64,000 nucleotides of DNA from positions 4,698-68,697 of the forward strand of contig DATDAH010000244.1 in NCBI GenBank assembly GCA_036525535.1, given 5' to 3'. This DNA comes from Acidimicrobiales bacterium (lineage in GTDB: Bacteria; Actinomycetota; Acidimicrobiia; Acidimicrobiales; DATDAH01). The notes under the pieces are model-generated. The model was not told the DNA's origin. It worked only from the letters and a program-made list of their open reading frames with translations, and did no database searches. This document shows, piece after piece, positions 1 to 64,000 of this stretch. The number at the start of each line of letters is the position of its first letter. The stretch's first letter is position 1. Both the position numbers and the translations under genes were made by a program.

Positions 1-340
1 GCGTCAGGCCGGCCCGCCCCGTGTCGTCATCAGCCGCACCCGGCCCCCGGCCGAGGCGTTGGCCGTCGCCGAGGCCCTGAGCGGCGAGTTGGTCGAGATG
101 GGATCGGCTGGGGCCAAGGCGATGGCCGTGGTGCTCGGCGAGGTGGACGTCTACGTCCACTCCGGCGGCCAGTACGAGTGGGACTCCTGCGCCCCCGTCG
201 CCGTGGCCCGGGCGGCCGGCCTGCACACCAGCCGCATGGATGGCTCGCCGCTGGTCTACAACCAGGACGACGTGTACCTCCCCGACCTCCTCGTCTGCCG
301 GACCGAGTACGCCCAGCCGGTCCTCGACCTCCTGAACTAG
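1..340 (+). CDS. cysQ: 3'(2'),5'-bisphosphate nucleotidase / inositol monophosphatase family protein, C-terminal part (5' end outside window)
   Basis: The frame is open from the window edge. The tail ...[19 protein letters not shown]...[28 protein letters not shown] fits the IMPase/CysQ C-terminal WD-x-x-A motif region. It lies in the same neighbourhood as cysD/cysNC. Confidence 0.6.
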
Positions 341-900
341 CCGGCGAGGGCGTGTGCGGCCCAGCCGAGATCGTTGATCCGCACGTCCACGTCGACGAAC
401 CCCGCCGCCTCGAGGCGCGGGCCCACCGCCGAGGGCTCGATCGGGTTGTAGATGTCGCCCTCGTGGAACGCCCGCAGGTCGTCGTCGGGGACGCTGTCGG
501 ACGCCACGAACGTCGCGCCGGGACGCAGGACGCGGCCCACCTCGGTGAACACCCGGGCCTGCAGCTCGCTGGTCGGCACGTGGTGGAGCATCGAGAAGGA
601 CACCGCACCGCTGAACCGATCGTCCTCGAACGGCATGTCGGTGGCGTCGGCGTTCACCACCTCGACGTTCGTACCCGCCAGCCGCTCGGCCAGCGCCGTC
701 GCCAGATCCGAGTCCAGCTCACAGCAGGTCAGCTTCGGGAGCTCGGCCATCAACAGGTCGGTGGTCATCCCCGGGCCCGGACCGACCTCCAGCACGTCGT
801 CGCCCAGCCGGGCGTCGGCGAGGGCGAAGGGCAGGATCAGGTCCCGCAGGGCCTCCTTCCACTCGGGACTGGCACAGACCTGCAGATGACCTTCGTTCAT
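337..900 (-). CDS. class I SAM-dependent methyltransferase
   Basis: 187-aa ORF with motif [13 protein letters not shown] and downstream methyltransferase-fold pattern ([27 protein letters not shown]). GC3-rich codons. Confidence 0.8.
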
Positions 901-935
901 GCCCGGACGCTACGCGGTGCGAGAAAGCTCGTCCG

Positions 936-1504
936 ATGGAGTTGAAGGTCGTCCGCTACGAGGTGGCCGACCGGGTCGCCACGATCACGCTGAACCGGCC
1001 CGACCGGCTGAACGCCTGGACGGGACGGGATGCACCACGAGTACCAGTGGGCGATGGCCGAGTCCGACCCGGAGGTGCGAGTGGTCGTCGGCACCGGAGC
1101 CGGCCGCGGCGTCTGTGCCGGGGCCGACGCCCGGGCAGCGGACGGCCATGTGGTCAAGGGCGCGTACGACAGCGGCGGCGTCGAGGACGAGATGCCCCGG
1201 CCGGGCCAGGGCGTGCGTCCGGAGCTCGACACGCCATCGCCTTCCACGTCGGCCTGACCGTGCCCGTCATCGCCGCCGTCAACGGGCCGGCCGCCGGGGT
1301 CGGGCTCGTTTTGGCCTGCTTCGCCGTATCCGCTTCGCCACGGCCGGGGCGAAGCTGACGACCTCTGCGCCCAGGTTGGCGCTGCCCGCCGAGTACGGCC
1401 TGTCCCGGGTGCTGCCTCGCCTGGTCGGCGCCGGCCACGCCGCCGCCCTGTTGTTAGCCACGCGGCGCCACTTCAGCCCTTTCGCGCTGGACGAACGGAT
1501 GGCA
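936..1504 (+). pseudogene. enoyl-CoA hydratase/isomerase (crotonase) pseudogene, multiple frameshifts and C-terminal truncation
   Basis: Crotonase-like sequence is split across three frames. MELKVVRYEVADRVATITLNRPDRLNAWTG spans 936-1025. MHHEYQWAMAESDPEVRVVVGTGAGRGVCAGAD starts at 1030. AFHVGLTVPVIAAVNGPAAGVGLVLACFA spans 1239-1325. IRFATAGAKLTTSAPRLALPAEYGLSRVLPRLVGAGHAAALLL runs from 1328 to about 1504. No C-terminal third follows. Confidence 0.7.
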
Positions 1505-1670
1505 CGTAGGCGGTGTGGTGCTCGCCCTCGGTCACTGGTGGCTTGGTGGCCGGCCTGTCGTCTATGGAGGCCACGCCCCGACGAGCAGCAGCCCGACCCC
1601 ACACCCCCCGTGGTTGCCATCGTTTCGCCCAGTCCGACGAGCCTCAGTGTCGGTCCCCGGCCCCAAGGCG

Positions 1671-2570
1671 TCAGCGGGGGGCGGGGTTGCCGTCGATGGT
1701 GGCGACGACGTAGTCGCTGCCGTTGGGGGCGGTGACGTAGATGCGGAAGATGAAGCGGTTGCTGAAGGGCAGGTCGCTGGTCACGATCACGTGGGTCACC
1801 TCACCCCGCGGGAGGTCGGCCCGCTCGGGAGCGGCGGCGACGAGGCCCGGCAGGGCGTCCCAGTCGACCCGGGTCATGCGGAAGGATTCGGCGTCGAGAT
1901 CGGTACCCGGGAATGGCTCGGCGGACTCAGGCCCCTGGACGGCGCCGTCCCGCCAACCGAACTCGAGGATCCGGTTCGGGTGATCGGGGTCGCGGACGTC
2001 GGCGAAGCCGTAGTCGGTGTAGAGGACGACCTCGACCGCCTTCGCCCCGTCGCCGGCGGCGTCGATCCAGGCGTCGACCGCAGGCCGCGGGTCGTTGCGG
2101 AGCAGGTCCGGCGCGGGGGACGGGTCTTCGTCGCCCGGCTCCTCGTCATCGCCCGGCTCGCCCTCGTCGCCATCCTCGCCTTCGTCGGGCTCCTCCGCGT
2201 CGGGAACGCCGTCGTCATCGTCATCCGGGTCGTCGGCGTCGGGCACGCCGTCGGCGTCGTCATCCGGGTCGTCGGCGTCGGGCACGCCGTCGGCGTCGGC
2301 GTCGGGCTTGTCGACCGGATCTTGGTCGTCCTCAGCCCGCTCGGCCGTCTCAATCGGCTCGTCGGACTGGTCGTCGGTCGCCACCTCAGCGGCGTCCTCT
2401 TCGTCGCCACTGTCGTCGCTGCTGGCGACGAGGAGGAGCGCCCCGGCCGCGACCGCCGCGAGCACGATGACGGCGACGAGGAGGAACAGGATCTTGGGGG
2501 CAGCCGACGGTCGAGGCGGGCCCGTCGGGTCGAACGGATCGCCGGGGTCCATCGGATTCATGGGATCCAC
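1671..2570 (-). CDS. membrane-anchored hypothetical protein with acidic D/E/P-rich repeat linker
   Basis: 299-aa ORF with one hydrophobic span (ILFLLVAVIVLAAVAAGALLLVA). A linker of roughly 110 residues is D/E/P-rich and contains 13-aa repeats (DGVPDADDPDDDA). A non-repetitive C-terminal domain follows. No family recognised. Confidence 0.6.
   Translation of the reverse strand: MDPMNPMDPGDPFDPTGPPRPSAAPKILFLLVAVIVLAAVAAGALLLVASSDDSGDEEDAAEVATDDQSDEPIETAERAEDDQDPVDKPDADADGVPDADDPDDDADGVPDADDPDDDDDGVPDAEEPDEGEDGDEGEPGDDEEPGDEDPSPAPDLLRNDPRPAVDAWIDAAGDGAKAVEVVLYTDYGFADVRDPDHPNRILEFGWRDGAVQGPESAEPFPGTDLDAESFRMTRVDWDALPGLVAAAPERADLPRGEVTHVIVTSDLPFSNRFIFRIYVTAPNGSDYVVATIDGNPAPR
2221..2298. repeat. 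perfect 39-bp tandem duplication (2 copies) inside the acidic linker coding region
   Basis: tcatccgggtcgtcggcgtcgggcacgccgtcggcgtcg occurs at 2221-2259 and again at 2260-2298. A degenerate third copy lies upstream. The repeat is in frame and encodes 13 aa per unit. Confidence 0.9.
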
Positions 2571-2626
2571 GTCGCCATCTGAGCACAGGCGGTGCGATCC
2601 GCTGCCGCTCCCGCCACCCTTACGGC

Positions 2627-4267
2627 GTGAATCGACCGGCGGACCTCTCCTGGGGCGTCTTCAGCGACCGCGCCCCGTGGGTCCTGGCCGACGAACCGCA
2701 GGCCTGGCAAGCCCATCTCCACCTCGTCCGGGAGGCCACCCGCCGCTCCGCGCCCGAGCTGGCCCGGCCCCGCAAGGTGCCGCCGCTGGGCCGCCTGGCC
2801 ACCGTGACCCGCCACCTGGGCGTCGGCGTCGCCCGCTGGGCCGCCACCGACCGCCGCGACCCCGACCGCTCCGTCGCCGGGCTCTCGCTCCGCCTCCGCA
2901 TCGCCGCCGAGGCCCTCGGCCCCACCTACATCAAGCTGGGCCAGATCATCTCCTCCGGCGAGGGCATCTTCCCCGACGAGCTGGTCGACGAGTTCAAGCG
3001 CTGCCGTGACCGGGTCCGGGCCGAACCGTTCGCCGACGTCCGCCGGGTCGTCGAGGAGGACCTCGGTCGCCCGCTCGAAGCCGTGTTCGCCGCCTTCGAC
3101 CGCGAGCCCCTGGCCGCCGCCTCGATCGCCCAGGTCCACGCCGCCACCCTGCGCAGCGGCGAGTCGGTCGTGGTCAAGGTGCAGCGCCCCCAGGTCGCGA
3201 CCCTGGTCCAGGAGGACCTGCGGGTCATGGCCTGGTTGGCCCCCCTGTTCGTCGGCCGCATCCCGGTCGCCGCCCTGGCCAACCCACCGGCCCTGGTCGA
3301 GCTCTTCGCCGAGACCATCGTGGAGGAGCTGGACTTCCGCCTCGAGGCCGAGAACATGCTCGACGTCTCCCGTTCGATGCGCGAGCTCGGCCAGCAGGCC
3401 TACGTCATCCCCCGCCCCCACCCGGAGTTGGTGACCCGCCGGGTCCTGGTGATGGAGCGCCTGTCGGGCTTCGCCCTCGACGAGGTCGATGCCATGAAGG
3501 CGGCCGGCGTCGACCTGATGGCCCTCATCCGCACCGGGATCATCGGCTTCCTCGAGGGGGCCATGTTCCACGGCGTCTTCCACGGCGACCTTCACGGCGG
3601 CAACCTCTTCGTCCAACCCGACGGCCGCACCGCGCTGCTCGACTTCGGCATCACCGGTCGGCTCGACGAACCACGGCGCCTGGCCTTCCTCAAGCTGCTC
3701 GCCGGCGGCAGCACCAATGACGTCCGGGTCCAGCTCCCCGCCCTGGCCGAGCTGGGCGCCCTGCCGCTGGACACCGACTTCGAGGCCCTCATCGCCGAGC
3801 TCGGCCTGGACGCCCCCGCCGTCGACCCCACCCAGATGGATCCCGACGAGATGGTGGGCGAGCTGCAGCGGGTGCTCAAGGCGCTGCTCGGCTACGGCGC
3901 CCGCATGCCCAAGGAGCTGATGCTTTTCGTCAAGAACATGGCCTTCAGCACCTCGATGGGCCAGACCCTGGCCCCCGACCTGGACATCCTCGAGCTGATC
4001 CAGCAGGTGATCGTCCACTTCGCGACCACCCACGGCGAGCGCATCGCCGCCGACCTCCAGCAGGAGTACGACCCCGACGCCTACCTGGCCGAGGTGAGCT
4101 TGGACGGCTACCGGGCCTCGCTCGGCATGCCCGACGCCGAAGCCATCACGCTGGCCGAGCTCCAGGCGCGCCGCCGCCTCATCCGTGACCGCCTCTCCAA
4201 GCGAAGCCGCAAAGGCGGCACCCATTACACGCCAACTGGCCCGGAAAAGGACCCCGTGGGAAGATGA
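2627..4267 (+). CDS. ABC1/UbiB (AarF) atypical kinase family protein
   Basis: 546-aa ORF with family signatures [46 protein letters not shown] and LLDFGITG. Its stop overlaps the cysD start (ATGA at 4264-4267). Confidence 0.85.
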
Positions 4268-5202
4268 CCCCTTCCATGACCGCAGACGCCCTCCCTGACG
4301 CGCCTCGCCGCACGCACCTCCAGCAGCTCGAAGACGAGAGCATCCACATCATCCGTGAGGTGGTGGCTCAGTTCGAACGGCCGGTGATGCTCTACAGCAT
4401 CGGCAAGGATTCCGGGGTCATGCTCCGGTTGGCCGAGAAGGCCTTCCACCCCGGCAAGCTGCCGTTCCCCCTGCTGCACGTGGACACCACGTGGAAGTTC
4501 AAGGACATGATCGCCCACCGCAACCGAATGGCCGAGGAGCTGGGCGTGGAGCTGATCGTCCACACGAACCAGGACGGCGTGGCCACCGGCATCAACCCCT
4601 TCGACCACGGCTCCAAGAACTACACGGACATCATGAAGACCCAGGCCCTCAAGCAGGCCCTGGACGCCGGAGGCTACGACGCCGCCTTCGGTGGCGCCCG
4701 TCGCGACGAGGAGAAGTCCCGGGCCAAGGAACGGGTCTTCTCGTTCCGGGACAAGCACCACCGCTGGGACCCCAAGAACCAACGCCCCGAGCTGTGGAGC
4801 TTCTACAACGGGCGGGTCCACCCCGGTGAGAGCATCCGGGTCTTCCCGCTGTCGAACTGGACCGAGCTCGACATCTGGCAGTACATCTGGCTCGAGGAGA
4901 TCCCGCTGGTGCCGCTCTACTACTCGGCCCTCCGCCCGACGGTCGAGCGGGACGGGACGCTGATCATGGTCGACGACGACCGCTTCCGCTTCGAGCCCGG
5001 CGAGGAGCCCGTCGACCGGATGATCCGCTTCCGCACCCTGGGCTGCTACCCGCTCTCCGGCGCCGTCGAGTCCACCGCCACCACCCTCCCCCAGATCATC
5101 CAGGAGATGCTGTTGGCCACTCGCTCCGAGCGGGAGGGCCGGGTCATCGACCACGACCAGGCCGGCTCCATGGAGGAGAAGAAGAAGGAGGGGTACTTCT
5201 AG
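4264..5202 (+). CDS. cysD: sulfate adenylyltransferase subunit 2
   Basis: 312 aa with [15 protein letters not shown]...[15 protein letters not shown]...[10 protein letters not shown], a full-length CysD pattern. cysN follows immediately. Confidence 0.9.
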
Positions 5203-7122
5203 ATGTCGCACCAGTCCGAGCTGATCGCCACCGACATCGAGGCGTACCTGGCCGAGCACGAACAGAAGGACCTGCTCCGCTTCCTGACCTGCGGGTCGGT
5301 GGACGACGGCAAGTCGACCCTGATCGGCCGCCTCCTGCACGACTCCCATCTGCTCTACGAGGACCAGTTGGCCGCGGTGGAAGCCGAGTCGACGACCATG
5401 GGGTCCGCCGGCGGTGAGCTGGACCTGGCCCTGCTCATGGACGGCTTGAAGGCCGAGCGGGAGCAGGGCATCACCATCGACGTCGCCTACCGCTACTTCT
5501 CGACCTCGCGGCGCAAGTTCATCATCGCCGACACCCCGGGCCACGAGCAGTACACCCGCAACATGGTCACGGGAGCCTCGACCTGCGATCTGGCCATCAT
5601 CCTGGTGGACGCCCGGCACGGCGTGCAGGCCCAGACCAAGCGCCACAGTTACCTGACCTCGCTCCTCGGCATCGAGAACACGGTCGTGGCCATCAACAAG
5701 ATGGACCTCGTCGACCACTCGAAAGAGCGCTTCGAGGAGATCCGGGACCACTACCTCGAGTTCGCCGAGCGCCTCGACCTGAAGAAGGCGCCGTGGTTCA
5801 TCCCCATCTCCGCCCTGAAGGGCGACTGGGTGGTCGACCCCGGCACGAACATGACCTGGTTCGACGGCCCGACCCTCATGGAGCACCTCGAGACCGTGCC
5901 GGTCACGGTGCCCGAGGACGGCGACCTGCGCTTCCCGGTCCAGCTGGTGCGGCGCCCGGACCTGACCTTTCGGGGCTTCGCCGGCACGGTCGCCTCCGGT
6001 GTCGTCCACCCCGGCGACGAGGTCATGGTCCTGCCCTCAGGCGTGGTCACGACCGTGGATCGCCTGGTCACGTTCAACGGCGACCTCGACGAGGCCGGCC
6101 CCGGCACCGCCCTCACCATGACCTTGACCGACGAGGTCGACGTGTCCCGGGGCGACGTGCTCGTCCACCCCGAGCGCCGGCCGCAACGCAGCCACGAGGT
6201 CGACGCCATGGTCGTGTGGATGAGCGAGACCGACATGGCCCCGGGCAAGGAGTACCTGGTCCAGCAGGCCAACCGGATCGTCCCGGGCCGCATCACCACG
6301 ATGGCCCACCGCATCGACATCAACACCCTCGAGCCCGAGGCCGCCGCCGGCCTGGCCGTCAACGAGATCGGGCGCTGCACGGTCACCTGCGACCAGCAGC
6401 TGCTCTTCGACGCCTACGAGCGCAACCGCACGACGGGCGCGTTCATCCTGGTCGACCGCCTGAGCAACGCCACGATGGCGGCGGGCATGATCCTGCCCCA
6501 GGACTCGGCCTGGGACGTCCAGCCCGACGAGCACCTGCAGCGCCATTTGAGCCAGATCACGGTGGCTGAGCGGGAGAGCCGCTACGGCCAGCGCCCGTGC
6601 ACCGTCCTGCTGACCGGGCTCACGGGGGCCGGGAAGTCGACGACGGCGGTCGCCCTCGAGCGCCGCCTGTTCGACGCCGGCCGAGCGACGTTGCGCATCG
6701 ACGGCGAGGACCTGCGTCTGGGCATGAGCCGCGACCTCGGCTTCAGCGCCCAGGAACGCTCGGAGAACCTGCGCCGCATGGCCGAGGTGGCCCGCCTGGC
6801 CAACGAGTCCGGGATCATCGTGATCGCCGCCTTTGCCGCCCCCAAGGCCGACGTCCGCGACCGGGCCCGGGAGCTGGTCGGCCCCGAGCGCTTCCTGATC
6901 GTCCACCTCGACGCCCCGGTGGAGGTCGCCCGCCAGCGGGATCCCGAGGGCCTCTACGAGGCTGCGGACCGGGGCGAGATCCCGCAGTTCCCCGGCGTCT
7001 CCGCGACCTACGACGTCCCCGAGAACCCGGACCTGACCCTCGACACCGCCACCGTCGACCAGGCCGACAACGTCGAGCGCATCATCGACCTCCTCACCGA
7101 ACGCGGCTTCCTCACCCCCTGA
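5203..7122 (+). CDS. cysNC: bifunctional sulfate adenylyltransferase subunit 1 / adenylylsulfate kinase
   Basis: 639 aa. The N-terminal GTPase-like domain has GSVDDGKST, DTPGHEQY and NKMD. The C-terminal APS kinase domain has the LTGLTGAGKST P-loop. Confidence 0.9.
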   Translation: MSHQSELIATDIEAYLAEHEQKDLLRFLTCGSVDDGKSTLIGRLLHDSHLLYEDQLAAVEAESTTMGSAGGELDLALLMDGLKAEREQGITIDVAYRYFSTSRRKFIIADTPGHEQYTRNMVTGASTCDLAIILVDARHGVQAQTKRHSYLTSLLGIENTVVAINKMDLVDHSKERFEEIRDHYLEFAERLDLKKAPWFIPISALKGDWVVDPGTNMTWFDGPTLMEHLETVPVTVPEDGDLRFPVQLVRRPDLTFRGFAGTVASGVVHPGDEVMVLPSGVVTTVDRLVTFNGDLDEAGPGTALTMTLTDEVDVSRGDVLVHPERRPQRSHEVDAMVVWMSETDMAPGKEYLVQQANRIVPGRITTMAHRIDINTLEPEAAAGLAVNEIGRCTVTCDQQLLFDAYERNRTTGAFILVDRLSNATMAAGMILPQDSAWDVQPDEHLQRHLSQITVAERESRYGQRPCTVLLTGLTGAGKSTTAVALERRLFDAGRATLRIDGEDLRLGMSRDLGFSAQERSENLRRMAEVARLANESGIIVIAAFAAPKADVRDRARELVGPERFLIVHLDAPVEVARQRDPEGLYEAADRGEIPQFPGVSATYDVPENPDLTLDTATVDQADNVERIIDLLTERGFLTP

Positions 7123-7134
7123 CCCGTTCTGGCC
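7123..7134 (+). repeat. stop-proximal CCCGTTCTGGCC motif copy
   Basis: It starts directly after the cysNC TGA. It shares GTTCTGGCC with copies at 30595-30603, 35507-35515 and (minus strand) 30636-30644. Confidence 0.5.
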
Positions 7135-7178
7135 GGTGATCTGGCAGCTATGACGACGAGATCAACGGCTTGACCAGG

Positions 7179-7847
7179 TCAGTCGTCGGGGGCGTCGACG
7201 GTGATGTCGAACGAGGCCAGGAACGCCAGGGCGAACGACACGACCTGATCGGGGCTGAGGACGATGTCGCGCAGGCCGCCGATGCCACCCAGCTCGTGGA
7301 CGGTCGAGCGTTCCAGCCGCAGGGCCGTGACCACGGCCCTCGAGAACTCCGCGCCCGTCAGGTCACACCCGAGGAACCCGGTCCGGCGGACGGTGGCGGC
7401 GTAGAAGTCAGCCCGGCGGAGGTCGCAGTCCAGGAACTCGGCGTGGTCGATCTCCGCCATCCGGAACCAGGCGTCATCGAGGCGATCGTCGACGAAGCTG
7501 ACCTCCTCCGCTTGGAGATCGGCGGTCGAGAGGCCGGACATCCGGCAGTCCTCGAACCGGACCCGCCGGAGCTTCGTCGCGCCCAAGGTCACCCCGGACA
7601 GCTCGCAGCCCACCAAGGTGACGTCCTCGAGGACCAGCCGGTCGAAGGAGGACGCCGTCAACCGCACCCCGTCGAGCCGGCAGCCGGCGAGGGTGAGCCC
7701 GTCGAGCGAGCCCCCGACGAGCTCGCCAGTGAGGAGCGCGTCCTCGACCTCGTCCCCACTGGTCAGGTCGGAGAACGCGACCGCGTCGAGGTCGCCGGCG
7801 ACCTCAGGCGGGTCCACGGGAGCGGGACCGCCCGCGGGCGGGGTCAA
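7179..7847 (-). CDS. pentapeptide repeat-containing protein
   Basis: 222 aa with contiguous pentapeptide repeats over most of the length (…[50 protein letters not shown]…). The start is uncertain: TTG at 7847 or a GTG about 30 nt downstream. Confidence 0.8.
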
Positions 7848-8017
7848 TCGACGGTGATCTGGCCGGTGACGGGGAACTCCTTGCGGACGACGAGGCGGTC
7901 GGTGTCCTCGGCCACCGACTCGTAGCCCAGCTCCGCGTAGCTCTCCTTCACCCCGTCGAGCTGGGTGATGGGGATGTCCACGATGGTGAGGTACTCCCAG
8001 CGCTCCGAGATGTGCAT
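7844..8017 (-). CDS. small hypothetical protein (57 aa), not in ORF track
   Basis: ATG at 8017. Translation is [57 protein letters not shown]. It has GC3-rich codons and a balanced composition unlike shadow ORFs. Its TGA overlaps the TTG start of the pentapeptide gene (TTGA). Confidence 0.45.
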
Positions 8018-8056
8018 GGGGCGAGCGTAGGCACCGCAGGCCTACGCTCGCCCGCC

Positions 8057-8716
8057 GTGAGGCTCGTGATCGCCCGGTGCCAGGTGGACTACGAAGGCCG
8101 GCTCACGGCGCACTTGCCGATGGCCCCCCGCCTGATCATGGTGAAGGCCGACGGGTGCGTCGCCATCCACGCCGACGGCGGCGCGTACAAGCCGCTGAAC
8201 TGGATGAACGCGCCCAACACGCTCGTCGAAGGCGACGGGGTGTGGACCGTGACCAGCCCCAAGGGCGAGCAGCTGATCATCACCATGGAGGAGATCCTGT
8301 CGGATTCGGCCCACGAGCTGGGGATCGACCCGGGCCTGACCAAGGACGGGGTCGAGGCCCATCTCCAGGAGCTGCTGGCCCTCGATTGCAACCGCATCGA
8401 GAACGGGTTCAAGCTCGTCCGTCGGGAGTGGCCGACCGACATCGGCCCGGTCGACCTCCTCTGCCGGGACGCCGACGGGCAAGCCGTGGCCGTGGAGGTC
8501 AAGCGCCGCGGCGAGATCGACGGGGTCGAGCAGCTGTCCCGCTACGTCGAGCGGATGGACCGGGACCCGTCCCTCCGCCCGGTACGCGGCGTCTTCGTCG
8601 CTCAGGTGATCAAGCCACAGGCAAAAGTCCTGGCCGAGTCCCGGGGCATAGCCTGCGTCGAGGTCGACTACGACGAGCTGCGAGGCATCGAGCGCAACGA
8701 GCTGAAGCTGTTCTGA
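8057..8716 (+). CDS. nucS: endonuclease NucS (EndoMS)
   Basis: [33 protein letters not shown]... matches the NucS family N-terminus. The nuclease half contains [24 protein letters not shown] at 8057 is preferred over the ORF-track start at 8012. Confidence 0.85.
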
Positions 8717-8735
8717 CCGGAGAAGGGGGACCGCC

Positions 8736-9296
8736 ATGGCGGACGTGAGGAGCTGGTTGAAGGATGCGGCAGCAGGCTTCGGCTCCTGCCTGGAGGGCGT
8801 GGCCGACGAACAGTGGTCCTCGCCCACCCCCGACGCCGAATGGGACGTGCGGGCGTTGGTGGCCCACGTCGTGGACGAGCAGCTCTGGGCGCCCCCGCTG
8901 CTGGCCGGCCGCACCATCGACGACATCGGTGACGAGATCCCATCGGACCCGTTGGGCGACGACAGCGTCGCCGCCCAGCGCGACGCGACCGCCGCGATGG
9001 TGGACGCCCTGGAGGACCTCGATCTCGACGCCACCGTTCACCTGTCCTTCGGTGACGTGCCGGCCCAGGAGTACCTGATGCAGCTGTTCGCCGACCACCT
9101 GATCCACACGTGGGACCTGGCCCGGGCCACGGGCCAGCCCGAACGGCTGGATCCCGAGCTGGTGGCCGTGTGTGCCACCTGGTTCGTCGGACGGGAGGAC
9201 CTCTACCGCCAGAGCGGGGCCATCGGCCCGGCCGTGACCGTCGAGGGCGGCGACGCCCAGTCCGAGCTCCTGGGCCGCTTCGGCCGGCGCCCCTAG
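8736..9296 (+). CDS. DinB/MDMPI_N-like metal-binding protein (TIGR03086-like)
   Basis: 186 aa with W..PTP..EWDVRALVAHVVDE... and DHLIHTWDLARA, the pattern of actinobacterial mycothiol-maleylpyruvate-isomerase N-terminal-domain proteins. Confidence 0.6.
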   Translation: MADVRSWLKDAAAGFGSCLEGVADEQWSSPTPDAEWDVRALVAHVVDEQLWAPPLLAGRTIDDIGDEIPSDPLGDDSVAAQRDATAAMVDALEDLDLDATVHLSFGDVPAQEYLMQLFADHLIHTWDLARATGQPERLDPELVAVCATWFVGREDLYRQSGAIGPAVTVEGGDAQSELLGRFGRRP

Positions 9297-9341
9297 CCCG
9301 ACGAAAGACGTTCTCCGCGTGAAGGGATAGACATCCCCTCC

Positions 9342-10325
9342 ATGATGCGACTCGCCCTCCAGGTCCCGAACTTCACGTACCCGGACGTCGAGGTCGGCGA
9401 CCTGTTCGAGACCGTGGCCGAGGTGGCGACCGCCGCCGAGGCGTCGGGTTTCGACACCTTGCTGGTGATGGACCACTTCTACCAGCTGCCCATGCTGGGG
9501 TCGCCCGACCAGCCGATGTTCGAGGCGTACACCCTCCTCAGCGCGCTGGCCGCCCGGACGAGCTCCATCCAGCTGGGCACCCTGGTGACGGGCGTGACCT
9601 ACCGGAACCCGGCCTTCCTGGCCAAGGTCGTCACGAACCTCGACGTCATCTCCCGGGGTCGGGCGATGCTCGGCATCGGAGCGGCCTGGTTCGACATGGA
9701 GCACGACGCCTTCGGCTACGACTTCCCGCCGGTGTCGGACCGCTTCGAGATGCTGGAGGAGGCCATCCAGATCACCCAGGCCATGTTCGCCGACGAGCGG
9801 CCGACCTTCGAGGGCAAGCACTTCCAGGTCCGGGACATCATCAACAACCCGAAGCCGATCCGCGCCAAGATCCCCCTGATGGTCGGCGGGGCCGGCGAGA
9901 AGAAGACCTTGCGCATCGCCGCCCGGTACGCGGACCACTCGAACCTGACCTGCGGTCTCGACGAGGTGCCGCACAAGCTGGACGTGCTGGCCGGTCACCT
10001 GGCCGAGGTCGGCCGGGAGCGTAGCGAGATCGGGGTCAGCGCCCTGAACTTCCTGATCGCCGGCGACACCGACGACGAGGCCTTCGCATCCCGGGACGAG
10101 CTGGTCCGGGGCCTGGGGATGGAATGGGACACCCTGGACGACGGCACTCGGGAGATGCTCGGCCACCGCATGCTGGTCGGCGGCCCCGACAGCATCGGCG
10201 AGCAGGTCCAGGAGCGGATCCTGGGCCAGGGCCTCGATGCCGTCGTGGTCAACATCCCGACCGGCGGCCACCTGCCTGAGGTCGTCGCCCGGAGTGGCGA
10301 GATCCTGACCAAGGCCCTCTCCTGA
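9342..10325 (+). CDS. luciferase-like monooxygenase (LLM) class oxidoreductase, probably F420-dependent
   Basis: 327 aa with MRLALQVPNFTYP...GFDTLLVMDHFYQLPMLG...LGIGAAWF, an LLM TIM-barrel pattern. Confidence 0.8.
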   Translation: MMRLALQVPNFTYPDVEVGDLFETVAEVATAAEASGFDTLLVMDHFYQLPMLGSPDQPMFEAYTLLSALAARTSSIQLGTLVTGVTYRNPAFLAKVVTNLDVISRGRAMLGIGAAWFDMEHDAFGYDFPPVSDRFEMLEEAIQITQAMFADERPTFEGKHFQVRDIINNPKPIRAKIPLMVGGAGEKKTLRIAARYADHSNLTCGLDEVPHKLDVLAGHLAEVGRERSEIGVSALNFLIAGDTDDEAFASRDELVRGLGMEWDTLDDGTREMLGHRMLVGGPDSIGEQVQERILGQGLDAVVVNIPTGGHLPEVVARSGEILTKALS

Positions 10326-10909
10326 CGGACTTCTTCGACGTCGTCGGCCGGCAGCGGGCCTGCCGCGCCTTCGACCCCGACCGCGAGGTCGGTGACGACC
10401 TCGTAGAACGCGTGCTGGATGCGGCCCGCTTCGCGCCGAGCTCGTCGAACACCCAGCCCTGGGTGTTCGTCGTCGTGCGGGACGCCGAGCGGCGGGCGCG
10501 CCTGACTGATCTCATGGACCGGCTCTGGTCGTCGGTTCCCGAGTCGGACCTCGCTCCCTCGCTCCGAGCTGACGTCGCGGGCGGCTTCGGCGGTGGCTTC
10601 GCGACCGCGCCGGTGTGGATCGTCGTCGGCGCCGACGACCAACGGGCGGAAAGGCGGGAACAGTCGTCGTCCATCTATCCCGCCGTGCAGAACCTCCTCC
10701 TGGCGGCCACCGCCCTGGGCCTCGGGTCAGCGATGACGACGATCGCCGCCTACGACCCGGTCGAGGTGCGCGCCATCACCGGGCTCCCCGACTCGGTGCG
10801 CCCCTACGCGATGGTCCCCCTCGGCTGGCCGGCCCGCCCCCTGGGTCCGCCCCGCCGCCGGCCCGTGTCCGAGATCGCCCACCGCGACACCTACGGCGCC
10901 CCCTGGTAG
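10322..10909 (+). CDS. nitroreductase family protein (conserved N-terminus precedes first canonical start at 10412)
   Basis: GTG at 10412 gives MLDAARFAPSSSNTQPWVFVVV. The 30 in-frame codons upstream encode LTDFFDVVGRQRACRAFDPDREVGDDLVER, a typical nitroreductase N-terminus. The frame opens at 10280 and the only start-like codon is CTG at 10322, which overlaps the upstream TGA. Confidence 0.75.
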   Translation: MTDFFDVVGRQRACRAFDPDREVGDDLVERVLDAARFAPSSSNTQPWVFVVVRDAERRARLTDLMDRLWSSVPESDLAPSLRADVAGGFGGGFATAPVWIVVGADDQRAERREQSSSIYPAVQNLLLAATALGLGSAMTTIAAYDPVEVRAITGLPDSVRPYAMVPLGWPARPLGPPRRRPVSEIAHRDTYGAPW

Positions 10910-10997
10910 CCCGTCAGGGGGGGGCAGGGACGAGCGGATGGTCCGCCCCCGCGCGCTCGCCGACATGAGTAGGGGCTACTCGAATCAGGCGGGACCC

Positions 10998-11840
10998 TCA
11001 GTCGGTGAACTCGCACTTCCCGGCGTCGAGGACCACACGGCCGTCGTCACCGGTGGTCTGGAAGACGGCCTCGCCACCGTCCACCCACATGTTCACCGTG
11101 AGCGGCTCGCCGGGGAACACCGGCGAGGAGAAGCGCCCGTCCATCGACGTGAAGCGGGACGGCTCACCGTCACACAGCGTGTGCAGGAGCGCCCGGCCGG
11201 TGAAGCCGAAGGTGCACAGGCCGTGCAGGATCGGCCGGTCGAAGCCGGCCAGGGCGGCGAACTGCGGATCGGAGTGCAGCGGGTTGCGGTCGCCGGACAG
11301 CCGATAGATCAGGGCCTGGTCCGGACGGGTGGCGTAGGTGACCGAGTGGTCCGGTGCCCGCTCGGGCGGCACGTTCTGGGGTCCCGACGGCCCCCGATCG
11401 CCGCCGAAACCACCCTCACCCCGGATGAAGGCCGACATGGTCGTGTCGAACAGCGGCTCGCCGGTCGCGGCGACCTTGGCCTTGGACTCCATGACCACGA
11501 CCGCGCCCTTGCCCTTGTCGAAGATCCCGGTGATCTCGGTGGTGCAGGACAACGTGCCGCTGACCGGGATGGGCTGGTGGAGACGGACGCCCTGCTCGCC
11601 GTGCACGAGCATCGCCCAGTTGAAGTCGCCCAGGCTCGCCATGCCTCCGCCGATCACCCCGAGGACCACGGCCATCGTCGGGAAGACCTTCTGGTCGACG
11701 TCGATGGAGTTCTCGGTGACGAAGGGGAGCTCGTCGGTGCCGGCGCCCACGCCGAGGGCGTAGAGGATGGCGTCCTTGGAGTCCCAGGACATCTCGGTCG
11801 GGTCCGTGACGGTCCCGACGGCATCGAGGTTGAGCGGCAT
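10998..11840 (-). CDS. MaoC-family (R)-specific enoyl-CoA hydratase, double hot-dog
   Basis: 280 aa with the hydratase-2 motif YRLSGDRNPLHSDPQFAALAGF in the C-terminal half. Confidence 0.85.
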   Translation of the reverse strand: MPLNLDAVGTVTDPTEMSWDSKDAILYALGVGAGTDELPFVTENSIDVDQKVFPTMAVVLGVIGGGMASLGDFNWAMLVHGEQGVRLHQPIPVSGTLSCTTEITGIFDKGKGAVVVMESKAKVAATGEPLFDTTMSAFIRGEGGFGGDRGPSGPQNVPPERAPDHSVTYATRPDQALIYRLSGDRNPLHSDPQFAALAGFDRPILHGLCTFGFTGRALLHTLCDGEPSRFTSMDGRFSSPVFPGEPLTVNMWVDGGEAVFQTTGDDGRVVLDAGKCEFTD

Positions 11841-11849
11841 CGAGGTCTC

Positions 11850-12752
11850 CTAGTGCTTGTCGTTGCCGAACATGTCGGCGTTGGGGCGGGCCTTGGCCAT
11901 GAGCTCGGCCACCTTGGCGCCGATCTCGGTGGGGTCGTCGGTGGGCTCCACCGTGGGGCCCTTGTGCCAGCCCTCGGCCACCGCCAGCTCGCGGCCGGAC
12001 ACCTGGAAGACACGACCGGTCACGTCGGCGGACTCGGGACTGGCCAGCCACGTCACGATCGGGGCGATCCAGTGGGGAGCCATGGAGGCCTTGGTCTCCT
12101 CGTCGAGCTGGCCCATGCCGAGGTTCTCGGTCATGCGGGTGATCGCCCCCGGGGCGATGGCGTTGGCCGTGACGCCGTACCGCTCGAGCTCGATCGCGGT
12201 GATGACGGTGAAGGCGGCGATGCCGGCCTTCGCCGCGCCGTAGTTGGTCTGACCGGCGTTGCCGTAGATGCCCGACGGTGACGTCGTGTTGATGATGCGG
12301 GCGTCGACGGTCTCGCCCGCCTTGACCAGCTGCCGCCAGTGGGCCGCGGCGTGGCGGGTGGGCCCGAACGTGCCCTTGAGGTGCACGGCGATGACGGCGT
12401 CCCACTCCCCCTCGGCCATGTTCACCAGCATCCGGTCCCGCAGGATCCCGGCGTTGTTGATGAGCACGTCGAGGCGGCCGAAGTGGTCGATGGCCTGCTG
12501 GATCATCTCACCCGAAGCGTCGAAGTCGGCGACGTTGGCCCCGTTGGCCACGGCCTCGCCGCCCATGGCCTCGATCTCGGCCACGACCGCCTGGGCCGGG
12601 GTGGCGTCCTCGCCCTCCCCGGTCATGTCCCCGCCGAGGTCGTTGACGACGATCTTGGCGCCCTGGTCGGCCAGCATCAGGGCGTACTCCCGCCCGATGC
12701 CCCGGCCGGCGCCGGTGATCACACAGACCCGACCTTCACAGATCCCGCTCAT
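11850..12752 (-). CDS. SDR family oxidoreductase (MFE-2-type 3-hydroxyacyl-CoA dehydrogenase-like)
   Basis: Contains ITGAGRGIG, NNAGILRD and NYGAAKAG (YxxxK). The start is trimmed to MSGICEG at 12752. It lies 9 nt upstream of the MaoC gene. Confidence 0.8.
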   Translation of the reverse strand: MSGICEGRVCVITGAGRGIGREYALMLADQGAKIVVNDLGGDMTGEGEDATPAQAVVAEIEAMGGEAVANGANVADFDASGEMIQQAIDHFGRLDVLINNAGILRDRMLVNMAEGEWDAVIAVHLKGTFGPTRHAAAHWRQLVKAGETVDARIINTTSPSGIYGNAGQTNYGAAKAGIAAFTVITAIELERYGVTANAIAPGAITRMTENLGMGQLDEETKASMAPHWIAPIVTWLASPESADVTGRVFQVSGRELAVAEGWHKGPTVEPTDDPTEIGAKVAELMAKARPNADMFGNDKH

Positions 12753-12885
12753 GTCCTCGTCCTCGTTCGCGCTCGACGTGCTGGCCACCAAGTGGGCGAG
12801 AGAGTGTTTCACCGACGGGCCGGGAGGGGCGAATCCCCCGGGGGTGACAGAGGATCAGCCCCCGCGCACGCCAGAATGGCCGGGA

Positions 12886-14547
12886 ATGCGTCGTCCGTCC
12901 CCCCGCAAGGCCGTCGCGCTCATGATCCCGCTGGTGATCGTGGCCGCGGCCGTCCTGACCTGGGTGGTCGACACGCGCATCCACGCCGACCTGGTCGCCC
13001 GCAACGTCGTCCTCGACGGCCGGGCGATCGGTGGCTTCGGCCAGGCGGACATCGATGCCCGGGTGCGCCACCTCTCCTCGACCTACCTCGACACGCCGGT
13101 CGAGATCCACTCCGGGGACCGCACGCTCGAGACCACGGTGGGCGAGCTGGGCGCGGAGGTCGACCAGGCGGCCACGGTCGCCGCCGCTCAGGACATCGGC
13201 CAGGACCCCGTGTCCTGGGCCCAGCGCTTCCGGGAGGACGAGGTGGCCCCGGTCATCCTGACCCTCGCCGACAACCCGGTGAGCCGCACGCTGCAGGACT
13301 TGGAGGGGTCCGATCGCACCAGCCCGATCGAGCCGCTCATCCAGCACTCCGGCTTCGGCTTCGCCGTCGTCCCGGGTGTGCCGGGCCACGGCATCCGGGC
13401 GACCGAGGTCATCGACCAGGTCGTCGCCGGGGCCGTCACCGGAGAGGACCCCATCGTCGTCGACGTCGACGCGAAGGACATCCCGCCCCGCTTCGACGAC
13501 AGCGAGGCCGAGGCGCTGGCCGAAGAGGCCAACACCCTCACCGAAGACGGGATCACCATCAACGCCGACGGCACCTCCGCCGAGGTGACCGCAGAGACGC
13601 TGGGGCCCTGGGTCACGTCCCGGCCGGGACGGGAGGCCCTGCAGCTGGTGCTCGACCGCGAGCAGGTCGGCGAGGACCTGCCCGGCCTGCTGCCCGACGT
13701 CGGTGACCCCCCAGCCGCCGCCAGCTTCACGGTGAGCAACGGTCGCCCCCGCATCGTCCCGGGCCAGCCCGGCACGGGCTGCTGCGCGCCCGGCTCGGCC
13801 CGTCGGGTCATCGCCGCCCTGCGCAACGGCGACCGATCGGTGGACCTCGAGCTGACCCGGATCCGGCCCGAGCGCGACGCCGAGTGGGCCGAGAGCCTGG
13901 GCATCGTCGAGGAGATCAGCCTCCCGGACCAGGAGCCGTGCACCGCCTACGCCGCCGAAGGCTGCCGCATGAGCACCCACCACGACTGTTGTGAGAGCCG
14001 GGTCACGAACATCCACCGGATGGCCGACATCGTGCGGGGCTACGTGATACCTCCGAACGGAGGCCATTTCTCCATCAACGAGGTCGTCGGGCCTCGGACG
14101 ACCGAGAACGGCTTCGTGGTCGCCGGCGCCATCGAGAACGGCGAGCACGTCGAGTCCGTCGGTGGGGGGGTGTCCCAGTTCGCCACCACCTCCTTCAACG
14201 CCGCCTTCTTCGCCGGGCTCGACATCCCGAACTACCAGTTCCACACCGAGCACCTCAGCCGCTACCCGTTCGGACGCGAGTCGACCGTGTCCTACCCGGC
14301 CCCCGAGTTCCGCATCGTGAACAACACGCCGTACGGCGTGCTGCTGTGGCCCACCTACGACGACACCACCATCACCATGCACCTCTACTCCACCCGGTTC
14401 GCCACCGGGGCCCAGACGGGACAGTCGACGGGCACGAACGGCAGCTGCACCACGGTCAACACCACGAGGACCCGGACCTACGTCGACGGCCACACCGAGA
14501 ACGACACGTTCAGCGGCTATTACCGCAACGGCGGCACCCACTGTTGA
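12886..14547 (+). CDS. VanW family protein with N-terminal membrane anchor
   Basis: The start is trimmed to MRRPSPRKAVALMIPLVIVAAAVLTWVV at 12886. The C-terminal VanW-like core reads GGGVSQFATTSFNAAFFAGL. The upstream part of ORF 12268 is antisense to the SDR gene. Confidence 0.7.
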   Translation: MRRPSPRKAVALMIPLVIVAAAVLTWVVDTRIHADLVARNVVLDGRAIGGFGQADIDARVRHLSSTYLDTPVEIHSGDRTLETTVGELGAEVDQAATVAAAQDIGQDPVSWAQRFREDEVAPVILTLADNPVSRTLQDLEGSDRTSPIEPLIQHSGFGFAVVPGVPGHGIRATEVIDQVVAGAVTGEDPIVVDVDAKDIPPRFDDSEAEALAEEANTLTEDGITINADGTSAEVTAETLGPWVTSRPGREALQLVLDREQVGEDLPGLLPDVGDPPAAASFTVSNGRPRIVPGQPGTGCCAPGSARRVIAALRNGDRSVDLELTRIRPERDAEWAESLGIVEEISLPDQEPCTAYAAEGCRMSTHHDCCESRVTNIHRMADIVRGYVIPPNGGHFSINEVVGPRTTENGFVVAGAIENGEHVESVGGGVSQFATTSFNAAFFAGLDIPNYQFHTEHLSRYPFGRESTVSYPAPEFRIVNNTPYGVLLWPTYDDTTITMHLYSTRFATGAQTGQSTGTNGSCTTVNTTRTRTYVDGHTENDTFSGYYRNGGTHC

Positions 14548-14584
14548 TGGTGACGTCGCCTCGGATATGAGGTGAACTGGAGGG

Positions 14585-15982
14585 GTGACCGACGAGCACC
14601 TCGATTTCCAGCCCCGCATGAGCGACGCCGACAAGCTCATGTGGACCATCGAGCGGGATCCGCTGCTCCGGAGCACGATCACCTCGGTCGTCGTCCTCGA
14701 CGGTCCCCCCGACCACGACCGCCTGAAGGACAAGGTGGAGCGGGCCAGCCGAACCGTCATCCGCCTGCGCCAGCGGGTGATCGGCAACGCCCTGTCCTTC
14801 TCGCCGCCCCGCTGGGAGGTCGATCCCAACTTCGACCTCGACTACCACCTGCGCTTCGTGAAGGCGGCCAACGACGGCAGCATGCGCGAGCTGTTCGACA
14901 TCGCCGAGCCCATCGGCATGCAGGCCTTCGACCGGGCCCGGCCGCTGTGGGAGTTCACCGTGGTCGAGGGCCTCGAGGAGGGCCGAGCCGGGCTGATCAT
15001 GAAGATCCACCACGCGGTGACCGACGGCGTGGGCGGCGTGAAGTTGATGCTGGAGACCTTCGACGCCGAGACCGACCCCGGCGAGCCCGGCGATCTGCCC
15101 GAGGCACCGGCCGTCCACGTCATGGGCCAGGCCGAGCGCTTCGCCGACGCCGTGGCCCACGAGCAGCGACGGGTCATGGGGGTGGCCAAGCGCTCCTTCG
15201 GCACGCTCTCCACGGCCGCGCTGGTCACCGTCGCCGACCCGGTCGGCGCCGGGGCCCGGGTGAGTGAGACGGTCGCGTCCGCTCTCCGGTTGCTGGCGCC
15301 CGCCAGCGAGCCCCTGTCCCCGCTGATGACCGAGCGCTCCCTGTCGGTGCAGTTCCACACCCTGACGGTCCCCCTGGCCGAGATGAAGATCGCCGGTCGG
15401 CGAGCGGGCGGCAAGCTCAATGACGCCTTCGTGGCCGCCATCGCCTCGGGCTGGCGCCGCTACCACGACCACCACGGCAAACCCGCCGGTGCGCTGCGGA
15501 TGTCCATGCCGATCAGCGTGCGCACCGCGGCGACCGAGAACGTGGCCGGGAACCAGTTCGCGCCGGCCCGCTTCCCCGTTCCCCTGACGGTGGTCGATCC
15601 CGTCCACCGGATGAAGGTGGTGCGGGACCTCGTCGGGCGGGCTCGGGCCGAGCCTGCGCTGGCCTTGACCGAGCCCTTGGCCAACCTGCTCAACCACCTG
15701 CCCCCGGACGTGACGACCGGCATCTTCGGCTCGATGCTGCGGGGGGTGGACTTCGTGACCTCGAACGTCCCCGGCCCACCCTTCCCGATCTACCTGAGCG
15801 GGGCCCGGGTGATCAGCCAGTTCCCCTTCGGGCCCATGGCCGGTGCCGCCGCCAACATCACCCTGCTCAGCTACGTCGACGACCTGAACATCGGCATCAA
15901 CACCGATCCCTCCGCCGTCCCCGACCCCGAGACGTTGGTCGAGTGCATGCAGGAAGGCTTCGACGAGATCCTCAAGTGCTAG
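14585..15982 (+). CDS. wax ester synthase/diacylglycerol acyltransferase (WS/DGAT) family protein
   Basis: 465 aa with the HHAVTDGVGG active-site motif and RPLWEF. Confidence 0.85.
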   Translation: MTDEHLDFQPRMSDADKLMWTIERDPLLRSTITSVVVLDGPPDHDRLKDKVERASRTVIRLRQRVIGNALSFSPPRWEVDPNFDLDYHLRFVKAANDGSMRELFDIAEPIGMQAFDRARPLWEFTVVEGLEEGRAGLIMKIHHAVTDGVGGVKLMLETFDAETDPGEPGDLPEAPAVHVMGQAERFADAVAHEQRRVMGVAKRSFGTLSTAALVTVADPVGAGARVSETVASALRLLAPASEPLSPLMTERSLSVQFHTLTVPLAEMKIAGRRAGGKLNDAFVAAIASGWRRYHDHHGKPAGALRMSMPISVRTAATENVAGNQFAPARFPVPLTVVDPVHRMKVVRDLVGRARAEPALALTEPLANLLNHLPPDVTTGIFGSMLRGVDFVTSNVPGPPFPIYLSGARVISQFPFGPMAGAAANITLLSYVDDLNIGINTDPSAVPDPETLVECMQEGFDEILKC

Positions 15983-15989
15983 TCACACG

Positions 15990-16056
15990 TGACCGGCTTC
16001 GCTTCGCTCAGCAAGTCCGGCTCCGCCGATCGCCGAACGATGACGGCGCTGCTCCG
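15990..16056 (+). repeat. dispersed intergenic repeat, copy A (blocks 1 and 2)
   Basis: Block 1 is TGACCGGCTTCGCTTCGCTCAGCAAGTCCGGCTCC (31/35 identical to copy C). Block 2 is GGCTCCGCCGATCG-N15-GCTGCTCCG, with the same spacing as copy D. Confidence 0.7.
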
Positions 16057-16116
16057 GCTGGCGCCTGCGCAGCCTGACGCCTCCCGGCGTCGGTTCGCCG
16101 CGCTCGAGCGCTCGCA

Positions 16117-17151
16117 CTACGCGGTCCAGTCCTTCAGCTGGCTGACGATCTCGGTGGCGTTGCCGATGGGCTGGATGTTGAGCATGGTCACGCCTGACTC
16201 GCGGTAGGCGGCCAGGCGCTCCTTCACATAGCCCTCGTCGCCGCAGATGGTGGTGGCCTCGAGCAGGTCCTCGGGGATGACCGCGGCGGCCTCCTCCTTC
16301 TTGCCGTCGAGGTAGAGGTCCTGGATCTCCTTGGCCTCCTTCTCGAAGCCATACCGGCAGACCAGGTCGTTGTAGAAGTTCTTGCCCCGGGCGCCCATGC
16401 CGCCCACGTACAGGGCGACCATCGGACGGGCGAAGTCCCGGAAGCCCTTCACCTCGGCGGTCGGGCCGATGGCCACGAGACCACCGGCGACGACCTCCAG
16501 AGGGTCGAGGTCGTCGGACCGTTTGGCGGCACCCCGCGCCAGGTCGTCACCCCAGACATCCTCGGCCTTCTCGGGCAGGTAGAAGAGCGGGAGCCAGCCG
16601 TCGGCAATCTCGGCCGTCAACTCGACGTTCTTGGGCCCGAGGGCGGCGACGTGGATCGGGATGCGGTTCCGAACGGGGTGGGTGATCAGCTTCAGCGGCT
16701 TGCCCAGACCGGTGCCCTGCCCCTCTGGGAGGGGGATGGCGTAGGCCTTGCCCGAGAACTCGACCCGCTCCCGCTTCCAGACCTGGCGGCAGATCTCGAT
16801 GATCTCCCGCGTCCGGGTGAGCGGCTTGTCGTACGGCACACCGTGGAAGCCCTCGATGACCTGAGGCCCGGATGCGCCGAGGCCGAGCACGCAGCGACCG
16901 CCCGACAGGGCGTCGACCCCGGCCGCGGTCATGGCCAGGAGCGTCGGCGTGCGGGTGTAGAGGGGCAGGATCCCCGAGGCGATCTCGACCCGCTCGGTGA
17001 CCGCCGCGAGGTAACCCATGATGCTGACCGCGTCGACGCCGTACGCCTCGGCCACCCAGATGAGGTCGAGGCCGGCCGCCTCGAGGTCCACGGCCTGCTG
17101 GGCCACCTCGGCGGGCGAGACGTCGTAGCGGAGCTGGGTGCTGATCTTCAT
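16117..17151 (-). CDS. LLM class oxidoreductase, probably F420-dependent
   Basis: 344 aa from MKISTQLRYDVSPAEV..., with AAGLDLIWVAEAYGVDAVS and LGLGASGPQVIEGFHGVPY. The ORF-track N-terminal extension is R/P/G-rich and was discarded. Confidence 0.8.
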   Translation of the reverse strand: MKISTQLRYDVSPAEVAQQAVDLEAAGLDLIWVAEAYGVDAVSIMGYLAAVTERVEIASGILPLYTRTPTLLAMTAAGVDALSGGRCVLGLGASGPQVIEGFHGVPYDKPLTRTREIIEICRQVWKRERVEFSGKAYAIPLPEGQGTGLGKPLKLITHPVRNRIPIHVAALGPKNVELTAEIADGWLPLFYLPEKAEDVWGDDLARGAAKRSDDLDPLEVVAGGLVAIGPTAEVKGFRDFARPMVALYVGGMGARGKNFYNDLVCRYGFEKEAKEIQDLYLDGKKEEAAAVIPEDLLEATTICGDEGYVKERLAAYRESGVTMLNIQPIGNATEIVSQLKDWTA

Positions 17152-17162
17152 GCCGTTCGAAC

Positions 17163-18092
17163 CTAGCCCCAGAGGCTCTTCACCGACCGAGGCCGGGTGG
17201 GCAGCACGGCGGCCCTTCCGGCAGTGAGCCTGAGGTCCCGGGGACGGGGCTCGGGGCGGTCCCGGCTCGCCGCCGCGGTGATCCCCGCAGGGTCCAGGCC
17301 GTGGGCCTCGGCCAGGACGACGCCGAGGTGGTGGCGGCTGAGGGCGTCCGGTCCGACCAGGTGCCACGGCCCACTCCGGTCGGTGCGGGGCAGGGCCACG
17401 ACGTCCCAGAGCTGGCCGGCCAGGTCGTCGGCCCGGATCGGGCAACGGATCTCGTCGGTGAACAGGGCGATGGCCTCGCCCGTCCGGAGGGTGTCCACGA
17501 CCCAGGCCGACCGCGGGTCGAGTGGATCGGCGGCGCACACCAGCGACGTGCGGCAGATGGCGGCGTAGGGCACGGCCGTCGCCACGTCGGCCTCGGCCTG
17601 CGCTTTGGCTCGGCCGTAGGCGTGGACCGGGACCGGGGGCGCGTCCTCGGCATAGGGCGCGTGCTCGCCGTCGAAGACCACGTCACTGCTGAGGTGGACC
17701 AGCGCCACGTCGTGGATGGCGCACGCGGCGGCGACCGAGCGCGTCGCCGTCACCACGTCCCGCTCGAGATCGGCCGTCCCGTAGGCGGTGTGGATCACGA
17801 CCTCGGGCCGTACCGCCGCCAACAGGCCGACGGGCTCGTCCGGGTCAGCCAGGTCGACCGTGTGGGCCTCGGCTCCGACAACCGGCGTGTGGCGTTGCGT
17901 GGCGTGGACCTCGACGCCGACGGGCGCCGCGGCGATCAGCGTCGAGCCGACCAGCCCCGCCCCACCCGTGACCAGGACCCGCCTCTCATCGCTCGGATCC
18001 GGGCGCCGGCGCGACGTCAGGCCGGCGACGGCCGCCGGCCGATGCGGCGTACCGGTACGGCCACGGCGAGGAGGCCCACGACGAGAACGCAC
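17163..18092 (-). CDS. NAD(P)-dependent sugar epimerase/reductase (RmlD-like SDR), start uncertain
   Basis: Has the Rossmann motif VLVTGGAGLVGS and a YGRAK catalytic pair. The only canonical in-frame start nearby is GTG at 18092, which overlaps the upstream small gene by 76 nt. The alternative is CTG at 18020 in a CTGA overlap. Confidence 0.7.
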   Translation of the reverse strand: MRSRRGPPRRGRTGTPHRPAAVAGLTSRRRPDPSDERRVLVTGGAGLVGSTLIAAAPVGVEVHATQRHTPVVGAEAHTVDLADPDEPVGLLAAVRPEVVIHTAYGTADLERDVVTATRSVAAACAIHDVALVHLSSDVVFDGEHAPYAEDAPPVPVHAYGRAKAQAEADVATAVPYAAICRTSLVCAADPLDPRSAWVVDTLRTGEAIALFTDEIRCPIRADDLAGQLWDVVALPRTDRSGPWHLVGPDALSRHHLGVVLAEAHGLDPAGITAAASRDRPEPRPRDLRLTAGRAAVLPTRPRSVKSLWG

Positions 18093-18202
18093 AGGACCAC
18101 CTTCTCGATCGGACCGGTCTGTGGCGACCCGGCCCCGACCACGAGGTTCAGCGCCATCGCCGTGATCGCGACGAGCAGCAGGAACCGGAGCACACGGAGC
18201 AT
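18017..18202 (-). CDS. small membrane protein (61 aa, two hydrophobic spans)
   Basis: Translation is MLRVLRFLLLVAITAMALNLVVGAGSPQTGPIEKVVLCVLVVGLLAVAVPVRRIGRRPSPA. It sits between the ACAD and RmlD-like genes on the same strand. Confidence 0.5.
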   Translation of the reverse strand: MLRVLRFLLLVAITAMALNLVVGAGSPQTGPIEKVVLCVLVVGLLAVAVPVRRIGRRPSPA

Positions 18203-18244
18203 GGGCCCAGCGTAGTTCCGCTACATCGCCTCGTCCGGTGGTCC

Positions 18245-19372
18245 TCAGCCGCCGTCGAAGACGGGTTCGGCGGGGAGGCCGAGGACGCGCTCGCCGATGA
18301 TGTTGCGCTGGACCTCGGCGGTGCCACCGCCGATGGTGAGGGCCGGGCCGAAGAGGAACCCGTAGCGCCACATGTCGGGCGGGCCGTCGAAGGGCCCGGT
18401 CTCGGCCAGCATCCCACCGGCGCCGGCCAGGTCGAGGGCCAGGCCCATGAGGCGCTGGCCGTGCTCGTCGGCGAAGACCTTGCGGATCGACGCCTCCGGG
18501 CCGGGCTGGGTGCCGTGGATGGCGGCGGTCACCGTGCGCAGACGCAGCAGGCGGAGGAGCTCTCCTTCGATGTGGACCTGGACGAGGCGCTGCCGCAGGC
18601 CCGCGTCGCGGATGCCTCGAGCCTGGGCCAGGGCCACCAGGTCCGAGGCCGAGGGCCCCCGCCCCCAGAGCGCTCCACCGCTGGAGAGCGAGACCCGCTC
18701 GTTGGCCAAGGTGACCTTGGCCAGGTCCCACCCCCGGTTCTCCTCCCCCACCAGGTTCTCGGCCGGGATGCGGACCTCGTCGAGGAAGACCTCGTTGAAG
18801 AGGTGGGCCCCGGTCATCTCGACGATGGGCCGGACGTCGACGCCGGGGGCGTCCATCGGACAGATGAAGTACGAGATCCCTCGCTGCTTGGGAGCGTCGG
18901 GATCGGTGCGGGCGATCAGGATCCCGAACTTGGAGACGTGGGCGATCGAGGTCCAGACCTTCTGGCCGTTGATCACGTACGAGTCGCCGTCCTTGACGGC
19001 CGTGGTCCGCAGCGACGCCAGGTCGGATCCGGCCCCCGGCTCGCTGAACAGCTGGCACCAGAACTCCGCGCCCGAGAGGATCGGGAGCAGGTAGCGGTCC
19101 TTCTGCGCCGGGGTCCCGGCGGCCAGGAGGGTCGGCCCCGCCCACCCGATGCCGATCTGGTTCGGCGGGCGGTGGACCCCGGCGGCGGCCAGCTCCTCGT
19201 CGATCAGGATCTGCTCGATCGGATCGGCCTCGAGGCCCCACGGCTTCGGCCAGTGCGGCGCCACGTACCCCGCCTCGGCCAGGTCGTGGCCCGACGGCGA
19301 GGGGTGGGCGGCCAGCCAGTCCCGCACCGCGATCCGGCGAGGATCGTCGTCGCCGGGCAGGTCGAAGTCCAC
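18245..19372 (-). CDS. acyl-CoA dehydrogenase family protein
   Basis: 375 aa with FSEPGAGSDLASL and the C-terminal GGGTAEVQRNIIGERVLGLP. Confidence 0.85.
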   Translation of the reverse strand: MDFDLPGDDDPRRIAVRDWLAAHPSPSGHDLAEAGYVAPHWPKPWGLEADPIEQILIDEELAAAGVHRPPNQIGIGWAGPTLLAAGTPAQKDRYLLPILSGAEFWCQLFSEPGAGSDLASLRTTAVKDGDSYVINGQKVWTSIAHVSKFGILIARTDPDAPKQRGISYFICPMDAPGVDVRPIVEMTGAHLFNEVFLDEVRIPAENLVGEENRGWDLAKVTLANERVSLSSGGALWGRGPSASDLVALAQARGIRDAGLRQRLVQVHIEGELLRLLRLRTVTAAIHGTQPGPEASIRKVFADEHGQRLMGLALDLAGAGGMLAETGPFDGPPDMWRYGFLFGPALTIGGGTAEVQRNIIGERVLGLPAEPVFDGG

Positions 19373-19437
19373 GGGCGGAACCTAACTCGCCCCTCATAGG
19401 GTAGGAGGAGGGGGCGGGCGCAGAGAAGGGAAGCACC

Positions 19438-20076
19438 ATGGAACCCAGCACCTGGGGCCTCATCGCCGTCGGCGCCGTCGTCGTCCTCCTCCTGTTGCTC
19501 GTGCTCGTCGTCCGAGCCCGTCGCCACCGTCGAGCCGCCGGCCGTTCCGCTGAGCTGAAAGACCGATTCGGGCCCGAGTACGACCGCGCCGTCGAAGACC
19601 GGGGCCGCGACGACGCGGAGGCCGAGTTGGAGGGCCGCGTCGACCGCTACCAGCGGACCGCCACCCGGCCCCTGCCCCGGGAGGAGCGGCGTCGTGCGCT
19701 CCAGCGCTGGGGCGAGCTGCAGGCGGCCTACGTCGATGACCCCCGCGTCGCCATCCAGCGGGCCGAGACCCTGTTCCGCCGCATCCTCGACGAGCGGCAG
19801 ATGCCGGCGGACCGCCTCGACGACCGGGTGACCGCCGCGGCCTTCGTCCGCCCCGGGCTGGCCGACCAGTACCGCCGAGCCCACCAGGTCTTCATCGATG
19901 TCGAGGCCGAGCGCACCGGACCGAGCGACGAGCACGACCAGCGCATGGCCTTCCTCGTCTACCGCGAACTCGTCCTCGAGCACACCCGGGAGCCGTCAGG
20001 CGACCACGTCGAGATCATCGACGAGGTCCGGGTCGTCGCCGACGTCCCCGTCACCTCGGGGCAACCCAACGACTGA
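19438..20076 (+). CDS. membrane-anchored hypothetical protein
   Basis: 212 aa with an N-terminal hydrophobic span (WGLIAVGAVVVLLLLLVLVV), followed by a charged helical region (LKDRFGPEYDRAVEDRG...). No family recognised. Confidence 0.55.
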   Translation: MEPSTWGLIAVGAVVVLLLLLVLVVRARRHRRAAGRSAELKDRFGPEYDRAVEDRGRDDAEAELEGRVDRYQRTATRPLPREERRRALQRWGELQAAYVDDPRVAIQRAETLFRRILDERQMPADRLDDRVTAAAFVRPGLADQYRRAHQVFIDVEAERTGPSDEHDQRMAFLVYRELVLEHTREPSGDHVEIIDEVRVVADVPVTSGQPND

Positions 20077-20129
20077 GCCCGTCGGGGACGCCCTCGTATG
20101 CTGCGCGGGCCGTCGACCCAGGGGGACCC

Positions 20130-21734
20130 ATGCCGGGCTGGAACTTCGCCGATGCGTTCGAGGTGGTGGCCGAGGCGCTGCCCGACGCCACCGCCCAGGT
20201 CCACGGCGACCGCCGCTACTCGTGGCGGGAGTTCGATCGGCGCTCTGACGGCATCGCTTTGGCCCTGCTCGAGGCCGGCGCCGAGCAGCAGGACAAGGTC
20301 GCCCTCTACGTCCACAACGGCCCGGAGTACATGGAGTCCTGCACCGGCGCGTGGAAGGCGGGGCTGGTCCCGGTCAACACCAACTACCGCTACACGGCCG
20401 ACGAGCTGGCCTACCTCTGGGACAACGCCGACGCGGTCGCCGTCGTCTTCCACGGCGCCTTCGCCGAGACGGCCGACGCCGTGCGCGACCGCGTGCCCGT
20501 CCGGACCTGGCTCTGGGTGGACGACGGCACCGGGCCCTGCCCGGAGTGGGCCACGCCGTACGAGGAGGCGGCCGACCTGGCGTCGGAGCGCACCGTGGCC
20601 CGCTGGGGCCGGACCGGCGACGACCTCCTCATGCTCTACACCGGCGGCACCACCGGCATGCCCAAGGGCGTCATGTGGCGCCAGCACGACCTCTTCCTCG
20701 CCTACGCCCACGCCGTCGCCCCGCAATACGACGACGAGCAGGATCTGGACCTCATGCGCCAGTCGCTCACGAAGCCGGGGCCCGTCCACGTACCCGCCTG
20801 CCCACTCATGCATGGCACCGGCTGGTTCACCGCGCTGATGGCGATGATGACGGGGGGCAGCGTCGTCACGCTCACCGGCGCGTCGTTCGACGCCGTGGAG
20901 CTCTTCGACGCCGTCGAGCGCGAGGGGGTCAACATGATGGCGATCGTCGGCGACGCCTTCGCCAAGCCGATGGTCCGGGCGTTGGATGCCGCGCCCGGTC
21001 GGTGGGACCTGTCGAGCCTCGTGGCCGTCATCTCGTCGGGCGTCATGTGGAGCGAGGCCAGCAAGGAGGCACTGCTCGCCCACCACCCCGGGATGCTCCT
21101 GCAGGACGCGTTCTCGTCGTCGGAGGCGCTGAACATGGGCGGATCCATCTCCAGCGCGGGCTCGGCGGCGACGACAGCCAAGTTCACGCTCGGCCCCAAC
21201 GCCGTGGTCGTCGGCGACGACGGCACGCCCGTCCAGCCCGGCTCGGGCGAGATCGGGCGGGTGGCCGTCGGCGGGTTCGTCCCCGTCGGGTACTACAAGG
21301 ACCCCGAGAAGTCGGCCGCCACCTTCATCGAGATCGACGGCAAGCGGTACTCGATGCCCGGTGACTACGCCACGGTCGAGGTCGACGGCTCGCTCAGCCT
21401 CCTCGGCCGGGGCTCGGTCTGCATCAACACGGGGGGTGAGAAGGTCTTCCCCGAAGAGGTCGAGGAGGCTCTGAAGTCCCATCCGGCGATCGTCGACGCC
21501 GTCGCTGTGGGCGTCCCCGACGAGAAGTTCGGGGAGGCGGTGACGGCCGTCGTCGAGCCCGACCTGGACGCCCTGATCGACGAAGCCGAGGTCATCGCCC
21601 ACGTGAAGGAGACCCTCGCCGCCTACAAGGCGCCCAAGCGGGTCCTGACCATCGACACCATCGGCCGCGGCCCCAACGGCAAGGTCGACTACAAGCGGCT
21701 GCGGGCCTACGCCGAGGTGCAGGTGAACGGCTGA
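20130..21734 (+). CDS. acyl-CoA synthetase / AMP-dependent ligase (FadD-like)
   Basis: 534 aa with the AMP-binding motif LMLYTGGTTGMPKGV and C-terminal GKVDYKRL. Confidence 0.85.
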   Translation: MPGWNFADAFEVVAEALPDATAQVHGDRRYSWREFDRRSDGIALALLEAGAEQQDKVALYVHNGPEYMESCTGAWKAGLVPVNTNYRYTADELAYLWDNADAVAVVFHGAFAETADAVRDRVPVRTWLWVDDGTGPCPEWATPYEEAADLASERTVARWGRTGDDLLMLYTGGTTGMPKGVMWRQHDLFLAYAHAVAPQYDDEQDLDLMRQSLTKPGPVHVPACPLMHGTGWFTALMAMMTGGSVVTLTGASFDAVELFDAVEREGVNMMAIVGDAFAKPMVRALDAAPGRWDLSSLVAVISSGVMWSEASKEALLAHHPGMLLQDAFSSSEALNMGGSISSAGSAATTAKFTLGPNAVVVGDDGTPVQPGSGEIGRVAVGGFVPVGYYKDPEKSAATFIEIDGKRYSMPGDYATVEVDGSLSLLGRGSVCINTGGEKVFPEEVEEALKSHPAIVDAVAVGVPDEKFGEAVTAVVEPDLDALIDEAEVIAHVKETLAAYKAPKRVLTIDTIGRGPNGKVDYKRLRAYAEVQVNG

Positions 21735-21756
21735 CCCACCTCGTTACCGTCTTCGG

Positions 21757-23178
21757 GTGCCCAGGACCCGGAGACGTCGTCGTTCCCTGGGCCCCCGTCT
21801 CGCCGTCACCCTCAACGTGGCCCTCGTCTTCGGCCTGCTCACGGCCGTGGGGGGCACGGGCTTCCTGTACCTGAAGCTCGACAAGATCCCTCGGCTCGAG
21901 CTCGGCGCCACCCTGGACGAGGCGCCGGGCGGCAATTCGGCCCAGAACTACCTGCTGGTCGGCACCGACAGCGCCGATCGTCTCGACCCCAACGACCCCG
22001 TCACCAACGGGCGCGAGGACCTCGGTGTCCTGTCGGACACGATCATGCTGCTGCGGGTCGACCCTGACGAGCCCCAGGCCCAGCTGCTGAGCTTTCCTCG
22101 CGACCTGTTCGTCTCCTTTCCCGGTGGGGGCGAAGGCAAGATCAACTCGGCTCTGGCCGTGGGCGGCCAGGAGGCCCTGATCGGCACGATCCAGGAGACC
22201 TTCGGCGTCCCGGTCCACCACTACCTCCAGGTCGACTTCCTCGGCTTCAAGGAACTGGTCCGGGCCATCGACGGGGTGCCGTTCTTCTTCAGCACCCCGG
22301 TGCGGGACACGACGACCGGCCTGTTCGTCGGCCACGGGGGCTGCAACACGCTGGGGCCGGACCAAGCCCTGGCCTACGCCCGGTCCCGCCACCTCGAGAC
22401 CCTCCAGAACGGCGAGTGGGTCACCGACTTCACCGCCGACCTGGGCCGCATCTCCCGCCAGCAGGACTTCATCCGCCGGGCGATCGCCCGCACGGTGACC
22501 CAGGGGGTGGCCAACCCGCTCCTCCTCGGGGACGTGTTCGACGTGGCCACCGACGCCGTGCAGATGGACAGCGACCTGGCCGTCGGCGACTTCGTGCAGC
22601 TGGGCCGCAAGTTCCGCGGGTTCAACGACTCGACGCTGCAGACCCTGACGCTGGACGTGACCAACGACAGCGTGAACGGGTCGTCCATCCTCCGGCTGCA
22701 GGACACCGCGGCCAACGACCGTCGCATCGGCATCTTCCGGGGCCAGGGTGGGGCCGGGGCCGACCAGGCGCCCACGATCAGCGTCGTGGTCCACAACGGC
22801 ACCGGTACCGACGGCCAGGCGGGCGAAGGGGCCGAGGGCCTCGACCGGCTGGGGTTCGACACCTCGCCGGGTACCGGCGACGCCGAGAACAGCGATTTCG
22901 GCCACAGCGTCGTCCGCTACAGCACCGACGACAACGAGGCCGAAGCCCGCTTCGTGGCCGCCCAGATCGAGGGTGGGGCCGACGTCGAGCAGGTCGACAG
23001 CATCGCCGCCGGGGCGGACGTCGAGGTCGTCACCGGCGCCGACTTCGACGGCATCAGCAGCGACCTCCAGCCTCCACCGCAGCCCCTGGGCGGCGCAGGC
23101 CGAGGCGGGGCCGGTGGTGGCACCGCGCCCGTCGGCCAGGTCCCCAGCGTCGACCCCCCGGAACGCGCCGCCTGCTGA
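21757..23178 (+). CDS. LytR-CpsA-Psr (LCP) family protein with LytR_C-like C-terminal domain
   Basis: Has an N-terminal TM span and the LCP core LLVGTDSADR...SDTIMLLRVDP...LSFPRDLFV...KINSALAVGG. A later repeat reads VVVHNGTGTDGQAG. Confidence 0.85.
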   Translation: MPRTRRRRRSLGPRLAVTLNVALVFGLLTAVGGTGFLYLKLDKIPRLELGATLDEAPGGNSAQNYLLVGTDSADRLDPNDPVTNGREDLGVLSDTIMLLRVDPDEPQAQLLSFPRDLFVSFPGGGEGKINSALAVGGQEALIGTIQETFGVPVHHYLQVDFLGFKELVRAIDGVPFFFSTPVRDTTTGLFVGHGGCNTLGPDQALAYARSRHLETLQNGEWVTDFTADLGRISRQQDFIRRAIARTVTQGVANPLLLGDVFDVATDAVQMDSDLAVGDFVQLGRKFRGFNDSTLQTLTLDVTNDSVNGSSILRLQDTAANDRRIGIFRGQGGAGADQAPTISVVVHNGTGTDGQAGEGAEGLDRLGFDTSPGTGDAENSDFGHSVVRYSTDDNEAEARFVAAQIEGGADVEQVDSIAAGADVEVVTGADFDGISSDLQPPPQPLGGAGRGGAGGGTAPVGQVPSVDPPERAAC

Positions 23179-23255
23179 TCGGTCGGGCCATGCCCCTCGT
23201 CGCCGCCCGCACGGCTCGTGCTGCCTACGGCAGCTTCCGACGAGCTTCTGCTGAG

Positions 23256-23276
23256 CTGCTTCGCTTCGGCTCCGCA
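23256..23276 (+). repeat. dispersed intergenic repeat, copy B (partial)
   Basis: GCTGCTTCGCTTCGGCTCCGC joins block 1 core GCTTCGCTTCG directly to block 2 start GGCTCCGC. The surrounding 60 nt carry five GCTTC pentamers. Confidence 0.5.
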
Positions 23277-23299
23277 GCGTTGCTTCGGGCTGAGGGACG

Positions 23300-24403
23300 T
23301 CAGTCCGGCATCAGATCCAGCGCGTCGAGGTCGAGGATGGCGCTGGCGGACCGGGTGAGCATGGCCTCGAAGAGGGCGCGGGCCCGGTCGTTGACCAGGT
23401 CCAGGGCACCGGCGTTGAGCGGGTAGCAGGCGCAGAAGAGGATGCCCAGGCGGTAGTCGTCCCAGCACTGCTCGTAGCTGTAGTCCTCTACCCCGCCCGC
23501 CTTGAGGGCCTGGTGATAGGCCCGCAGCACCTGCTCGTCGGCCCCCTTGCGGTCCTCGGGGCTGAGGCTCTGGCTCATGAAGTAGGCGATGTCGTAGGGC
23601 GCCCGGCCCAGGCCGCAGATCTGCCAGTCGACGGCCACCACCGGATCCTCGGCGCCGGGATCGAAGAAGAGGTTGTCCAACCGGTAGTCCCCGTGGAGCA
23701 GGGTCATCGGGGGCTCGGACAGGCGCTCCAGCAGCTCGACGCACACGTCGGGCATGCGCCGGGCGGCGTCGAGCATCGGCCCCGGCAGGAGGTGGGCGAA
23801 CTCCGACTCGATCAGGGGCCAGGACTGGCGCAGGGTCGGCGGCAGGGCCTGCGGGTTGGGCGGGTCACAGGTCCGCACCGTCCAGTCGGCGTCGATGATG
23901 TCGCTGTCGTTCCAGTACCAGGCGTGGTGGGCGGCCAGCTCCTTGGCCGCGATCAGCGCCTGCTCCACCGAGCAGCCGTCGAGCTGGTCGAACTGGGTCC
24001 GGTCCCCGAGGTCCTCCAGCAGGAGCAGGAAGTCCTTCGTGGAGGTGTCGTAGCCGGAGGCATAGAGCGCGGCGGTGCCCAGCGGGGTCCGCGGCCCGGC
24101 GTCGCGGTAGAAGTTCACCTCGCGCCCGTAGAAGTTGAAGGCGTCGGCGGTCTGCCGGGCGCCGGCGACGGTGTGGGGGAGCTTGAGGACGGCGGTGGCC
24201 GGTCCCTCACCCCCGTCGTAGGCCAGCTCCACCCGCCAGAGCAGGGACAGGATCCCCATGCCGACGCCGATCGGGGTGGCGGACGCCGCGGTGACCGTCG
24301 TGCTCTGGTCGATGGTGCCCGACGAGCGCAGCGCAGCCGTGTACCAGTCCGGCGTCAACTCGTCCGGCGACGCCGGGTACCCCAGATCCGCGGAATCCCC
24401 CAT
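23300..24403 (-). CDS. phosphotransferase (APH/choline-kinase-like) family protein
   Basis: 367 aa with the catalytic loop LLHGDYRLDNLFF and the DWQICGLG motif. Confidence 0.8.
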   Translation of the reverse strand: MGDSADLGYPASPDELTPDWYTAALRSSGTIDQSTTVTAASATPIGVGMGILSLLWRVELAYDGGEGPATAVLKLPHTVAGARQTADAFNFYGREVNFYRDAGPRTPLGTAALYASGYDTSTKDFLLLLEDLGDRTQFDQLDGCSVEQALIAAKELAAHHAWYWNDSDIIDADWTVRTCDPPNPQALPPTLRQSWPLIESEFAHLLPGPMLDAARRMPDVCVELLERLSEPPMTLLHGDYRLDNLFFDPGAEDPVVAVDWQICGLGRAPYDIAYFMSQSLSPEDRKGADEQVLRAYHQALKAGGVEDYSYEQCWDDYRLGILFCACYPLNAGALDLVNDRARALFEAMLTRSASAILDLDALDLMPD

Positions 24404-24487
24404 GGCCCTCTCCCCCGGTCGAACCGTGGCCGCAGCGTAGTGGGGGGATTTCTGACGGCCGGGTGGACGTCAGTACCGTTCGACGCC

Positions 24488-25387
24488 ATGGCTGACATCG
24501 GGTTCGACGGGAAGGTCGCGATCATCACCGGGGCGGGCGGAGGGCTCGGCTTCGAGCACGCCAAGCTGCTGGCCTCCCGGGGCGCGCAGATCGTCATCAA
24601 CGACCTCGGCGGATCGGTCTCCGGCGAGGGCGGCGACGAGAGCGCGGCGGAGTCGGCGGCCCGTCAGATCGAGGAGCTGGGCGGCGTCGCCGTGGCCAAC
24701 CACGACAGCGTGGCCACGCCCGAGGGCGGCGAGTCCATCGTGAACACGGCCATCGAGGCCTTCGGCCGGGTCGACATCGTGATCAACAACGCCGGGATCC
24801 TGCGGGACAAGGCGTTCCACAACATGACGCCCGACCTGGTCGACCCCGTCATCGACGTCCACCTGCGGGGGGCGTTCAACGTGACCCGGCCGGCGTGGAT
24901 CAAGATGCGGGAGCAGGGCTACGGCCGGGTGGTCAACACCGCGTCGACAGCCGGCATCATCGGCAACTTCGGCCAGGCCAACTACGGCGCGGCGAAGATG
25001 GGCCTCGTCGGCTTCACCCGGGTCCTCGCCGCCGAGGGCGCCCGCAGCAACATCAAGGCCAACGCCATCGCCCCGATCGCCAAGACCCGGATGACCGAGG
25101 ACCTGCTCGGGCCGATGGGCGACAACCTCGCCCCCGAGCTCATCTCCCCCGTGGTGGCCTGGCTGGCCCACGAGGACTGTCCCGTCACCGGCGAGATCTA
25201 CTCGTGTGGCGGCGGCATGGTCGCCCGCTTCTTCATCGGCCTGACCACTGGTATCTACGACCCCGAGCTGACCCTCGAAGGCATGCGCGATCAGTTCGAC
25301 ACGATCCGGGACGAGGACGGCTACATGGTCCCCACGGAGACCGGCGACGAGCTCCGCAAGCTGCTGGCCTACTTCAAAGGCGACTGA
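24488..25387 (+). CDS. SDR family oxidoreductase (MFE-2-type dehydrogenase-like, paralog of 11850-12752)
   Basis: The start is trimmed to MADIGFDGKVAIITGAGGGLG. It also contains NNAGILRD and NYGAAKMG. Confidence 0.8.
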   Translation: MADIGFDGKVAIITGAGGGLGFEHAKLLASRGAQIVINDLGGSVSGEGGDESAAESAARQIEELGGVAVANHDSVATPEGGESIVNTAIEAFGRVDIVINNAGILRDKAFHNMTPDLVDPVIDVHLRGAFNVTRPAWIKMREQGYGRVVNTASTAGIIGNFGQANYGAAKMGLVGFTRVLAAEGARSNIKANAIAPIAKTRMTEDLLGPMGDNLAPELISPVVAWLAHEDCPVTGEIYSCGGGMVARFFIGLTTGIYDPELTLEGMRDQFDTIRDEDGYMVPTETGDELRKLLAYFKGD

Positions 25388-25433
25388 TTGGCAATAGGCC
25401 TAATGGCCCACGCGGCGGGGCCGATGGAGGGGC

Positions 25434-25877
25434 GTGGAAGCCGCCGCTCTAGCGCCCGACCGCCTCGACGCGGTCCTGGCCACCCTCCCCCCTGACTGGG
25501 CGGTGGCCCAACTGGGTCGCGACCGCTTCGTGGCGGGCCCGGCCGGGGCCTTCGTCCTGCGGCCCTCGACCGGCGAGCACCACCGCGATGCCCGGCGGGT
25601 CACCCAGATCGCGCGGGCCACTCGCACCGGACTCAGCGACCACCTTGCCTGGATCCCGGTCATCGACGCCCTCGTGGTCACCCCGGAACGCATCCGCGAG
25701 CCCGTGGGTGCCACCGTCATCCCGGTCGGCATGGTCACCTCGCTGCTCCTCGAGGGGATGCAGCCCCTCGACCAGGAGACGCTGCGCCGCATCACCGGCC
25801 TCATGGTCGAGCGCCGCCTCACCCCCGAGTGGATTCCCTCCGCCCCCCAACCGAGCACGGTCCTGGCTCCTGATTGA
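25434..25877 (+). CDS. hypothetical protein, weak NERD-like pattern
   Basis: 147 aa. The segment RFVAGPAGAFVLRPS...ARATRTGLSDHLAWIPVIDALVV loosely resembles nuclease-related-domain proteins. The assignment is tentative. Confidence 0.45.
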   Translation: MEAAALAPDRLDAVLATLPPDWAVAQLGRDRFVAGPAGAFVLRPSTGEHHRDARRVTQIARATRTGLSDHLAWIPVIDALVVTPERIREPVGATVIPVGMVTSLLLEGMQPLDQETLRRITGLMVERRLTPEWIPSAPQPSTVLAPD

Positions 25878-25927
25878 GGCGCCCCGGGGTCACCGAGGCT
25901 GTCAGTGGGGGTGCGTAGGCTTCGGTC

Positions 25928-26779
25928 ATGGCATTGGAACCCCCAACCGGGCTCTCCCCCTCCCGGGTCTCGTCCTTCCAGGACTGCGCGCTGGCGTTCC
26001 GGTTCTCGGCCATCGACCACCTGCCCGAGCCCTCCTCGCTGCCCGCCGTGCGGGGCACGTTGGTCCACGCCGCGCTCGAGCGGCTCTTCGACCTCACCCC
26101 GGCCGAGCGCACCCCCGAGCGGGCCACGGCCTGCCTGACCGAGGCCCACGCCGTCATCCAGGCCGACCCCGAGTACCTCGGCCTCGGCCTCGACGACGAA
26201 GGTGACCTCGCCCTGCGGGTCCGGTCCCAGGAGCTGCTGGACAACTACTTCCGTCTCGAGGACCCGGCCACCATCACCCCCATCGGCCTCGAGCTGCGGC
26301 TGGAGGCCCCCCTCGGCGATCTCAACCTGCGGGGCATCATCGACCGCCTCGAACTGGACGCCGAGGGCGGCCTGGTCGTCACCGACTACAAGACCGGGGC
26401 CGCCCCCCGCCAGCAGTTCGAACAGGGCCGTCTCGGCGGGGTCCACTTCTACGCCTTTCTCTGCGAGGAGGTGTTCGGGCAACGGCCGGCGAAGGTCCAA
26501 CTCCTCTACTTGGCCGACCCCGTGGCCATCGTGGCCGAGCCCACCGATCAGGCCAGTCGCGGCCTACGCCGCAAGCTGACGGCGGTCTGGGCGGCCATCG
26601 AGCGGTCCTGTGAACGCGAGGACTTCCGGCCCCGACCCTCCAAGCTGTGTGACTGGTGCGCCTTCCAGACCCACTGCCCGGCCTTCGGGGGCGACCCCGA
26701 CGCGGCCCGTCGGGACGCGGCGGCGACGGCCCTGAAGGCGACGCCGATCGACCTGAGGCCGGTCGCCCTAGCGGGGTGA
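25928..26779 (+). CDS. PD-(D/E)XK nuclease family protein (RecB/Cas4-like with Cys cluster)
   Basis: 283 aa with the nuclease core [21 protein letters not shown]. One N-terminal Cys (FQDCALAF) plus the C-terminal [10 protein letters not shown] fit a Cas4/AddB-type 4-Cys arrangement. Confidence 0.8.
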
Positions 26780-27333
26780 CCCCCGGTGAACGCGTGGCGG
26801 CGCTGGACGACGCCGTCGACGAGGCCTTCGACCACCTACGGGGCAACCCCATCGCCGACCGCGTCTTCTACACGGCCTCCAGCCTGGGTGACTTCAGCCT
26901 CCTGTGGGGCTTGGTGGGCTCGCTTCGAGGCCTGCGCTCGGAGCGGGACGCCGATGCCGCCGTCCGCCTGCTGGTCTGCCTCGCCGTCGAGTCGGCGCTG
27001 GTCAACGGGCTGGTCAAGTCCTTGCTCCCCCGGGCCCGGCCCGTCCACGACCGCGACCACCCCCACCCCCTGCGCACGCCGAGGACGGCCAGCTTCCCGT
27101 CGGGCCACGCCAGCGCCGGGTTCACCGCGGCCACCCTCCTCGCTGACGGCCAGAAGGCCCCGTGGCGCTTCGGCTGGTTCGGCCTGGCCGCGGTGGTGGC
27201 CTCCAGCCGCATCCACACCCGGGCCCACCACGCCTCCGACGTCCTGGCCGGTGCCGTTCTCGGCCTGGTGCTGGGCCGTGCGGCCAAGCGGGTGTGGCCG
27301 CTGGCGGAACACTCCGGTGACCCGAAGGGTTGA
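26776..27333 (+). CDS. PAP2 superfamily phosphatase
   Basis: GTG at 26776 overlaps the nuclease stop (GTGA). All three PAP2 motifs are present: [16 protein letters not shown] and [12 protein letters not shown]. Confidence 0.8.
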
Positions 27334-27340
27334 TCCATCC

Positions 27341-27937
27341 ATGAGCACCTCCTTCGCCGTCACCTGGGACTATCGCTGCCCCTTCGCCCGCATCGGCCAT
27401 CAGCACGTGCTCGCCGGCGTGCGCGACGGCGCCGACTGGGACGTGCACTTCGTGCCCTTCAGCCTCGGCCAGATGCACGTCGAGGAGGGCCAGCCCGACG
27501 TCTGGGACAAGCCGGCCAACGAGTCCGGGCTACTCGCCCTCCAGGTGGGCACGGTGGTCCGCGACCATTTCCCCGATCAGTTCCCGGCGGTTCACCTCGG
27601 CCTCTTCGACGCCCGTCACGTGGATGCCCTCGACCTCCGCGAGCGAGACGTTCTGGGCGGGATCCTCGACGCCAACGGCGTCCCCCGCGCCGCGGTGTTC
27701 GACGAGATCGACGGCGGAGGTCCGCTCGACGTGGTCCGGAAGGAGCACGAGGCCGCGGTGGCCGAGAGCAACGTGTGGGGCGTGCCCACCTTCGTGCAGG
27801 GCGATCGGGCGGTGTTCATCCGCCTGATGAACAGTCCGACCGACGACGCTGACGGCCACGCCACCGTCGACCGGGTGCTCGACCTCCTGGCCTGGACCGA
27901 CCTGAACGAGTTCAAGGCCACCTCGATACCGAGGTGA
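27341..27937 (+). CDS. DsbA-like thioredoxin-fold protein
   Basis: 198 aa from MSTSFAVTWDYRCPFARIGH..., with C-terminal WGVPTFV. This is the DsbA/HCCA-isomerase-like pattern with a single Cys. Confidence 0.6.
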   Translation: MSTSFAVTWDYRCPFARIGHQHVLAGVRDGADWDVHFVPFSLGQMHVEEGQPDVWDKPANESGLLALQVGTVVRDHFPDQFPAVHLGLFDARHVDALDLRERDVLGGILDANGVPRAAVFDEIDGGGPLDVVRKEHEAAVAESNVWGVPTFVQGDRAVFIRLMNSPTDDADGHATVDRVLDLLAWTDLNEFKATSIPR

Positions 27938-27963
27938 ACCGGGGGCGCCGGTAGCGTCGGGTC

Positions 27964-29361
27964 ATGGCGGAGCGCGAACTGCGGTCGGACCCGCGCATGA
28001 CCGACCTCGAGGCCCTCATGTGGAACCTCGACAAGGACCCCCACCTCACCTCGGTCTTCGCCAACGTCACCGTCCTGGACTGCGCTCCCGACCGGGAGTA
28101 CCTGCGGCGCAAGCTGGGGCGGGCCGTCCAGGACATCCCCCGCCTGCGCCAGCGGGTGGTCCCCGCGTTCGGCCGTCTCGCCCCGCCCACGTGGGAGGAG
28201 GACGAGGCCTTCGACCTCGACTACCACCTGAGCTGGACCGGCCTGCCCAAGCCCGGCGACCAGCGAGCCCTGCTCGAGCTGTCCACCCGGATCCACCAGC
28301 AGCCCTTCGAACGGGGACGGCCGCTGTGGGAGTTCGTCGTCGTCGACGGGCTCTCTGGCGGGAGAGCGGCCATGGTCCAGAAGCTGCACCACACCATCAC
28401 CGACGGGGTGGGCGGCCTCCGCCTGGCCGAGCGCTTCCTCGACCTCGAGCGGTCACCGCTCGAGCCCGACCCCGTCGAGCCCGTCGCCTCTCGGTCCCCC
28501 GCCTTCACCGGCCCCAAGCTGGTCGGCCGGGCGCTGGGCACCGCCGGCCACCTCACCAAGCAGGCCGCCAACACGACCGTTGATGTGGCCAAGGGGGCCG
28601 GCGGCACGCTCGTCCACCCCGATCGGTGGCCGTCGAGGCTCGTCGAGGCGGGCGAGACCGTGCGCTCCGTGGTCCGGCAGGTCGTGGGTACGAGCGAAGC
28701 CCGGTCTCCGCTGTGGACGGAGCGCTCCCTGTGGCGGGAGCTGGTCGTGCTCCGCGTCCCCTTCGACGACGTGAAGGAGGCGGCGACCAAGCACGGCGTG
28801 ACCGTCAACGACCTGTTCGTCACCGCCGCGGCCCGGGCGTCCGGCACCGTTCACCGACGGGTCGGCCAGCCCGTGGAGGAACTGCGCATGGCGATGCCCA
28901 TGAGCACCCGGGACGACAAGTCCGCGGCCGGCAATGCCTTCTCGCTGACCCGGAGCCTGGTGCCCACCGACATCGACGACCCGATCGAGCACCTGCTCGC
29001 CGTCCACGAGGTCCTGGCCGCGACCCGGGGCGAGAAGGCCTTCCAGGTCCTGGACCAGTTGGCTGGGGCCATGAACCTGCTGCCGACGTCAGCTCTCGTG
29101 GCCGCCGCCCGGCACCAGGCGGAGACCGTCGACTTCACGACGTCGAACCTGCGGGGCGCGCCCTTCCCGCTCTTCTTCGGGGGGGCGCAGATCGTGGAGA
29201 ACTATCCGGTCGGGCCGCTGGCCGGGACGGCGTTCAACCTGACGGTGCTCAGCTACGCCGGGGAGCTGCACCTCGGTCTGCTGGCCGACAGCGCGGCGAT
29301 CGCCGACCCGGAGGCGCTGCGGGACGCGTTGGCAGACGCGTTCGAGGACTTGACGACCTGA
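27964..29361 (+). CDS. WS/DGAT family acyltransferase (second paralog)
   Basis: 465 aa with HHTITDGVGG and RPLWEF. It is colinear with the 14585-15982 product. Confidence 0.85.
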   Translation: MAERELRSDPRMTDLEALMWNLDKDPHLTSVFANVTVLDCAPDREYLRRKLGRAVQDIPRLRQRVVPAFGRLAPPTWEEDEAFDLDYHLSWTGLPKPGDQRALLELSTRIHQQPFERGRPLWEFVVVDGLSGGRAAMVQKLHHTITDGVGGLRLAERFLDLERSPLEPDPVEPVASRSPAFTGPKLVGRALGTAGHLTKQAANTTVDVAKGAGGTLVHPDRWPSRLVEAGETVRSVVRQVVGTSEARSPLWTERSLWRELVVLRVPFDDVKEAATKHGVTVNDLFVTAAARASGTVHRRVGQPVEELRMAMPMSTRDDKSAAGNAFSLTRSLVPTDIDDPIEHLLAVHEVLAATRGEKAFQVLDQLAGAMNLLPTSALVAAARHQAETVDFTTSNLRGAPFPLFFGGAQIVENYPVGPLAGTAFNLTVLSYAGELHLGLLADSAAIADPEALRDALADAFEDLTT

Positions 29362-29367
29362 CCCAGG

Positions 29368-29550
29368 TCAGTTCGTGGAGACCAGCTCTTCTGACGGCTT
29401 GGACAGCAGCGTCCGCACGTCGAGGAGGAGATCGGCCACTTCGTTGGTCGACACCAGCTGGCGATCGAGGAGTGTGCCCAGGCCCTGATCGATCAGGGCG
29501 AGCGCCTCGGTGATGCTTTCAGCGTCGTGCTTTTCGGTGGTCTCCGTCAT
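29368..29550 (-). CDS. small hypothetical protein (60 aa)
   Basis: Translation is MTETTEKHDAESITEALALIDQGLGTLLDRQLVSTNEVADLLLDVRTLLSKPSEELVSTN. It looks helical, has a non-shadow composition and carries an internal LVSTN repeat. Confidence 0.4.
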   Translation of the reverse strand: MTETTEKHDAESITEALALIDQGLGTLLDRQLVSTNEVADLLLDVRTLLSKPSEELVSTN

Positions 29551-29605
29551 TACGGAACCATTGTACCCATCCCCCGTGACAGGAGTGGGTCAGTAGCGTG
29601 AACTC

Positions 29606-30592
29606 GTGACCACCGCCACGCCGATCGGCGTCACCTTTGCCGGGTTCATGCCCCTGGGACCGCAGGTCGCCATCGACGTGGCCCGGGAGGCCGAGGGCCT
29701 CGGCTACTCGTCCTTCTGGACCGCGGAGACGACCGGGCCCGAAGCCTTCTCGCTGCTCGGCGTCGCCGCCGGGGTGGCGCCGGGCCTCGACCTCGGCACC
29801 GGCGTGCTGGCCCTGCAGCTCCGCACCCCGATGGTGACGGCCATGGGGGTGGCCACCCTGCAGGCCCTGGTCCCCGACCGCGACGTGCTGCTCGGCATCG
29901 GGATCTCGTCGCCGGTCGTGACCGAGCAGTGGCACGGCGTCCCGTACGGCGACCGGCCGCTCGACCGGGTGCGGGAGTACGTCGCGCTCGTGCGGGAATG
30001 CCTCAGCGGCGAGTCGGTCACCTTCCAAGGCGACTTCCACGAGGTCCGTCGCTTCCGGCTCGGCATCCGCCAGGGCGAGCGGCAGCCGAAGATCGTCATC
30101 GGCGCCCTCAACTCCGGGATGCTGCGGCTGGCGGGCGAGATCGCCGACGGCGTGCTCCTGAACTACCTGCCGGCCAGCCACGTACCTTGGACGGTCGAGC
30201 AGGTACGCAAGGGGGGCGACGCCGAGGTCTACGCCTACATCCACCTCGGCGTGGCCGACCGGGATGCCGCCGCCGAGAACGCCCGGAAGGACCTCTTCTC
30301 CTACGCCGTGGTCGACGCCTACGCCAGGAGCTTCGAGCGGGCCGGCTTCGCCGACGAGGTGGCCGACATCCGCGAACGCCACGCCGCCAAGGACCGAGAG
30401 GGTGCGCTGGCCGCGGTGTCGGACCGCATGGTCGACGCCATCGACGTCGTCGGCGACGCCGCCCACGTCCAGGCCACGATCAAGGACTACGTCGCCGCCG
30501 GCGTCGACCACCCCATCGTCATGCCCCTGCCGTGGGGCTCGGACCGCCGCCAGGTCATCACCGACACCCTCCGAGCCGCCATCCGCCGCTGA
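29606..30592 (+). CDS. LLM class oxidoreductase, probably F420-dependent
   Basis: 328 aa with GLGYSSFWTAETTGPEAFS and LLGIGISSPVVTEQWHGVPY. Confidence 0.8.
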   Translation: MTTATPIGVTFAGFMPLGPQVAIDVAREAEGLGYSSFWTAETTGPEAFSLLGVAAGVAPGLDLGTGVLALQLRTPMVTAMGVATLQALVPDRDVLLGIGISSPVVTEQWHGVPYGDRPLDRVREYVALVRECLSGESVTFQGDFHEVRRFRLGIRQGERQPKIVIGALNSGMLRLAGEIADGVLLNYLPASHVPWTVEQVRKGGDAEVYAYIHLGVADRDAAAENARKDLFSYAVVDAYARSFERAGFADEVADIRERHAAKDREGALAAVSDRMVDAIDVVGDAAHVQATIKDYVAAGVDHPIVMPLPWGSDRRQVITDTLRAAIRR

Positions 30593-30646
30593 CCGTTCTG
30601 GCCCCTCATCTACCGGCCAGAGGGAGAGGATCGGAGGCCAGAACGG
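30593..30646. terminator. bidirectional hairpin region between convergent genes
   Basis: CCGTTCTGGCC (30593-30603) is the perfect reverse complement of GGCCAGAACGG (30636-30646). An inner alternative pairs TCTGGCC (30597-30603) with GGCCAGA (30615-30621). No U-tract is present. Confidence 0.5.
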
Positions 30647-30652
30647 GCGTGG

Positions 30653-31597
30653 TCAGGGGTCGAGCTCGGGGACGACCAACCCTTCCGGGAGTTGGCCGCC
30701 GGCGGCGATCCAGTCCATGACCACCTGGGGGGCCTCGTCGGGGTTGTAGCAGTCCTCTTCGTAGGACCACTGGTCGTCGCCGGCGTAGTGGAGGACGACG
30801 CAGGCGGGGAACTCGTAGGTCGTGTCGCCGCCGGTGGGGTCGGGCAGGCGGTTGCCGGCGACGAAGACCACCCGGTTGCCGTCGATGCCGTACCAGTGGG
30901 TCGGGAAGTCCATCTCGGGGAAGGGCTGCATGACCCCGACGATCCAGTCCTTGATCTCCGCCCGGCCGTTGAAGCGACCGTAGTGGTGCTCGTAGTAGCG
31001 GGCGTCCTCGACGAACTGCTTGGACCAGGTCTCCCAGTCGCCGGTCTCCACCGCCTGACGGCCCCGCTCGACGTAGCGCTGGAAGGCGGCCTCGACCTCG
31101 CTGTGCTCGTGCTCGGGCGGGCGGGGCAGGGGCGCCCAGTCCTCGGGGGCGACGAGCTCGTCGTTCTCCGACGTCTCCTTGGAGCCCCCGGCCCGGTACC
31201 AGTTGCCGACCGCCCGGTTGGCGTCGGCCGGGTTGTAGAAGTCCTCTTCGCGGGACCACGTCCCGTCACCGGCGTAGTCGATGAGGCTGATGTTGGGGAA
31301 GGAGTAGAAGGCGTCGCCGCCGGCCGGGTCAGGCAGGTGGTTCCAGATGTAGAACGCCACCCGGTCGCCCTCGATCACGTGCCAGTCCACCGAGAAGGTC
31401 ATGTTCGGGAACGGCGCCATGGCGTCCACGATCCAGTCGTGGATCGCCGGCTGGCCGTGGAAGACCCCCAGGTTGTGCTCGATGTACTGGGCGTCGTCGG
31501 TGAACAGCGCGGCCCAGGCCGGCCAGTCCCGGTTCTCGACCCCTCGACGGATGAACTCGGCGAACGCTTCCTCGACTTCTTCCCGCGGGTGTGCCAT
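30653..31597 (-). CDS. tandem NTF2-like (SnoaL-type) domain protein
   Basis: 314 aa from MAHPREEVEEAF. The two halves are colinear: AFAEFIRRGVENRDWPAWAALFTDDAQYIEH... aligns with AFQRYVERGRQAVETGDWETWSKQFVEDARYYEH.... Confidence 0.7.
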   Translation of the reverse strand: MAHPREEVEEAFAEFIRRGVENRDWPAWAALFTDDAQYIEHNLGVFHGQPAIHDWIVDAMAPFPNMTFSVDWHVIEGDRVAFYIWNHLPDPAGGDAFYSFPNISLIDYAGDGTWSREEDFYNPADANRAVGNWYRAGGSKETSENDELVAPEDWAPLPRPPEHEHSEVEAAFQRYVERGRQAVETGDWETWSKQFVEDARYYEHHYGRFNGRAEIKDWIVGVMQPFPEMDFPTHWYGIDGNRVVFVAGNRLPDPTGGDTTYEFPACVVLHYAGDDQWSYEEDCYNPDEAPQVVMDWIAAGGQLPEGLVVPELDP

Positions 31598-31640
31598 GCG
31601 CGGCGAAGGTAATGCACGCTGAGCCGTACGCTCTCCGCCC

Positions 31641-32426
31641 GTGCAGCTGGTCGGGAAGGTCGTGGTCATCACGGGCGGTGGCAACGGCATCGGGGCGGCG
31701 ATGGCCCGACGCTTCGCCGAGGAGGGTCCGGCGGCCGTGGTGGTGGCGGACATCGACGGTGACGCGGCCGCCGCGGTGGCCGACGAGATCGGCGGCCGGC
31801 CCGTCACCGTCGACGTGGCCGACGAGGCCCAGGTGCAGGAGCTGGTCGCCTCGACCCTGCGGGACCACGGCCGGATCGACCTGTTCTGTGCCAATGCCGG
31901 CGTGGGCGCCTTCGGCGGGGTCGAGGTCCCCGACGAGGCCTGGCAGCGCTCCTGGGCCGTCAACGTCATGGCCCACGTCTACGCCGCCCGGGCCCTGCTC
32001 CCGGACTGGCTGGAGCGGGACGAGGGCTACCTCCTCCACACCGCGTCGGCCGCCGGCCTCCTGACCAACATCGGCGCCGCGCCCTACTCGGTGTCCAAGC
32101 ACGCCGTGGTGGGACTGGCCGAATGGCTGTCCATGACCCACGGCGGCGGTGGGGTGCGCTTCTCCTGCCTGTGCCCCATGGGCGTGCGCACCAACATGGT
32201 CGCCGGGGGCAAGGACGTCGCGGCCGGAGCGGTGGTCATCAACCAGGGCCTGATCGAGCCCGAGGAGTGTGCCGAGGCGGCCGTGGACGGCCTGGCCAAT
32301 GAGCGCTTCCTGATCCTGCCCCACCCCGAGGTGGCCGAGTTCGTGCTCCGCAAGGCGACCGACCACGACCGCTGGTTGGCCGGGATGCGCCGACTGCAGG
32401 CGACCATCGAGGGAGGCCTGTCGTGA
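31641..32426 (+). CDS. SDR family oxidoreductase
   Basis: 261 aa with ITGGGNGIG and YSVSKHA (YxxxK). Confidence 0.8.
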   Translation: MQLVGKVVVITGGGNGIGAAMARRFAEEGPAAVVVADIDGDAAAAVADEIGGRPVTVDVADEAQVQELVASTLRDHGRIDLFCANAGVGAFGGVEVPDEAWQRSWAVNVMAHVYAARALLPDWLERDEGYLLHTASAAGLLTNIGAAPYSVSKHAVVGLAEWLSMTHGGGGVRFSCLCPMGVRTNMVAGGKDVAAGAVVINQGLIEPEECAEAAVDGLANERFLILPHPEVAEFVLRKATDHDRWLAGMRRLQATIEGGLS

Positions 32427-34360
32427 GGCAGGCCAAGAAGCTCTTGGGCGTCCTGTTCCCGCTTTTGCTCATCGGCGGTTTCGCGATCATCGGTGCCCTC
32501 TCGGGCGACGTCGACGACGGCTCCGGCTCCGACAAGTCGTTCGACCTCGAGTCGATCGACGTGAACAGCGCGCTGCGCCGTGACGGTGTCCTCCTCGTGC
32601 GCGAGGAGGTGACCTACGACTTCGACGGCACGTTCAACGTCGGCACCCGCGACTTCGACGCCGGGCCCTGGGCCATCACCGACATCCGGGCCTACGAGGA
32701 CGACCAGCCGTTGGACACCATCACCAACACGCCCACCCTGTTCGAGTGGGACATCTCCGCCGCCTCGGGCACCCACACCTACGAGCTGCGCTACGAGGTC
32801 CGCGACGCCGTCATCGCCTGGCCCGATGTGGTCGAGCTGAACTGGCAGTGGGTGGGCCGCGACGTGCCCGTCGGCGTGGACCACCACGAGGTGACGCTGC
32901 GCGTCCCCGGCGACGGCGAGGGCGTCCGGGCCTGGGCCCATGGCCCCCTCAACGGCACCATCGACGTCGACGGTCGCGTCGTGCACACCGACATCGACGA
33001 CCTCGCCTCGTACACCTTCCTCGAGACCCGGGTCATCGCCCCCCGCAGCCGTTTCGCGGAAGGGCTGCCCGAGGGTCGGGTGGGTGCCACCGAGCCTGGC
33101 GACTACGACACCTCCTGTGACCTCTACCGCCAGGCCCTGGAGACCGACGGTTCGCTGACCGCTCGCGAGATCCGCCGCCTGGTGGCCGACTACCCGCCCT
33201 GCGCCGACCTCCCGCCGGTCGAAACGGCACCGCAGCAGGAGCGGATCGTCGCTGAGGAGACGGCCCTGGCCGAGGAGGCCAATCGGGCCCGGGCCGAGTT
33301 CGAAGCGGAGCAACAGGAGAAGGAGGACCGGCGGCGGTCGCTGACCCTTGCCGCACCGTTCCTGATCGGCGGCGTCCTCTTGCTGGCCTGGGTGGTCTGG
33401 CGCAAGTGGGGCAAGGAGCCGGACCTGACCGCCGAGATCGACTACTGGCGGGAGGTCCCCGACGACCCACCGGCGGTGGCCATCGCCCTGCAGGACTGGG
33501 GCTACGTCGACACCGACGCCTTCTCCGCGACCGTCGTCGACCTCGCCCAGCGGGGCTACCTCACGATCGAGGAGACCAACCGGGACCACAGGTTCATCGC
33601 CACCGACAAGTCCCGCGACGGCCTGATCGAGTTCGAGCGGATGACCATGACCCGGCTCTTCGAGAACGGCGACGAGTCGAGCCAGAAGCAGCTCACGAGC
33701 TGGGCCAAAGCGCACCGGACCGACGCCGCCTCCTGGCTGAGCTCGTTCACGAACGCCGTGCAGAGGACCTACCGGGCCAAGGGCTACCAGGTGCGGGGCC
33801 AAGCCACGGGCTGGATCCTCTACGGGTTGCTCATCGGTGGGCTCGGCCTCTTCGCCGCCGCCGCCCTCGCCAACGAAGCCTTCGCCGCCGGCGGTGCCGC
33901 CATCGGCGCGGCGGTCGTCCTGTTGGCCTGCATGGTGCTGCTCCGGCGGCGGACGGTGGCGGGGGCCCAGCGCTACGCCGAGTGGAACGGCCTCAAGAAG
34001 TTCTTGAAGGACTTCTCCCAGCTCCAGGACGCCCCGTCAGGGCACATGGCGCTCTACGAGCGCTACCTCGTCGCCGCCGTCACCCTCGGCGTGGCCGACG
34101 AGCTGGTCGATGCCCTGCGGGTCCGCATCCCGGAGATCGCGAACGATCCGACGTTCGCCACCTGGTACGTCGGCAGTCGCACGGCGACCGGTTTCGGCTC
34201 GTTCAGCTCCCTGGGGGACTTCAGCTCCGGCCTGTCGGCCGCGACGGCGTCCTCCTTCCGACCCCCGTCCTCCTCCGGCTCGTCCGGCGGCGGCGGGGGC
34301 GGCGGGTTCTCCGGTGGCGGCGGTGGGGGTGGCGGCGGTGGCGGCTTCGGCGCCCGCTGA
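32423..34360 (+). CDS. DUF2207-like membrane protein with Gly-rich C-terminus
   Basis: 645 aa with a signal/anchor and an N-terminal beta-rich domain (LLVREEVTYDFDGTFNVGTRDF). It has several TM spans and a C-terminal SSGSSGGGGGGGFSGGGGGGGGGGGFGAR tail. A GTGA overlap links it to the upstream SDR. Confidence 0.7.
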   Translation: MRQAKKLLGVLFPLLLIGGFAIIGALSGDVDDGSGSDKSFDLESIDVNSALRRDGVLLVREEVTYDFDGTFNVGTRDFDAGPWAITDIRAYEDDQPLDTITNTPTLFEWDISAASGTHTYELRYEVRDAVIAWPDVVELNWQWVGRDVPVGVDHHEVTLRVPGDGEGVRAWAHGPLNGTIDVDGRVVHTDIDDLASYTFLETRVIAPRSRFAEGLPEGRVGATEPGDYDTSCDLYRQALETDGSLTAREIRRLVADYPPCADLPPVETAPQQERIVAEETALAEEANRARAEFEAEQQEKEDRRRSLTLAAPFLIGGVLLLAWVVWRKWGKEPDLTAEIDYWREVPDDPPAVAIALQDWGYVDTDAFSATVVDLAQRGYLTIEETNRDHRFIATDKSRDGLIEFERMTMTRLFENGDESSQKQLTSWAKAHRTDAASWLSSFTNAVQRTYRAKGYQVRGQATGWILYGLLIGGLGLFAAAALANEAFAAGGAAIGAAVVLLACMVLLRRRTVAGAQRYAEWNGLKKFLKDFSQLQDAPSGHMALYERYLVAAVTLGVADELVDALRVRIPEIANDPTFATWYVGSRTATGFGSFSSLGDFSSGLSAATASSFRPPSSSGSSGGGGGGGFSGGGGGGGGGGGFGAR

Positions 34361-34402
34361 CCCGGGCGGCCCAGGAACCTTCGGCAGGGATCGACGTCGA
34401 CG

Positions 34403-35506
34403 GTGACTGGCGCCGAAGGATCGGGGGATGTCGGTGACCCGACCCTCGCGGTCTACGAGGCGCGGGCTGCGGACTGGGCCGCGGAACACACGGCCGCACA
34501 CCCGAAGCGCGCCTCGGCGCTGGCGGCCCGCTCAGGTGACGGCCCGGTCGTCGACCTCGGTTGCGGCCCCGGCTGGCACCTGCCGCACCTCGGGCCGGAC
34601 GCCATCGCCCTCGACGGGGCCCGGGCGATGCTCGACCTCGTCCCCGGTTACGCGCCGGTCCCGCGGGTCCAGGCCCGGCTGGAGGCCCTCCCGCTCCGCC
34701 GGGGCGCCTTGGGCGGGGCGTGGGCAGCCAAGTCCTATGTCCACCTCGGCCGGTCCGACGTCCCGCTGGCGCTCGCCGACCTCCACCGGGCCTTGGCCGT
34801 CGGGGCGCCGGCCGACCTGACCCTCTTCGGCGGTGACGTCGACGCGCACGCCTTCGCCGACGACCCGTTCGCCGGACGCCGCTTCTCGGGCTGGCCCGAG
34901 ACGATGCTGCGCGATGTGCTCGTCGGGGGTGGGTTCACGGTCGATGACGTGGAGGTCGAGCCCCGCTCCGACGGCATCCCCTACCTGCTCGCCTCCGTAC
35001 GCCGGGCGCGGACGCTGCCCGACACGGTCGGAGCGGGCATGCGCCTGCTGGTGTGCGGTCTGAACCCGAGCGTCTACTCCGCGGACGTGGGGACGGGCTT
35101 CGCCCGACCGGGCAACCGCTACTGGCCGGCCGCCCTCGCCGCCGGCCTGGTCAGCCGCGACCGGGACGCCCGCCACGCCCTCGTCGCCCACGGGATCGGC
35201 ATGACGGACCTGGTCAAGCGGGCCACACCCCGGGCCGACGCCCTGACCACCGACGAGTACCGCGCCGGCGCCGAGCGGGTCGAGCGGCTGGTCCGGTGGC
35301 TCCAGCCCGGCGCGGTGGTCATGGTCGGCCTCGCCGGTTGGCGGGCCGCCGTCGACCGTAAGGCCGTGGCCGGGATCCAGTCCGAGCCCTTCGGCAACCG
35401 GCCGGTCTACGTCATGCCCAGCACCAGCGGCCTGAACGCCTCCAGCCGCCTCGACGACCTGACCGACCACCTCCGTCAGTCCGCCGCCCTCGCCGATCAG
35501 GCGTAG
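34403..35506 (+). CDS. fusion protein: class I SAM-methyltransferase-like domain + G/U mismatch-specific DNA glycosylase (Mug/TDG, UDG family 2)
   Basis: The N-terminal half has VVDLGCGPGWH and ...AAKSYVHL. The C-terminal half has LLVCGLNPSVYSADVGTGFARPGNRYWPAALAAG...MPSTSGLNA, which is colinear with E. coli Mug. Confidence 0.75.
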   Translation: MTGAEGSGDVGDPTLAVYEARAADWAAEHTAAHPKRASALAARSGDGPVVDLGCGPGWHLPHLGPDAIALDGARAMLDLVPGYAPVPRVQARLEALPLRRGALGGAWAAKSYVHLGRSDVPLALADLHRALAVGAPADLTLFGGDVDAHAFADDPFAGRRFSGWPETMLRDVLVGGGFTVDDVEVEPRSDGIPYLLASVRRARTLPDTVGAGMRLLVCGLNPSVYSADVGTGFARPGNRYWPAALAAGLVSRDRDARHALVAHGIGMTDLVKRATPRADALTTDEYRAGAERVERLVRWLQPGAVVMVGLAGWRAAVDRKAVAGIQSEPFGNRPVYVMPSTSGLNASSRLDDLTDHLRQSAALADQA

Positions 35507-35515
35507 GTTCTGGCC
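35507..35515 (+). repeat. stop-proximal GTTCTGGCC motif copy
   Basis: It fills the entire 9-nt spacer between TAG (35504-35506) and the next ATG (35516). Confidence 0.5.
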
Positions 35516-36502
35516 ATGCCGCTGCGCCTGGAGCCCGTCGACGAGTACCTGCACGAACTGGGCCCGGAGACCACGTTCAACGAGTCGATGTACTTCAACG
35601 TGTACGACCCGGCCGAGCAGGTCGGCGGGTTCGTGCGCCTCGGGAACCGGGCCAACGAGGGTTATGCCGAGATGACGACCTGCCTCTATCTGCCTGACGG
35701 CCGGGTCGGCTTCATGTACCACCGGCCCGAGATCAGCGACAACAAGGCCTTCACCGCGGGGGGCATGTCCTTCGAAGTGGTCGAGCCGTTCGAGGAGCTG
35801 CGGGTCGGCTACGAGGGCAAGGTCGTCATGCTCGAGGATCCCCTCGAGATGGCCGACCCCCGCAAGGCGTTCACGGAGAACCCCTACGAGCAGGCCAAGG
35901 TCGAGCTGACCTACACCCGGGTCAGCGATCCCATCGGGGGTGAGCCCACCGAGAACCACGAGCGGGAGGGCGAGGAGTTCGCCAAGGGCCACTACGAGCA
36001 GCTCAACGCCGCCACCGGCACCATCAGCGTGGGTGATCAGGAATGGGCCGTCTCCGGGCACGGCCTGCGGGACCACTCCTGGGGCCCCCGCACGTGGCAG
36101 GCCCCGTGGTACTACCGCTGGCTGACCGCCAACTTCGGCGATGACTTCGGGTTCATGGGCTCCCGCATCGCCCGCCCCGACCGGGAAGGCATGCGGGGTG
36201 GGTTCATCTGGGACGGCGAGCGCATCGTCGGCTGCCACCACCTCGAGATCAGCACCGACTGGACCGAGGCCGGGACCTACCACCGGGCCATCGAAGCCAC
36301 CCTGCACCACGCCGAGGGGGCTTTGAAGGTCAAGGGCAAGGTGCTGAACCTGATCCCGCTGCGCAACCGCCGCGACGGCAGGGTCACCCGCATCTCCGAG
36401 GGCCTCACCGAGTGGACCCTGGAGGACGGTCGGGTGGGCTACGGCCTGTCCGAGTACCTCGACCAGATCATCGACGACCAGCCCGTCGGCCTCGCCGAGT
36501 AG
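35516..36502 (+). CDS. conserved-looking hypothetical protein (beta-rich, family not assigned)
   Basis: 328 aa with NESMYFNVYDP, GHGLRDHSWGPRTWQAPWYYRW and good codon bias. I cannot name the family with confidence. Confidence 0.6.
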   Translation: MPLRLEPVDEYLHELGPETTFNESMYFNVYDPAEQVGGFVRLGNRANEGYAEMTTCLYLPDGRVGFMYHRPEISDNKAFTAGGMSFEVVEPFEELRVGYEGKVVMLEDPLEMADPRKAFTENPYEQAKVELTYTRVSDPIGGEPTENHEREGEEFAKGHYEQLNAATGTISVGDQEWAVSGHGLRDHSWGPRTWQAPWYYRWLTANFGDDFGFMGSRIARPDREGMRGGFIWDGERIVGCHHLEISTDWTEAGTYHRAIEATLHHAEGALKVKGKVLNLIPLRNRRDGRVTRISEGLTEWTLEDGRVGYGLSEYLDQIIDDQPVGLAE

Positions 36503-36506
36503 CCGG

Positions 36507-37475
36507 TCAGGCGGCGGCGGGCAGCGCCGGGCTGTCCGGGAGGGGGCGGCCGGCCTTGTCGACATGGCAGAGCCGGCGCCACGGGCCCGGCACCTGGTCC
36601 GCCTCGATGAACCCGGCCGCGACGACGGCGTCCAGGATCGGCCGGCAGGCTTCATAGCGCAGGGCGAGTCGGCGCTCGGAGCGGTTGGCCTTCGCCCAGG
36701 TCCGCAGCGGGGGCAGGCCCACCGTCGCGTAGATGCCCGGGTCGAGCATCGAGTCGAACAACTGGTGGATGCCGAAGGGGACGGTGTGGCGCATCCGCCA
36801 GCGCTCCCACCGGCTGGCCTCCTGCTGCAGCTCGGGCAGGCGCATGCGGGCGAAGGCCAGGTGTCGAGCCTCCTCCTGGCGGTGGTAGCGGTTGACCTCG
36901 GCCAGCAGGCGGTCGGTCTCCGGGTGCTCCGAGGCCAGTTTCTGCATCAGGTCGGGGATCTCCTCGCCGGCCAGGACGAACACGTAGAGCAGCACGTCAT
37001 GGCGCATCAGACCGCGCTGGATCTGCTTGCGCACGAACATCGGGAGGCCGTGCAGGAGGAGGCGGGGAGCCGTCGGCCCGATGTGCTCGACCAGGCGCAG
37101 GAAGGCCCGGGAGTGTCGGGTCTCCTCCCCCATCTCGTGCAGGGCGTAGGTGCTGCGGGTGTCGACGATGTGGCGGCTCTCGGCCAGGGCCAGGGCGAAG
37201 GCGGAGATGAGCACGGTCTCGAAGCGGACACCGGACTCCAGGAGCGACGCCACCTCCTCCCGGGAGAGGGTGGCCCGCTGCTCGGGCGTGAGCCCGTACT
37301 CGTCGGGGTCGATGGAGAGCAGGGCGTCGGGAATGAGCTGACCGTCGGCGAGCTCGCCCCAGGCAAAGCGCTCTTCGGGCTCGATGACCCGTCGGACCGA
37401 GGCCGTGTTGAGGCGCTCGACCCGGAGGGTGACGGCATCGTCCCGTTCGGTCGGGTGGGTCACGGTTGCGGCCAT
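36507..37475 (-). CDS. diiron oxygenase (AurF-like ferritin-fold family)
   Basis: 322 aa with two E-x-x-H iron-ligand motifs (HEMGEETRHSRAF and RYHRQEEARHLAF). Confidence 0.7.
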   Translation of the reverse strand: MAATVTHPTERDDAVTLRVERLNTASVRRVIEPEERFAWGELADGQLIPDALLSIDPDEYGLTPEQRATLSREEVASLLESGVRFETVLISAFALALAESRHIVDTRSTYALHEMGEETRHSRAFLRLVEHIGPTAPRLLLHGLPMFVRKQIQRGLMRHDVLLYVFVLAGEEIPDLMQKLASEHPETDRLLAEVNRYHRQEEARHLAFARMRLPELQQEASRWERWRMRHTVPFGIHQLFDSMLDPGIYATVGLPPLRTWAKANRSERRLALRYEACRPILDAVVAAGFIEADQVPGPWRRLCHVDKAGRPLPDSPALPAAA

Positions 37476-37495
37476 GGACCGACGATCGCACGCCG

Positions 37496-37531
37496 TTTCT
37501 TATAAGTCAATGATTCTTATAGAATTATTGC
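37496..37531. promoter_or_regulatory. AT-rich divergent promoter/operator region
   Basis: The sequence tttcttataagtcaatgattcttatagaattattgc is a strikingly AT-rich island in a GC-rich genome. TTCTTATA occurs twice (37497 and 37514). There is a CTTATAAG palindrome (37499-37506) and an ATTCT-TAT-AGAAT palindrome (37513-37525). Confidence 0.6.
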
Positions 37532-37532
37532 C

Positions 37533-38153
37533 GTGACCTCTGCCATAGCATTCGGCGCCATGGACGGGGCGAGGGTGGAGACCAAGGGCGAGCGCACCCG
37601 CCGGCGCCTGCTCGAGCTCGCTGTCGGCCGCTTCGCCGAGGACGGCTACCGGGCGACGTCGGTGTCGGCCATCGCTCGAGAAGCCGGCCTCACCCAGGCC
37701 GCGGTCTACGCCTACTTCGCCAACAAGGAGGCGTTGTTCGAGGCCGCCGTGGACCTCGACGCGGCCGAGCTCATTGCCGGGGCCCGGGCCCAACTGGACG
37801 AGGAGCTCCCGCTGGTCGAGCTGATCCCCGGGCTCCTGCTCCACCTGCGCCTGGGGGTCGAGCACCATCGCCTGGCCCGACGGGTGCTCGCCGGCCAGGA
37901 GCCCGAGGTCATCCATCGCCTCGCCGACCTCCCCGCCCTCCAAGCAATCACCTACGAGCTGGCGGGCCTGCTCCAGGCCGGTCAGGCGCGGGCCGAGGTG
38001 GCCACCGACGTCGACGCCGCCACGCTGGCCGTCGGCGTGGAGACCGTCGTCCTCGCGCTTCTGATGTCCGCCGTGCAGGTCCCGGGCGAAGCCGACAGCC
38101 GGATCCCGGGCATCGTCGCCGTCTTCCAAGCTCTCTTCCGCCCCCCGGCCTGA
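37533..38153 (+). CDS. TetR/AcrR family transcriptional regulator
   Basis: The HTH reads YRATSVSAIAREAGLTQAAVYAYFANKEALF. The start is GTG at 37533 or ATG at 37560. Confidence 0.85.
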   Translation: MTSAIAFGAMDGARVETKGERTRRRLLELAVGRFAEDGYRATSVSAIAREAGLTQAAVYAYFANKEALFEAAVDLDAAELIAGARAQLDEELPLVELIPGLLLHLRLGVEHHRLARRVLAGQEPEVIHRLADLPALQAITYELAGLLQAGQARAEVATDVDAATLAVGVETVVLALLMSAVQVPGEADSRIPGIVAVFQALFRPPA

Positions 38154-38181
38154 GCCAGGCTGGGGCAGATCTCCGGCGAGA

Positions 38182-39153
38182 TCAACGGGGGGCCAGGGCC
38201 CGATAGGCCTCCTGCTGCGAGAGCGCCCCGGGGAACGGCATCAGCGCCACGGCCGTGGTGTCGACGCCGTTGGCCCGGTAGCGCTCGAGGTGCTCCCGAC
38301 AGGCCTCCGGCGAGCCGTGCACGATCAGCTGGTCGACCACTTCGTCGGGAATGGCCTCCAGGGCGGCGGCCCGGTCACCTGCCTTCCAGGCGTCCCACAT
38401 CGGCGTCAAGGCCTCACCCCGGCCCAGCCACTCGTGGAAGGCGGCATAGACCGGCACGTTCAGGTAGGCGGCGATGGCGAAGCGCCCGGCGGCCCGCATG
38501 GCGTCGGCGTCCTCGGACACGGCGACGAAGATGCGGGCCACGACCTCCTTGTCCTCGCCGAAGGCCTTGACGATGGGCGCGACGGTCGAGACGTCGTCGG
38601 CCGAGAGCCAGTTGACGATGGCGCCGTCACCTTCCCGACCGGCCAGCCGAAGCATCCCCTCCCGAAGGGCGGCGACGAGGATGGGCACGGGCTCGGTGGG
38701 GCGCACCCCCAGCTGGAAGCCGCTCACCGAGAAGGTCTCGTACTCCTTGCGCACCTTCTCGCCGCTGAGGGCGTCCCGCAGGAAGCGGACCACGTCCCGG
38801 GTCCGCTTGTAGGGCTCCTCGAAGGGGATGTCGTTCCAACGTTCGACGATGACGTTGGACGAGCTGCCCACGCCGAGCACGAAGCGACCCGGGGCGGCCT
38901 GCGCCACCGAGCCCACCGTCTGGGCCAGGCAGCCCGGGCCCCGGGTGTAGGCGGGGACGATGGCCGTTCCCAACCGGAGCTCCGGAGCCCAGACCGACGC
39001 CAGGGTCAGGGGGGTGAAGGCATCGGCCCCGTCGGCCTCGCTGGACCAGACGTCGGTGTACCCGAGGTCGACCAGCTCCCGGAACCAGTCCCGCTGCTCG
39101 CCCAACGGCAACCCGGCGAAGGGGACGGTCATGCCATAGCGAGTCGTGCTCAT
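38182..39153 (-). CDS. LLM class oxidoreductase, probably F420-dependent
   Basis: 323 aa with LGYTDVWSSEADGADAFT and VLGVGSSSNVIVERWNDIPF. Confidence 0.8.
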   Translation of the reverse strand: MSTTRYGMTVPFAGLPLGEQRDWFRELVDLGYTDVWSSEADGADAFTPLTLASVWAPELRLGTAIVPAYTRGPGCLAQTVGSVAQAAPGRFVLGVGSSSNVIVERWNDIPFEEPYKRTRDVVRFLRDALSGEKVRKEYETFSVSGFQLGVRPTEPVPILVAALREGMLRLAGREGDGAIVNWLSADDVSTVAPIVKAFGEDKEVVARIFVAVSEDADAMRAAGRFAIAAYLNVPVYAAFHEWLGRGEALTPMWDAWKAGDRAAALEAIPDEVVDQLIVHGSPEACREHLERYRANGVDTTAVALMPFPGALSQQEAYRALAPR

Positions 39154-39953
39154 GCCGACTGATCCTTCCAGAAGCGGACGATGGCGGATTGGCTGGCGAT
39201 GGCCAGGAGCTGGCCCGATTCGGACCAGAGCAGCACGGCCCCGTGGCCGAAGCCGCCGTGGACGGCCAGCACCCGGATGTCGAGCAGCACCCAGTCGGTG
39301 GGCTCCAGGCGAGCCACCCGGAACGTGTTGTCCAGGCTGTTGCCCCCGGCGGCCAGGCCCAACGCCTGGCCGATGCCGAAGGGGACGAAGTCACCGAGGA
39401 TGGCCAGGGCCGCCCCGGACATGTCGAGGACCTCGGGCATGCGGGCCCAGAGGGCGCAGTTGCCGTTGCTGGGCGTGCCGTCCAGCTCGTCCAAGGGGCG
39501 GCCCACGGCGAGACGCTGCTCCATGCGGGAGGCCACCGACTCGTGCTCGAAGCGGTGGGTGCGGACGCCGCACTCGTCGGGGCCGGGAACGTCGGGCATC
39601 GTCGCCCACTCCCCCTCCGGCAGGAAAGGTCGAGAGCCGAGCGCGGCGTTGACGGTGAGGATCTCGATGTCATCGGTCCGACCGACGGCGCGGGCCTGGG
39701 TGAGGCTGCGGCCCTGCGCCCCGATGGTCACGTCGTACTCGACGACCGAGCCCGGGAGGGCGTAGGAGAGGTACTGGGCGGTGGCCCACACGACCGGCCG
39801 CTCGGTGATCTGCTCGAGGGCGACGATCGCCGCCGCCAGGCCGCAACCCCCGAACAGGAACCCGCCACCGGCGGTGATGCCGGGCACGACCGGGAGACGG
39901 AAGCCCGACGGGGTGCCGTCCGATTCGAGGCCGAGGAAGGTCCGGGCGTCCAT
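39150..39953 (-). CDS. acyl-CoA thioesterase II-like (double hot-dog)
   Basis: 267 aa with GGFLFGGCGLAAAIVALE and ...LDIRVLAVHGGFGHGAVLLWSESGQLLAIASQS. A 4-nt overlap links it to the downstream LLM gene. Confidence 0.75.
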   Translation of the reverse strand: MDARTFLGLESDGTPSGFRLPVVPGITAGGGFLFGGCGLAAAIVALEQITERPVVWATAQYLSYALPGSVVEYDVTIGAQGRSLTQARAVGRTDDIEILTVNAALGSRPFLPEGEWATMPDVPGPDECGVRTHRFEHESVASRMEQRLAVGRPLDELDGTPSNGNCALWARMPEVLDMSGAALAILGDFVPFGIGQALGLAAGGNSLDNTFRVARLEPTDWVLLDIRVLAVHGGFGHGAVLLWSESGQLLAIASQSAIVRFWKDQSA

Positions 39954-39957
39954 CGGC

Positions 39958-40041
39958 GCAGGACCCTATGGGACGGAGCAGGACCCGTGTGCGAACCCCC
40001 GCCTCCTCGTCGACCGGCCCGCCGCGTCCGGCGCAGGACGC
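39958..40041. promoter_or_regulatory. GCAGGAC(C/G)C direct repeats upstream of thioesterase gene
   Basis: GCAGGACCC occurs at 39958-39966 and 39978-39986 (20-bp register). GCAGGACGC occurs at 40033-40041. Confidence 0.3.
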
Positions 40042-40186
40042 TTCTCGCCACGCACCGCAGCCGGTTCACCTGCCCGAGTGACCCTGTCGTGCGCTCTCGG
40101 TGGTTCTGGGACCACGAAGCGCGATGTGACTGACGACCACCGTCCCCGCCGGTCTGACTGTCACACCCCCGGGGGAGACTGGAGGC

Positions 40187-40357
40187 ATGACACGGCAGTT
40201 GCGTCTCCTCGACCCCCCGGGCGACGAGTGGCGGATCGACGAGGAGACCCGCCGGGTCGGCCTGGCCGGTGTTGCTGCCGCCCGCGAGGCGCTGCGTTCC
40301 ACCCGCCCTCCGGCCGCGGTTGCCGAGCACCCCGACGCGGCCCACGAGGCTGCTTGA
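40187..40357 (+). CDS. small hypothetical protein (56 aa), not in ORF track
   Basis: ATG is preceded by GGGGGAGACTGGAGG. Translation is MTRQLRLLDPPGDEWRIDEETRRVGLAGVAAAREALRSTRPPAAVAEHPDAAHEAA. It ends 34 nt before the thiolase start. Confidence 0.45.
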   Translation: MTRQLRLLDPPGDEWRIDEETRRVGLAGVAAAREALRSTRPPAAVAEHPDAAHEAA

Positions 40358-40391
40358 CCGAGCCCGTTGGGCCACGTCGTAGGCTCTGGGC

Positions 40392-41579
40392 ATGAGCCCG
40401 GGATCCCCACGCGACATCGTCATCTGTGAAGCCGTCCGCACGCCCGTCGGGCGCCGCGGCGGTGGCCTGTCCACCATGCACTCCGCCGACCTCCTCGGCG
40501 TCGCCCTCAACGAGCTGATCGAACGGTCCGGCATCGACCCGGCCGAGGTCGGCCAGCTCATCGGGGGCTGCGTGTCCCAGGTGGGTCAGCAGTCCTTCAA
40601 CGTCAGCCGCACGGCGTGGCTGACCGCCGGCCTGCCCATCTCGGTGGCCGCGACGACCGTGGACAGCCAGTGCGGCTCGTCCCAGCAGGCCACCAACTTC
40701 GCCACCAGCCTGGTCGGCTCCGGCGTGGTCGACGTAGCCGTGGCCTGCGGCGTCGAGGTCATGAGTCGGGTGCCCATGGGTTCCAGCCTCGGCGACGGCG
40801 TCGGCAAGGCGATCCCCAAGTCCTACTTCGAGAAGTACGAGTGGACGAGCCAGTTCGAAGGGGCGGAGCGCATCGCCCAGAAGTGGGGCATCAGCCGCGA
40901 GGAGACCGACGCCTTCGGCCTCCTGTCGCAGGAGCGAGGCGCCCAGGCCTGGGCCGAGGACCGGTTCAGCACCCAGATCGTGGAGGTGGACGCCCCCGAC
41001 CTCGGGGAAGACGGCAAGCCCACGGGGACCACGCACCACGTGGGCAAGGACGAGGGCTTGCGGGAGACCACCCTCGAGGGCCTGAGCCAGCTCAAGGCCG
41101 TGGCCGGCCCGGACGGCGTGCACACCGCCGGCACCTCCTCGCAGATCTCCGACGGTGCCGGGGCCGTGCTCATCGCCACCCGCGAGAAGGCCGAGGCCCT
41201 GGGCCTCACCCCCCGAGCCCGCGTCGTCGACACCTGCCTGGTCGGCAGCGACCCGGTCCTGATGCTGACCGGGCCCATCGACGCCACGCACCACCTCCTC
41301 GAGCGCAACTCGATGTCCATGGGCGACATCGACCTGGTCGAGATCAACGAAGCCTTCGCCTCGGTCGTCCTCGCCTGGGAGCGGGAGCTGAGCCCCGACA
41401 TGGCCACCGTCAACCCCAACGGCGGGGCCATCGCCCTGGGCCATCCCCTCGGCGGCACCGGCGCCATCCTCACCACGAAGGCCCTGCACGAGCTGGAGCG
41501 CTCCGACCAGACCACCGCCCTGGTCACCATGTGCTGCGGTGGTGGCCTCGCCACCGGCACCCTTCTCGAGCGAATCTGA
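40392..41579 (+). CDS. acetyl-CoA C-acyltransferase (thiolase)
   Basis: 395 aa with the active-site Cys region VDSQCGSSQQA, plus NPNGGAIALGHPLGGTG and CCGGGLATG. Confidence 0.9.
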   Translation: MSPGSPRDIVICEAVRTPVGRRGGGLSTMHSADLLGVALNELIERSGIDPAEVGQLIGGCVSQVGQQSFNVSRTAWLTAGLPISVAATTVDSQCGSSQQATNFATSLVGSGVVDVAVACGVEVMSRVPMGSSLGDGVGKAIPKSYFEKYEWTSQFEGAERIAQKWGISREETDAFGLLSQERGAQAWAEDRFSTQIVEVDAPDLGEDGKPTGTTHHVGKDEGLRETTLEGLSQLKAVAGPDGVHTAGTSSQISDGAGAVLIATREKAEALGLTPRARVVDTCLVGSDPVLMLTGPIDATHHLLERNSMSMGDIDLVEINEAFASVVLAWERELSPDMATVNPNGGAIALGHPLGGTGAILTTKALHELERSDQTTALVTMCCGGGLATGTLLERI

Positions 41580-41610
41580 TCCCAGACCCGAGGCCCTGCC
41601 TGTCGGGATC
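41578..41610 (+). terminator. possible hairpin after thiolase gene
   Basis: GATCCCAGAC (41578-41587) pairs with GTCGGGATC (41602-41610) with one bulged base. The loop is 14 nt and there is no U-tract. Confidence 0.3.
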
Positions 41611-41677
41611 CGACACGCAGTGCCTCGAGTGATTGCTACTTCCCCCGGCTGAACTCGTCATCTGAGGGAGGCGCGCC

Positions 41678-42184
41678 GTGCGGCGAGCCCTTGTCCTGGT
41701 CCTGCTCTGTCCACTCGCGTGCACGCGGTCGAGCGGTCCGCCCGTCGATCCCGGCGCCGCGACGGTGCTCCACGTCGTCGACGGCGACACGGTGGTCGTC
41801 GACCTCGCCGGCGAGCAGGAGACCCTGCGTCTCATCGGCGTCGACACGCCGGAGACCGTCGATCCCGACCAGCCCCCCGAATGCTTCGGGGCCGAAGCCA
41901 GCGCCCACACCAAGGCGCTCCTGCCCGAGGGCACCGAGGTCCGCCTGACCCGCGACGTCGAGGCCCGGGATCGCTACGACCGGCTCCTCGTCTACGTCGA
42001 GCGAGCCGAGGACGACCTCTTCGTCAACCTCGACCTGGTGGCCGGCGGCTGGGCCGACGACTATCCGTTCCCACCCAACGTCGCCCACGAGCGGGACTTC
42101 GCCCTCGCCGTGGCCGAGGCCCGCGCCCAGGGCCTTGGCCTCTGGGCCACCTGCGGCAACGCCGACACCCCGGCGGGTGGGTAG
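41678..42184 (+). CDS. thermonuclease (SNase) family lipoprotein
   Basis: Has a signal with Cys (LVLLCPLAC). The SNase core reads VVDGDTVVV...LRLIGVDTPE...RDRYDRLLVYV. Confidence 0.8.
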   Translation: MRRALVLVLLCPLACTRSSGPPVDPGAATVLHVVDGDTVVVDLAGEQETLRLIGVDTPETVDPDQPPECFGAEASAHTKALLPEGTEVRLTRDVEARDRYDRLLVYVERAEDDLFVNLDLVAGGWADDYPFPPNVAHERDFALAVAEARAQGLGLWATCGNADTPAGG

Positions 42185-42353
42185 GCGTCGGTCAGGTCGC
42201 CTCGGGGCAGGGGCGGCCGACCGACAGCACGGCACCGACGCCGTCCCGGGTGACCTTCCAGTCGCCGTCGATGCGGACCATCCTGACCGGCGGGCGGCGG
42301 CGACGCTCTTGCCGTCGACGACCACGTCGACCAGTGACATCAATCACAGTACT

Positions 42354-42368
42354 TTGCCGAGTCGGCAA
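42354..42368. promoter_or_regulatory. palindromic candidate TetR operator
   Basis: TTGCCGA-G-TCGGCAA is a perfect 7-1-7 inverted repeat 38 nt upstream of the tetR ATG, within a relatively AT-rich stretch. Confidence 0.5.
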
Positions 42369-42405
42369 GCTTGCACAGACTGCAATAATCCGGCATACTG
42401 CAGAC

Positions 42406-43014
42406 ATGAGCGAGACGATCGGGCTGCGAGAGCGCAAGAAGGCCCAGACCCGCCGGGCCCTCACCGCGGCAGCCATCCGCCTGTCCATCGAGCGGGGCAG
42501 CCCCGACCGGGTCACGGTCGAAGAGATCAGCGAGGCGGCCGATGTCTCCCCCCGCACCTTCTTCAACTACTTCTCCTCGAAGGAGGACGCCGTCCTCGGC
42601 GTCGACCCGGAGCGCCGGACGGAGCTGCGGGCCGAGCTGGAGCTCCGCCCCGCCGACGAGGCGCCCGTCGAGGCACTGCGGGCCGCCCTCCTGTCGACGG
42701 CCGAGGGCATCGACGAGAACGCCGAGCTCTGGGCCCAACGTCTGCAGCTCGTGCGCGAGCACCCGACCCTGTCCGCCGGCTACGTGGCCAGCTTCGCCGA
42801 CTTCGAGCGGGGCATGGTCGAGGCCATGGCCGCCCGCCTGGGCCTCGACCCCGACGCCGACCTCTACCCAGCGGTCGTCGTGGCCACGGCCCTGACCATC
42901 ATGCGGGTGACGGTGAAGCACTGGCAGGCCACCGACGCCGACACCCCCCTGGCCGACCTCCTGGACGTCGCCTTCGACCAGTTGGCGGACGGCCTCGCCC
43001 TGCCCGCGGCCTGA
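42406..43014 (+). CDS. TetR/AcrR family transcriptional regulator
   Basis: 202 aa from MSETIGLRERKKAQTRRAL. The HTH reads VTVEEISEAADVSPRTFFNYFSSKEDA. Confidence 0.85.
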   Translation: MSETIGLRERKKAQTRRALTAAAIRLSIERGSPDRVTVEEISEAADVSPRTFFNYFSSKEDAVLGVDPERRTELRAELELRPADEAPVEALRAALLSTAEGIDENAELWAQRLQLVREHPTLSAGYVASFADFERGMVEAMAARLGLDPDADLYPAVVVATALTIMRVTVKHWQATDADTPLADLLDVAFDQLADGLALPAA

Positions 43015-43039
43015 CCTCCTGAGCGAACTGGATCCCCCC

Positions 43040-44617
43040 GTGCAGACCCCGACCGTGCCCGAAGCCGTGCCCACCACGAACCCCCTGACCCACCGTCAGA
43101 TCCTGGTCATCTTCAGCGGTCTCATGCTCGGCATGCTCCTGGCCGCCCTCGACCAGACCATCGTGGCCACCGCCCTCCCCACCATCGTGGGCGACCTCGG
43201 CGGGCTCGACCACCTTTCCTGGGTGGTCACCTCCTACCTGCTGGCGGCGACGGTCTCGACGCCGATCTGGGGCAAGCTCGGCGACCTCCTGGGGCGCAAG
43301 CGCATGTACCAGGTGGCCATCCTGGTCTTCCTGGTCGGCTCCGTCCTGTCCGGCCTCTCGACCTCGATGGCCCAGCTCATCGCCTTCCGGTTCGTACAGG
43401 GCCTCGGGGGCGGTGCCCTCATCGTCCTCGCCCAGGCGATCATCGCCGACGTCGTCAGCCCTCGCGAGCGGGGCCGCTACCAGGGCTACTTCGGCGCGCT
43501 GTTCGCCGCCTCCAGCGTGGCCGGCCCCCTCCTCGGCGGCTTCTTCACCGACCACCTGTCCTGGCGCTGGGTCTTCTACGTCAACCTCCCCCTCGGCATC
43601 CTCGCCCTGCTCGTGACCAGTGCCGTCCTGCCGGCGACGGGGGCCCGGGCCAGGGTGGTCATCGACTACCTGGGCGCCGGGCTGCTGGCCGGCGCGGTCA
43701 GCTGCATCGTCCTCGTGACCACCTGGGGCGGCACCCAGTACCCGTGGACCTCTCCCACGATCATCAGCCTCAGCGCCGCCGCGCTGGCCCTCGTCGGTGC
43801 CTTCGTGCTCGCAGAACGGCGAGCCGAGGAGCCGCTCCTGCCCCTCCGCCTGTTCCGCGGACCCATCTTCAGCGTGAGCAGCGGCGTGAGCTTCGTCATC
43901 GGCGTGGCCATGTTCGGCTCCATCAGCTTCCTGCCCCTGTTCCTGCAGGTGGTGGGCGGGGTGTCGGCCACGAACTCCGGCCTCCTGCTGGTCCCCTACA
44001 TGTTGGGCATGCTGGGCGCCTCCGTCTGCGCCGGCCAGATCGTCACCCGGACGGGCAGGTACCGGGTCCTGCCGGTCATGGGAACGGGCATCGCCGTCCT
44101 GGGCCTGGCCCTGCTGTCCACCATGGACAGCAGCACGACCCGCCTGCAGTCCGGGGTCTACATGACGATCCTCGGGATCGGGCTCGGCTTGAGCATGCAG
44201 GTGCTGGTCCTGGCCACGCAGAACTCGGTGAAGGTGAGCGACCTCGGTGTGGCCACGTCCTCGGTCAACTTCTTCCGATCGGTCGGTGGCTCCGTCGGCG
44301 TGGCCATCTTCGGCGCCCTGTTCAACACCCGCCTGTCCGCCGAGCTCGCCGGCGGGGCGGGCGCCATCCAAGGCACGATCACCCCGCAGGCCATCGACGC
44401 CCTTCCGGCGACCGACAAGGCGGTGTTCATCGACGCCTTCGCCACGGCGCTCACCGACGTGTTCCTCATCGCCGTGCCCGTGATGATCGTGGCCTTCGTG
44501 CTGACGTGGTTCCTGCGGGAGATCCCCCTCATGGCCAGCTCCGGCCAGGCCCGGGCCCTGGCCCAGGAGGGCGCCGTCCAGGAGACCGAGGTCGCCGCCG
44601 TGGCTCTGGCCGGCTAG
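43040..44617 (+). CDS. MFS transporter, DHA2 (EmrB/QacA-like, about 14 TM) drug:H+ antiporter family
   Basis: 525 aa with LDQTIVATALPTIVGDLGG and many hydrophobic spans. It lies directly downstream of tetR. Confidence 0.85.
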   Translation: MQTPTVPEAVPTTNPLTHRQILVIFSGLMLGMLLAALDQTIVATALPTIVGDLGGLDHLSWVVTSYLLAATVSTPIWGKLGDLLGRKRMYQVAILVFLVGSVLSGLSTSMAQLIAFRFVQGLGGGALIVLAQAIIADVVSPRERGRYQGYFGALFAASSVAGPLLGGFFTDHLSWRWVFYVNLPLGILALLVTSAVLPATGARARVVIDYLGAGLLAGAVSCIVLVTTWGGTQYPWTSPTIISLSAAALALVGAFVLAERRAEEPLLPLRLFRGPIFSVSSGVSFVIGVAMFGSISFLPLFLQVVGGVSATNSGLLLVPYMLGMLGASVCAGQIVTRTGRYRVLPVMGTGIAVLGLALLSTMDSSTTRLQSGVYMTILGIGLGLSMQVLVLATQNSVKVSDLGVATSSVNFFRSVGGSVGVAIFGALFNTRLSAELAGGAGAIQGTITPQAIDALPATDKAVFIDAFATALTDVFLIAVPVMIVAFVLTWFLREIPLMASSGQARALAQEGAVQETEVAAVALAG

Positions 44618-46032
44618 CGGTCGATCACCCCGTCGGGCTCCGTCCCGCCCTGGTCGAGGCGGAACGGCGGGTACTCGTCCCGCAGCAACAGGACGTACGC
44701 CAGCACCCTGAACACCCACCGGTTCAGCCCCACGATCAGGTCGAACAGGCCCCGCGCGTACCGGCTGGTGAAGAGCAGGCCGACCCCGGCGATGACCACC
44801 AGGACCCCGATCAGCCCGGGCCCGACGCGTCGGCCACCCCACCACGCGCCGGCACCACCCCCGGCGAGGATCCCGATGATGATCAGGTGCGGGATGGCCA
44901 ACAGCCAGGACTTCACCCAGACCAGGCCCCGGGAGAGCCGCTCCGGGTAGTCGACGTCGAAGCCGGCCCGGTCGTCGGCCTGGGCCTCGAACGCGAACGG
45001 CGGGTACCGGTCCGTGCCCAGCGCCGCGTACGAGTAGAAGCCGACCCGCCAGGTCCACCGCATCACGCCGACGGTGTACCCGAACAGCGAGCGGGGGTAG
45101 CGGCCGGTGAAGACGATGGCGAACCAGGCGATGATCCAGACCACGCCCACCCCCACCCAGAGGACGGCGAGCACGATCACGTGCGGGATGATCAGCACCC
45201 ACTTGACCAGCCACAGCCAGCGGCTGAGCCCGTCGTCGAGATGACCGGTGAGGCGGATCGGCGCCGACGACGACACCGTCGACCCCATCGCAGGAACGGC
45301 CGCGGGGTGCGCGGCGCTGTGCCGGGAGAGCCCGACGGCGCCGAAGACCACGAGAAGGGCGCCGCCCACGAGGAACACGAACCCGCCGATGAGCAGGCCG
45401 ATCCCCAGCGGCAGCAACCAGTCGACCTTGGCGGCCACGGCCGCGTCGACGCTGACCCCGGCCGAGCCGTCGGCGTTCATCACGACGACGACCCAGTCCC
45501 CGCTCTCCAGGTCCCAGACCAGTGGCTCGCCGTCGGTGCCCTGGGCCACCCAGAAGTCCTGGTCCGTGGGCGGATCGGCCTGGTCGGCACCGTCCCGGAA
45601 CTGGTACTCGACCCGGAACGGGTCCACCTCGATGTCCTCGATCTGGGCCTGCGCGACCCCGTCCAGGTAGGCGGCCACGTCAGCGGCCGGCCCGATGCCG
45701 ACGAAGGCCGGAGACTCCCCCACCCCCTCCACGTCGATGCGCACGGTGGCCAGGTCCCCGGCGTCGAACCAACGGGTGTCGCTGGGCGACACCCCGAGGT
45801 CCAGCTCGTCGGAGATGATCACCGGCGTCGCCGTGTCGAGGCGCTCGCTCGACGTCGAGAAGTAGCCGTCGTCGTCGCGCTGGGTGGCGTGGGCCCACGT
45901 CAGGGCCGCGCCGGCCAGCACCACCGCCCCGGCGACCAGCACGATGAGGGCACCGGCGACGATCATCAGGATCCGCCCCACCGGCGTCGGTGACGCCGGT
46001 GGCGTGGCGGGAGCAGGAGTGGGGTCGGTCAT
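44614..46032 (-). CDS. membrane protein with N-terminal extracytoplasmic domain and two DUF4389-like repeats
   Basis: The start is trimmed to MTDPTPAP. The repeated C-terminal modules are LSRWLWLVKWVLIIPH...FTGRYPRSLF...DRYPPFAF and LSRGLVWVKSWLLAIPH...FTSRYARGLF...DEYPPFRL. Confidence 0.7.
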   Translation of the reverse strand: MTDPTPAPATPPASPTPVGRILMIVAGALIVLVAGAVVLAGAALTWAHATQRDDDGYFSTSSERLDTATPVIISDELDLGVSPSDTRWFDAGDLATVRIDVEGVGESPAFVGIGPAADVAAYLDGVAQAQIEDIEVDPFRVEYQFRDGADQADPPTDQDFWVAQGTDGEPLVWDLESGDWVVVVMNADGSAGVSVDAAVAAKVDWLLPLGIGLLIGGFVFLVGGALLVVFGAVGLSRHSAAHPAAVPAMGSTVSSSAPIRLTGHLDDGLSRWLWLVKWVLIIPHVIVLAVLWVGVGVVWIIAWFAIVFTGRYPRSLFGYTVGVMRWTWRVGFYSYAALGTDRYPPFAFEAQADDRAGFDVDYPERLSRGLVWVKSWLLAIPHLIIIGILAGGGAGAWWGGRRVGPGLIGVLVVIAGVGLLFTSRYARGLFDLIVGLNRWVFRVLAYVLLLRDEYPPFRLDQGGTEPDGVIDR

Positions 46033-46109
46033 GGCCCCATGTTCGCGGTTGCGAGCGGGCCGTGCACCGCCAACGGTCCCGGGTCGCCTCGCGCCGGTAG
46101 CTTGGTCGG

Positions 46110-46943
46110 GTGACATCGCTGGCGGAGCGTCTCGGCTACGACGCCGACGCCCGGCTGCTCATCCTCAACTGTGACGACCTCGGGTCGGCCCACGCCGCCA
46201 ACCTGGCCGTCTACGAGGCCCTGCGCGACGGTGTGGCCACCAGCGCCTCGCTCATGGTCCCCTGCCCCTGGGCCCGGGATGCCGCCCAGCGCTACCTCGG
46301 TGAGGACGTCGGCGTCCATCTCACGCTCAACGCCGAGTGGGACGTCTACCGCTGGGGGCCGATCACCCAGGCTCCCTCTCTGCTCGACGGCGACGGCGGC
46401 TTTCCCCGCACCCTCGAGGACCTGTGGGACCACGGCGACATCGACGAGGTCCGCCGGGAGTGCCGGGCGCAGGTGGAACGGGCCATCCTCTGGGGCTTCG
46501 ACGTCAGCCACCTCGACAGCCACATGGGCGGCCTGCAGCTCAAGGCCGAGTTCTTCGACGTCTACCTCGAGCTGGCCGTCGACTTCGGCCTCCCCCTCCG
46601 GCTCTCGGGGGCCTCGACCGAGCACCTGATCGGTTTCCCGTTCCGGGAGCTGGCGGCGGCGGAGGGCGTGGTGTTCCCCGACCACTTCGTCTACGTGCAG
46701 GGCGTCGGCAGCCGGGCGTCGCTGCAGGAGGCGCTGTTCGACCTGCGCCCCGGCGTCACCGAGGTCTACGTCCATCCCGCCGTCGACTCCGCCGAGCTGC
46801 GGGCGTCGTTCCCCGACTCCGCCGCCCGCATCGACGACCACGAGCTGGTCACCAGCGACACCGGCATCCGGGCGATGATCGAGCGCTCCGGCGTCCAGCT
46901 CATCGGCTTCCGCGAGCTGCGCGACCTCCAGCGGGCGGGCTGA
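46110..46943 (+). CDS. ChbG/HpnK (YdjC) family carbohydrate deacetylase
   Basis: 277 aa with LNCDDLGSAHAAN, TSASLMV and SHLDSHMG. Confidence 0.75.
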   Translation: MTSLAERLGYDADARLLILNCDDLGSAHAANLAVYEALRDGVATSASLMVPCPWARDAAQRYLGEDVGVHLTLNAEWDVYRWGPITQAPSLLDGDGGFPRTLEDLWDHGDIDEVRRECRAQVERAILWGFDVSHLDSHMGGLQLKAEFFDVYLELAVDFGLPLRLSGASTEHLIGFPFRELAAAEGVVFPDHFVYVQGVGSRASLQEALFDLRPGVTEVYVHPAVDSAELRASFPDSAARIDDHELVTSDTGIRAMIERSGVQLIGFRELRDLQRAG

Positions 46944-46954
46944 GCCGCCGTCGA

Positions 46955-47806
46955 CTAGCGGAGGCCGGCGAACAGGTCGGTTTCGGGCAGCTCGGACTCG
47001 ACCCGGCTCCGGGCCAGGACGTAGTCGTCGTAGGGGTGCACCGTGCGGGAGACGTCGCGGGGCAGGCCGAACCAGAACGGTGAGGTCGGGTCGACCTGGG
47101 TCTCGTGGGCCAGCAGCGAATCGAGGCGGACGTCGTACCAGTCGGCGATGTCGATGCTGGTGGTGATCTGGTCGTCCTGGCTGGGACGCTTGAACCAGTC
47201 CTCCCCGAAGGGGGACTCGATCCCCAGCTCCACGAACTTCTCGTGGGTGGCCTGGATGCGGGCCCGGGACCAGACGACGTAGTAGAGCTTCTGGGGCTCC
47301 CACGGCTCGCCCATCTCGGGGTAGGCGGTGGGGTCGCCGGCCGCATCGAAGGCCGGGAGGCTGATGTCGTGGACCCGCAGGTGATCGGGGTGCGGGTAGC
47401 CCCGCTGGTCGTCGCCGTAGGTGATGATGACCTGTGGCTTCTCGCGCCGGATGATCTCGACGAAACGGCCGACGGCCTCCGACAGCGGGGCGTTGGCGAA
47501 GTTGTCGGGGTGGGCGTTGTCCTCGCTGTCGGGCATGCCGGAATCGCGGTAACCCAGCAGGACGACCTCGTCGTAGCCGATGACCTTCGCCGACCGGGCC
47601 AGCTCCTCCCGTCGGACGTCGTCGATCCGGTCACGGATCTCGGGCCGGTCCATCGCCGGGTTCAGGATGTCCCCCGCCTCGCCCCCGGTGGCGGTCACCA
47701 GGACGGTTCGCACCCCCTCGTCGTGGTAACGGGCGACGGTCGGGGCCCCCTTGGAGGCCTCGTCGTCGGGGTGGGCGTGCACGGTCAGCAGGCAGAGGTC
47801 GGCCAT
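46955..47806 (-). CDS. mca: mycothiol conjugate amidase (LmbE family)
   Basis: The start is trimmed to MADLCLLTVHAHPDDEASKGAPTVARYHDEGVRTVLVTATGGEAGDILNPAMD, the Mca-type N-terminus of the LmbE family. Confidence 0.75.
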   Translation of the reverse strand: MADLCLLTVHAHPDDEASKGAPTVARYHDEGVRTVLVTATGGEAGDILNPAMDRPEIRDRIDDVRREELARSAKVIGYDEVVLLGYRDSGMPDSEDNAHPDNFANAPLSEAVGRFVEIIRREKPQVIITYGDDQRGYPHPDHLRVHDISLPAFDAAGDPTAYPEMGEPWEPQKLYYVVWSRARIQATHEKFVELGIESPFGEDWFKRPSQDDQITTSIDIADWYDVRLDSLLAHETQVDPTSPFWFGLPRDVSRTVHPYDDYVLARSRVESELPETDLFAGLR

Positions 47807-47870
47807 CGGCCAGGAACGTACCGCTGAGCTAGCGTGACGCCACCGACGGACGGCCACCACTGGGGGGACC

Positions 47871-49112
47871 ATGGCCCACCTGACCGCCCACGAGGCCGTC
47901 CTCACCTACTTCGACGAAGCCGCCCGGCTGCTCGAGCTGGACGAGAAGCTCCACACCGTCCTGCGCAGCAGCTACCGGGAGGTGCAGGCCCAGGTCCCGC
48001 TGACCCTGGACAACGGCGACCTGATCGTGGCCCGGGGCTATCGGGTGCAGCACAACGGGGCCCGGGGCCCGTACAAGGGGGGGATCCGCTACCACCCGAC
48101 GGCCGATCTGGACGAGGTCCGGGCGCTGGCGTCACTGATGACGTGGAAGACGGCCCTGGTCGACATCCCGTTCGGTGGGGCGAAGGGCGGCATCGAGGTC
48201 GACCCCACGCCCCTCAGCCACAAGGAGCTCGAGCGCCTGACCCGGCGCTTCATCGGCGTCATCCACCACGTCCTGGGCCCCTACCGGGACATCCCGGCGC
48301 CGGACGTCGGCACCAACGCTCAGACCATGGCCTGGATGATGGACGCCTACGGGCGCGTCGAGGGCCACACCCCGGCCATCGTCACCGGCAAGCCCGTGGC
48401 CCTCGGGGGGGCGCCGGGCCGCGAGCAGGCCACGGGTCGAGGCTGCATCGAAGTGCTGGATGCCCACCTGCACGCCGAGAACCGGACGCTTGAGAACGCG
48501 ACCGTGGCCATCCAGGGCTTCGGCAACGTGGGTTCGTGGGCCTCGCTCGAGGCGGTGGGCCGGGGCGCCAAGGTCGTCGCCGTCTCCGACGTGCACGGTG
48601 GCGTCCACCACCCCGACGGCTTGGACATCATCGACCTGTGCCGGACCGTCCTGAACGGCGGCCGATTGGCCGACGCCGAGGGCGTGACCGTCATCGACAA
48701 CGAGGAGCTGCTGGAGATCGACTGCGACGTGCTCATCCCCGCCGCCCTCGGCCAGGTCCTGACCGGCGCCAACGCCCGCGAGGTCAAAGCCGGCATCGTC
48801 GTCGAGGCGGCCAACTACCCCGTCACCCCCGACGGCGACGCCGCCCTGCACGAGATGGGCGTCACCATCATCCCGGACATCCTGGCCAACGCCGGTGGCG
48901 TCGTGGGCAGCTACTTCGAGTGGACGATGAACATCCAGCAGTTCACGTGGGACGAGGCCCAGTTCAACCAGCGTCTCGCCGCCCGCCTGCTGAAGGCGTA
49001 CGCCGCCACCCGGGAGATGGCCGACTACCTCGAGTGCACCCTGCGCTCGGGCGCCTACGCCATCGGCGTCCGCCGGGTCGCCGAAACCGTCGAGCTCCGC
49101 GGCTACATCTGA
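47871..49112 (+). CDS. gdhA: Glu/Leu/Phe/Val dehydrogenase family, probable glutamate dehydrogenase
   Basis: 413 aa with GPYKGGIRYHP, PFGGAKGGI and the Rossmann motif IQGFGNVGS. Confidence 0.8.
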   Translation: MAHLTAHEAVLTYFDEAARLLELDEKLHTVLRSSYREVQAQVPLTLDNGDLIVARGYRVQHNGARGPYKGGIRYHPTADLDEVRALASLMTWKTALVDIPFGGAKGGIEVDPTPLSHKELERLTRRFIGVIHHVLGPYRDIPAPDVGTNAQTMAWMMDAYGRVEGHTPAIVTGKPVALGGAPGREQATGRGCIEVLDAHLHAENRTLENATVAIQGFGNVGSWASLEAVGRGAKVVAVSDVHGGVHHPDGLDIIDLCRTVLNGGRLADAEGVTVIDNEELLEIDCDVLIPAALGQVLTGANAREVKAGIVVEAANYPVTPDGDAALHEMGVTIIPDILANAGGVVGSYFEWTMNIQQFTWDEAQFNQRLAARLLKAYAATREMADYLECTLRSGAYAIGVRRVAETVELRGYI

Positions 49113-49121
49113 CCCCCGAGG

Positions 49122-50360
49122 TCAGCTGACCCGGTCGAGGGGGAGGAGCTCGTGCTCGCCGGTCTCCTCGTCGAGGGTGAACCGCCAACCGAGGCGCTCG
49201 GCCATGAGGCCGCGACCCTCGTCGGGGCCGGTGACGATGAGCTCGTCACCGGCCTCGAGTTGGACGTACCGGCGGGGTTGGTAGCGGTAGCGGCCGTCCC
49301 GCTGGATGGCCAGGATCTGGAAGCCGGGCTCGATCTCCAGCTCCAGCTCGCTGAGCTTGGCCCCGTCGGCGGCCGAGCCCTGGGCCACCGGGATGCGGAG
49401 CACCACCTCGTCGCTCTCGCCGAGGGCGATGCCGAGGATCGGGTGGATCTCCTCGCCGTGCTCGATGAGCCAGACCATCTGCTGGGCCTGGTCACCGATG
49501 TCCTCGGCGGCCTGGGACAGAGCCAGCAGGCCCCGTAGGGGTGACGGGTCGATGTCGGGCGCGGCGGCCCGCAGGACCCACACCTCGAGGCGGTCCTTCA
49601 TCTCGTCCAGCCGGTCCTCCAGGTGGCGGACCTCCATGGCCAGGCTGCGGTCGCCGAGCACGAGGGCCGAGTACGCCAGGCCGACGGCGGCCTCGGAGAT
49701 GTTCTTCATCTCCACGAGCGTGTCCACGGCCCGGTCGAGGTCGGTGAGCACGGCGCCGTCGGGCACCATCGCCGGCGCCCAGGCCGACGCCCCGGCCAGC
49801 TCCCGGAGACGGGTGATTCCGGCCGGCGACCCCTCGCAGAAGAGCACGTCGCCGGGGAGGATGACCTGGTCGCCGCGGATCTCGTCGATGATCCATTCCC
49901 GGCCCCGGCGGATGGCCATGATGCGCATGCCCGTGGCCACCGGCAGCTCCAGGGCGGCCAGCGGTCGGTGGGCCATGTGCGACCCCTCCCGGATGAGGAC
50001 GCGGTGGGCCACCTCTTCGGCCTCGGACAGGTCGGCCACCAGCTCCCGGGGGATGCCCAGGCGGTGGGTGACGATGCGGGCGATGTTGGCGGCGGCGTTG
50101 GCGATGCGTTCGATGGCGCTGATGACCTGCAACACGGAGGCCATCTCGTCGGCCTCGCTCGGCTTGCGGGCCGCCAGGATGCACACGGCCCGCATCTCGT
50201 GGACGAGGTCGTTCATCTGGTCTTCGAGCTCGTCGACCTCCTCGGCCATGTCCGGGTCGCCGAAGTAGACCGACGCGTAGGCCAGGTCGAGCATCAGCTC
50301 GGACGCGTCCTTGGCCTCCGTGAGCATCGAGCGGAGGTTCCTGGGCTTGTCGTCCATCAC
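49122..50360 (-). CDS. tandem PhoU-like / TrkA-C (RCK_C) domain protein
   Basis: 412 aa made of two consecutive PhoU-like-helical plus TrkA-C units. The first is ...LDLAYASVYFGDPDMAEEV... + ...MRIMAIRRGREWIIDEIRGDQVILPGDVLF.... The second is ...GLAYSALVLGDRSLAMEV... + ...FQILAIQRDGRYRYQPRRYVQLEAGDELIV.... Confidence 0.7.
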   Translation of the reverse strand: MMDDKPRNLRSMLTEAKDASELMLDLAYASVYFGDPDMAEEVDELEDQMNDLVHEMRAVCILAARKPSEADEMASVLQVISAIERIANAAANIARIVTHRLGIPRELVADLSEAEEVAHRVLIREGSHMAHRPLAALELPVATGMRIMAIRRGREWIIDEIRGDQVILPGDVLFCEGSPAGITRLRELAGASAWAPAMVPDGAVLTDLDRAVDTLVEMKNISEAAVGLAYSALVLGDRSLAMEVRHLEDRLDEMKDRLEVWVLRAAAPDIDPSPLRGLLALSQAAEDIGDQAQQMVWLIEHGEEIHPILGIALGESDEVVLRIPVAQGSAADGAKLSELELEIEPGFQILAIQRDGRYRYQPRRYVQLEAGDELIVTGPDEGRGLMAERLGWRFTLDEETGEHELLPLDRVS

Positions 50361-50375
50361 ATTCCGCCGTACTCC

Positions 50376-50421
50376 GTCCGGCCGGCTCCGCCGATCGGGT
50401 CCGGTCGTCGGAGCTGCTCCG
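50376..50421 (+). repeat. dispersed intergenic repeat, copy D (block 2)
   Basis: GTCCGG..GGCTCCGCCGATCG (50384-50397), then N15, then GCTGCTCCG (50413-50421). The spacing is identical to copy A (16019-16056). Confidence 0.6.
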
Positions 50422-50486
50422 CGAGGCTGCGCCGCGTCATTGCCTCAGGGTAGGTGGTCTTTCAGCCGGAGTACCCCGCCCGCGGG

Positions 50487-51458
50487 TCAGCCCGCGGCTT
50501 GCTCCCCGAGCCGTGTCCGCATCTCGTCCTCGAAGGCCTGGACCTCCGGGCCGGCGTGGGTCGCGGTCAGGGCCGCCAGTCGGGCGTGGCCGGTGTGCTG
50601 CTCGGCGTCCCACTCGTCCGCAAAGCGCCCGGACGTGATGTCGTCGACCAGCTCCCGCATCGTGGTCCCGACATCGAGGTGGTCGTAGCGACCCCGACGC
50701 GACAGCTGGCCGTACTGGCTGGTCGGCGAGTGGTACGCCATCTGCCGGGCGAACCCCTCCTCCCGCAGGAGGCGATAGGTGCGCTCGACCTCCCCCGACA
50801 GGACCAGTTCGGTGATGACGGCCTCCAGGGGAATGCCCTGCTCCAGCATCACGCCGACGAAGTTGTTGGACACATGGGTCAGCGCCGGCGAGAGGACCTG
50901 CTCGACGGCCAGGTCGAGGACGGCCTCCTGCTGGGCGGTGAGCTCGATCGCACCCTGGCGCAGGCCACCGATGCCCTTGGCCACGGCCAGGGTGCGGACC
51001 TGGGCCGTGCCCGTGACGTCCCGGTGCACGCCGACGGCGGTGATGAAGCCGCCGCCCTCCTCGTAGCAGCGCCGGACCTCGGGACCGAGCATGCGGGGGG
51101 CGACCAAGCCGATGTCGCCGGCCGGGGCAAACCGGTCGAAGGCCAGCGTGTAGCCGCTGGCCACGACGGTCAGGGCCGCCGGGCCCGGTGTCAGGTCCAA
51201 TGACGGGATGGCGTCGTCGGGCACCAGGACGCAGACCACGTCGGCGTCATCGGCCGCGGCGATGTCGGCCGCGATGAACCCGTCGGCCTCCGCCTGCTCA
51301 CGGGTGGCGTCGGCCCGGACGCAGACCTGGACATCAAGCCCGGAGTCCCGCAGGTTGAGGGCCCACGAGCGGCCCTGGTTCCCGTAGCCGACGACGGCGA
51401 CGCGCTGGCCGGCCAGGACGCCGAGGTCGCCGTCGTCGTCGTGATGGATGGTCGTCAT
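50487..51458 (-). CDS. ketol-acid reductoisomerase-like protein (divergent class I KARI paralog)
   Basis: 323 aa from MTTIHHDDDGDLGVLAGQRVAVVGYGNQGRSWALNLRDSG. It is colinear with IlvC, but the cofactor loop and knotted-domain motifs diverge. No ilvBN genes are adjacent. Confidence 0.7.
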   Translation of the reverse strand: MTTIHHDDDGDLGVLAGQRVAVVGYGNQGRSWALNLRDSGLDVQVCVRADATREQAEADGFIAADIAAADDADVVCVLVPDDAIPSLDLTPGPAALTVVASGYTLAFDRFAPAGDIGLVAPRMLGPEVRRCYEEGGGFITAVGVHRDVTGTAQVRTLAVAKGIGGLRQGAIELTAQQEAVLDLAVEQVLSPALTHVSNNFVGVMLEQGIPLEAVITELVLSGEVERTYRLLREEGFARQMAYHSPTSQYGQLSRRGRYDHLDVGTTMRELVDDITSGRFADEWDAEQHTGHARLAALTATHAGPEVQAFEDEMRTRLGEQAAG

Positions 51459-51531
51459 GCCCCGAGCGTAGGACGGCACCGGAAGGGCCTCGGTCCGCCG
51501 AACCCGACCGGCGAGGCGGAATACTGCCCCC

Positions 51532-52176
51532 GTGGCCCTCCCCTCCCGTCCGCTCCGCTGGCTGGCGGGCGCGGCGCTCACCGTCCTGGTCGTGGCCGCC
51601 TGCGGGCCCGACGACGGGCGGCACCTGGCCGACCCGAACCCCGAGTTGACCGCCGTGCCGGTGCCGACCACGACTCCGGTCCCCGTCATCGACGAGGACG
51701 CACCGCTCCAGGGCGTCGGTCCCGGTGGCCTGACCCTGTCCAGCCCGGACTTCGCCCCCGGGGGCACGATGCCCCGTAGCGCGACCTGCCGGGGCGACCG
51801 GTCCCCGGAGCTGGAGTGGACCGACCCGCCCCGCCGGGTCACCGAACTGGCCCTGGTCGTGCAGGATGTCGACGCCGAGGGTGTCGCCCAGTGGGTCGTC
51901 ACCGGCATCCCACCGGGCACGACCCGGGCGCGCCTCGGGGAGCCCCCCGGCGGCTCGGACGTGCGGCTCAACAGCGCCGGCGTCGCCGCCTACTCCAGCC
52001 CCTGCCCACAGGACGGCTTCGCTCACCGCATCGTGTTCACCCTCTACGCCCTGGACCAGCCGCTGCCCGTCGGGGCCGCCGACCCGACCTCGGTGGTCAC
52101 GGCCGTCCAGGCCGCCTCCTACGGCTCGGCCAGCCTCATCGGCCGCGCCGCCCCGCCCGTCACCGAGGACGGCTGA
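51532..52176 (+). CDS. YbhB/YbcL (PEBP/Raf-kinase-inhibitor-like) family lipoprotein
   Basis: Has a lipobox-like LVVAACG. The PEBP core reads LTLSSPDFAPGGTMP...SPELEW...HRIVFTLYALD. Confidence 0.7.
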   Translation: MALPSRPLRWLAGAALTVLVVAACGPDDGRHLADPNPELTAVPVPTTTPVPVIDEDAPLQGVGPGGLTLSSPDFAPGGTMPRSATCRGDRSPELEWTDPPRRVTELALVVQDVDAEGVAQWVVTGIPPGTTRARLGEPPGGSDVRLNSAGVAAYSSPCPQDGFAHRIVFTLYALDQPLPVGAADPTSVVTAVQAASYGSASLIGRAAPPVTEDG

Positions 52177-52213
52177 ACCGATCCCGTCGTCACGCCGCCG
52201 TTGCCTCCTGCCG

Positions 52214-52486
52214 CTACCAGGTGACCGTGAACCCGGGCTCGCCGGTGGGTTCGATCGCTTCGACGCTGACGGCGTCGACCCGGGCCCGAGGCGGTCCCTC
52301 AGCCGCCCAGGCGAGGAAGGCCTCCACCGCGGCCTCCTCACCCTCCGCCTCCAGGACCACTCGGCCGTCGAGCCGATTCGCGGCCGAGCCGGCGACGCCG
52401 AGGCGTTCGGCCTCCTGGCGGGCCGTGTCCCGGTACCAGACGCCCTGCACCCGGCCGGACACGACCGCTCGGCGACGCACCGTCAC
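52214..52486 (-). CDS. acylphosphatase
   Basis: 90 aa from GTG at 52486: VTVRRRAVVSGRVQGVWYRDTARQEAERLGV.... A GTGA overlap links it to the upstream thioesterase gene. Confidence 0.75.
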   Translation of the reverse strand: MTVRRRAVVSGRVQGVWYRDTARQEAERLGVAGSAANRLDGRVVLEAEGEEAAVEAFLAWAAEGPPRARVDAVSVEAIEPTGEPGFTVTW

Positions 52487-53307
52487 AGGATCACGGCGAG
52501 CTGGCGGGACTGGGCCAGCAGCCGCCCCGATCGGCCCCAGATCTCGCCGTCCTCCTCGAGGTAACCCTCGGCCGCCACGCGGGTCCGGAAGCGGACGAGG
52601 AGCCAACCGTCGTCCTCGGGTGTAGGTGTCTGGCGCAGGTGCACGGTGAGGTCCACCGTGGGCACGCCCAGGCGCTCGGCCACGGTCCCGAAGATCGCCG
52701 GCACCCAGCCGTCGGCCATCTGGACCAAGGTGTGGACATCGGTCGGCTCCGGGTCGACCATGCGCATCCAGCCACCGGTCACGGCGTCGCCGATCGCTTG
52801 GAAGGGCTGCGGGCCGATGGCGTGACGGGACTCGATCTGGTCCCGGATCGGGATGGGGAACGGCGGTCGGGCCAGGACCTCGCAGTCCTCCGGCGGCGGG
52901 ACCGCGGGCATCGGTGCGTCGTCGAACTCGTAGGCCTCCCGCGAGAGCCCCGCCGACACCAGGGCCAGGGCCAGCAGTCGGCCGTCCTGGAGCAGGCGGG
53001 CGGACACCGCGCTCATCGTTCGGCCCGTGCGTTCGACGACGACCTCGACCTCGACCGGGCCATCCTCGGGCGGGCGCAGGTAGTGCACCGTCACCGAACG
53101 TGGCGCCCGCCCAGGGTCGGCCAGCTCCGTGGTGACCGCCCGCAGGAGGATGGCGGCCACGTAGCCCCCGTTCGGGCGCTCCACCCGCCAGGCGGGGTCG
53201 ATCCCGGCCCGGTAGCGGTGGTTGCCGAGCGCGGTCACCGCGGTGTCGAGGGCGAAGCGGGAGGTCACCGGGGCGAAGGTAGCGGCGCGTCCGGGGCCCG
53301 CGATCAC
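52483..53307 (-). CDS. acyl-CoA thioesterase-like (double hot-dog) family protein
   Basis: 274 aa with NGGYVAAILLRAV and ...TVDLTVHLRQ... in the second half, a TesB-like pattern. Confidence 0.7.
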   Translation of the reverse strand: MIAGPGRAATFAPVTSRFALDTAVTALGNHRYRAGIDPAWRVERPNGGYVAAILLRAVTTELADPGRAPRSVTVHYLRPPEDGPVEVEVVVERTGRTMSAVSARLLQDGRLLALALVSAGLSREAYEFDDAPMPAVPPPEDCEVLARPPFPIPIRDQIESRHAIGPQPFQAIGDAVTGGWMRMVDPEPTDVHTLVQMADGWVPAIFGTVAERLGVPTVDLTVHLRQTPTPEDDGWLLVRFRTRVAAEGYLEEDGEIWGRSGRLLAQSRQLAVIL

Positions 53308-53340
53308 TCAGGGGGCGCAGGCGACGGCCGAAGGAGACCC

Positions 53341-54045
53341 GTGGTGGTGTGGCTCATGTTGGTCGGCTTCGTGGCCTTCGGCGTCATGACGACGGTCGCG
53401 TTCAAACGCAAGGCCGACCGCAACGGGGACCTGCAGAAGCTGGCCGCGGCCAACGGCTTCGTCTACACCGAGGAGGACTGGTTCGCCTCCACCCGGGTGC
53501 CCTTCCAGATCTTCCGCCTCGGGAACCGCTCGATGGTCGAGAACATGATCGTCGGCCAGTCCGCCGACGGCGCCCCCGTCCGCCTCTTCGACTTGACCAC
53601 CTGGGACGAGAAGCAGACCGAGGACGGGACCCAGGAGAGCCACTACCGGTACATGACCTGCTGCCTGACCGAGACCGACCACGCCTTCCCGCACCTGGTC
53701 GTGCAGCCCGACACCGTGGCCACCCGCCTGCTCGAGAAGGTCGGGATGCCGTCGATCGACCTGGAGTCCGAGGCGTTCAACCGTCGCTTCATGGTCACCT
53801 CCGAGGACGAGCGCTTCGCCCGGATGTTCCTCGACCCCCAGATGATGGAGCTGCTGCTGTCAACCGACGGCCAGTTCCAGTTCGAGGTGCGGGGGCGCTG
53901 GGTCCTGGTCGCCGCCCCTCAGCTCCCGGCCGAGCTGTGCTTGTCGCTGGTCGGGCTGTCGAACCGCTTCCGGGAGTTGATCCCGCCCGTCGTGCGGGAG
54001 TTCCATCCGGATTTGCCCGACATCGTCGAACCGAGGCCCCGATGA
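53341..54045 (+). CDS. DUF3137-like membrane protein (LemA partner)
   Basis: AAGGAG lies upstream of a GTG triplet run at 53341-53349. It has an N-terminal TM span (WLMLVGFVAFGVMTTVAF), then ...FNRRFMVTSEDERFARMFLDPQMMELLL.... An ATGA overlap links it to lemA. Confidence 0.6.
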   Translation: MVVWLMLVGFVAFGVMTTVAFKRKADRNGDLQKLAAANGFVYTEEDWFASTRVPFQIFRLGNRSMVENMIVGQSADGAPVRLFDLTTWDEKQTEDGTQESHYRYMTCCLTETDHAFPHLVVQPDTVATRLLEKVGMPSIDLESEAFNRRFMVTSEDERFARMFLDPQMMELLLSTDGQFQFEVRGRWVLVAAPQLPAELCLSLVGLSNRFRELIPPVVREFHPDLPDIVEPRPR

Positions 54046-54638
54046 GCGTGACCCTGGTCGTGCTGGTCGGCAGCGGCGTGGTGCTGGTCGGCTGGATCTG
54101 GGCCTCCTACAACCGCTTCGCGCTGCAGCGGGAGATGGTGGAGAACTCCTGGTCCACCGTCGACACCGAGCTGCGGCGGCGCTACGACCTCATCCCGAAC
54201 CTGGTCGCCACCGTGAAGGGTTACGCCGCCCACGAGCGCGAGACGCTGGAAACCGTGGTCGAGGCCCGGAGCCAGGCCGTCGCCGCCACTGGGGCCCCGG
54301 AGGAGCAGGCCCCTGCCGAAAATCTGCTGGTGGACGGGCTGAAGCAGCTGTTCGCCGTGGCTGAGGCCTACCCCGACCTGAAGGCCGACGTCCACTTCCT
54401 GGAGCTCCAGAAGGAGCTGGCCGCCACCGAGAACCGCATCCAGGCCGCCCGGCGCATCTTCAACGGCAACGTCCGGGACCTCAACCGGCGCGTTCAGCAG
54501 GTGCCGTCGAACCTCGTCGCCAAGGTCGGTGGCTTCCACCGGGCCGAGTACTTCCAGATCGACGCCGCCGCCCGCGCGGTGCCCGTCGCGTCGCTGGCGC
54601 CGGACCTGCCGAGCGAAGCGAAGCCAGTCAAAAGTTGA
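54042..54638 (+). CDS. lemA: LemA family protein
   Basis: 198 aa with an N-terminal TM span and the LemA core YNRFALQREMVENSWSTVDTELRRRYDLIPNLV...AENRIQAARRIFN. Confidence 0.8.
   Translation: MSVTLVVLVGSGVVLVGWIWASYNRFALQREMVENSWSTVDTELRRRYDLIPNLVATVKGYAAHERETLETVVEARSQAVAATGAPEEQAPAENLLVDGLKQLFAVAEAYPDLKADVHFLELQKELAATENRIQAARRIFNGNVRDLNRRVQQVPSNLVAKVGGFHRAEYFQIDAAARAVPVASLAPDLPSEAKPVKS
54596..54630 (-). repeat. dispersed intergenic repeat, copy C (block 1)
   Basis: The reverse complement TGACTGGCTTCGCTTCGCTCGGCAGGTCCGGCGCC is 31/35 identical to copy A. It begins at the TGA of the minus-strand ACAD gene and lies inside the 3' tail of the lemA ORF. Confidence 0.7.
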
Positions 54639-55809
54639 TCGGGTTCCCGTCGCGGGACTGTTTGAGGATGCGTCTCGCGACCGTGTGGACGTGGACCTCG
54701 TCGGGGCCGTCGTAGATCCGGGCGAAGCGGGCCGAGCGGTACATGAAGCTGAGCGGCGTGTCGTCGGTCAGGCCCTTGGCCCCGTGGGCCTGGATCGCCC
54801 GGTCGATGACGTTGTGCAGCATCCGGGCCCCGACCACCTTGATGGTGCCGATCTCCACCCGGGCCTGGTCGCCGGCGTCGATGCGCTCCGCGGCCTGGAG
54901 GGTGAGCAGGCGGCAGGCCTGGATCTCGGCGTAGGACTCGAACACGTGCTGCTGCATGAGCTGCTTGTGCGACAGCGGTTCGCCGAAGGCCACCCGCGCG
55001 TTCAGCCGCTCGCAGAGCAGCTCGAAGGCCCGCTGGGCCTGCCCCAGCCACCGCATGCAGTGGAAGATCCGCCCGGGGCCCAGCCGGTCCTGGGCGATCT
55101 GGAAGCCGTGCCCCCGGGGGCCGAGGAGGTTGCCGGCCGGCACCCGCACGTCGGTGTAGCGGACCTCGCAGTGCCCACCCTTGATGCCCAACACCGGCGT
55201 CTCCCTGACGATCTGGTAGCCAGACGTGTCGGTCGGGACCACGATCATCGAGAAGGCGCGGTGGTCCGGGGCGTCGGGCTCGGTCCGGCACATGACCGTC
55301 GTGTAGGCCGCCCGGTTGGCCCCCGTCGTGAACCACTTCAGGCCGTTGATGACCCACTCCTCGCCGTCGAGCACGGCGGCGGTCTGGAGCTGGGTGGGAT
55401 CCGACGACGCCACCTCGGGCTCCGTCATGGCGAAGCTGGGCGAGATCTCGGCCGCCACCAGGGGGGCGAGGTAGCGCTCCCGCCACTCGGGGCTGGCGTA
55501 CTTGTCCAGCATCAGGGAGTCCTGGAGGGTGAAGGTGCCGAGGGCGAGCTGGCCGAACTCGCTGCGGCCCTGGACCTCGTTGACGTAGACGTAGTCCAGG
55601 AAGGGCAGGCCCCCGCCGCCCAGCTCGGCCGGGTGCCCGAGGGCCCACAGGCCCTCGGCCTTGGCCTCGGCCTGCAGTTCCCGCAGCAGGTCGCGGGCGG
55701 CCTCGTCGCCGGCGTGGAGCTCCGGTTCGGCGGGCTCGACCCGCTCCCGCATGAACGCCTCCACGGCCGCTCGCACCGGCCGCACATGTTCGGGCACCTC
55801 GAAGCTCAT
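54628..55809 (-). CDS. acyl-CoA dehydrogenase family protein
   Basis: The start is trimmed to MSFEVPEHVRPV. It contains AMTEPEVASSDPTQL and C-terminal IYDGPDEVHVHTVARRIL. GGAGGAG lies just upstream. Confidence 0.85.
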   Translation of the reverse strand: MSFEVPEHVRPVRAAVEAFMRERVEPAEPELHAGDEAARDLLRELQAEAKAEGLWALGHPAELGGGGLPFLDYVYVNEVQGRSEFGQLALGTFTLQDSLMLDKYASPEWRERYLAPLVAAEISPSFAMTEPEVASSDPTQLQTAAVLDGEEWVINGLKWFTTGANRAAYTTVMCRTEPDAPDHRAFSMIVVPTDTSGYQIVRETPVLGIKGGHCEVRYTDVRVPAGNLLGPRGHGFQIAQDRLGPGRIFHCMRWLGQAQRAFELLCERLNARVAFGEPLSHKQLMQQHVFESYAEIQACRLLTLQAAERIDAGDQARVEIGTIKVVGARMLHNVIDRAIQAHGAKGLTDDTPLSFMYRSARFARIYDGPDEVHVHTVARRILKQSRDGNPINF

Positions 55810-55810
55810 C

Positions 55811-56920
55811 TCACTCCTCCTGTTCGACGGACGTGGGTCGCCGCGGACGACGGAACCTGAGCCGGGGCAGGTCGCCCATGCGGTCCGAGGACCACAGGGC
55901 GGGGGGCGGCTGCACCAGCGCACACAGCTCGAGCAGCACCCGGTCGTAGTTGACCCGCCAGCCGGCGAAGTCCCGCCAACACTGATCCCGGTCCGGCTTC
56001 AGCGGGACCCCGGCGGCGCGGAGCTGCTCGTAGACGCCGTCGAACTCGGCCTTGTGGATCGAGATCGGGTCCGTGGGTTGGGGTCGCCGCTCGTGGTGGA
56101 TCCCGAAGAAGTCGGCGATGGCCCGCAGGGCGAGATAGCCCGACCGGATGGTCAGCTCGGCTCTCGCCTGGCGCGGGATGTCGAGGGTGGAGGACCGCAG
56201 GGCGGCCGCGTCGAGGACCGCCCCCGCCCCGGTGAGCCAGGAGCGGTGGTCGTCGATGGAGCGGAAGTGGACCAGCGCCGGATAGGTGGTGTGGCTCTCC
56301 TCGAGCTCGACGAACCAGTCCTCCCAGTCCGGCCACATGTCGTCGAGCTGCTCGAGCCGCTCGAGGCGGTGGTGCCGGATGAACATCTCGGCGGGCGTCG
56401 GCGGGGTGCCCGCCCGGCTGGAGAGCTTGGCCACCAGGTGCTCCCGGCGGGAGAAGTGGCCGTACATCGTGGGCAGGAAGCTGATGAGCAGGGCGACCAG
56501 GCCCAGGCCGATGACCGCCTCGACCACGGCGGCGCCCAGCGGCGGGCCCTCGTTGGGGCGGGAGAAGCCCAGCGTGGTGACCGACGAACCGGACAGCACG
56601 AACTCCTCGCCGATGGGGTCGGCACCGAGGGCCCAGTAGATGGGCACGAACCCGATCATCACCCCGGTCACCCAGGCCAAGGGCATCAGCATCAGGGTCG
56701 TGGGGCCGTAGCGGGCCCGGATCGCCTCCCGCCGGGTCACGGTGCGGGCGCGGCAGGCGAAGAACTCGAACGGCCGGCGGACCACCACGAAGAGGACCCG
56801 GGTGAGCCACACCTGCTCGGGCCGCGGCACCACCACGGTCCACACCGCGGCCCGCACCACCCAGAGCACGACCGACGCGCCGGCGGCGAACGCCAGGAGC
56901 TGGACCGCGAAACTCGCCAT
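55811..56920 (-). CDS. membrane protein with K+-channel-like pore module (degenerate filter) and large cytoplasmic domain
   Basis: 369 aa with a TM - pore-helix-like - TM arrangement around EEFVLSGSSVTTLGFSRPNEG. A soluble domain of roughly 200 residues follows. The stop is 1 nt from the ACAD start. Confidence 0.55.
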   Translation of the reverse strand: MASFAVQLLAFAAGASVVLWVVRAAVWTVVVPRPEQVWLTRVLFVVVRRPFEFFACRARTVTRREAIRARYGPTTLMLMPLAWVTGVMIGFVPIYWALGADPIGEEFVLSGSSVTTLGFSRPNEGPPLGAAVVEAVIGLGLVALLISFLPTMYGHFSRREHLVAKLSSRAGTPPTPAEMFIRHHRLERLEQLDDMWPDWEDWFVELEESHTTYPALVHFRSIDDHRSWLTGAGAVLDAAALRSSTLDIPRQARAELTIRSGYLALRAIADFFGIHHERRPQPTDPISIHKAEFDGVYEQLRAAGVPLKPDRDQCWRDFAGWRVNYDRVLLELCALVQPPPALWSSDRMGDLPRLRFRRPRRPTSVEQEE

Positions 56921-56947
56921 GCGCGCCGGAGCGTAACGGCGGGGCTG

Positions 56948-57952
56948 CTACTCCTCGGCGAGGTCAGGCATGAGGGAGAGGGTGAAGGCGCCGGAGCGGA
57001 AGGCGACGATCACGGCGCCGACACCGACACCGAGGGCCAGCGCGGTGACCAGGCGCTCGAAGGCGAACGGGACGTCTGTCGGGAGCACCGGGTTCGACAG
57101 CACCGCGAGCCGGAACACGCCCCAGGTGGCCAGGAACACCCCGCCGGCGAGTAGCCCGACCGTGCGTAGGCGTTCGACGAGCACCGCCACGAGGGCGAGG
57201 ACCACCGCGACGAGGGCGACCACGACGGGCACGATCGAGGCCCCGGTGCCGGAGGGCAGGCTGGTGTAGCCCACCCACGCCACGCCCGCGGCGAGCAGGC
57301 CGACGACGAGGACCAGGACGGCGGGCACCCGGTCGGGCAGCCGTGTCCCCCAGACGCCGAGCGCCACCAGGACCAGCAGGGCCAGGGCGAACCACGGGAT
57401 CGGCGACACCGTCCCCTCGTAGCGAATCACGCCCGAGACGACGATCGGCTGACCATCGACCTCGATCGGGAGCGTCCAATCGAGGGTTCCGCCTGCTGGA
57501 CGCTCACCGCCCATGAAGTGGGTCCGGTGATCGTGCCACGCGTAGGAACCGCCCGAGGACACGACCTGCTCCCAGTCGGGTTCGAGCGTGGTCGCATCGA
57601 CCCCTTGCAGGTTGTCGGGGGCCAGCGCGTTCGTGCCGTACCGAGCGGCATTGATGTAGGTCGCCGGTGAGTTTCGGTTCTGCTCGACGCTTCCGTCGGC
57701 GTTGAACCGGAGGTAGGGCTCCCCTTCGTAGCCCTCGACGACCGCCGCGTGCCCGTTCTCGACCGTGAGTGCGATGAAGGCGTCACCCCCCGCGGTCTCG
57801 ACGGTGAAGCCGGCGGGGTCCGGCTCGATGGAGGTGACCTCCGACGAGTAGCTCCCCGGCTTGGCCGCGTCGGCGGCGGCCGGGCCGGCCCCGAGGACCA
57901 GCCCGACCACCGCCAGGGTCACCGCACGACAGGCGACGGCCCGGGCGCTCAT
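56948..57952 (-). CDS. secreted/membrane hypothetical protein, last gene of copCD-ycnI string
   Basis: 334 aa with a signal-like N-terminus and an extracytoplasmic domain carrying YAWHDHRTHFMGG. About five C-terminal hydrophobic spans follow. No family recognised. Confidence 0.6.
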   Translation of the reverse strand: MSARAVACRAVTLAVVGLVLGAGPAAADAAKPGSYSSEVTSIEPDPAGFTVETAGGDAFIALTVENGHAAVVEGYEGEPYLRFNADGSVEQNRNSPATYINAARYGTNALAPDNLQGVDATTLEPDWEQVVSSGGSYAWHDHRTHFMGGERPAGGTLDWTLPIEVDGQPIVVSGVIRYEGTVSPIPWFALALLVLVALGVWGTRLPDRVPAVLVLVVGLLAAGVAWVGYTSLPSGTGASIVPVVVALVAVVLALVAVLVERLRTVGLLAGGVFLATWGVFRLAVLSNPVLPTDVPFAFERLVTALALGVGVGAVIVAFRSGAFTLSLMPDLAEE

Positions 57953-57956
57953 GGCG

Positions 57957-58613
57957 TCAGGATGCCTGACGGGAGCTCATCACGGCGTAGCCGCCGACAA
58001 GCAGGCCGACGGCCCCGACGATCAGGGCCACGACCGCCAGGCTGTCGCTGCTGCTGTCGTCGCTGCTGATCGTGGCCGTCGCCACGTCGTCGGCGTGCTC
58101 GTCCTCCTCCGCGCCCTCCTCGCCGTGGGTGTGCTCACCGTCGGACTCGGTCAGCGCAACGGCGGGGGCGGGGTGCTCCGGCTCCTCGCCCCCCTCGGGC
58201 GTCTCCTCGATCCAGGACACCTCGTCCCCGCTCTCGCAGGTCTGGATCGTCGGGAACAGCACGGTCTCACCCGGCGTGTCCGGCATCGGCACCGACAGGC
58301 CGAACTCCATGAACTGGTCGTGGGGCAGCGGGCCACCCTCCCAGGTCACGACGACCGGGCCGGCGTCGTCCACCGTCGCCGCCCAGCCGGGGAGGAACTG
58401 GGGTGTGGCCGACTCGACGCCGTCGGGCAGCTGGACCTCGAGCTTCACGGTGCCGGTGTCGTCCTCACAGCCGTGGGGGACGACGAGGGCGAAGGTCACG
58501 AACCCCCCGGCCGGCGCCTCCTCGACGGTGGGCTCGATGTGGGCCCACGCCGGGGCGGCCGGCCCGACGAGCAGGACGCCCGCGCCAGCCAGCACGGTCA
58601 ACAGCTTCTTCAT
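57957..58613 (-). CDS. ycnI: YcnI family (DUF1775) copper-binding protein
   Basis: The start is trimmed to MKKLLTVLAGAGVLLVGPAAPAWAHIEPTVEEAPAGGFVTFALVVPHGC. It has an acidic/His-rich tail and a C-terminal TM anchor. Confidence 0.75.
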   Translation of the reverse strand: MKKLLTVLAGAGVLLVGPAAPAWAHIEPTVEEAPAGGFVTFALVVPHGCEDDTGTVKLEVQLPDGVESATPQFLPGWAATVDDAGPVVVTWEGGPLPHDQFMEFGLSVPMPDTPGETVLFPTIQTCESGDEVSWIEETPEGGEEPEHPAPAVALTESDGEHTHGEEGAEEDEHADDVATATISSDDSSSDSLAVVALIVGAVGLLVGGYAVMSSRQAS

Positions 58614-58645
58614 GACACTCCCTTGGTTTGGATCATGGACAACGC

Positions 58646-60268
58646 TCAGCCCCCGACGAGGACCTCGACCTCGCCGGTCGCCGACTCGAAGCGGGAGATG
58701 TCGGCCGTCACCTGAATGGTCCACCGACCACCGGTGACGAGCTCGTTCCCGTCGATCTGAAAGTGAGCGGGGCCGGCCCGGAAGGGCTCCCGCACGATGG
58801 GGCCGATGTCGTCGGACGGCAGCGACAGGCTGACGCTGACGTCGTCGGCGATCTCCGCCGACCGGCCGTCCTCGTCGAAGAAGTAGAGGTGGATGGCGTT
58901 GCGGCCCGCCTGATTCGGGTCGACGACGATGTTCACCGAGCCGGCGTCCCCGAGGGCCACGGTCTCGCTGAAGATCTCGCCGATGCCCGCGGCACTGCGG
59001 GCCGGGGTGACGTTCACGAGCACGGCGGTGAGGGCGATGGCCACGACGAGAGCCGCGGCCTCGAGGCGGACGCTCTTGCGGAGCAACGACCAGGCCCGAG
59101 TGGCCGACGGCGAGCGTCGGATGGCGGGGACGACCCGGAACCGGTTGTGGGCCCCGATGAGGCCGACGACCAGGACCACGCCGACCTTGGCCAGCAGCGT
59201 CCAGCCGTAGGCGGTGGAGGTCAGCGCCCGCAGGGCCCGGACCTCGGACCAGGACAGAGCGACCCCGGCGGCACCGACGGCGAGGACGCAGACCGTGGCC
59301 ACCCGGGAGAAGCGGCCCACCATCCCGGCCGAAGACGTGTGGTCATCCTCGTCGCGGCGACCCCAAAGGACCACGGCCAGGAGCACGAGGCCGCCGAACC
59401 ACACGGCGGCGGTCACGGTGTGGACGATCCCCGCGCTCACCGCGAGGAGCTCGTCGTCGGTGCTGCGGGTGTGGCCGCTGAGGGCGAACGAACCGGCCGC
59501 GAGCAGCACGCCGGCTCCGATCCCCGCCCGGCGCGTCCCCCCGAGCACGAGCAGCACCAAGCCGAGCAGGCCGAGGAACGTGGCCAGGCCCACCCCCTCC
59601 TGCAGGACCTCGCCCAGCACGCCGTCCTGGGTGATGGCGTCGAAGCCCTGGCCCGTGCCCAGCGCGGCCTGGATCGGGAGCGCGGCCAGGATCCCCACGG
59701 CGCCGACGACCGCCGCGCGGCGGACGAGGCGCCGCAGACGGTCCTCCTCGGGCCCGCGGTCGTGGACGAAGGACAGGAAGAAGGCGCCACCCGCGGCCAG
59801 CAACACGCCGGCGTAGGCCAGGAAGCGGAAGACGACGCCGGCGATCTCCCAGGCCCGATCCGAGCCCTCGTCGAAGAACTGGCTGATCAGCGCCGGGTCG
59901 GCCTGGACGTCGCCGACGCTGAAGACCAGGCCGCCCTGGACCGGATGCCCGTCGTCGGACACGACCCGGTAGGTGGCGACGTACGCGCCGTCGGCCAGGT
60001 CGTCCTGCAGGTCGACGGCGACCACCTCGCCGTCCGCGCGCGTCTCGCCGACGTCGACCCGGTCACCGTTGGCCGAGAACACCCGTAGCCCACCCAGATC
60101 CGCCGACACGGGCTCGTTGAACTCGAGACGGACGCTCTCAGGTGGGGTGTCGAGGCGGGCGCCGTCGCCCGGGGTCGACGCCTCCAGGACGGCGTGGGCC
60201 GACGCCGGGGCGGCACCGAGCAGGAGGAGCGCCGCGACCAGGGCCGCGGCTGCGAGCAGTCGCCTCAC
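58646..60268 (-). CDS. CopC-CopD fusion copper resistance/transport protein with C-terminal Ig-like domain
   Basis: 540 aa with a signal and the CopC domain AHAVLEASTPGDGARLDTPPESVRLEFNEPV. A multi-span CopD-like region and a soluble C-terminal domain follow. Confidence 0.8.
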   Translation of the reverse strand: MRRLLAAAALVAALLLLGAAPASAHAVLEASTPGDGARLDTPPESVRLEFNEPVSADLGGLRVFSANGDRVDVGETRADGEVVAVDLQDDLADGAYVATYRVVSDDGHPVQGGLVFSVGDVQADPALISQFFDEGSDRAWEIAGVVFRFLAYAGVLLAAGGAFFLSFVHDRGPEEDRLRRLVRRAAVVGAVGILAALPIQAALGTGQGFDAITQDGVLGEVLQEGVGLATFLGLLGLVLLVLGGTRRAGIGAGVLLAAGSFALSGHTRSTDDELLAVSAGIVHTVTAAVWFGGLVLLAVVLWGRRDEDDHTSSAGMVGRFSRVATVCVLAVGAAGVALSWSEVRALRALTSTAYGWTLLAKVGVVLVVGLIGAHNRFRVVPAIRRSPSATRAWSLLRKSVRLEAAALVVAIALTAVLVNVTPARSAAGIGEIFSETVALGDAGSVNIVVDPNQAGRNAIHLYFFDEDGRSAEIADDVSVSLSLPSDDIGPIVREPFRAGPAHFQIDGNELVTGGRWTIQVTADISRFESATGEVEVLVGG

Positions 60269-60867
60269 CGGGCGAGGACCGGCTGGGTCGCACGGGCATC
60301 GTCATCGCGGTGGGCCAGGAGCCAGAGCAGGGCCACGCCGGCCACCTCGAGCAGGTGGACGGCTTCACCGGCCCCGGCGGTCGCCCCCGAGATGATGTCG
60401 ACCAGGGCCCCGAGGCTCAGGACCCCCGCCACAACGAGCCCCAGCGGGAGCATCCCCCGGGCCCGGGCGGGCTGCCAGGCGGCGACGAGGAGCCCGACGG
60501 CCAGAGCCGCGGACCAGCTTCCCAGCTCGCGGGTCGTGTGCACGGCTTCACCGCTCGGGCCGGTCAGCAACGACGGAAGGGCGATGACGAGCTGAGCCAG
60601 GGCGACGACCACGAGGCTCCATCGGGCGGCCTCCCGCCGGGGGTCGCGGCGCACGGGCGGGTTGGCGGCCATGACGGCGCCGGCGAGGTCGGGGACGGGC
60701 TCAGCCGGCGTCAGGCGGGTGACCCGGTCGAGGGCCGTGAGCGAGGAGGCGAAGTCGGTGCAGGCGGCACAGCTGGCAAGATGACGGTCCAGCACGGCCA
60801 GTTCGTCGGCCGTGGCCTCACCGTCCAGCCGGGCGGACAGCACATCTCGACTCTGATCACAACGCAT
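60265..60867 (-). CDS. zf-HC2 anti-sigma factor with polytopic membrane domain
   Basis: 200 aa with the N-terminal HLASCAAC zinc-finger anti-sigma motif. About four hydrophobic spans follow. A GTGA overlap links it to copCD. Confidence 0.7.
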   Translation of the reverse strand: MRCDQSRDVLSARLDGEATADELAVLDRHLASCAACTDFASSLTALDRVTRLTPAEPVPDLAGAVMAANPPVRRDPRREAARWSLVVVALAQLVIALPSLLTGPSGEAVHTTRELGSWSAALAVGLLVAAWQPARARGMLPLGLVVAGVLSLGALVDIISGATAGAGEAVHLLEVAGVALLWLLAHRDDDARATQPVLAR

Positions 60868-60876
60868 GCCCTACCT

Positions 60877-60902
60877 GTCGAACCAACCCCCCATCTGGTT
60901 CC
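60877..60902 (-). promoter_or_regulatory. candidate ECF-type promoter (GGAAC-N17-CGAC) with embedded inverted repeat
   Basis: The minus strand reads GGGAACCAGATGGGGGGTTGGTTCGAC followed by AGGTAGGGC and ATG. It contains GAACCA-N10-TGGTTC (60880-60901). Confidence 0.35.
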
Positions 60903-60917
60903 CGGCATGGGCCCGAG

Positions 60918-61460
60918 ATGCCTGACGACCAGCTGACCGAACTGGCCCGACAGGCCGTCGGTGGTGACCGGGTGGCGCTGTCCGACCTCGTCCGGGGCAC
61001 GCAGGCCGACGTGTGGCGGCTGTGCGCCCACCTCGTCGACCGCCAGAGTGCCGACGACCTGACCCAGGACGTCTACGCCCGGGCCATCACCGGCCTCCCC
61101 CACTTCCGGGGGGAGCGCCCGGTGCGCCTCTGGCTCCTCGGCATCGCCCGCCACGTCTGCATCGACGAGGTCCGCCGCCGGACCCGCGGCCGACGGATCC
61201 TGGCCCGCAACGAGGTCGAGGCCATCGAGACGCTCGCCGACCCGACCGGGGTCGTCGACCTCGACGAGCTGCTGGCCGGCCTCGACCCCGATCAGCGCGC
61301 CGCATTCGTCCTGACCCAGGTCCTGGGCCTGCGCTACGCCGAAGCGGCCGAGGCCGTGGGCTGCCCCGTCGGCACCATCCGCAGCCGCGTCGCCCGCGCC
61401 CGTCAACACCTCGTCGCCGCCGTCGCCGCCCCCGCCGAATCCAACCGTTGTGGAACCTGA
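60918..61460 (+). CDS. ECF-type RNA polymerase sigma-70 family factor
   Basis: 180 aa with a region 2 pattern (DLTQDVYARA...W.LGIARHVCIDEVRRR) and a region 4 HTH (LRYAEAAEAVGCPVGTIRSRVARAR). Confidence 0.85.
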   Translation: MPDDQLTELARQAVGGDRVALSDLVRGTQADVWRLCAHLVDRQSADDLTQDVYARAITGLPHFRGERPVRLWLLGIARHVCIDEVRRRTRGRRILARNEVEAIETLADPTGVVDLDELLAGLDPDQRAAFVLTQVLGLRYAEAAEAVGCPVGTIRSRVARARQHLVAAVAAPAESNRCGT

Positions 61461-61510
61461 AACTCGCGCCCCGTCACCGACGACAGGTCCCAGAACGATC
61501 GGGGGGGTGG

Positions 61511-64000
<2,490 letters not shown>

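Follow-up and report, generated by a model that had tools for sequence, protein, structure and literature searches.

Several described systems of short repeats bear on the element analysed here. RAYT systems are described mainly from Proteobacteria, and in Escherichia coli the REPs lying no more than about 15 nt from a stop codon reportedly reduce the expression of the upstream gene via ribosome stalling, as Liang, Rudd and Deutscher are said to have found in 2015. Correia elements carry inverted ends and a TA duplication, and RPEs are found as in-frame insertions inside genes. The mycobacterial MIRUs, which Supply et al. are said to have described in 1997, are reportedly intergenic repeats of 40-100 bp with ends overlapping the flanking stop and start codons; they lie inside operons in the sense direction, contain small ORFs and vary as tandem arrays. 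The Acidimicrobiia, to our knowledge, are known almost only from MAGs, and we know of no REP-like elements described in them. The TRIT ('Tuberculosis Rho-independent terminator') is palindromic, mostly bidirectional and reported in Mycobacterium only; it lies at a tightly constrained distance from stop codons, and a factor that binds it is suspected (Gardner et al. 2011, PMC3152330).

The present analysis concerns a 64,000-nt stretch of DNA from an Acidimicrobiales bacterium (contig DATDAH010000244.1, 71% G+C; hereafter the window), in which an initial annotation had reported a dispersed intergenic repeat family lying 3' of genes, with at least four copies, A to D. To judge from sequence comparison, these copies represent a real and previously undescribed family of ~92-nt elements and a new example of a well-known kind of repeat; the existence of the family and its anatomy are near certain. 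The family is read here, with a probability of roughly 70%, as a REP/MITE/TRIT-like non-autonomous interspersed repeat that is Microthrixaceae-specific so far and hosted by uncultured soil actinobacteria, and its origin by dispersal is considered quite likely. Three options had been proposed initially, of which the REP/MITE-like one is best supported on account of the orthologous presence and absence of copies, the tandem and truncated copies and a covarying hairpin; that of a terminator or 3'-UTR module is plausible as a function, and that of a small RNA family finds no support.

All the copy sequences reported initially were recovered from the window. Copy A (15990-16024, plus strand) matches copy C (54596-54630, read as its reverse complement) at 31 of 35 positions, exactly as had been noted, and BLAST aligns the two with 29/32 identities (E=7e-6, 151-nt query). 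In an all-against-all search of the window the A-C match has an E-value of 0.003 and ranks sixth; the five hits above it represent two paralogous gene pairs (12.2-12.7 versus 24.5-25.1 kb and 14.7-15.0 versus 28.1-28.3 kb), outside which it is the best match of the window. The 15-mer GGCTTCGCTTCGCTC occurs exactly twice in the window, and with up to two mismatches it gives three matches against 0.24 expected, a number attained in none of 100 shuffles. The pairwise matches of the 16-mer common to A and D, the 11-mer of copy B and the 11-mer at 4199 were no better than dozens of chance matches in BLAST and the all-against-all search. From the window alone, A-C is the only convincing pair. The supposed weak partial copy at 4199-4208 is a chance match (E=1.7), with no match to the covariance model introduced below.

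The family extends well beyond the window, and the recommended search for further copies in genomes and relatives brought about 30 of them to light at unrelated loci in public genomes and metagenomes, with common blocks that lay outside the search patterns. A scan of one genome per species with the pattern GGCTTCGCTTCGCTCNGCA returned at least 120 stretches, and six of those listed match copy A far beyond the pattern; they belong without exception to three MAG species labelled 'uncultured Microthrixaceae' and share with copy A the leader, AGTC, CGGC-NNN-GCCG and the 3' block GCTGCTCCGCTCCG(A)CTGCGCAGC. About 20 further copies, two of them on one 7.9-kb contig, were obtained from a metagenome scan with the pattern CTTCGCTCNGCANNNCCGGCNNCGCC, which also revealed direct tandem pairs in the loci L174 and L175. 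Among the matches listed, every copy assigned to a genome belongs to a Microthrixaceae MAG (three species), and the viral contigs gave no match to the element. Both scans demanded the core, and its invariance in the alignments A1 and A2 is therefore built in by the collection; copies reached by synteny carry other tips (GGCTTCGCCGGCGTTCAGCA and GGCCTCGCAGCGCTCGGCA in L204), and in copy D the core is replaced. The leader and the 3' block can accordingly be taken as the unbiased evidence for homology, and the block 'GGCTCCGCCGATCG-N15-GCTGCTCCG', pointed out initially as recurring with identical spacing in A and D, belongs to the ~92-nt element, as indicated by the 3' features shared by the external copies.

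A covariance model (R1) was trained on 23 copies, comprising copy A and 22 external ones, and the window was searched with it with the filters off. The model recovers A (80 bits), D (42.6 bits), C (42.2 bits) and B (25.6 bits) and nothing else, the next scores being 16.8 and then 13.3 bits or less, which bears out a dispersed family of at least four copies in the window. On 68.6 kb of related Acidimicrobiia DNA without the element the best score was 13.4 bits. A 24-bit match in L206 lies inside an SLH-domain gene and is probably a false positive; R1 scores near 25 bits therefore require independent support, which is available for copy B. The family is absent from Rfam as far as the window and 10 loci are concerned, with no match at the gathering thresholds, and the best sub-threshold hit of an E-value search with copy A (E=0.17) is to an unrelated eukaryotic family. 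Along with the external copies, these searches uphold the description of the family as positioned 3' of genes and non-Rfam. A full-text literature search for 12-14-mers of the element retrieved unrelated primers only.

The consensus of the element (~92 nt) reads T[C/G]AC-A-YYY-GACT-GGCTTCGCTTCGCTCAGCA-AGTC-CGGC-NNN-GCCG, followed by a variable stretch of either the AGCTGAGGGTC or the TCGTGGAGCGTC type and by GCTGCTCCGCTCCGCTGCGCAGC-S-T[C/G]A, with a leader of 7-8 nt after the left T[C/G]AC. Copy A is a full-length element on the plus strand at 15983-16077 (R1 E=1e-15, model positions 1-91; nhmmer E=2e-16), and the extent of 35 nt assigned to the repeat initially was too short. Hairpin 1 of copy A (15990-16017) has the outer stem GACC/AGTC and the apical module GGCTTCGCTTCGCTCAGCA at 15995-16013; hairpin 2 (16018-16028, CGGC-TCC-GCCG) follows directly, and the 3' block (16048-16077) consists of a GCTGC...GCAGC stem and then CTGA, with the conserved GCTGCTCCGCTCCGCTGCGCAGC lying outside either scan pattern. 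The family had been described as built around GCTTCGCTTCG; this core is indeed the tip of one of the three hairpins, but it is diverged or lost in D, B and two L204 copies.

The suggested covariance analysis showed compensatory changes in the outer stem of hairpin 1. RNAalifold and pair counting over the 23 copies give GACT.GCT..GC...GC..AGC.AGTC with a 4-bp outer stem. Four pairs of hairpin 1 display double changes (AU:16/CG:4, CG:14/GC:8, UA:15/CG:1 and UA:21/CG:1), the first three of them in the outer stem; an inner pair has changed from T-A to C-G in L195. Pairing in hairpin 1 is realised in 95.4% of the cells, compared with 90.9% after shuffling (95.4% being attained in 0/500 shuffles) and with 16-49% when the partners are slid. 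Two L204 copies found without any pattern keep hairpin 1 despite their changed tips. In hairpin 2, 97.8% of the cells are paired, with an invariant stem and a free 3-nt loop (GCC, TCC, GGC, GTC, GAC), and the GCTGC/GCAGC stem shows no variation and is hence uninformative on covariation. An alternative helix, pairing the core's 3' half with the sequence that follows hairpin 2, was rejected, with only 78% of the cells pairing and little covariation.

Hairpin 1 takes an unchanged topology whichever strand is folded by minimum free energy, and as RNA it is more stable on the reverse strand (-10.4 kcal/mol) than on the forward strand (-7.7 kcal/mol); G.U versus C.A mismatches, considered as an indicator of the strand of action, offer few informative cells. 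The whole spacer has a folding energy that is unremarkable for its composition (z = -0.27 and -1.28), the excess over shuffles not being significant at 71% GC. The reverse strand of the hairpin 1 tip contains two overlapping GCGAAGC heptamers, a sequence that forms a DNA mini-hairpin with a Tm of 76.5 C (PMC13037366).

The conserved pieces include the DNA palindromes CTGCGCAG and CGGCGCCG-like sequences, and copies occur in both orientations with respect to transcription, as might be expected if a nucleoid or topology factor recognised the palindromic pieces in duplex DNA, comparable to BIMEs binding IHF and gyrase. Such an explanation is improbable, since the covariation of stem halves 19 nt apart is easier to reconcile with a folded single strand than with a duplex site.

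A gene family for a small regulatory RNA, which would account for the conserved sequence and hairpins, is more improbable still. No sigma-70-like promoter was found at copy A, no terminator-like site with a T tract at 15800-16300 and no T run past any copy. The absence of Rfam matches, the occurrence of both orientations with respect to the neighbouring genes and the truncated or degenerate copies at conserved sites also stand against it, and the left end overlaps upstream stop codons, so that a copy would be part of that mRNA. Among the candidates tried and rejected are a sigma-70 promoter starting from TTGACT, with no -10 match, and a small ORF on the forward strand (MTGFASLSKSG...), against which stand several copies without an NTG start (ACTCGAC, ATTCGCG) and length differences between copies that are not divisible by 3.

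Copy A starts one base past the TAG stop of a WS/DGAT gene on the plus strand (14585-15982; PF03007, PF06974) and occupies most of the 134-nt gap between this gene and a convergent gene on the minus strand for an LLM/luciferase-like F420 oxidoreductase (16117-17151; PF00296). A 72-aa ORF is routinely called across the copy. The hairpin GACGCC-tccc-GGCGTC (16076-16091) and the palindrome GCGCTCGAGCGC (16100-16111), which had been listed as features of copy A, do exist there (16076-16111 together), but they are specific to the locus, missing from the other copies and outside the family consensus. Near-identical strains in soil metagenomes carry both A and C, with a single polymorphism in the A core (GGCTTCACTTCG).

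Copy D (50357-50439, plus strand; R1 E=1e-7) is full-length and degenerate. It retains the leader TCACATTC along with both hairpin 2 and the 3' block, and its first base falls within the start codon of a PhoU/TrkA_C gene on the minus strand; its place in the family is confirmed, although it is without the GCTTCGCTTCG core around which the family had been defined. Its ortholog lies in the MFD02242 MAG (L075, 1725-1807; 40.4 bits), in regions ~93-95% identical as read from the printed alignment. Copy B (23201-23282, plus strand; R1 E=5e-4) contains the hairpin CTGCC-TAC-GGCAG and, as its 3' block, GCTGCTTCGCTTCGGCTCCGCAGCGT; it sits in a 121-nt gap between convergent genes with stops at 23176-23178 and 23300-23302. 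Over ~90 nt it shows ~65-70% identity, as read from the printed pairwise alignment, to an intergenic sequence at a different, non-orthologous locus (L204, 2700-2815), and the 3' block of the main family is present in both. Borderline by score alone and supported by its L204 homolog, copy B is taken here as a probable diverged subfamily.

Copy C is a 5' fragment on the minus strand (54596-54632; nhmmer positions 2-50, E=1e-7) comprising the leader, hairpin 1 and the start of hairpin 2, and its match to R1 in the filters-off search of the window spans 54637-54560. The TGA at which it had been noted to start is the stop of an acyl-CoA dehydrogenase gene (ACAD; 54628-55809, minus strand) and coincides with the TGA within the TTGAC of the element. 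The description of copy C as intergenic is incorrect: it lies within the final 12-14 codons of LemA, a convergent gene (54042-54638, plus strand; confirmed by gene callers and PF04011) whose 3' end runs into the remnant, and the plus strand of the copy encodes the LemA tail ..PDLPSEAKPVKS, ending in a stop. The C-terminal tail of LemA in the window reads ..APDLPSEAKPVKS, likewise followed by the stop.

The site between the ACAD and LemA genes is filled in the window, L075 and L144, with full elements in the latter two, where LemA ends ..AVPVA ahead of the element. Compared with the full copy of L075, ~73 nt are deleted from copy C of the window, including the LemA stop, and LemA in the window therefore now ends inside the remnant. 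On the basis of this alignment, copy C is evidently a deletion remnant that now codes for the last 12 residues of LemA. The location of C within the coding region of LemA, the reading of A's reverse strand as EPDLLSEAKPVTCD up to a stop, and the all-against-all E-value of only 0.003 could suggest that A and C resemble each other by chance or through a common coding tail (reverse-strand peptide PDL.SEAKPV). This is exceedingly improbable in view of the ~30 external copies, the many unrelated flanking genes and the length differences that are not multiples of three. The reverse-strand coding tail itself was ruled out, as the LemA gene of L075 stops before a full, non-coding element.

Presence and absence of the element at orthologous sites were seen at four loci. 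At the ACAD-LemA site, L199, which is syntenic with an ilvC 87% identical, has a 6-nt gap (TGA-CCGGGG-CTA), and this 'empty' site (TGACCGG) may be the scar of a deletion. Copy D occupies the ilvC-PhoU site in the window, as its ortholog does in L075; in L200 this site is a 28-nt gap, and no R1 match was found near ilvC in L199. The site of copy A holds the full element in the window and half an element in L204, and in L205 it consists of an unrelated spacer of 64 nt. After a 151-aa gene, L204 carries a full copy, and the window (25848-25896) and L205 have short spacers free of the element. In addition, a single copy lies behind MurA in L048, and a tandem pair does so in L174. Identity in the columns free of scan patterns amounts to 78-97% between orthologs and to 60-75% between paralogs in one MAG. 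The stages seen include full, tandem, truncated and degenerate copies as well as the LemA coding tail, and a single repeat is thus visible at every stage from a full copy to a coding tail. The copies are old and mostly inherited vertically, with sites gained or lost within the genus-level group; at the level of sequence, these comparisons show an apparent spread to many unrelated gene boundaries, followed by vertical inheritance and later tandem duplication, truncation and erosion.

The copies are placed closely at gene ends. In at least 13 of them the stop of a confidently coding ORF on the same strand lies at -10, -5, -2 or +5 from element position 1, that is, immediately before the element or within either of its two TGA motifs, and in ~10 the stop of a convergent gene lies 0-51 nt past the 3' end of the element. 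Many copies occupy the entire gap between convergent genes. Counted by locus, the 5' end adjoins a same-strand stop in ~15/23 and an opposite-strand start in 4/23, with neither assigned in the remaining 4/23. Gaps between co-directional genes hold about four sense copies to three antisense, and with such near-equal orientations any RNA role tied to one strand is conjectural.

The tight placement at stop codons and between convergent genes, together with the same narrow spacing in TRIT (PMC3152330), would also suit a selected factor-dependent terminator or stabiliser of mRNA 3' ends in which a protein reads the sequence and mobility is incidental or absent. Orthologous copies kept across species agree with this, as does the hairpin 1 tip, which is the most conserved part in some copies (19/19 in A and 18/19 in C, compared with ~60% in the pattern-free columns). 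As a full account it is nevertheless rather unlikely. Homologous copies at unrelated loci would still need dispersal, close relatives differ by gain or loss of sites, and copies D, C and the half copy of L204 are decayed. There is no U-tract, the hairpin energies of -7.7 to -10.4 kcal/mol are modest, and a few copies (D, L067, L156 and L185/L175) adjoin an opposite-strand start codon at their 5' end, the copies D, L067, L156 and L185 being antisense just upstream of it.

The ends of the element were examined in junction comparisons at 3-4 loci with 80-88% identity. Both boundaries bear T[C/G]AC, and in these 3-4 filled/empty comparisons the variable base differs between left and right; the boundary T[C/G]AC is therefore probably not a target duplication, and no consistent target duplication was found among them. 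An inverted-repeat scan shows internal palindromes only and no terminal inverted repeats. The left tetranucleotide pre-exists at three empty sites, as TGAC (stop + C) in L199, as TGAC in L205 and as the reverse of GTGA (start + A) in L200. Since the left end lies on T[C/G]AC, often TGA+C or reversed GTG+A, stop or start codons directly adjoin the copies, which often take up convergent gaps entirely. No transposase was found among the called genes of the loci examined.

Under the preferred reading of an interspersed repeat, the element would have been dispersed, possibly by a strand-specific single-strand (HUH/Y1-type) or similar route that would need neither inverted ends nor a target duplication, to gene boundaries with a T[C/G]AC site, and been tolerated there. 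The end pattern is reminiscent of single-strand elements of the HUH/IS200-IS605 or REP type; an HUH-type mechanism, which it suggests, is doubtful. Once in place, the element would be co-transcribed with the upstream gene, and its hairpins, starting 0-10 nt past the stop, would most likely form a barrier at the 3' end or signal factor-dependent termination; a 3'-end function of the hairpins is a tentative assignment, held at somewhat less than even odds.

The tip of hairpin 1 was also encountered outside this family. The identical 19-nt module GGCTTCGCTTCGCTCNGCA tips proteobacterial and planctomycete repeats ending in CCAACCTAC. A REP-like family of Proteobacteria and Planctomycetes (..gttgGGCTTCGCTTCGCTCAGCAccaacctac) has the covarying stems GTTGG/CCAAC, GCTGG/CCAGC and GGTGG/CCACC; a Rhizobiales family with the 19-mer tip reads ccttcgaGG...GCAcctcaggatgagg, and a Chloroflexota family with the same tip forms a tandem array with a 77-nt period in L089.

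Of the exact 19-mer matches listed, 63/127 are flanked by a perfect stem of 4 bp or more, compared with 15 when the partners are shuffled. The 19-mer caps at least four otherwise unrelated families from four phyla (Pseudomonadota, Planctomycetota, Chloroflexota and Actinomycetota), each with its own covarying outer stem, and the families of the other phyla have no Rfam match. It is an unlikely proposition that this 17-19 nt tip (reverse strand GCT-GA-GC-GAA-GC-GA-AGC, with two GCGAAGC bracketed by tandem G.A) is a shared functional module and not a local quirk. If true, the shared tip would point to a common reader, such as a widespread clade of single-strand DNA transposases or a universal host factor, or else to strong convergent selection for an ultra-stable single-strand hairpin resistant to nucleases and SSB. 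The cross-phylum tip is a cheap lead toward a possibly general mechanism of hairpin recognition.

The family adds a well-defined interspersed repeat to the Acidimicrobiia, and R1 can be used to mark gene ends, to fix spurious gene calls and as a strain or lineage marker. Compared with the known systems, the element resembles the REP/REPIN-RAYT repeats as a short extragenic hairpin repeat that is enriched 3' of genes and between convergent genes and forms vertically inherited populations with decay. Hairpin 1, with its covarying outer pairs, corresponds to the imperfect palindromic hairpin of these repeats. However, the GTAG/CTAC expected at the hairpin foot is absent from the 23-copy consensus, which has T[C/G]AC 8 nt upstream, single units or direct tandem pairs (L174, L175) occur instead of inverted doublets, and the unit comprises ~92 nt and three hairpins. 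The terminal inverted repeats of IS-derived MITEs and the hairpin with U/T tract of intrinsic terminators are both lacking; the presence and absence at four orthologous loci is as expected of an interspersed mobile repeat in general.

With the IS200/IS605-derived PATEs and other HUH elements the family has in common the lack of inverted ends, an apparent lack of target duplication, a hairpin near each end and a fixed left-flank tetranucleotide that is present in empty sites, a likeness in form only. Like RPEs and Correia elements, it is a short repeat able to join coding sequence or to supply a gene end, as copy C does for LemA, but this coding use arose by secondary deletion. MIRU is likewise an actinobacterial intergenic repeat with ends overlapping flanking stop and start codons, whereas the present element is hairpin-based, commonest between convergent genes and without a conserved ORF. 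TRIT shares with it the phylum Actinomycetota and a dispersed conserved hairpin at gene termini that often overlaps the coding end and has no classical U-tail, and the narrow distance to the stop recurs here at -10, -5, -2 or +5; as TRIT is described, its palindromic form sets it apart from this asymmetric element with distinct 5' and 3' halves. Taken with TRIT, the tight stop spacing suggests that hairpin repeats of specific sequence may be a common device at gene ends in actinobacteria, where canonical terminators are scarce. By analogy, the closest functional counterparts of the element would be TRIT and MIRU.

Whole-unit direct tandem duplications of the repeat occur at two of the loci fetched from public genomes and metagenomes, L174 (817-1001, period 99 nt) and L175 (814-976, period 78 nt), whereas a single copy occupies the same sites in the orthologs L048 and L185, which shows that copy number changes by slippage or unequal exchange. 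Within the unit, the 3' block GCTCCGCTCCG..CTGCGCAGC (window 16048-16073) resembles a direct copy of the core GCTTCGCTTCG..CTCAGC (15996-16013) that has diverged by T-to-C change; the unit may itself have originated by internal duplication. A second, low-copy relative of the element, referred to here as B-type, is found at L204 2700-2815 (in a syntenic relative) and at window 23196-23300, and combines the hairpin CTGCC-TAC-GGCAG with the 3' block common to the main family. Both occurrences are at gene 3' ends that are not orthologous, and neither genome has the B-type element at the site occupied in the other. At the site of the degenerate copy D of the window, between ilvC and the PhoU/TrkA_C gene, the syntenic relative L199 carries an inserted MgtE-family gene (11199-12434).

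The ancestral stop codon of the LemA gene (..AVPVA* in the close relative L075, which retains the full element) has been lost in the window through a deletion of ~73 nt, and the reverse strand of the truncated repeat, copy C, supplies the codons for the C-terminal ~12 residues of LemA (..PDLPSEAKPVKS*; window 54596-54638, + strand); the LemA coding sequence now includes a repeat remnant. A 72-aa ORF without a Pfam hit (window 15989-16207, + strand), called by gene callers on ten public contigs, starts at a GTG within copy A and shares ~90 nt with the 3' end of the convergent LLM gene; this ORF is almost certainly an artefact of gene calling brought about by the repeat.

Two diverged paralogous pairs, identified from synteny hits as short-chain dehydrogenase-like genes (12150-12676 and 24567-25075, inverted) and WS/DGAT genes (14761-14956 and 28140-28335), give the best internal matches of the window. 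The exact 15-mer CGCCGCGCTCGAGCG at 16097-16111, overlapping the palindrome GCGCTCGAGCGC that adjoins copy A, is found again at 26068-26082 (E=0.007, 151-nt query), a recurrence that may be due to chance.

Among the matches listed from the genome scan for the core pattern (loci L021-L140), the exact 19-mer GGCTTCGCTTCGCTCNGCA forms the hairpin tip in at least three further repeat families of other phyla (for example L097 2214-2273, L140, L035 1968-2182, L089 2084-2333 and L021 3868-3886). Of the 127 19-mer matches listed, 63 are flanked by a perfectly paired stem of 4 bp or more, compared with 15 when the partners are shuffled. One such family, in Chloroflexota, is arranged in tandem with a 77-nt period; another, in Rhizobiales, has the flanks ccttcga...cctcaggatgagg; and a third, proteobacterial/planctomycete family ending in CCAACCTAC, with covarying stems, is REP-like.

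Follow-up and report, generated by a model that had tools for sequence, protein, structure and literature searches.

A SigC-like ECF sigma factor and a predicted membrane anti-sigma factor are encoded divergently at the head of a copper-handling operon in the 64-kb stretch of DNA analyzed here (the window). Our favored reading, to which we assign a probability of roughly 0.55, is that this SigC-type sigma and its cognate membrane anti-sigma constitute a homeostatic switch for copper acquisition. The zinc anti-sigma domain (residues 1-70) would hold the sigma factor at the membrane, and a site in the four-helix membrane domain would report the extracytoplasmic copper supply. When copper is scarce the site would be empty and the anti-sigma would be inactivated, by a conformational change or by regulated proteolysis, with release of the sigma factor. 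The freed sigma would then read a GGGAAC-N17-CGAC promoter in the 50-bp spacer between the two genes, giving a leaderless mRNA for the anti-sigma, a YcnJ-like CopC-CopD importer (CopCD), YcnI and a His-rich 334-aa membrane protein. Fresh anti-sigma, its synthesis tied to that of CopCD by a GTGA overlap, would combine with restored copper to turn the response off, as a negative feedback. That copper is the ligand, that starvation rather than excess is the signal, and how the anti-sigma is inactivated, we infer from sequence and context.

Bacterial sensing of too little copper is poorly understood. SigC has been tied to copper starvation and virulence in Mycobacterium tuberculosis and to respiratory-chain adaptation in Corynebacterium glutamicum. 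At the present locus and its approximately 65 relatives, a SigC-like sigma has a clear partner, a promoter is defined, candidate ligand residues can be named and the output operon is of known function. This makes the pair a candidate, open to experimental test, for the sensor behind the copper-starvation response of actinobacteria. What is new here is the SigC-like nature of the sigma factor, the promoter motif in the spacer together with its conservation, and the near-invariant residues at the outer face of the membrane domain. Two uncharacterized families are also flagged for copper biology, namely the proposed four-helix sensor domain, which has no Pfam entry, and the His-rich 334-aa membrane protein.

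The sigma gene (60918-61460, plus strand; 180 aa) and the anti-sigma gene (60265-60867, minus strand; 200 aa) are separated by positions 60868-60917, exactly the 50-bp divergent spacer described in the first-pass annotation. The anti-sigma gene is the first of a minus-strand string, and the order previously given for it was confirmed: anti-sigma, the CopC-CopD fusion (58646-60268; 540 aa), the copper-binding protein YcnI (DUF1775; 57957-58616) and the 334-aa membrane protein, here termed mem334 (56948-57952). The stop/start overlap between the first two genes can be read directly in the sequence, since positions 60265-60268 are tcac on the plus strand and GTGA on the minus strand, GTG being the copCD start codon and TGA the anti-sigma stop codon. 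The anti-sigma and CopCD are predicted from this overlap to be translationally coupled. Intergenic gaps of 29, 4 and 27 nt follow CopCD, YcnI and mem334, respectively. One database protein, P0197, consists of an anti-sigma of this family fused to CopC-CopD; a frameshift where stop and start overlap may have produced this fusion as an artefact.

The sigma factor has Pfam matches to Sigma70_r2 at residues 24-90 (3.7e-13) and to Sigma70_r4_2 at residues 114-165 (3.2e-17), the two-domain architecture of SigC/ECF36 (sigma2 plus sigma4, without region 3). Its top NCBIfam families were PRK12535 (1.2e-47) and SigC PRK09649 (3.6e-42), with the next family at 1.6e-23. The best solved structures for the separate domains were those of M. 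tuberculosis SigC sigma2 (2o7g, 5.7e-20) and SigC sigma4 (2o8x, 1.3e-15), so that by profile and by domain structure SigC (ECF36) of M. tuberculosis and sigma-C of C. glutamicum are the closest known systems. The scores nevertheless fall short of the equivalog cut-offs, at 162.1 versus 290 bits for PRK12535 and 144.3 versus 219 bits for PRK09649. Because these two families are best by about 20 orders of magnitude and yet remain below cut-off, the protein is classed as SigC-like rather than as a demonstrated SigC orthologue. Half of the pair therefore belongs to a characterized group linked to copper starvation, which the first-pass annotation, recognizing no characterized pair with this layout, had missed. 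In M. tuberculosis, SigC acts against copper starvation (PMC7924339), and in C. glutamicum copper deprivation switches on the sigma-C regulon, as does disturbed heme a insertion (PMC7337898); copper supply for respiration is a theme that the present locus shares with these regulons. The present system differs from these in the dedicated membrane anti-sigma that adjoins the sigma in 62 of 66 loci, and in its targets, which are CopCD and YcnI and not nrp/ctpB or cydABDC. No anti-SigC factor is known according to the M. tuberculosis study, which asks how copper deficiency is sensed (PMC7924339), and a conformational mechanism has been proposed for SigC/ECF36 instead (PMC8999054).

The spacer carries the sequence GGGAACC-N16-TCGAC nine bases upstream of the anti-sigma ATG. 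The putative promoter (60877-60903, minus strand) comprises a -35 element, GGGAAC, at 60898-60903, a 17-nt gap and a -10 element, CGAC, at 60877-60880, followed by 9 nt to the ATG at 60867. It agrees with the consensus determined by experiment for C. glutamicum sigma-C, GGGAACT at -35 and CGACTA at -10 (PMC5483222). The string GGGAACY-N15-17-CGAC has this single match in the 64-kb window, where 0.71 are expected by chance; one such match is insignificant alone, and its weight comes from the position and conservation of the motif. Among the 66 related loci, 57 have the core motif GGAAC-N16-18-CGAC beside the anti-sigma start (background, 0.0056 matches per 100 nt). Of these 57 loci, 53 have a 17-nt gap, and 48 have CGAC 9-10 nt from the anti-sigma start codon. 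The motif stays before the anti-sigma gene even where the sigma gene is co-directional, as in the Saccharopolyspora loci L057 and L059. In related loci the stricter motif was also found upstream of a YcnI gene, of a cytochrome c-Sco1-cupredoxin-like-mem334 operon in Ilumatobacteraceae, and of PepSY_TM genes resembling cg2556, itself a proven sigma-C target in C. glutamicum (PMC5483222). At the level of target-site conservation, these matches point to SigC-type recognition of GGGAAC(T)/CGAC(TA), and the operon mRNA is predicted to be leaderless or nearly so. A promoter for the sigma gene itself was looked for and not found, the motif standing before the anti-sigma gene only; M. tuberculosis sigC is likewise not auto-regulated (PMC7924339). 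With a sigma-C-type promoter directly before the anti-sigma gene and the GTGA overlap at its end, the proposal that the anti-sigma is wired to the copper genes is borne out. An anti-sigma gene with its own sigma-dependent promoter, here a predicted one, is also known from C. glutamicum, where the gene for RshA is a direct SigH target and rapid shut-off after stress has been suggested (PMC5483222). RshA differs in being soluble, in being encoded downstream of sigH and also co-transcribed with it, and in sensing thiol stress.

Synteny was scored in the same 66 loci by counting partner genes within 6 kb. The sigma gene adjoins the anti-sigma gene divergently in 60 loci and co-directionally in 2, and this adjacency supports the view that the anti-sigma is cognate to, and would bind, the adjacent sigma. 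CopCD lies immediately downstream of the anti-sigma in 32 loci and within 6 kb in 38, and YcnI lies within 6 kb in 22; since co-conservation with copCD and ycnI is seen, the comparison does not refute the copper link. Loci that lack CopCD usually have Sco1, cytochrome c, a cupredoxin-like protein or mem334 instead. A gene for CopCD, YcnI, Sco1 or a cupredoxin-like protein is present within 6 kb in 49/66 loci, and mem334 is the commonest companion of the pair (41/66). ECF pairs are very common, and in 11/66 loci no CopCD, YcnI, Sco1, cupredoxin-like, cytochrome c, mem334 or PepSY_TM gene was found within 6 kb, as might be expected of an ordinary envelope-stress pair that stands beside copper genes in this genome by chance. 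We find such a chance neighborhood scarcely credible, as both the synteny and the promoter data already contradict it: the copper association recurs in Acidimicrobiia, Actinokineospora, Longispora, Nitriliruptoraceae and Solirubrobacterales, the same promoter motif precedes other copper genes, and the sigma is of a type with a documented role in copper starvation.

The zf-HC2 domain reported for the anti-sigma on the basis of its HLASCAAC motif was recovered by Pfam at residues 3-36, with 37.6 bits versus a gathering cut-off of 22.2 bits. The motif, which spans helices 2-3, corresponds to H29-x3-C33-x2-C36, with C3 upstream; H29, C33 and C36 show no variation in 84 sequences, and C3 is near-invariant. 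In the AlphaFold model the cytoplasmic domain (residues 1-70; 60658-60867, minus strand) has helices at 3-14, 20-32, 34-50 and 61-68, with pLDDT >90. A Foldseek comparison with the AlgU-bound MucA cytoplasmic domain gave a probability of 1.0 and a TM score of 0.63 on the target, with a non-significant E-value of 0.57, and the sequence match to RsiW is weak (E 0.39). The whole protein is predicted to be a class I zinc-binding (zf-HC2/ZAS type) domain joined to a four-helix membrane bundle. A word-indexed search gave 429 anti-sigma homologues, and 886 family representatives were obtained with the membrane domain alone. The conserved C3/H29/C33/C36 motif might itself read the signal, in the cytoplasm, as a zinc-cysteine thiol/redox switch of the kind found in RsrA, the membrane domain being an anchor only. 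There is a weak NCBIfam match to the mycothiol-system anti-sigma-R factor RsrA (5.5e-05), but at 23 bits it is far below the 62.5-bit cut-off. Moreover, for some anti-sigma domains with the zinc motif, sigma binding does not depend on zinc, and in others the motif is absent altogether (PMC7406223). Nor would five polar residues stay near-invariant over 127 divergent representatives in a domain that served only as an anchor. A thiol switch is, in our estimation, very improbable.

The four hydrophobic spans noted earlier, and the membrane location deduced from them, were upheld by a Kyte-Doolittle scan (spans at about 82-103, 115-131, 140-160 and 170-186) and by the AlphaFold model (pLDDT 89.4), in which membrane helices occupy residues 76-101, 108-131, 133-160 and 165-194. 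The domain as a whole (residues 76-194; 60286-60642, minus strand) is the proposed sensor. No Pfam family matched it even at E<=10, and Foldseek gave no significant PDB fold match. Its topology was assigned on two grounds, the N-terminus being cytoplasmic and the loop QPARARGMLP positively charged. Four residues are strongly conserved among 127 family representatives: H171 in 127, H110 in 126, D157 in 123 and E168 in 119. Position 114, a glutamate here, is E, H or D in these representatives, and because such exchange is typical of a metal ligand it was counted toward a metal site. All five positions (H110, E/H114, D157, E168 and H171) lie 2-9 residues from the outer ends of TM2-TM4 in the AlphaFold helices. 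On the minus strand, the codons of the fully specified candidates are at 60538-60540 (H110), 60397-60399 (D157), 60364-60366 (E168) and 60355-60357 (H171). These conserved ligand-type residues suggest that the anti-sigma is metal-responsive, and we propose H110, E114, D157, E168 and H171 as a candidate outer-face copper site. The first-pass annotation had drawn attention to the pentapeptide GEAVH occurring twice beside the membrane spans. It is present at residues 106-110 and 167-171, and both of its histidines are near-invariant, but the repetition is within chance: when this protein, rich in Ala, Leu, Val and Gly, is shuffled, 13.6% of the shuffles contain some repeated 5-mer. Comparing the profiles of TM1-2 and TM3-4 gave a probability of only 1.7%, and in relatives the conservation of the first copy is limited to the His. 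It is the conservation of H110 and H171 that exceeds chance.

A bolder proposal, which we hold tentatively, is that this family is the missing anti-SigC, and that its outer-face His/Asp/Glu site binds copper directly and sets the copper-starvation response in many Actinomycetota. If true, the domain would belong to a metal-sensing type not described before, and it would be the first sensor defined for copper shortage, as opposed to excess, that works through an ECF sigma; it could also serve as a template in the search for the SigC sensor of mycobacteria and corynebacteria. The same circuit could instead sense copper indirectly. The anti-sigma might be in contact with CopCD, YcnI or mem334, so that sensing is coupled to transport, or it might follow the state of the respiratory chain or of heme, which fails with a copper-less cytochrome oxidase, perhaps with the membrane histidines ligating heme. 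Contact would fit with the coupling of anti-sigma translation to CopCD through the GTGA overlap, with the P0197 fusion and with the frequency of mem334 as a companion. [quoted passage not shown] However, CopCD is missing nearby in about half of the loci, in which the conserved residues are kept, and the invariant acidic residues D157 and E168, together with the E/H/D exchange at 114, suit a metal-ion site better than heme. We regard indirect sensing as rather unlikely.

The CopC-CopD fusion has Pfam matches to CopC at residues 25-118 (1.8e-22) and to CopD at 316-417 (7.5e-21), and NCBIfam copper_CopD matches 143-422 (1.3e-30); as in the YcnJ-type importer, CopC and CopD are in one polypeptide. 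Its C-terminal 116 aa show a weak YtkA-like match (E 0.17, profile positions 8-84 of 85). YcnI was identified by DUF1775 (5.6e-33; 114.8 bits versus a cut-off of 25). Its N-terminus, MKKLLTVLAGAGVLLVGPAAPAWA-HIEP, reads as a signal peptide followed by a predicted mature N-terminus of HIEPT, and the ribosome-binding site AAGGGAG precedes its ATG. The same output genes, a YcnJ-like CopC-CopD and YcnI, form part of ycnKJI of Bacillus subtilis, in which the importer YcnJ and YcnI supply respiratory oxidases under copper limitation (PMC13344008, PMC8424229). There the genes are under the copper-dependent repressor YcnK, whereas here an ECF sigma would be in control, together with a membrane anti-sigma that is the product of the first operon gene. 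Sequence does not tell in which direction the switch works, and CopC and CopD carry the annotation of copper resistance proteins (Pfam PF05425, 'Copper resistance protein D'); the circuit might accordingly answer copper excess, with outer-face copper releasing the sigma and CopC, CopD and YcnI serving in sequestration or resistance, in line with the original sense of the cop name. Yet targeted queries and cluster annotation of the partly annotated neighborhoods found no efflux ATPase, CopZ, CsoR or multicopper oxidase, and the companions that do occur (YcnJ-like CopCD, YcnI, Sco1 and cytochrome c) belong to import and cuproenzyme assembly. As YcnJ and YcnI work under copper limitation and the SigC relatives answer copper starvation, a response to excess appears improbable.

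Two further kinds of known system come near the putative copper-limitation switch. Some ECF36 members have a fused anti-sigma extension with 3-4 TM helices (PMC8999054), and in the M. avium complex an Rv0093c-like protein and sigC form a fusion (PMC7563442). These fusions, themselves uncharacterized, likewise join a SigC-type sigma to a polytopic membrane protein with an anti-sigma signature, but in one polypeptide, whereas here the genes are separate and divergent. The longer members of the present anti-sigma family contained no sigma domains, zf-HC2 only, and the DUF2275 domain of the Rv0093c-like extensions had no match at E<=10 in the window protein or in four relatives. NrsF of Caulobacter crescentus is a polytopic, metal-responsive anti-sigma that holds sigma-F at the membrane and has conserved residues predicted to face the periplasm. 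NrsF spans the membrane with six TM segments, its N-terminus of 25 residues lacks a class I zinc domain, and its key residues are two cysteines; it answers stress from chromium and cadmium, and its gene follows sigF in the same transcript (PMC3511200). The present protein resembles NrsF as a polytopic membrane anti-sigma with candidate residues at the outer face, and differs in its four TM helices, its full zinc anti-sigma domain, the His/Asp/Glu nature of the residues, its divergent gene and its copper-uptake targets. Assignment to the six-TM type was rejected, as there are four TM helices and no cysteine beyond residue 36.

No Pfam, NCBIfam or significant PDB fold match was found for mem334. 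Its AlphaFold model (pLDDT 91.5) shows an extracytoplasmic beta domain with a WHDHRTHxM motif, followed by five TM helices; W139, D141 and R143 are invariant, and H140, H142, H145 and M147 are near-invariant. Immediately downstream, 27 nt past mem334, an ORF for a 369-aa protein (55811-56920, minus strand) has no Pfam match, but its codon-position GC (GC3 0.96) supports a real gene. It occurs at this place in the window and in one related locus (L002) only, and is probably a passenger rather than a conserved member of the operon.

The locus lies in high-GC actinobacterial DNA (about 72% GC in the window) whose nearest relatives are metagenome-assembled genomes (MAGs) of Microthrixaceae (Acidimicrobiia). 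On the plus strand, a gene for an ECF sigma factor of 180 aa (60918-61460) converges with a DNA polymerase III alpha-type gene. Divergent from it, on the minus strand, are genes for a 200-aa zf-HC2 anti-sigma factor (60265-60867), a 540-aa CopC-CopD fusion (CopCD, 58646-60268), YcnI/DUF1775 (57957-58616), a 334-aa membrane protein without a family (mem334, 56948-57952) and a 369-aa protein of no family (55811-56920), beyond which an acyl-CoA dehydrogenase gene lies on the same strand. Their reading frames were borne out by codon-position GC. Two features reported in the first-pass annotation, the 50 bp that separate the sigma gene from the anti-sigma gene and the GTGA stop/start overlap at 60265-60268, were found in the sequence as described. 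An Rfam scan over the whole window gave no match. The gene for the 369-aa protein was present between the mem334 and acyl-CoA dehydrogenase genes only in the window and one related locus (L002); elsewhere the acyl-CoA dehydrogenase gene directly follows that for mem334. The C-terminal 116 residues of CopCD (58649-58996, minus strand) gave a weak YtkA-like match (E 0.17) along nearly the whole profile, a hint of the three-domain layout that was recently found important in YcnJ for oxidase assembly in B. subtilis (PMC13344008).

The two top NCBIfam models for the sigma factor were PRK12535 (1.2e-47) and SigC, PRK09649 (3.6e-42), with the next family at 1.6e-23. Both scores were under the curated equivalog cut-offs, and we therefore label the protein SigC-like rather than a proven orthologue. 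When it was compared with all PDB sequences, M. tuberculosis SigC sigma2 (2o7g, 5.7e-20) was both the top match overall and the best match confined to sigma2, and the best match confined to sigma4 was the SigC sigma4 domain (2o8x, 1.3e-15). By these comparisons the sigma half of the pair belongs with SigC/ECF36.

The spacer, which reads ccGGGAACCagatggggggttggtTCGACaggtagggcATG on the minus strand, carries a predicted sigma-C-type promoter directed at the anti-sigma gene. This site is the sole match to GGGAACY-N15-17-CGAC in the 64-kb window, which is not significant by itself because 0.71 matches are expected. Among related loci with full-length anti-sigma homologues, GGAAC-N16-18-CGAC was found beside the anti-sigma start in 57 of 66, against a background of 0.0056 per 100 nt. 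The gap was 17 nt in 53 of the 57 motif-bearing loci, and in 48 the CGAC was separated from the anti-sigma start codon by 9-10 nt; from this constant short distance we infer an anti-sigma operon mRNA that is leaderless or nearly so. In Saccharopolyspora, where the sigma gene is upstream on the same strand, the motif still precedes the anti-sigma gene. A relaxed form of the motif gave 6 matches in the window versus 4.0 expected, so no additional regulon members were assigned there, and the variant GGAAC-N16-18-CGACYA had no match in the window. Within the promoter spacer (60881-60897, minus strand), a run of six G (cagatGGGGGGttgg) is kept in the window and in its nearest relatives (L002-L006), not in distant ones, and the window's -35 and -10 regions are inverted copies of each other (GAACCA ... 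TGGTTC). These features could mark the site of a second regulator, or could simply reflect shared descent.

No sigma-C-type motif was found before the sigma gene, inspection of the sigma strand of the spacer revealed no conserved -10 element, and a scan of 54400-61700 for a sigma-70-type promoter for this gene and for terminators gave nothing useful. In many loci the start codon of the sigma gene directly adjoins the -35 element (spacers of 36-50 nt in the window and L001-L030), so the sigma gene's own promoter must share DNA with the promoter or the coding sequence of the anti-sigma gene. An RNA polymerase sitting at the sigma-C-type promoter could hinder transcription of the sigma gene. The layout suggests that sigma drives expression of its anti-sigma factor, a negative feedback, but does not activate its own gene, and it echoes M. 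tuberculosis sigC, which is reported not to be auto-regulatory (PMC7924339).

Of 76 loci found in a genome scan, the 66 that matched over the full length were used for counts. The relatives include frameshifted long-read MAGs, in which many genes are missed by gene calling, and neighbourhoods were therefore counted by tblastn. The loci came from Microthrixaceae, Iamiaceae, Ilumatobacteraceae, Actinokineospora, Longispora, Saccharopolyspora, Nitriliruptoraceae, Solirubrobacterales and others. A SigC-like sigma gene was adjacent and divergent in 60/66 loci and co-directional upstream in 2/66. CopCD was immediately downstream of the anti-sigma gene in 32/66 and within 6 kb in 38/66; YcnI was within this distance in 22/66 and mem334, the commonest companion of the pair, in 41/66. 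At least one of CopCD, YcnI, Sco1 or a cupredoxin-like protein was within 6 kb in 49/66 loci. The link between the pair and copper genes proposed in the first-pass annotation is thus conserved among relatives, and beside these counts a merely coincidental adjacency is hardly credible.

In Ilumatobacteraceae-type loci, the sigma gene is followed by genes for a cytochrome c (9.6e-11), Sco1/SenC (1.8e-25), a cupredoxin-like lipoprotein (weak, 0.004) and mem334. A second sigma-C-type motif lies just past the sigma gene and before this block, about 10 nt from the start codon where that could be called (minus strand; L040 ~7331, L043 ~7301, L065 ~7225, L032 ~3176 and L045 ~2151). The block would fit an operon that delivers copper to cytochrome oxidase and is controlled by the same sigma factor. 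Genes for PepSY_TM membrane proteins (7.7e-71) with the motif in front were found at three further loci, L057 (~7263, minus), L059 (~7114, minus) and L064 (1568, plus), in the last of which a DUF5134 protein gene comes next; these PepSY_TM genes are similar to cg2556 of C. glutamicum, which is an established target of sigma-C (PMC5483222). A protein search for Mycobacterium or Corynebacterium homologues, with a Mycobacteriales MAG member as query, gave 20 matches, none of which carries a name.

An AlphaFold model of the anti-sigma factor (84 sequences, pLDDT 89.4) has short helices at residues 3-14, 20-32, 34-50 and 61-68, then long helices at 76-101, 108-131, 133-160 and 165-194. The hydrophobic profile agrees with the four hydrophobic spans noticed earlier. 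The N-terminal part contains an invariant H29-x3-C33-x2-C36 and a near-invariant C3, and in a PDB fold search it aligned structurally, though not at a significant E-value, to the MucA cytoplasmic anti-sigma domain. For the four-helix bundle the PDB fold search gave generic helical bundles only, and no Pfam family was found for the membrane domain even at E<=10. Used alone as a query, this domain retrieved 886 cluster representatives (E<=0.001), and almost every one is about 200 aa long with the same architecture. In the anti-sigma half of the pair, a class I zinc anti-sigma domain is followed by a four-helix domain, a proposed sensor, that had not been described before.

Because the anti-sigma domain has to be in the cytoplasm, the loop QPARARGMLP, with two Arg and no acidic residue, is placed inside as well, leaving the loops at ~104-116 and 160-171 facing out. 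The pentapeptide GEAVH, noted twice beside the spans in the first-pass annotation, is not significant as a repeat, since 13.6% of shuffles of this composition hold a repeated 5-mer, but its two histidines are conserved, H110 in 126/127 anti-sigma representatives and H171 in 127/127. An internal duplication of TM1-2 and TM3-4, prompted by this repeat, was rejected (hhalign probability 1.7%). Among the same representatives P133 is found in 127/127, D157 in 123/127 and E168 in 119/127; position 114 is E, H or D and position 113 is R or H. The conserved positions are 2-9 residues away from the outer ends of TM2, TM3 and TM4 and occupy single helical faces (i/i+3, i/i+4), a pattern expected of a metal-ion site, for which we consider them a candidate. 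Set beside these outer residues, a cytoplasmic thiol switch drawing on the N-terminal cysteines appears quite improbable.

In B. subtilis, YcnJ (CopC-CopD-YtkA) and YcnI aid growth and oxidase function under copper limitation (PMC13344008). Copper starvation is prevented by SigC in M. tuberculosis (PMC7924339), and copper deprivation activates the sigma-C regulon of C. glutamicum (PMC7337898). From these roles we read the locus as a copper-acquisition switch. Its gene order, domains, promoter match and synteny are observed; that sigma and anti-sigma bind, what the ligand is, which way the response runs and how the anti-sigma factor is inactivated are inferences. The anti-sigma factor would hold sigma at the membrane; copper shortage would leave the outer-face site empty and the anti-sigma factor would be inactivated. 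Sigma would then transcribe anti-sigma-copCD-ycnI-mem334, and restored copper together with fresh anti-sigma factor would close the loop. A response of the same copper genes to copper excess is unlikely next to the limitation roles of their counterparts. Indirect sensing, through CopCD or its partners or through respiratory or heme state, is a possible though less favoured alternative.

A literature search for an anti-SigC factor or a CopD-linked ECF pair found none described. In the M. avium complex, SigC occurs as a fusion with an Rv0093c-like protein bearing an anti-sigma signature (PMC7563442). Some ECF36 members are fused to 3-4 TM helices and DUF2275 (PMC8999054), but DUF2275 was not detected in the window anti-sigma factor (Pfam, E<=10). 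NrsF is also a polytopic, metal-responsive anti-sigma factor, but its six TM segments and periplasmic cysteines (PMC3511200) make an unrelated architecture. In B. subtilis, by contrast, the same output genes are under a copper-dependent transcriptional repressor, YcnK (PMC8424229). What is new is a SigC-type ECF pair with an undescribed four-helix predicted sensor domain and an anti-sigma-first, apparently leaderless copper-uptake operon. The first-pass annotation stands as an observation, and its interpretation is supported in sharper form. The locus does not overturn established knowledge; through it, the explicit open question of how copper shortage is sensed and SigC activity controlled becomes experimentally approachable.

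The mem334 protein has no Pfam or NCBIfam family and constitutes a family of its own. Its confident model (pLDDT 91.5) places five TM helices after an extracytoplasmic beta domain, and a conserved motif, W139-H140-D141-H142-R143-x-H145-x-M147, suggests a metal site. A fold search against the PDB gave nothing significant; a match to copper-binding LaX325 was too weak to be trusted, and a profile search of PDB sequences yielded nothing but short, spurious matches to designed beta-trefoils.

One metagenomic protein (P0197, 805 aa) has zf-HC2, the four-helix domain, CopC, CopD and a weak FixH-like C-terminus in one polypeptide, and is either a natural anti-sigma/CopCD fusion or a frameshift at the overlapping stop/start. 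Locus L001, from a close relative, has the sigma and anti-sigma genes a second time in fragmented form (6517-8986), with CopCD and YcnI reduced to short remnants on the opposite strand; either the region was rearranged locally or the long-read MAG is misassembled here. In Actinokineospora auranticolor (L038, 2940-5074), a stretch of about 2.2 kb holds four matches to the strict motif, compared with about one per 68 kb elsewhere; they lie among genes for a FecCD permease, a methyltransferase, a PLP-dependent enzyme and an ATP-grasp amino-acid ligase. These genes may form a metallophore cluster under SigC-type control, recalling SigC and the nrp chalkophore operon of M. tuberculosis.
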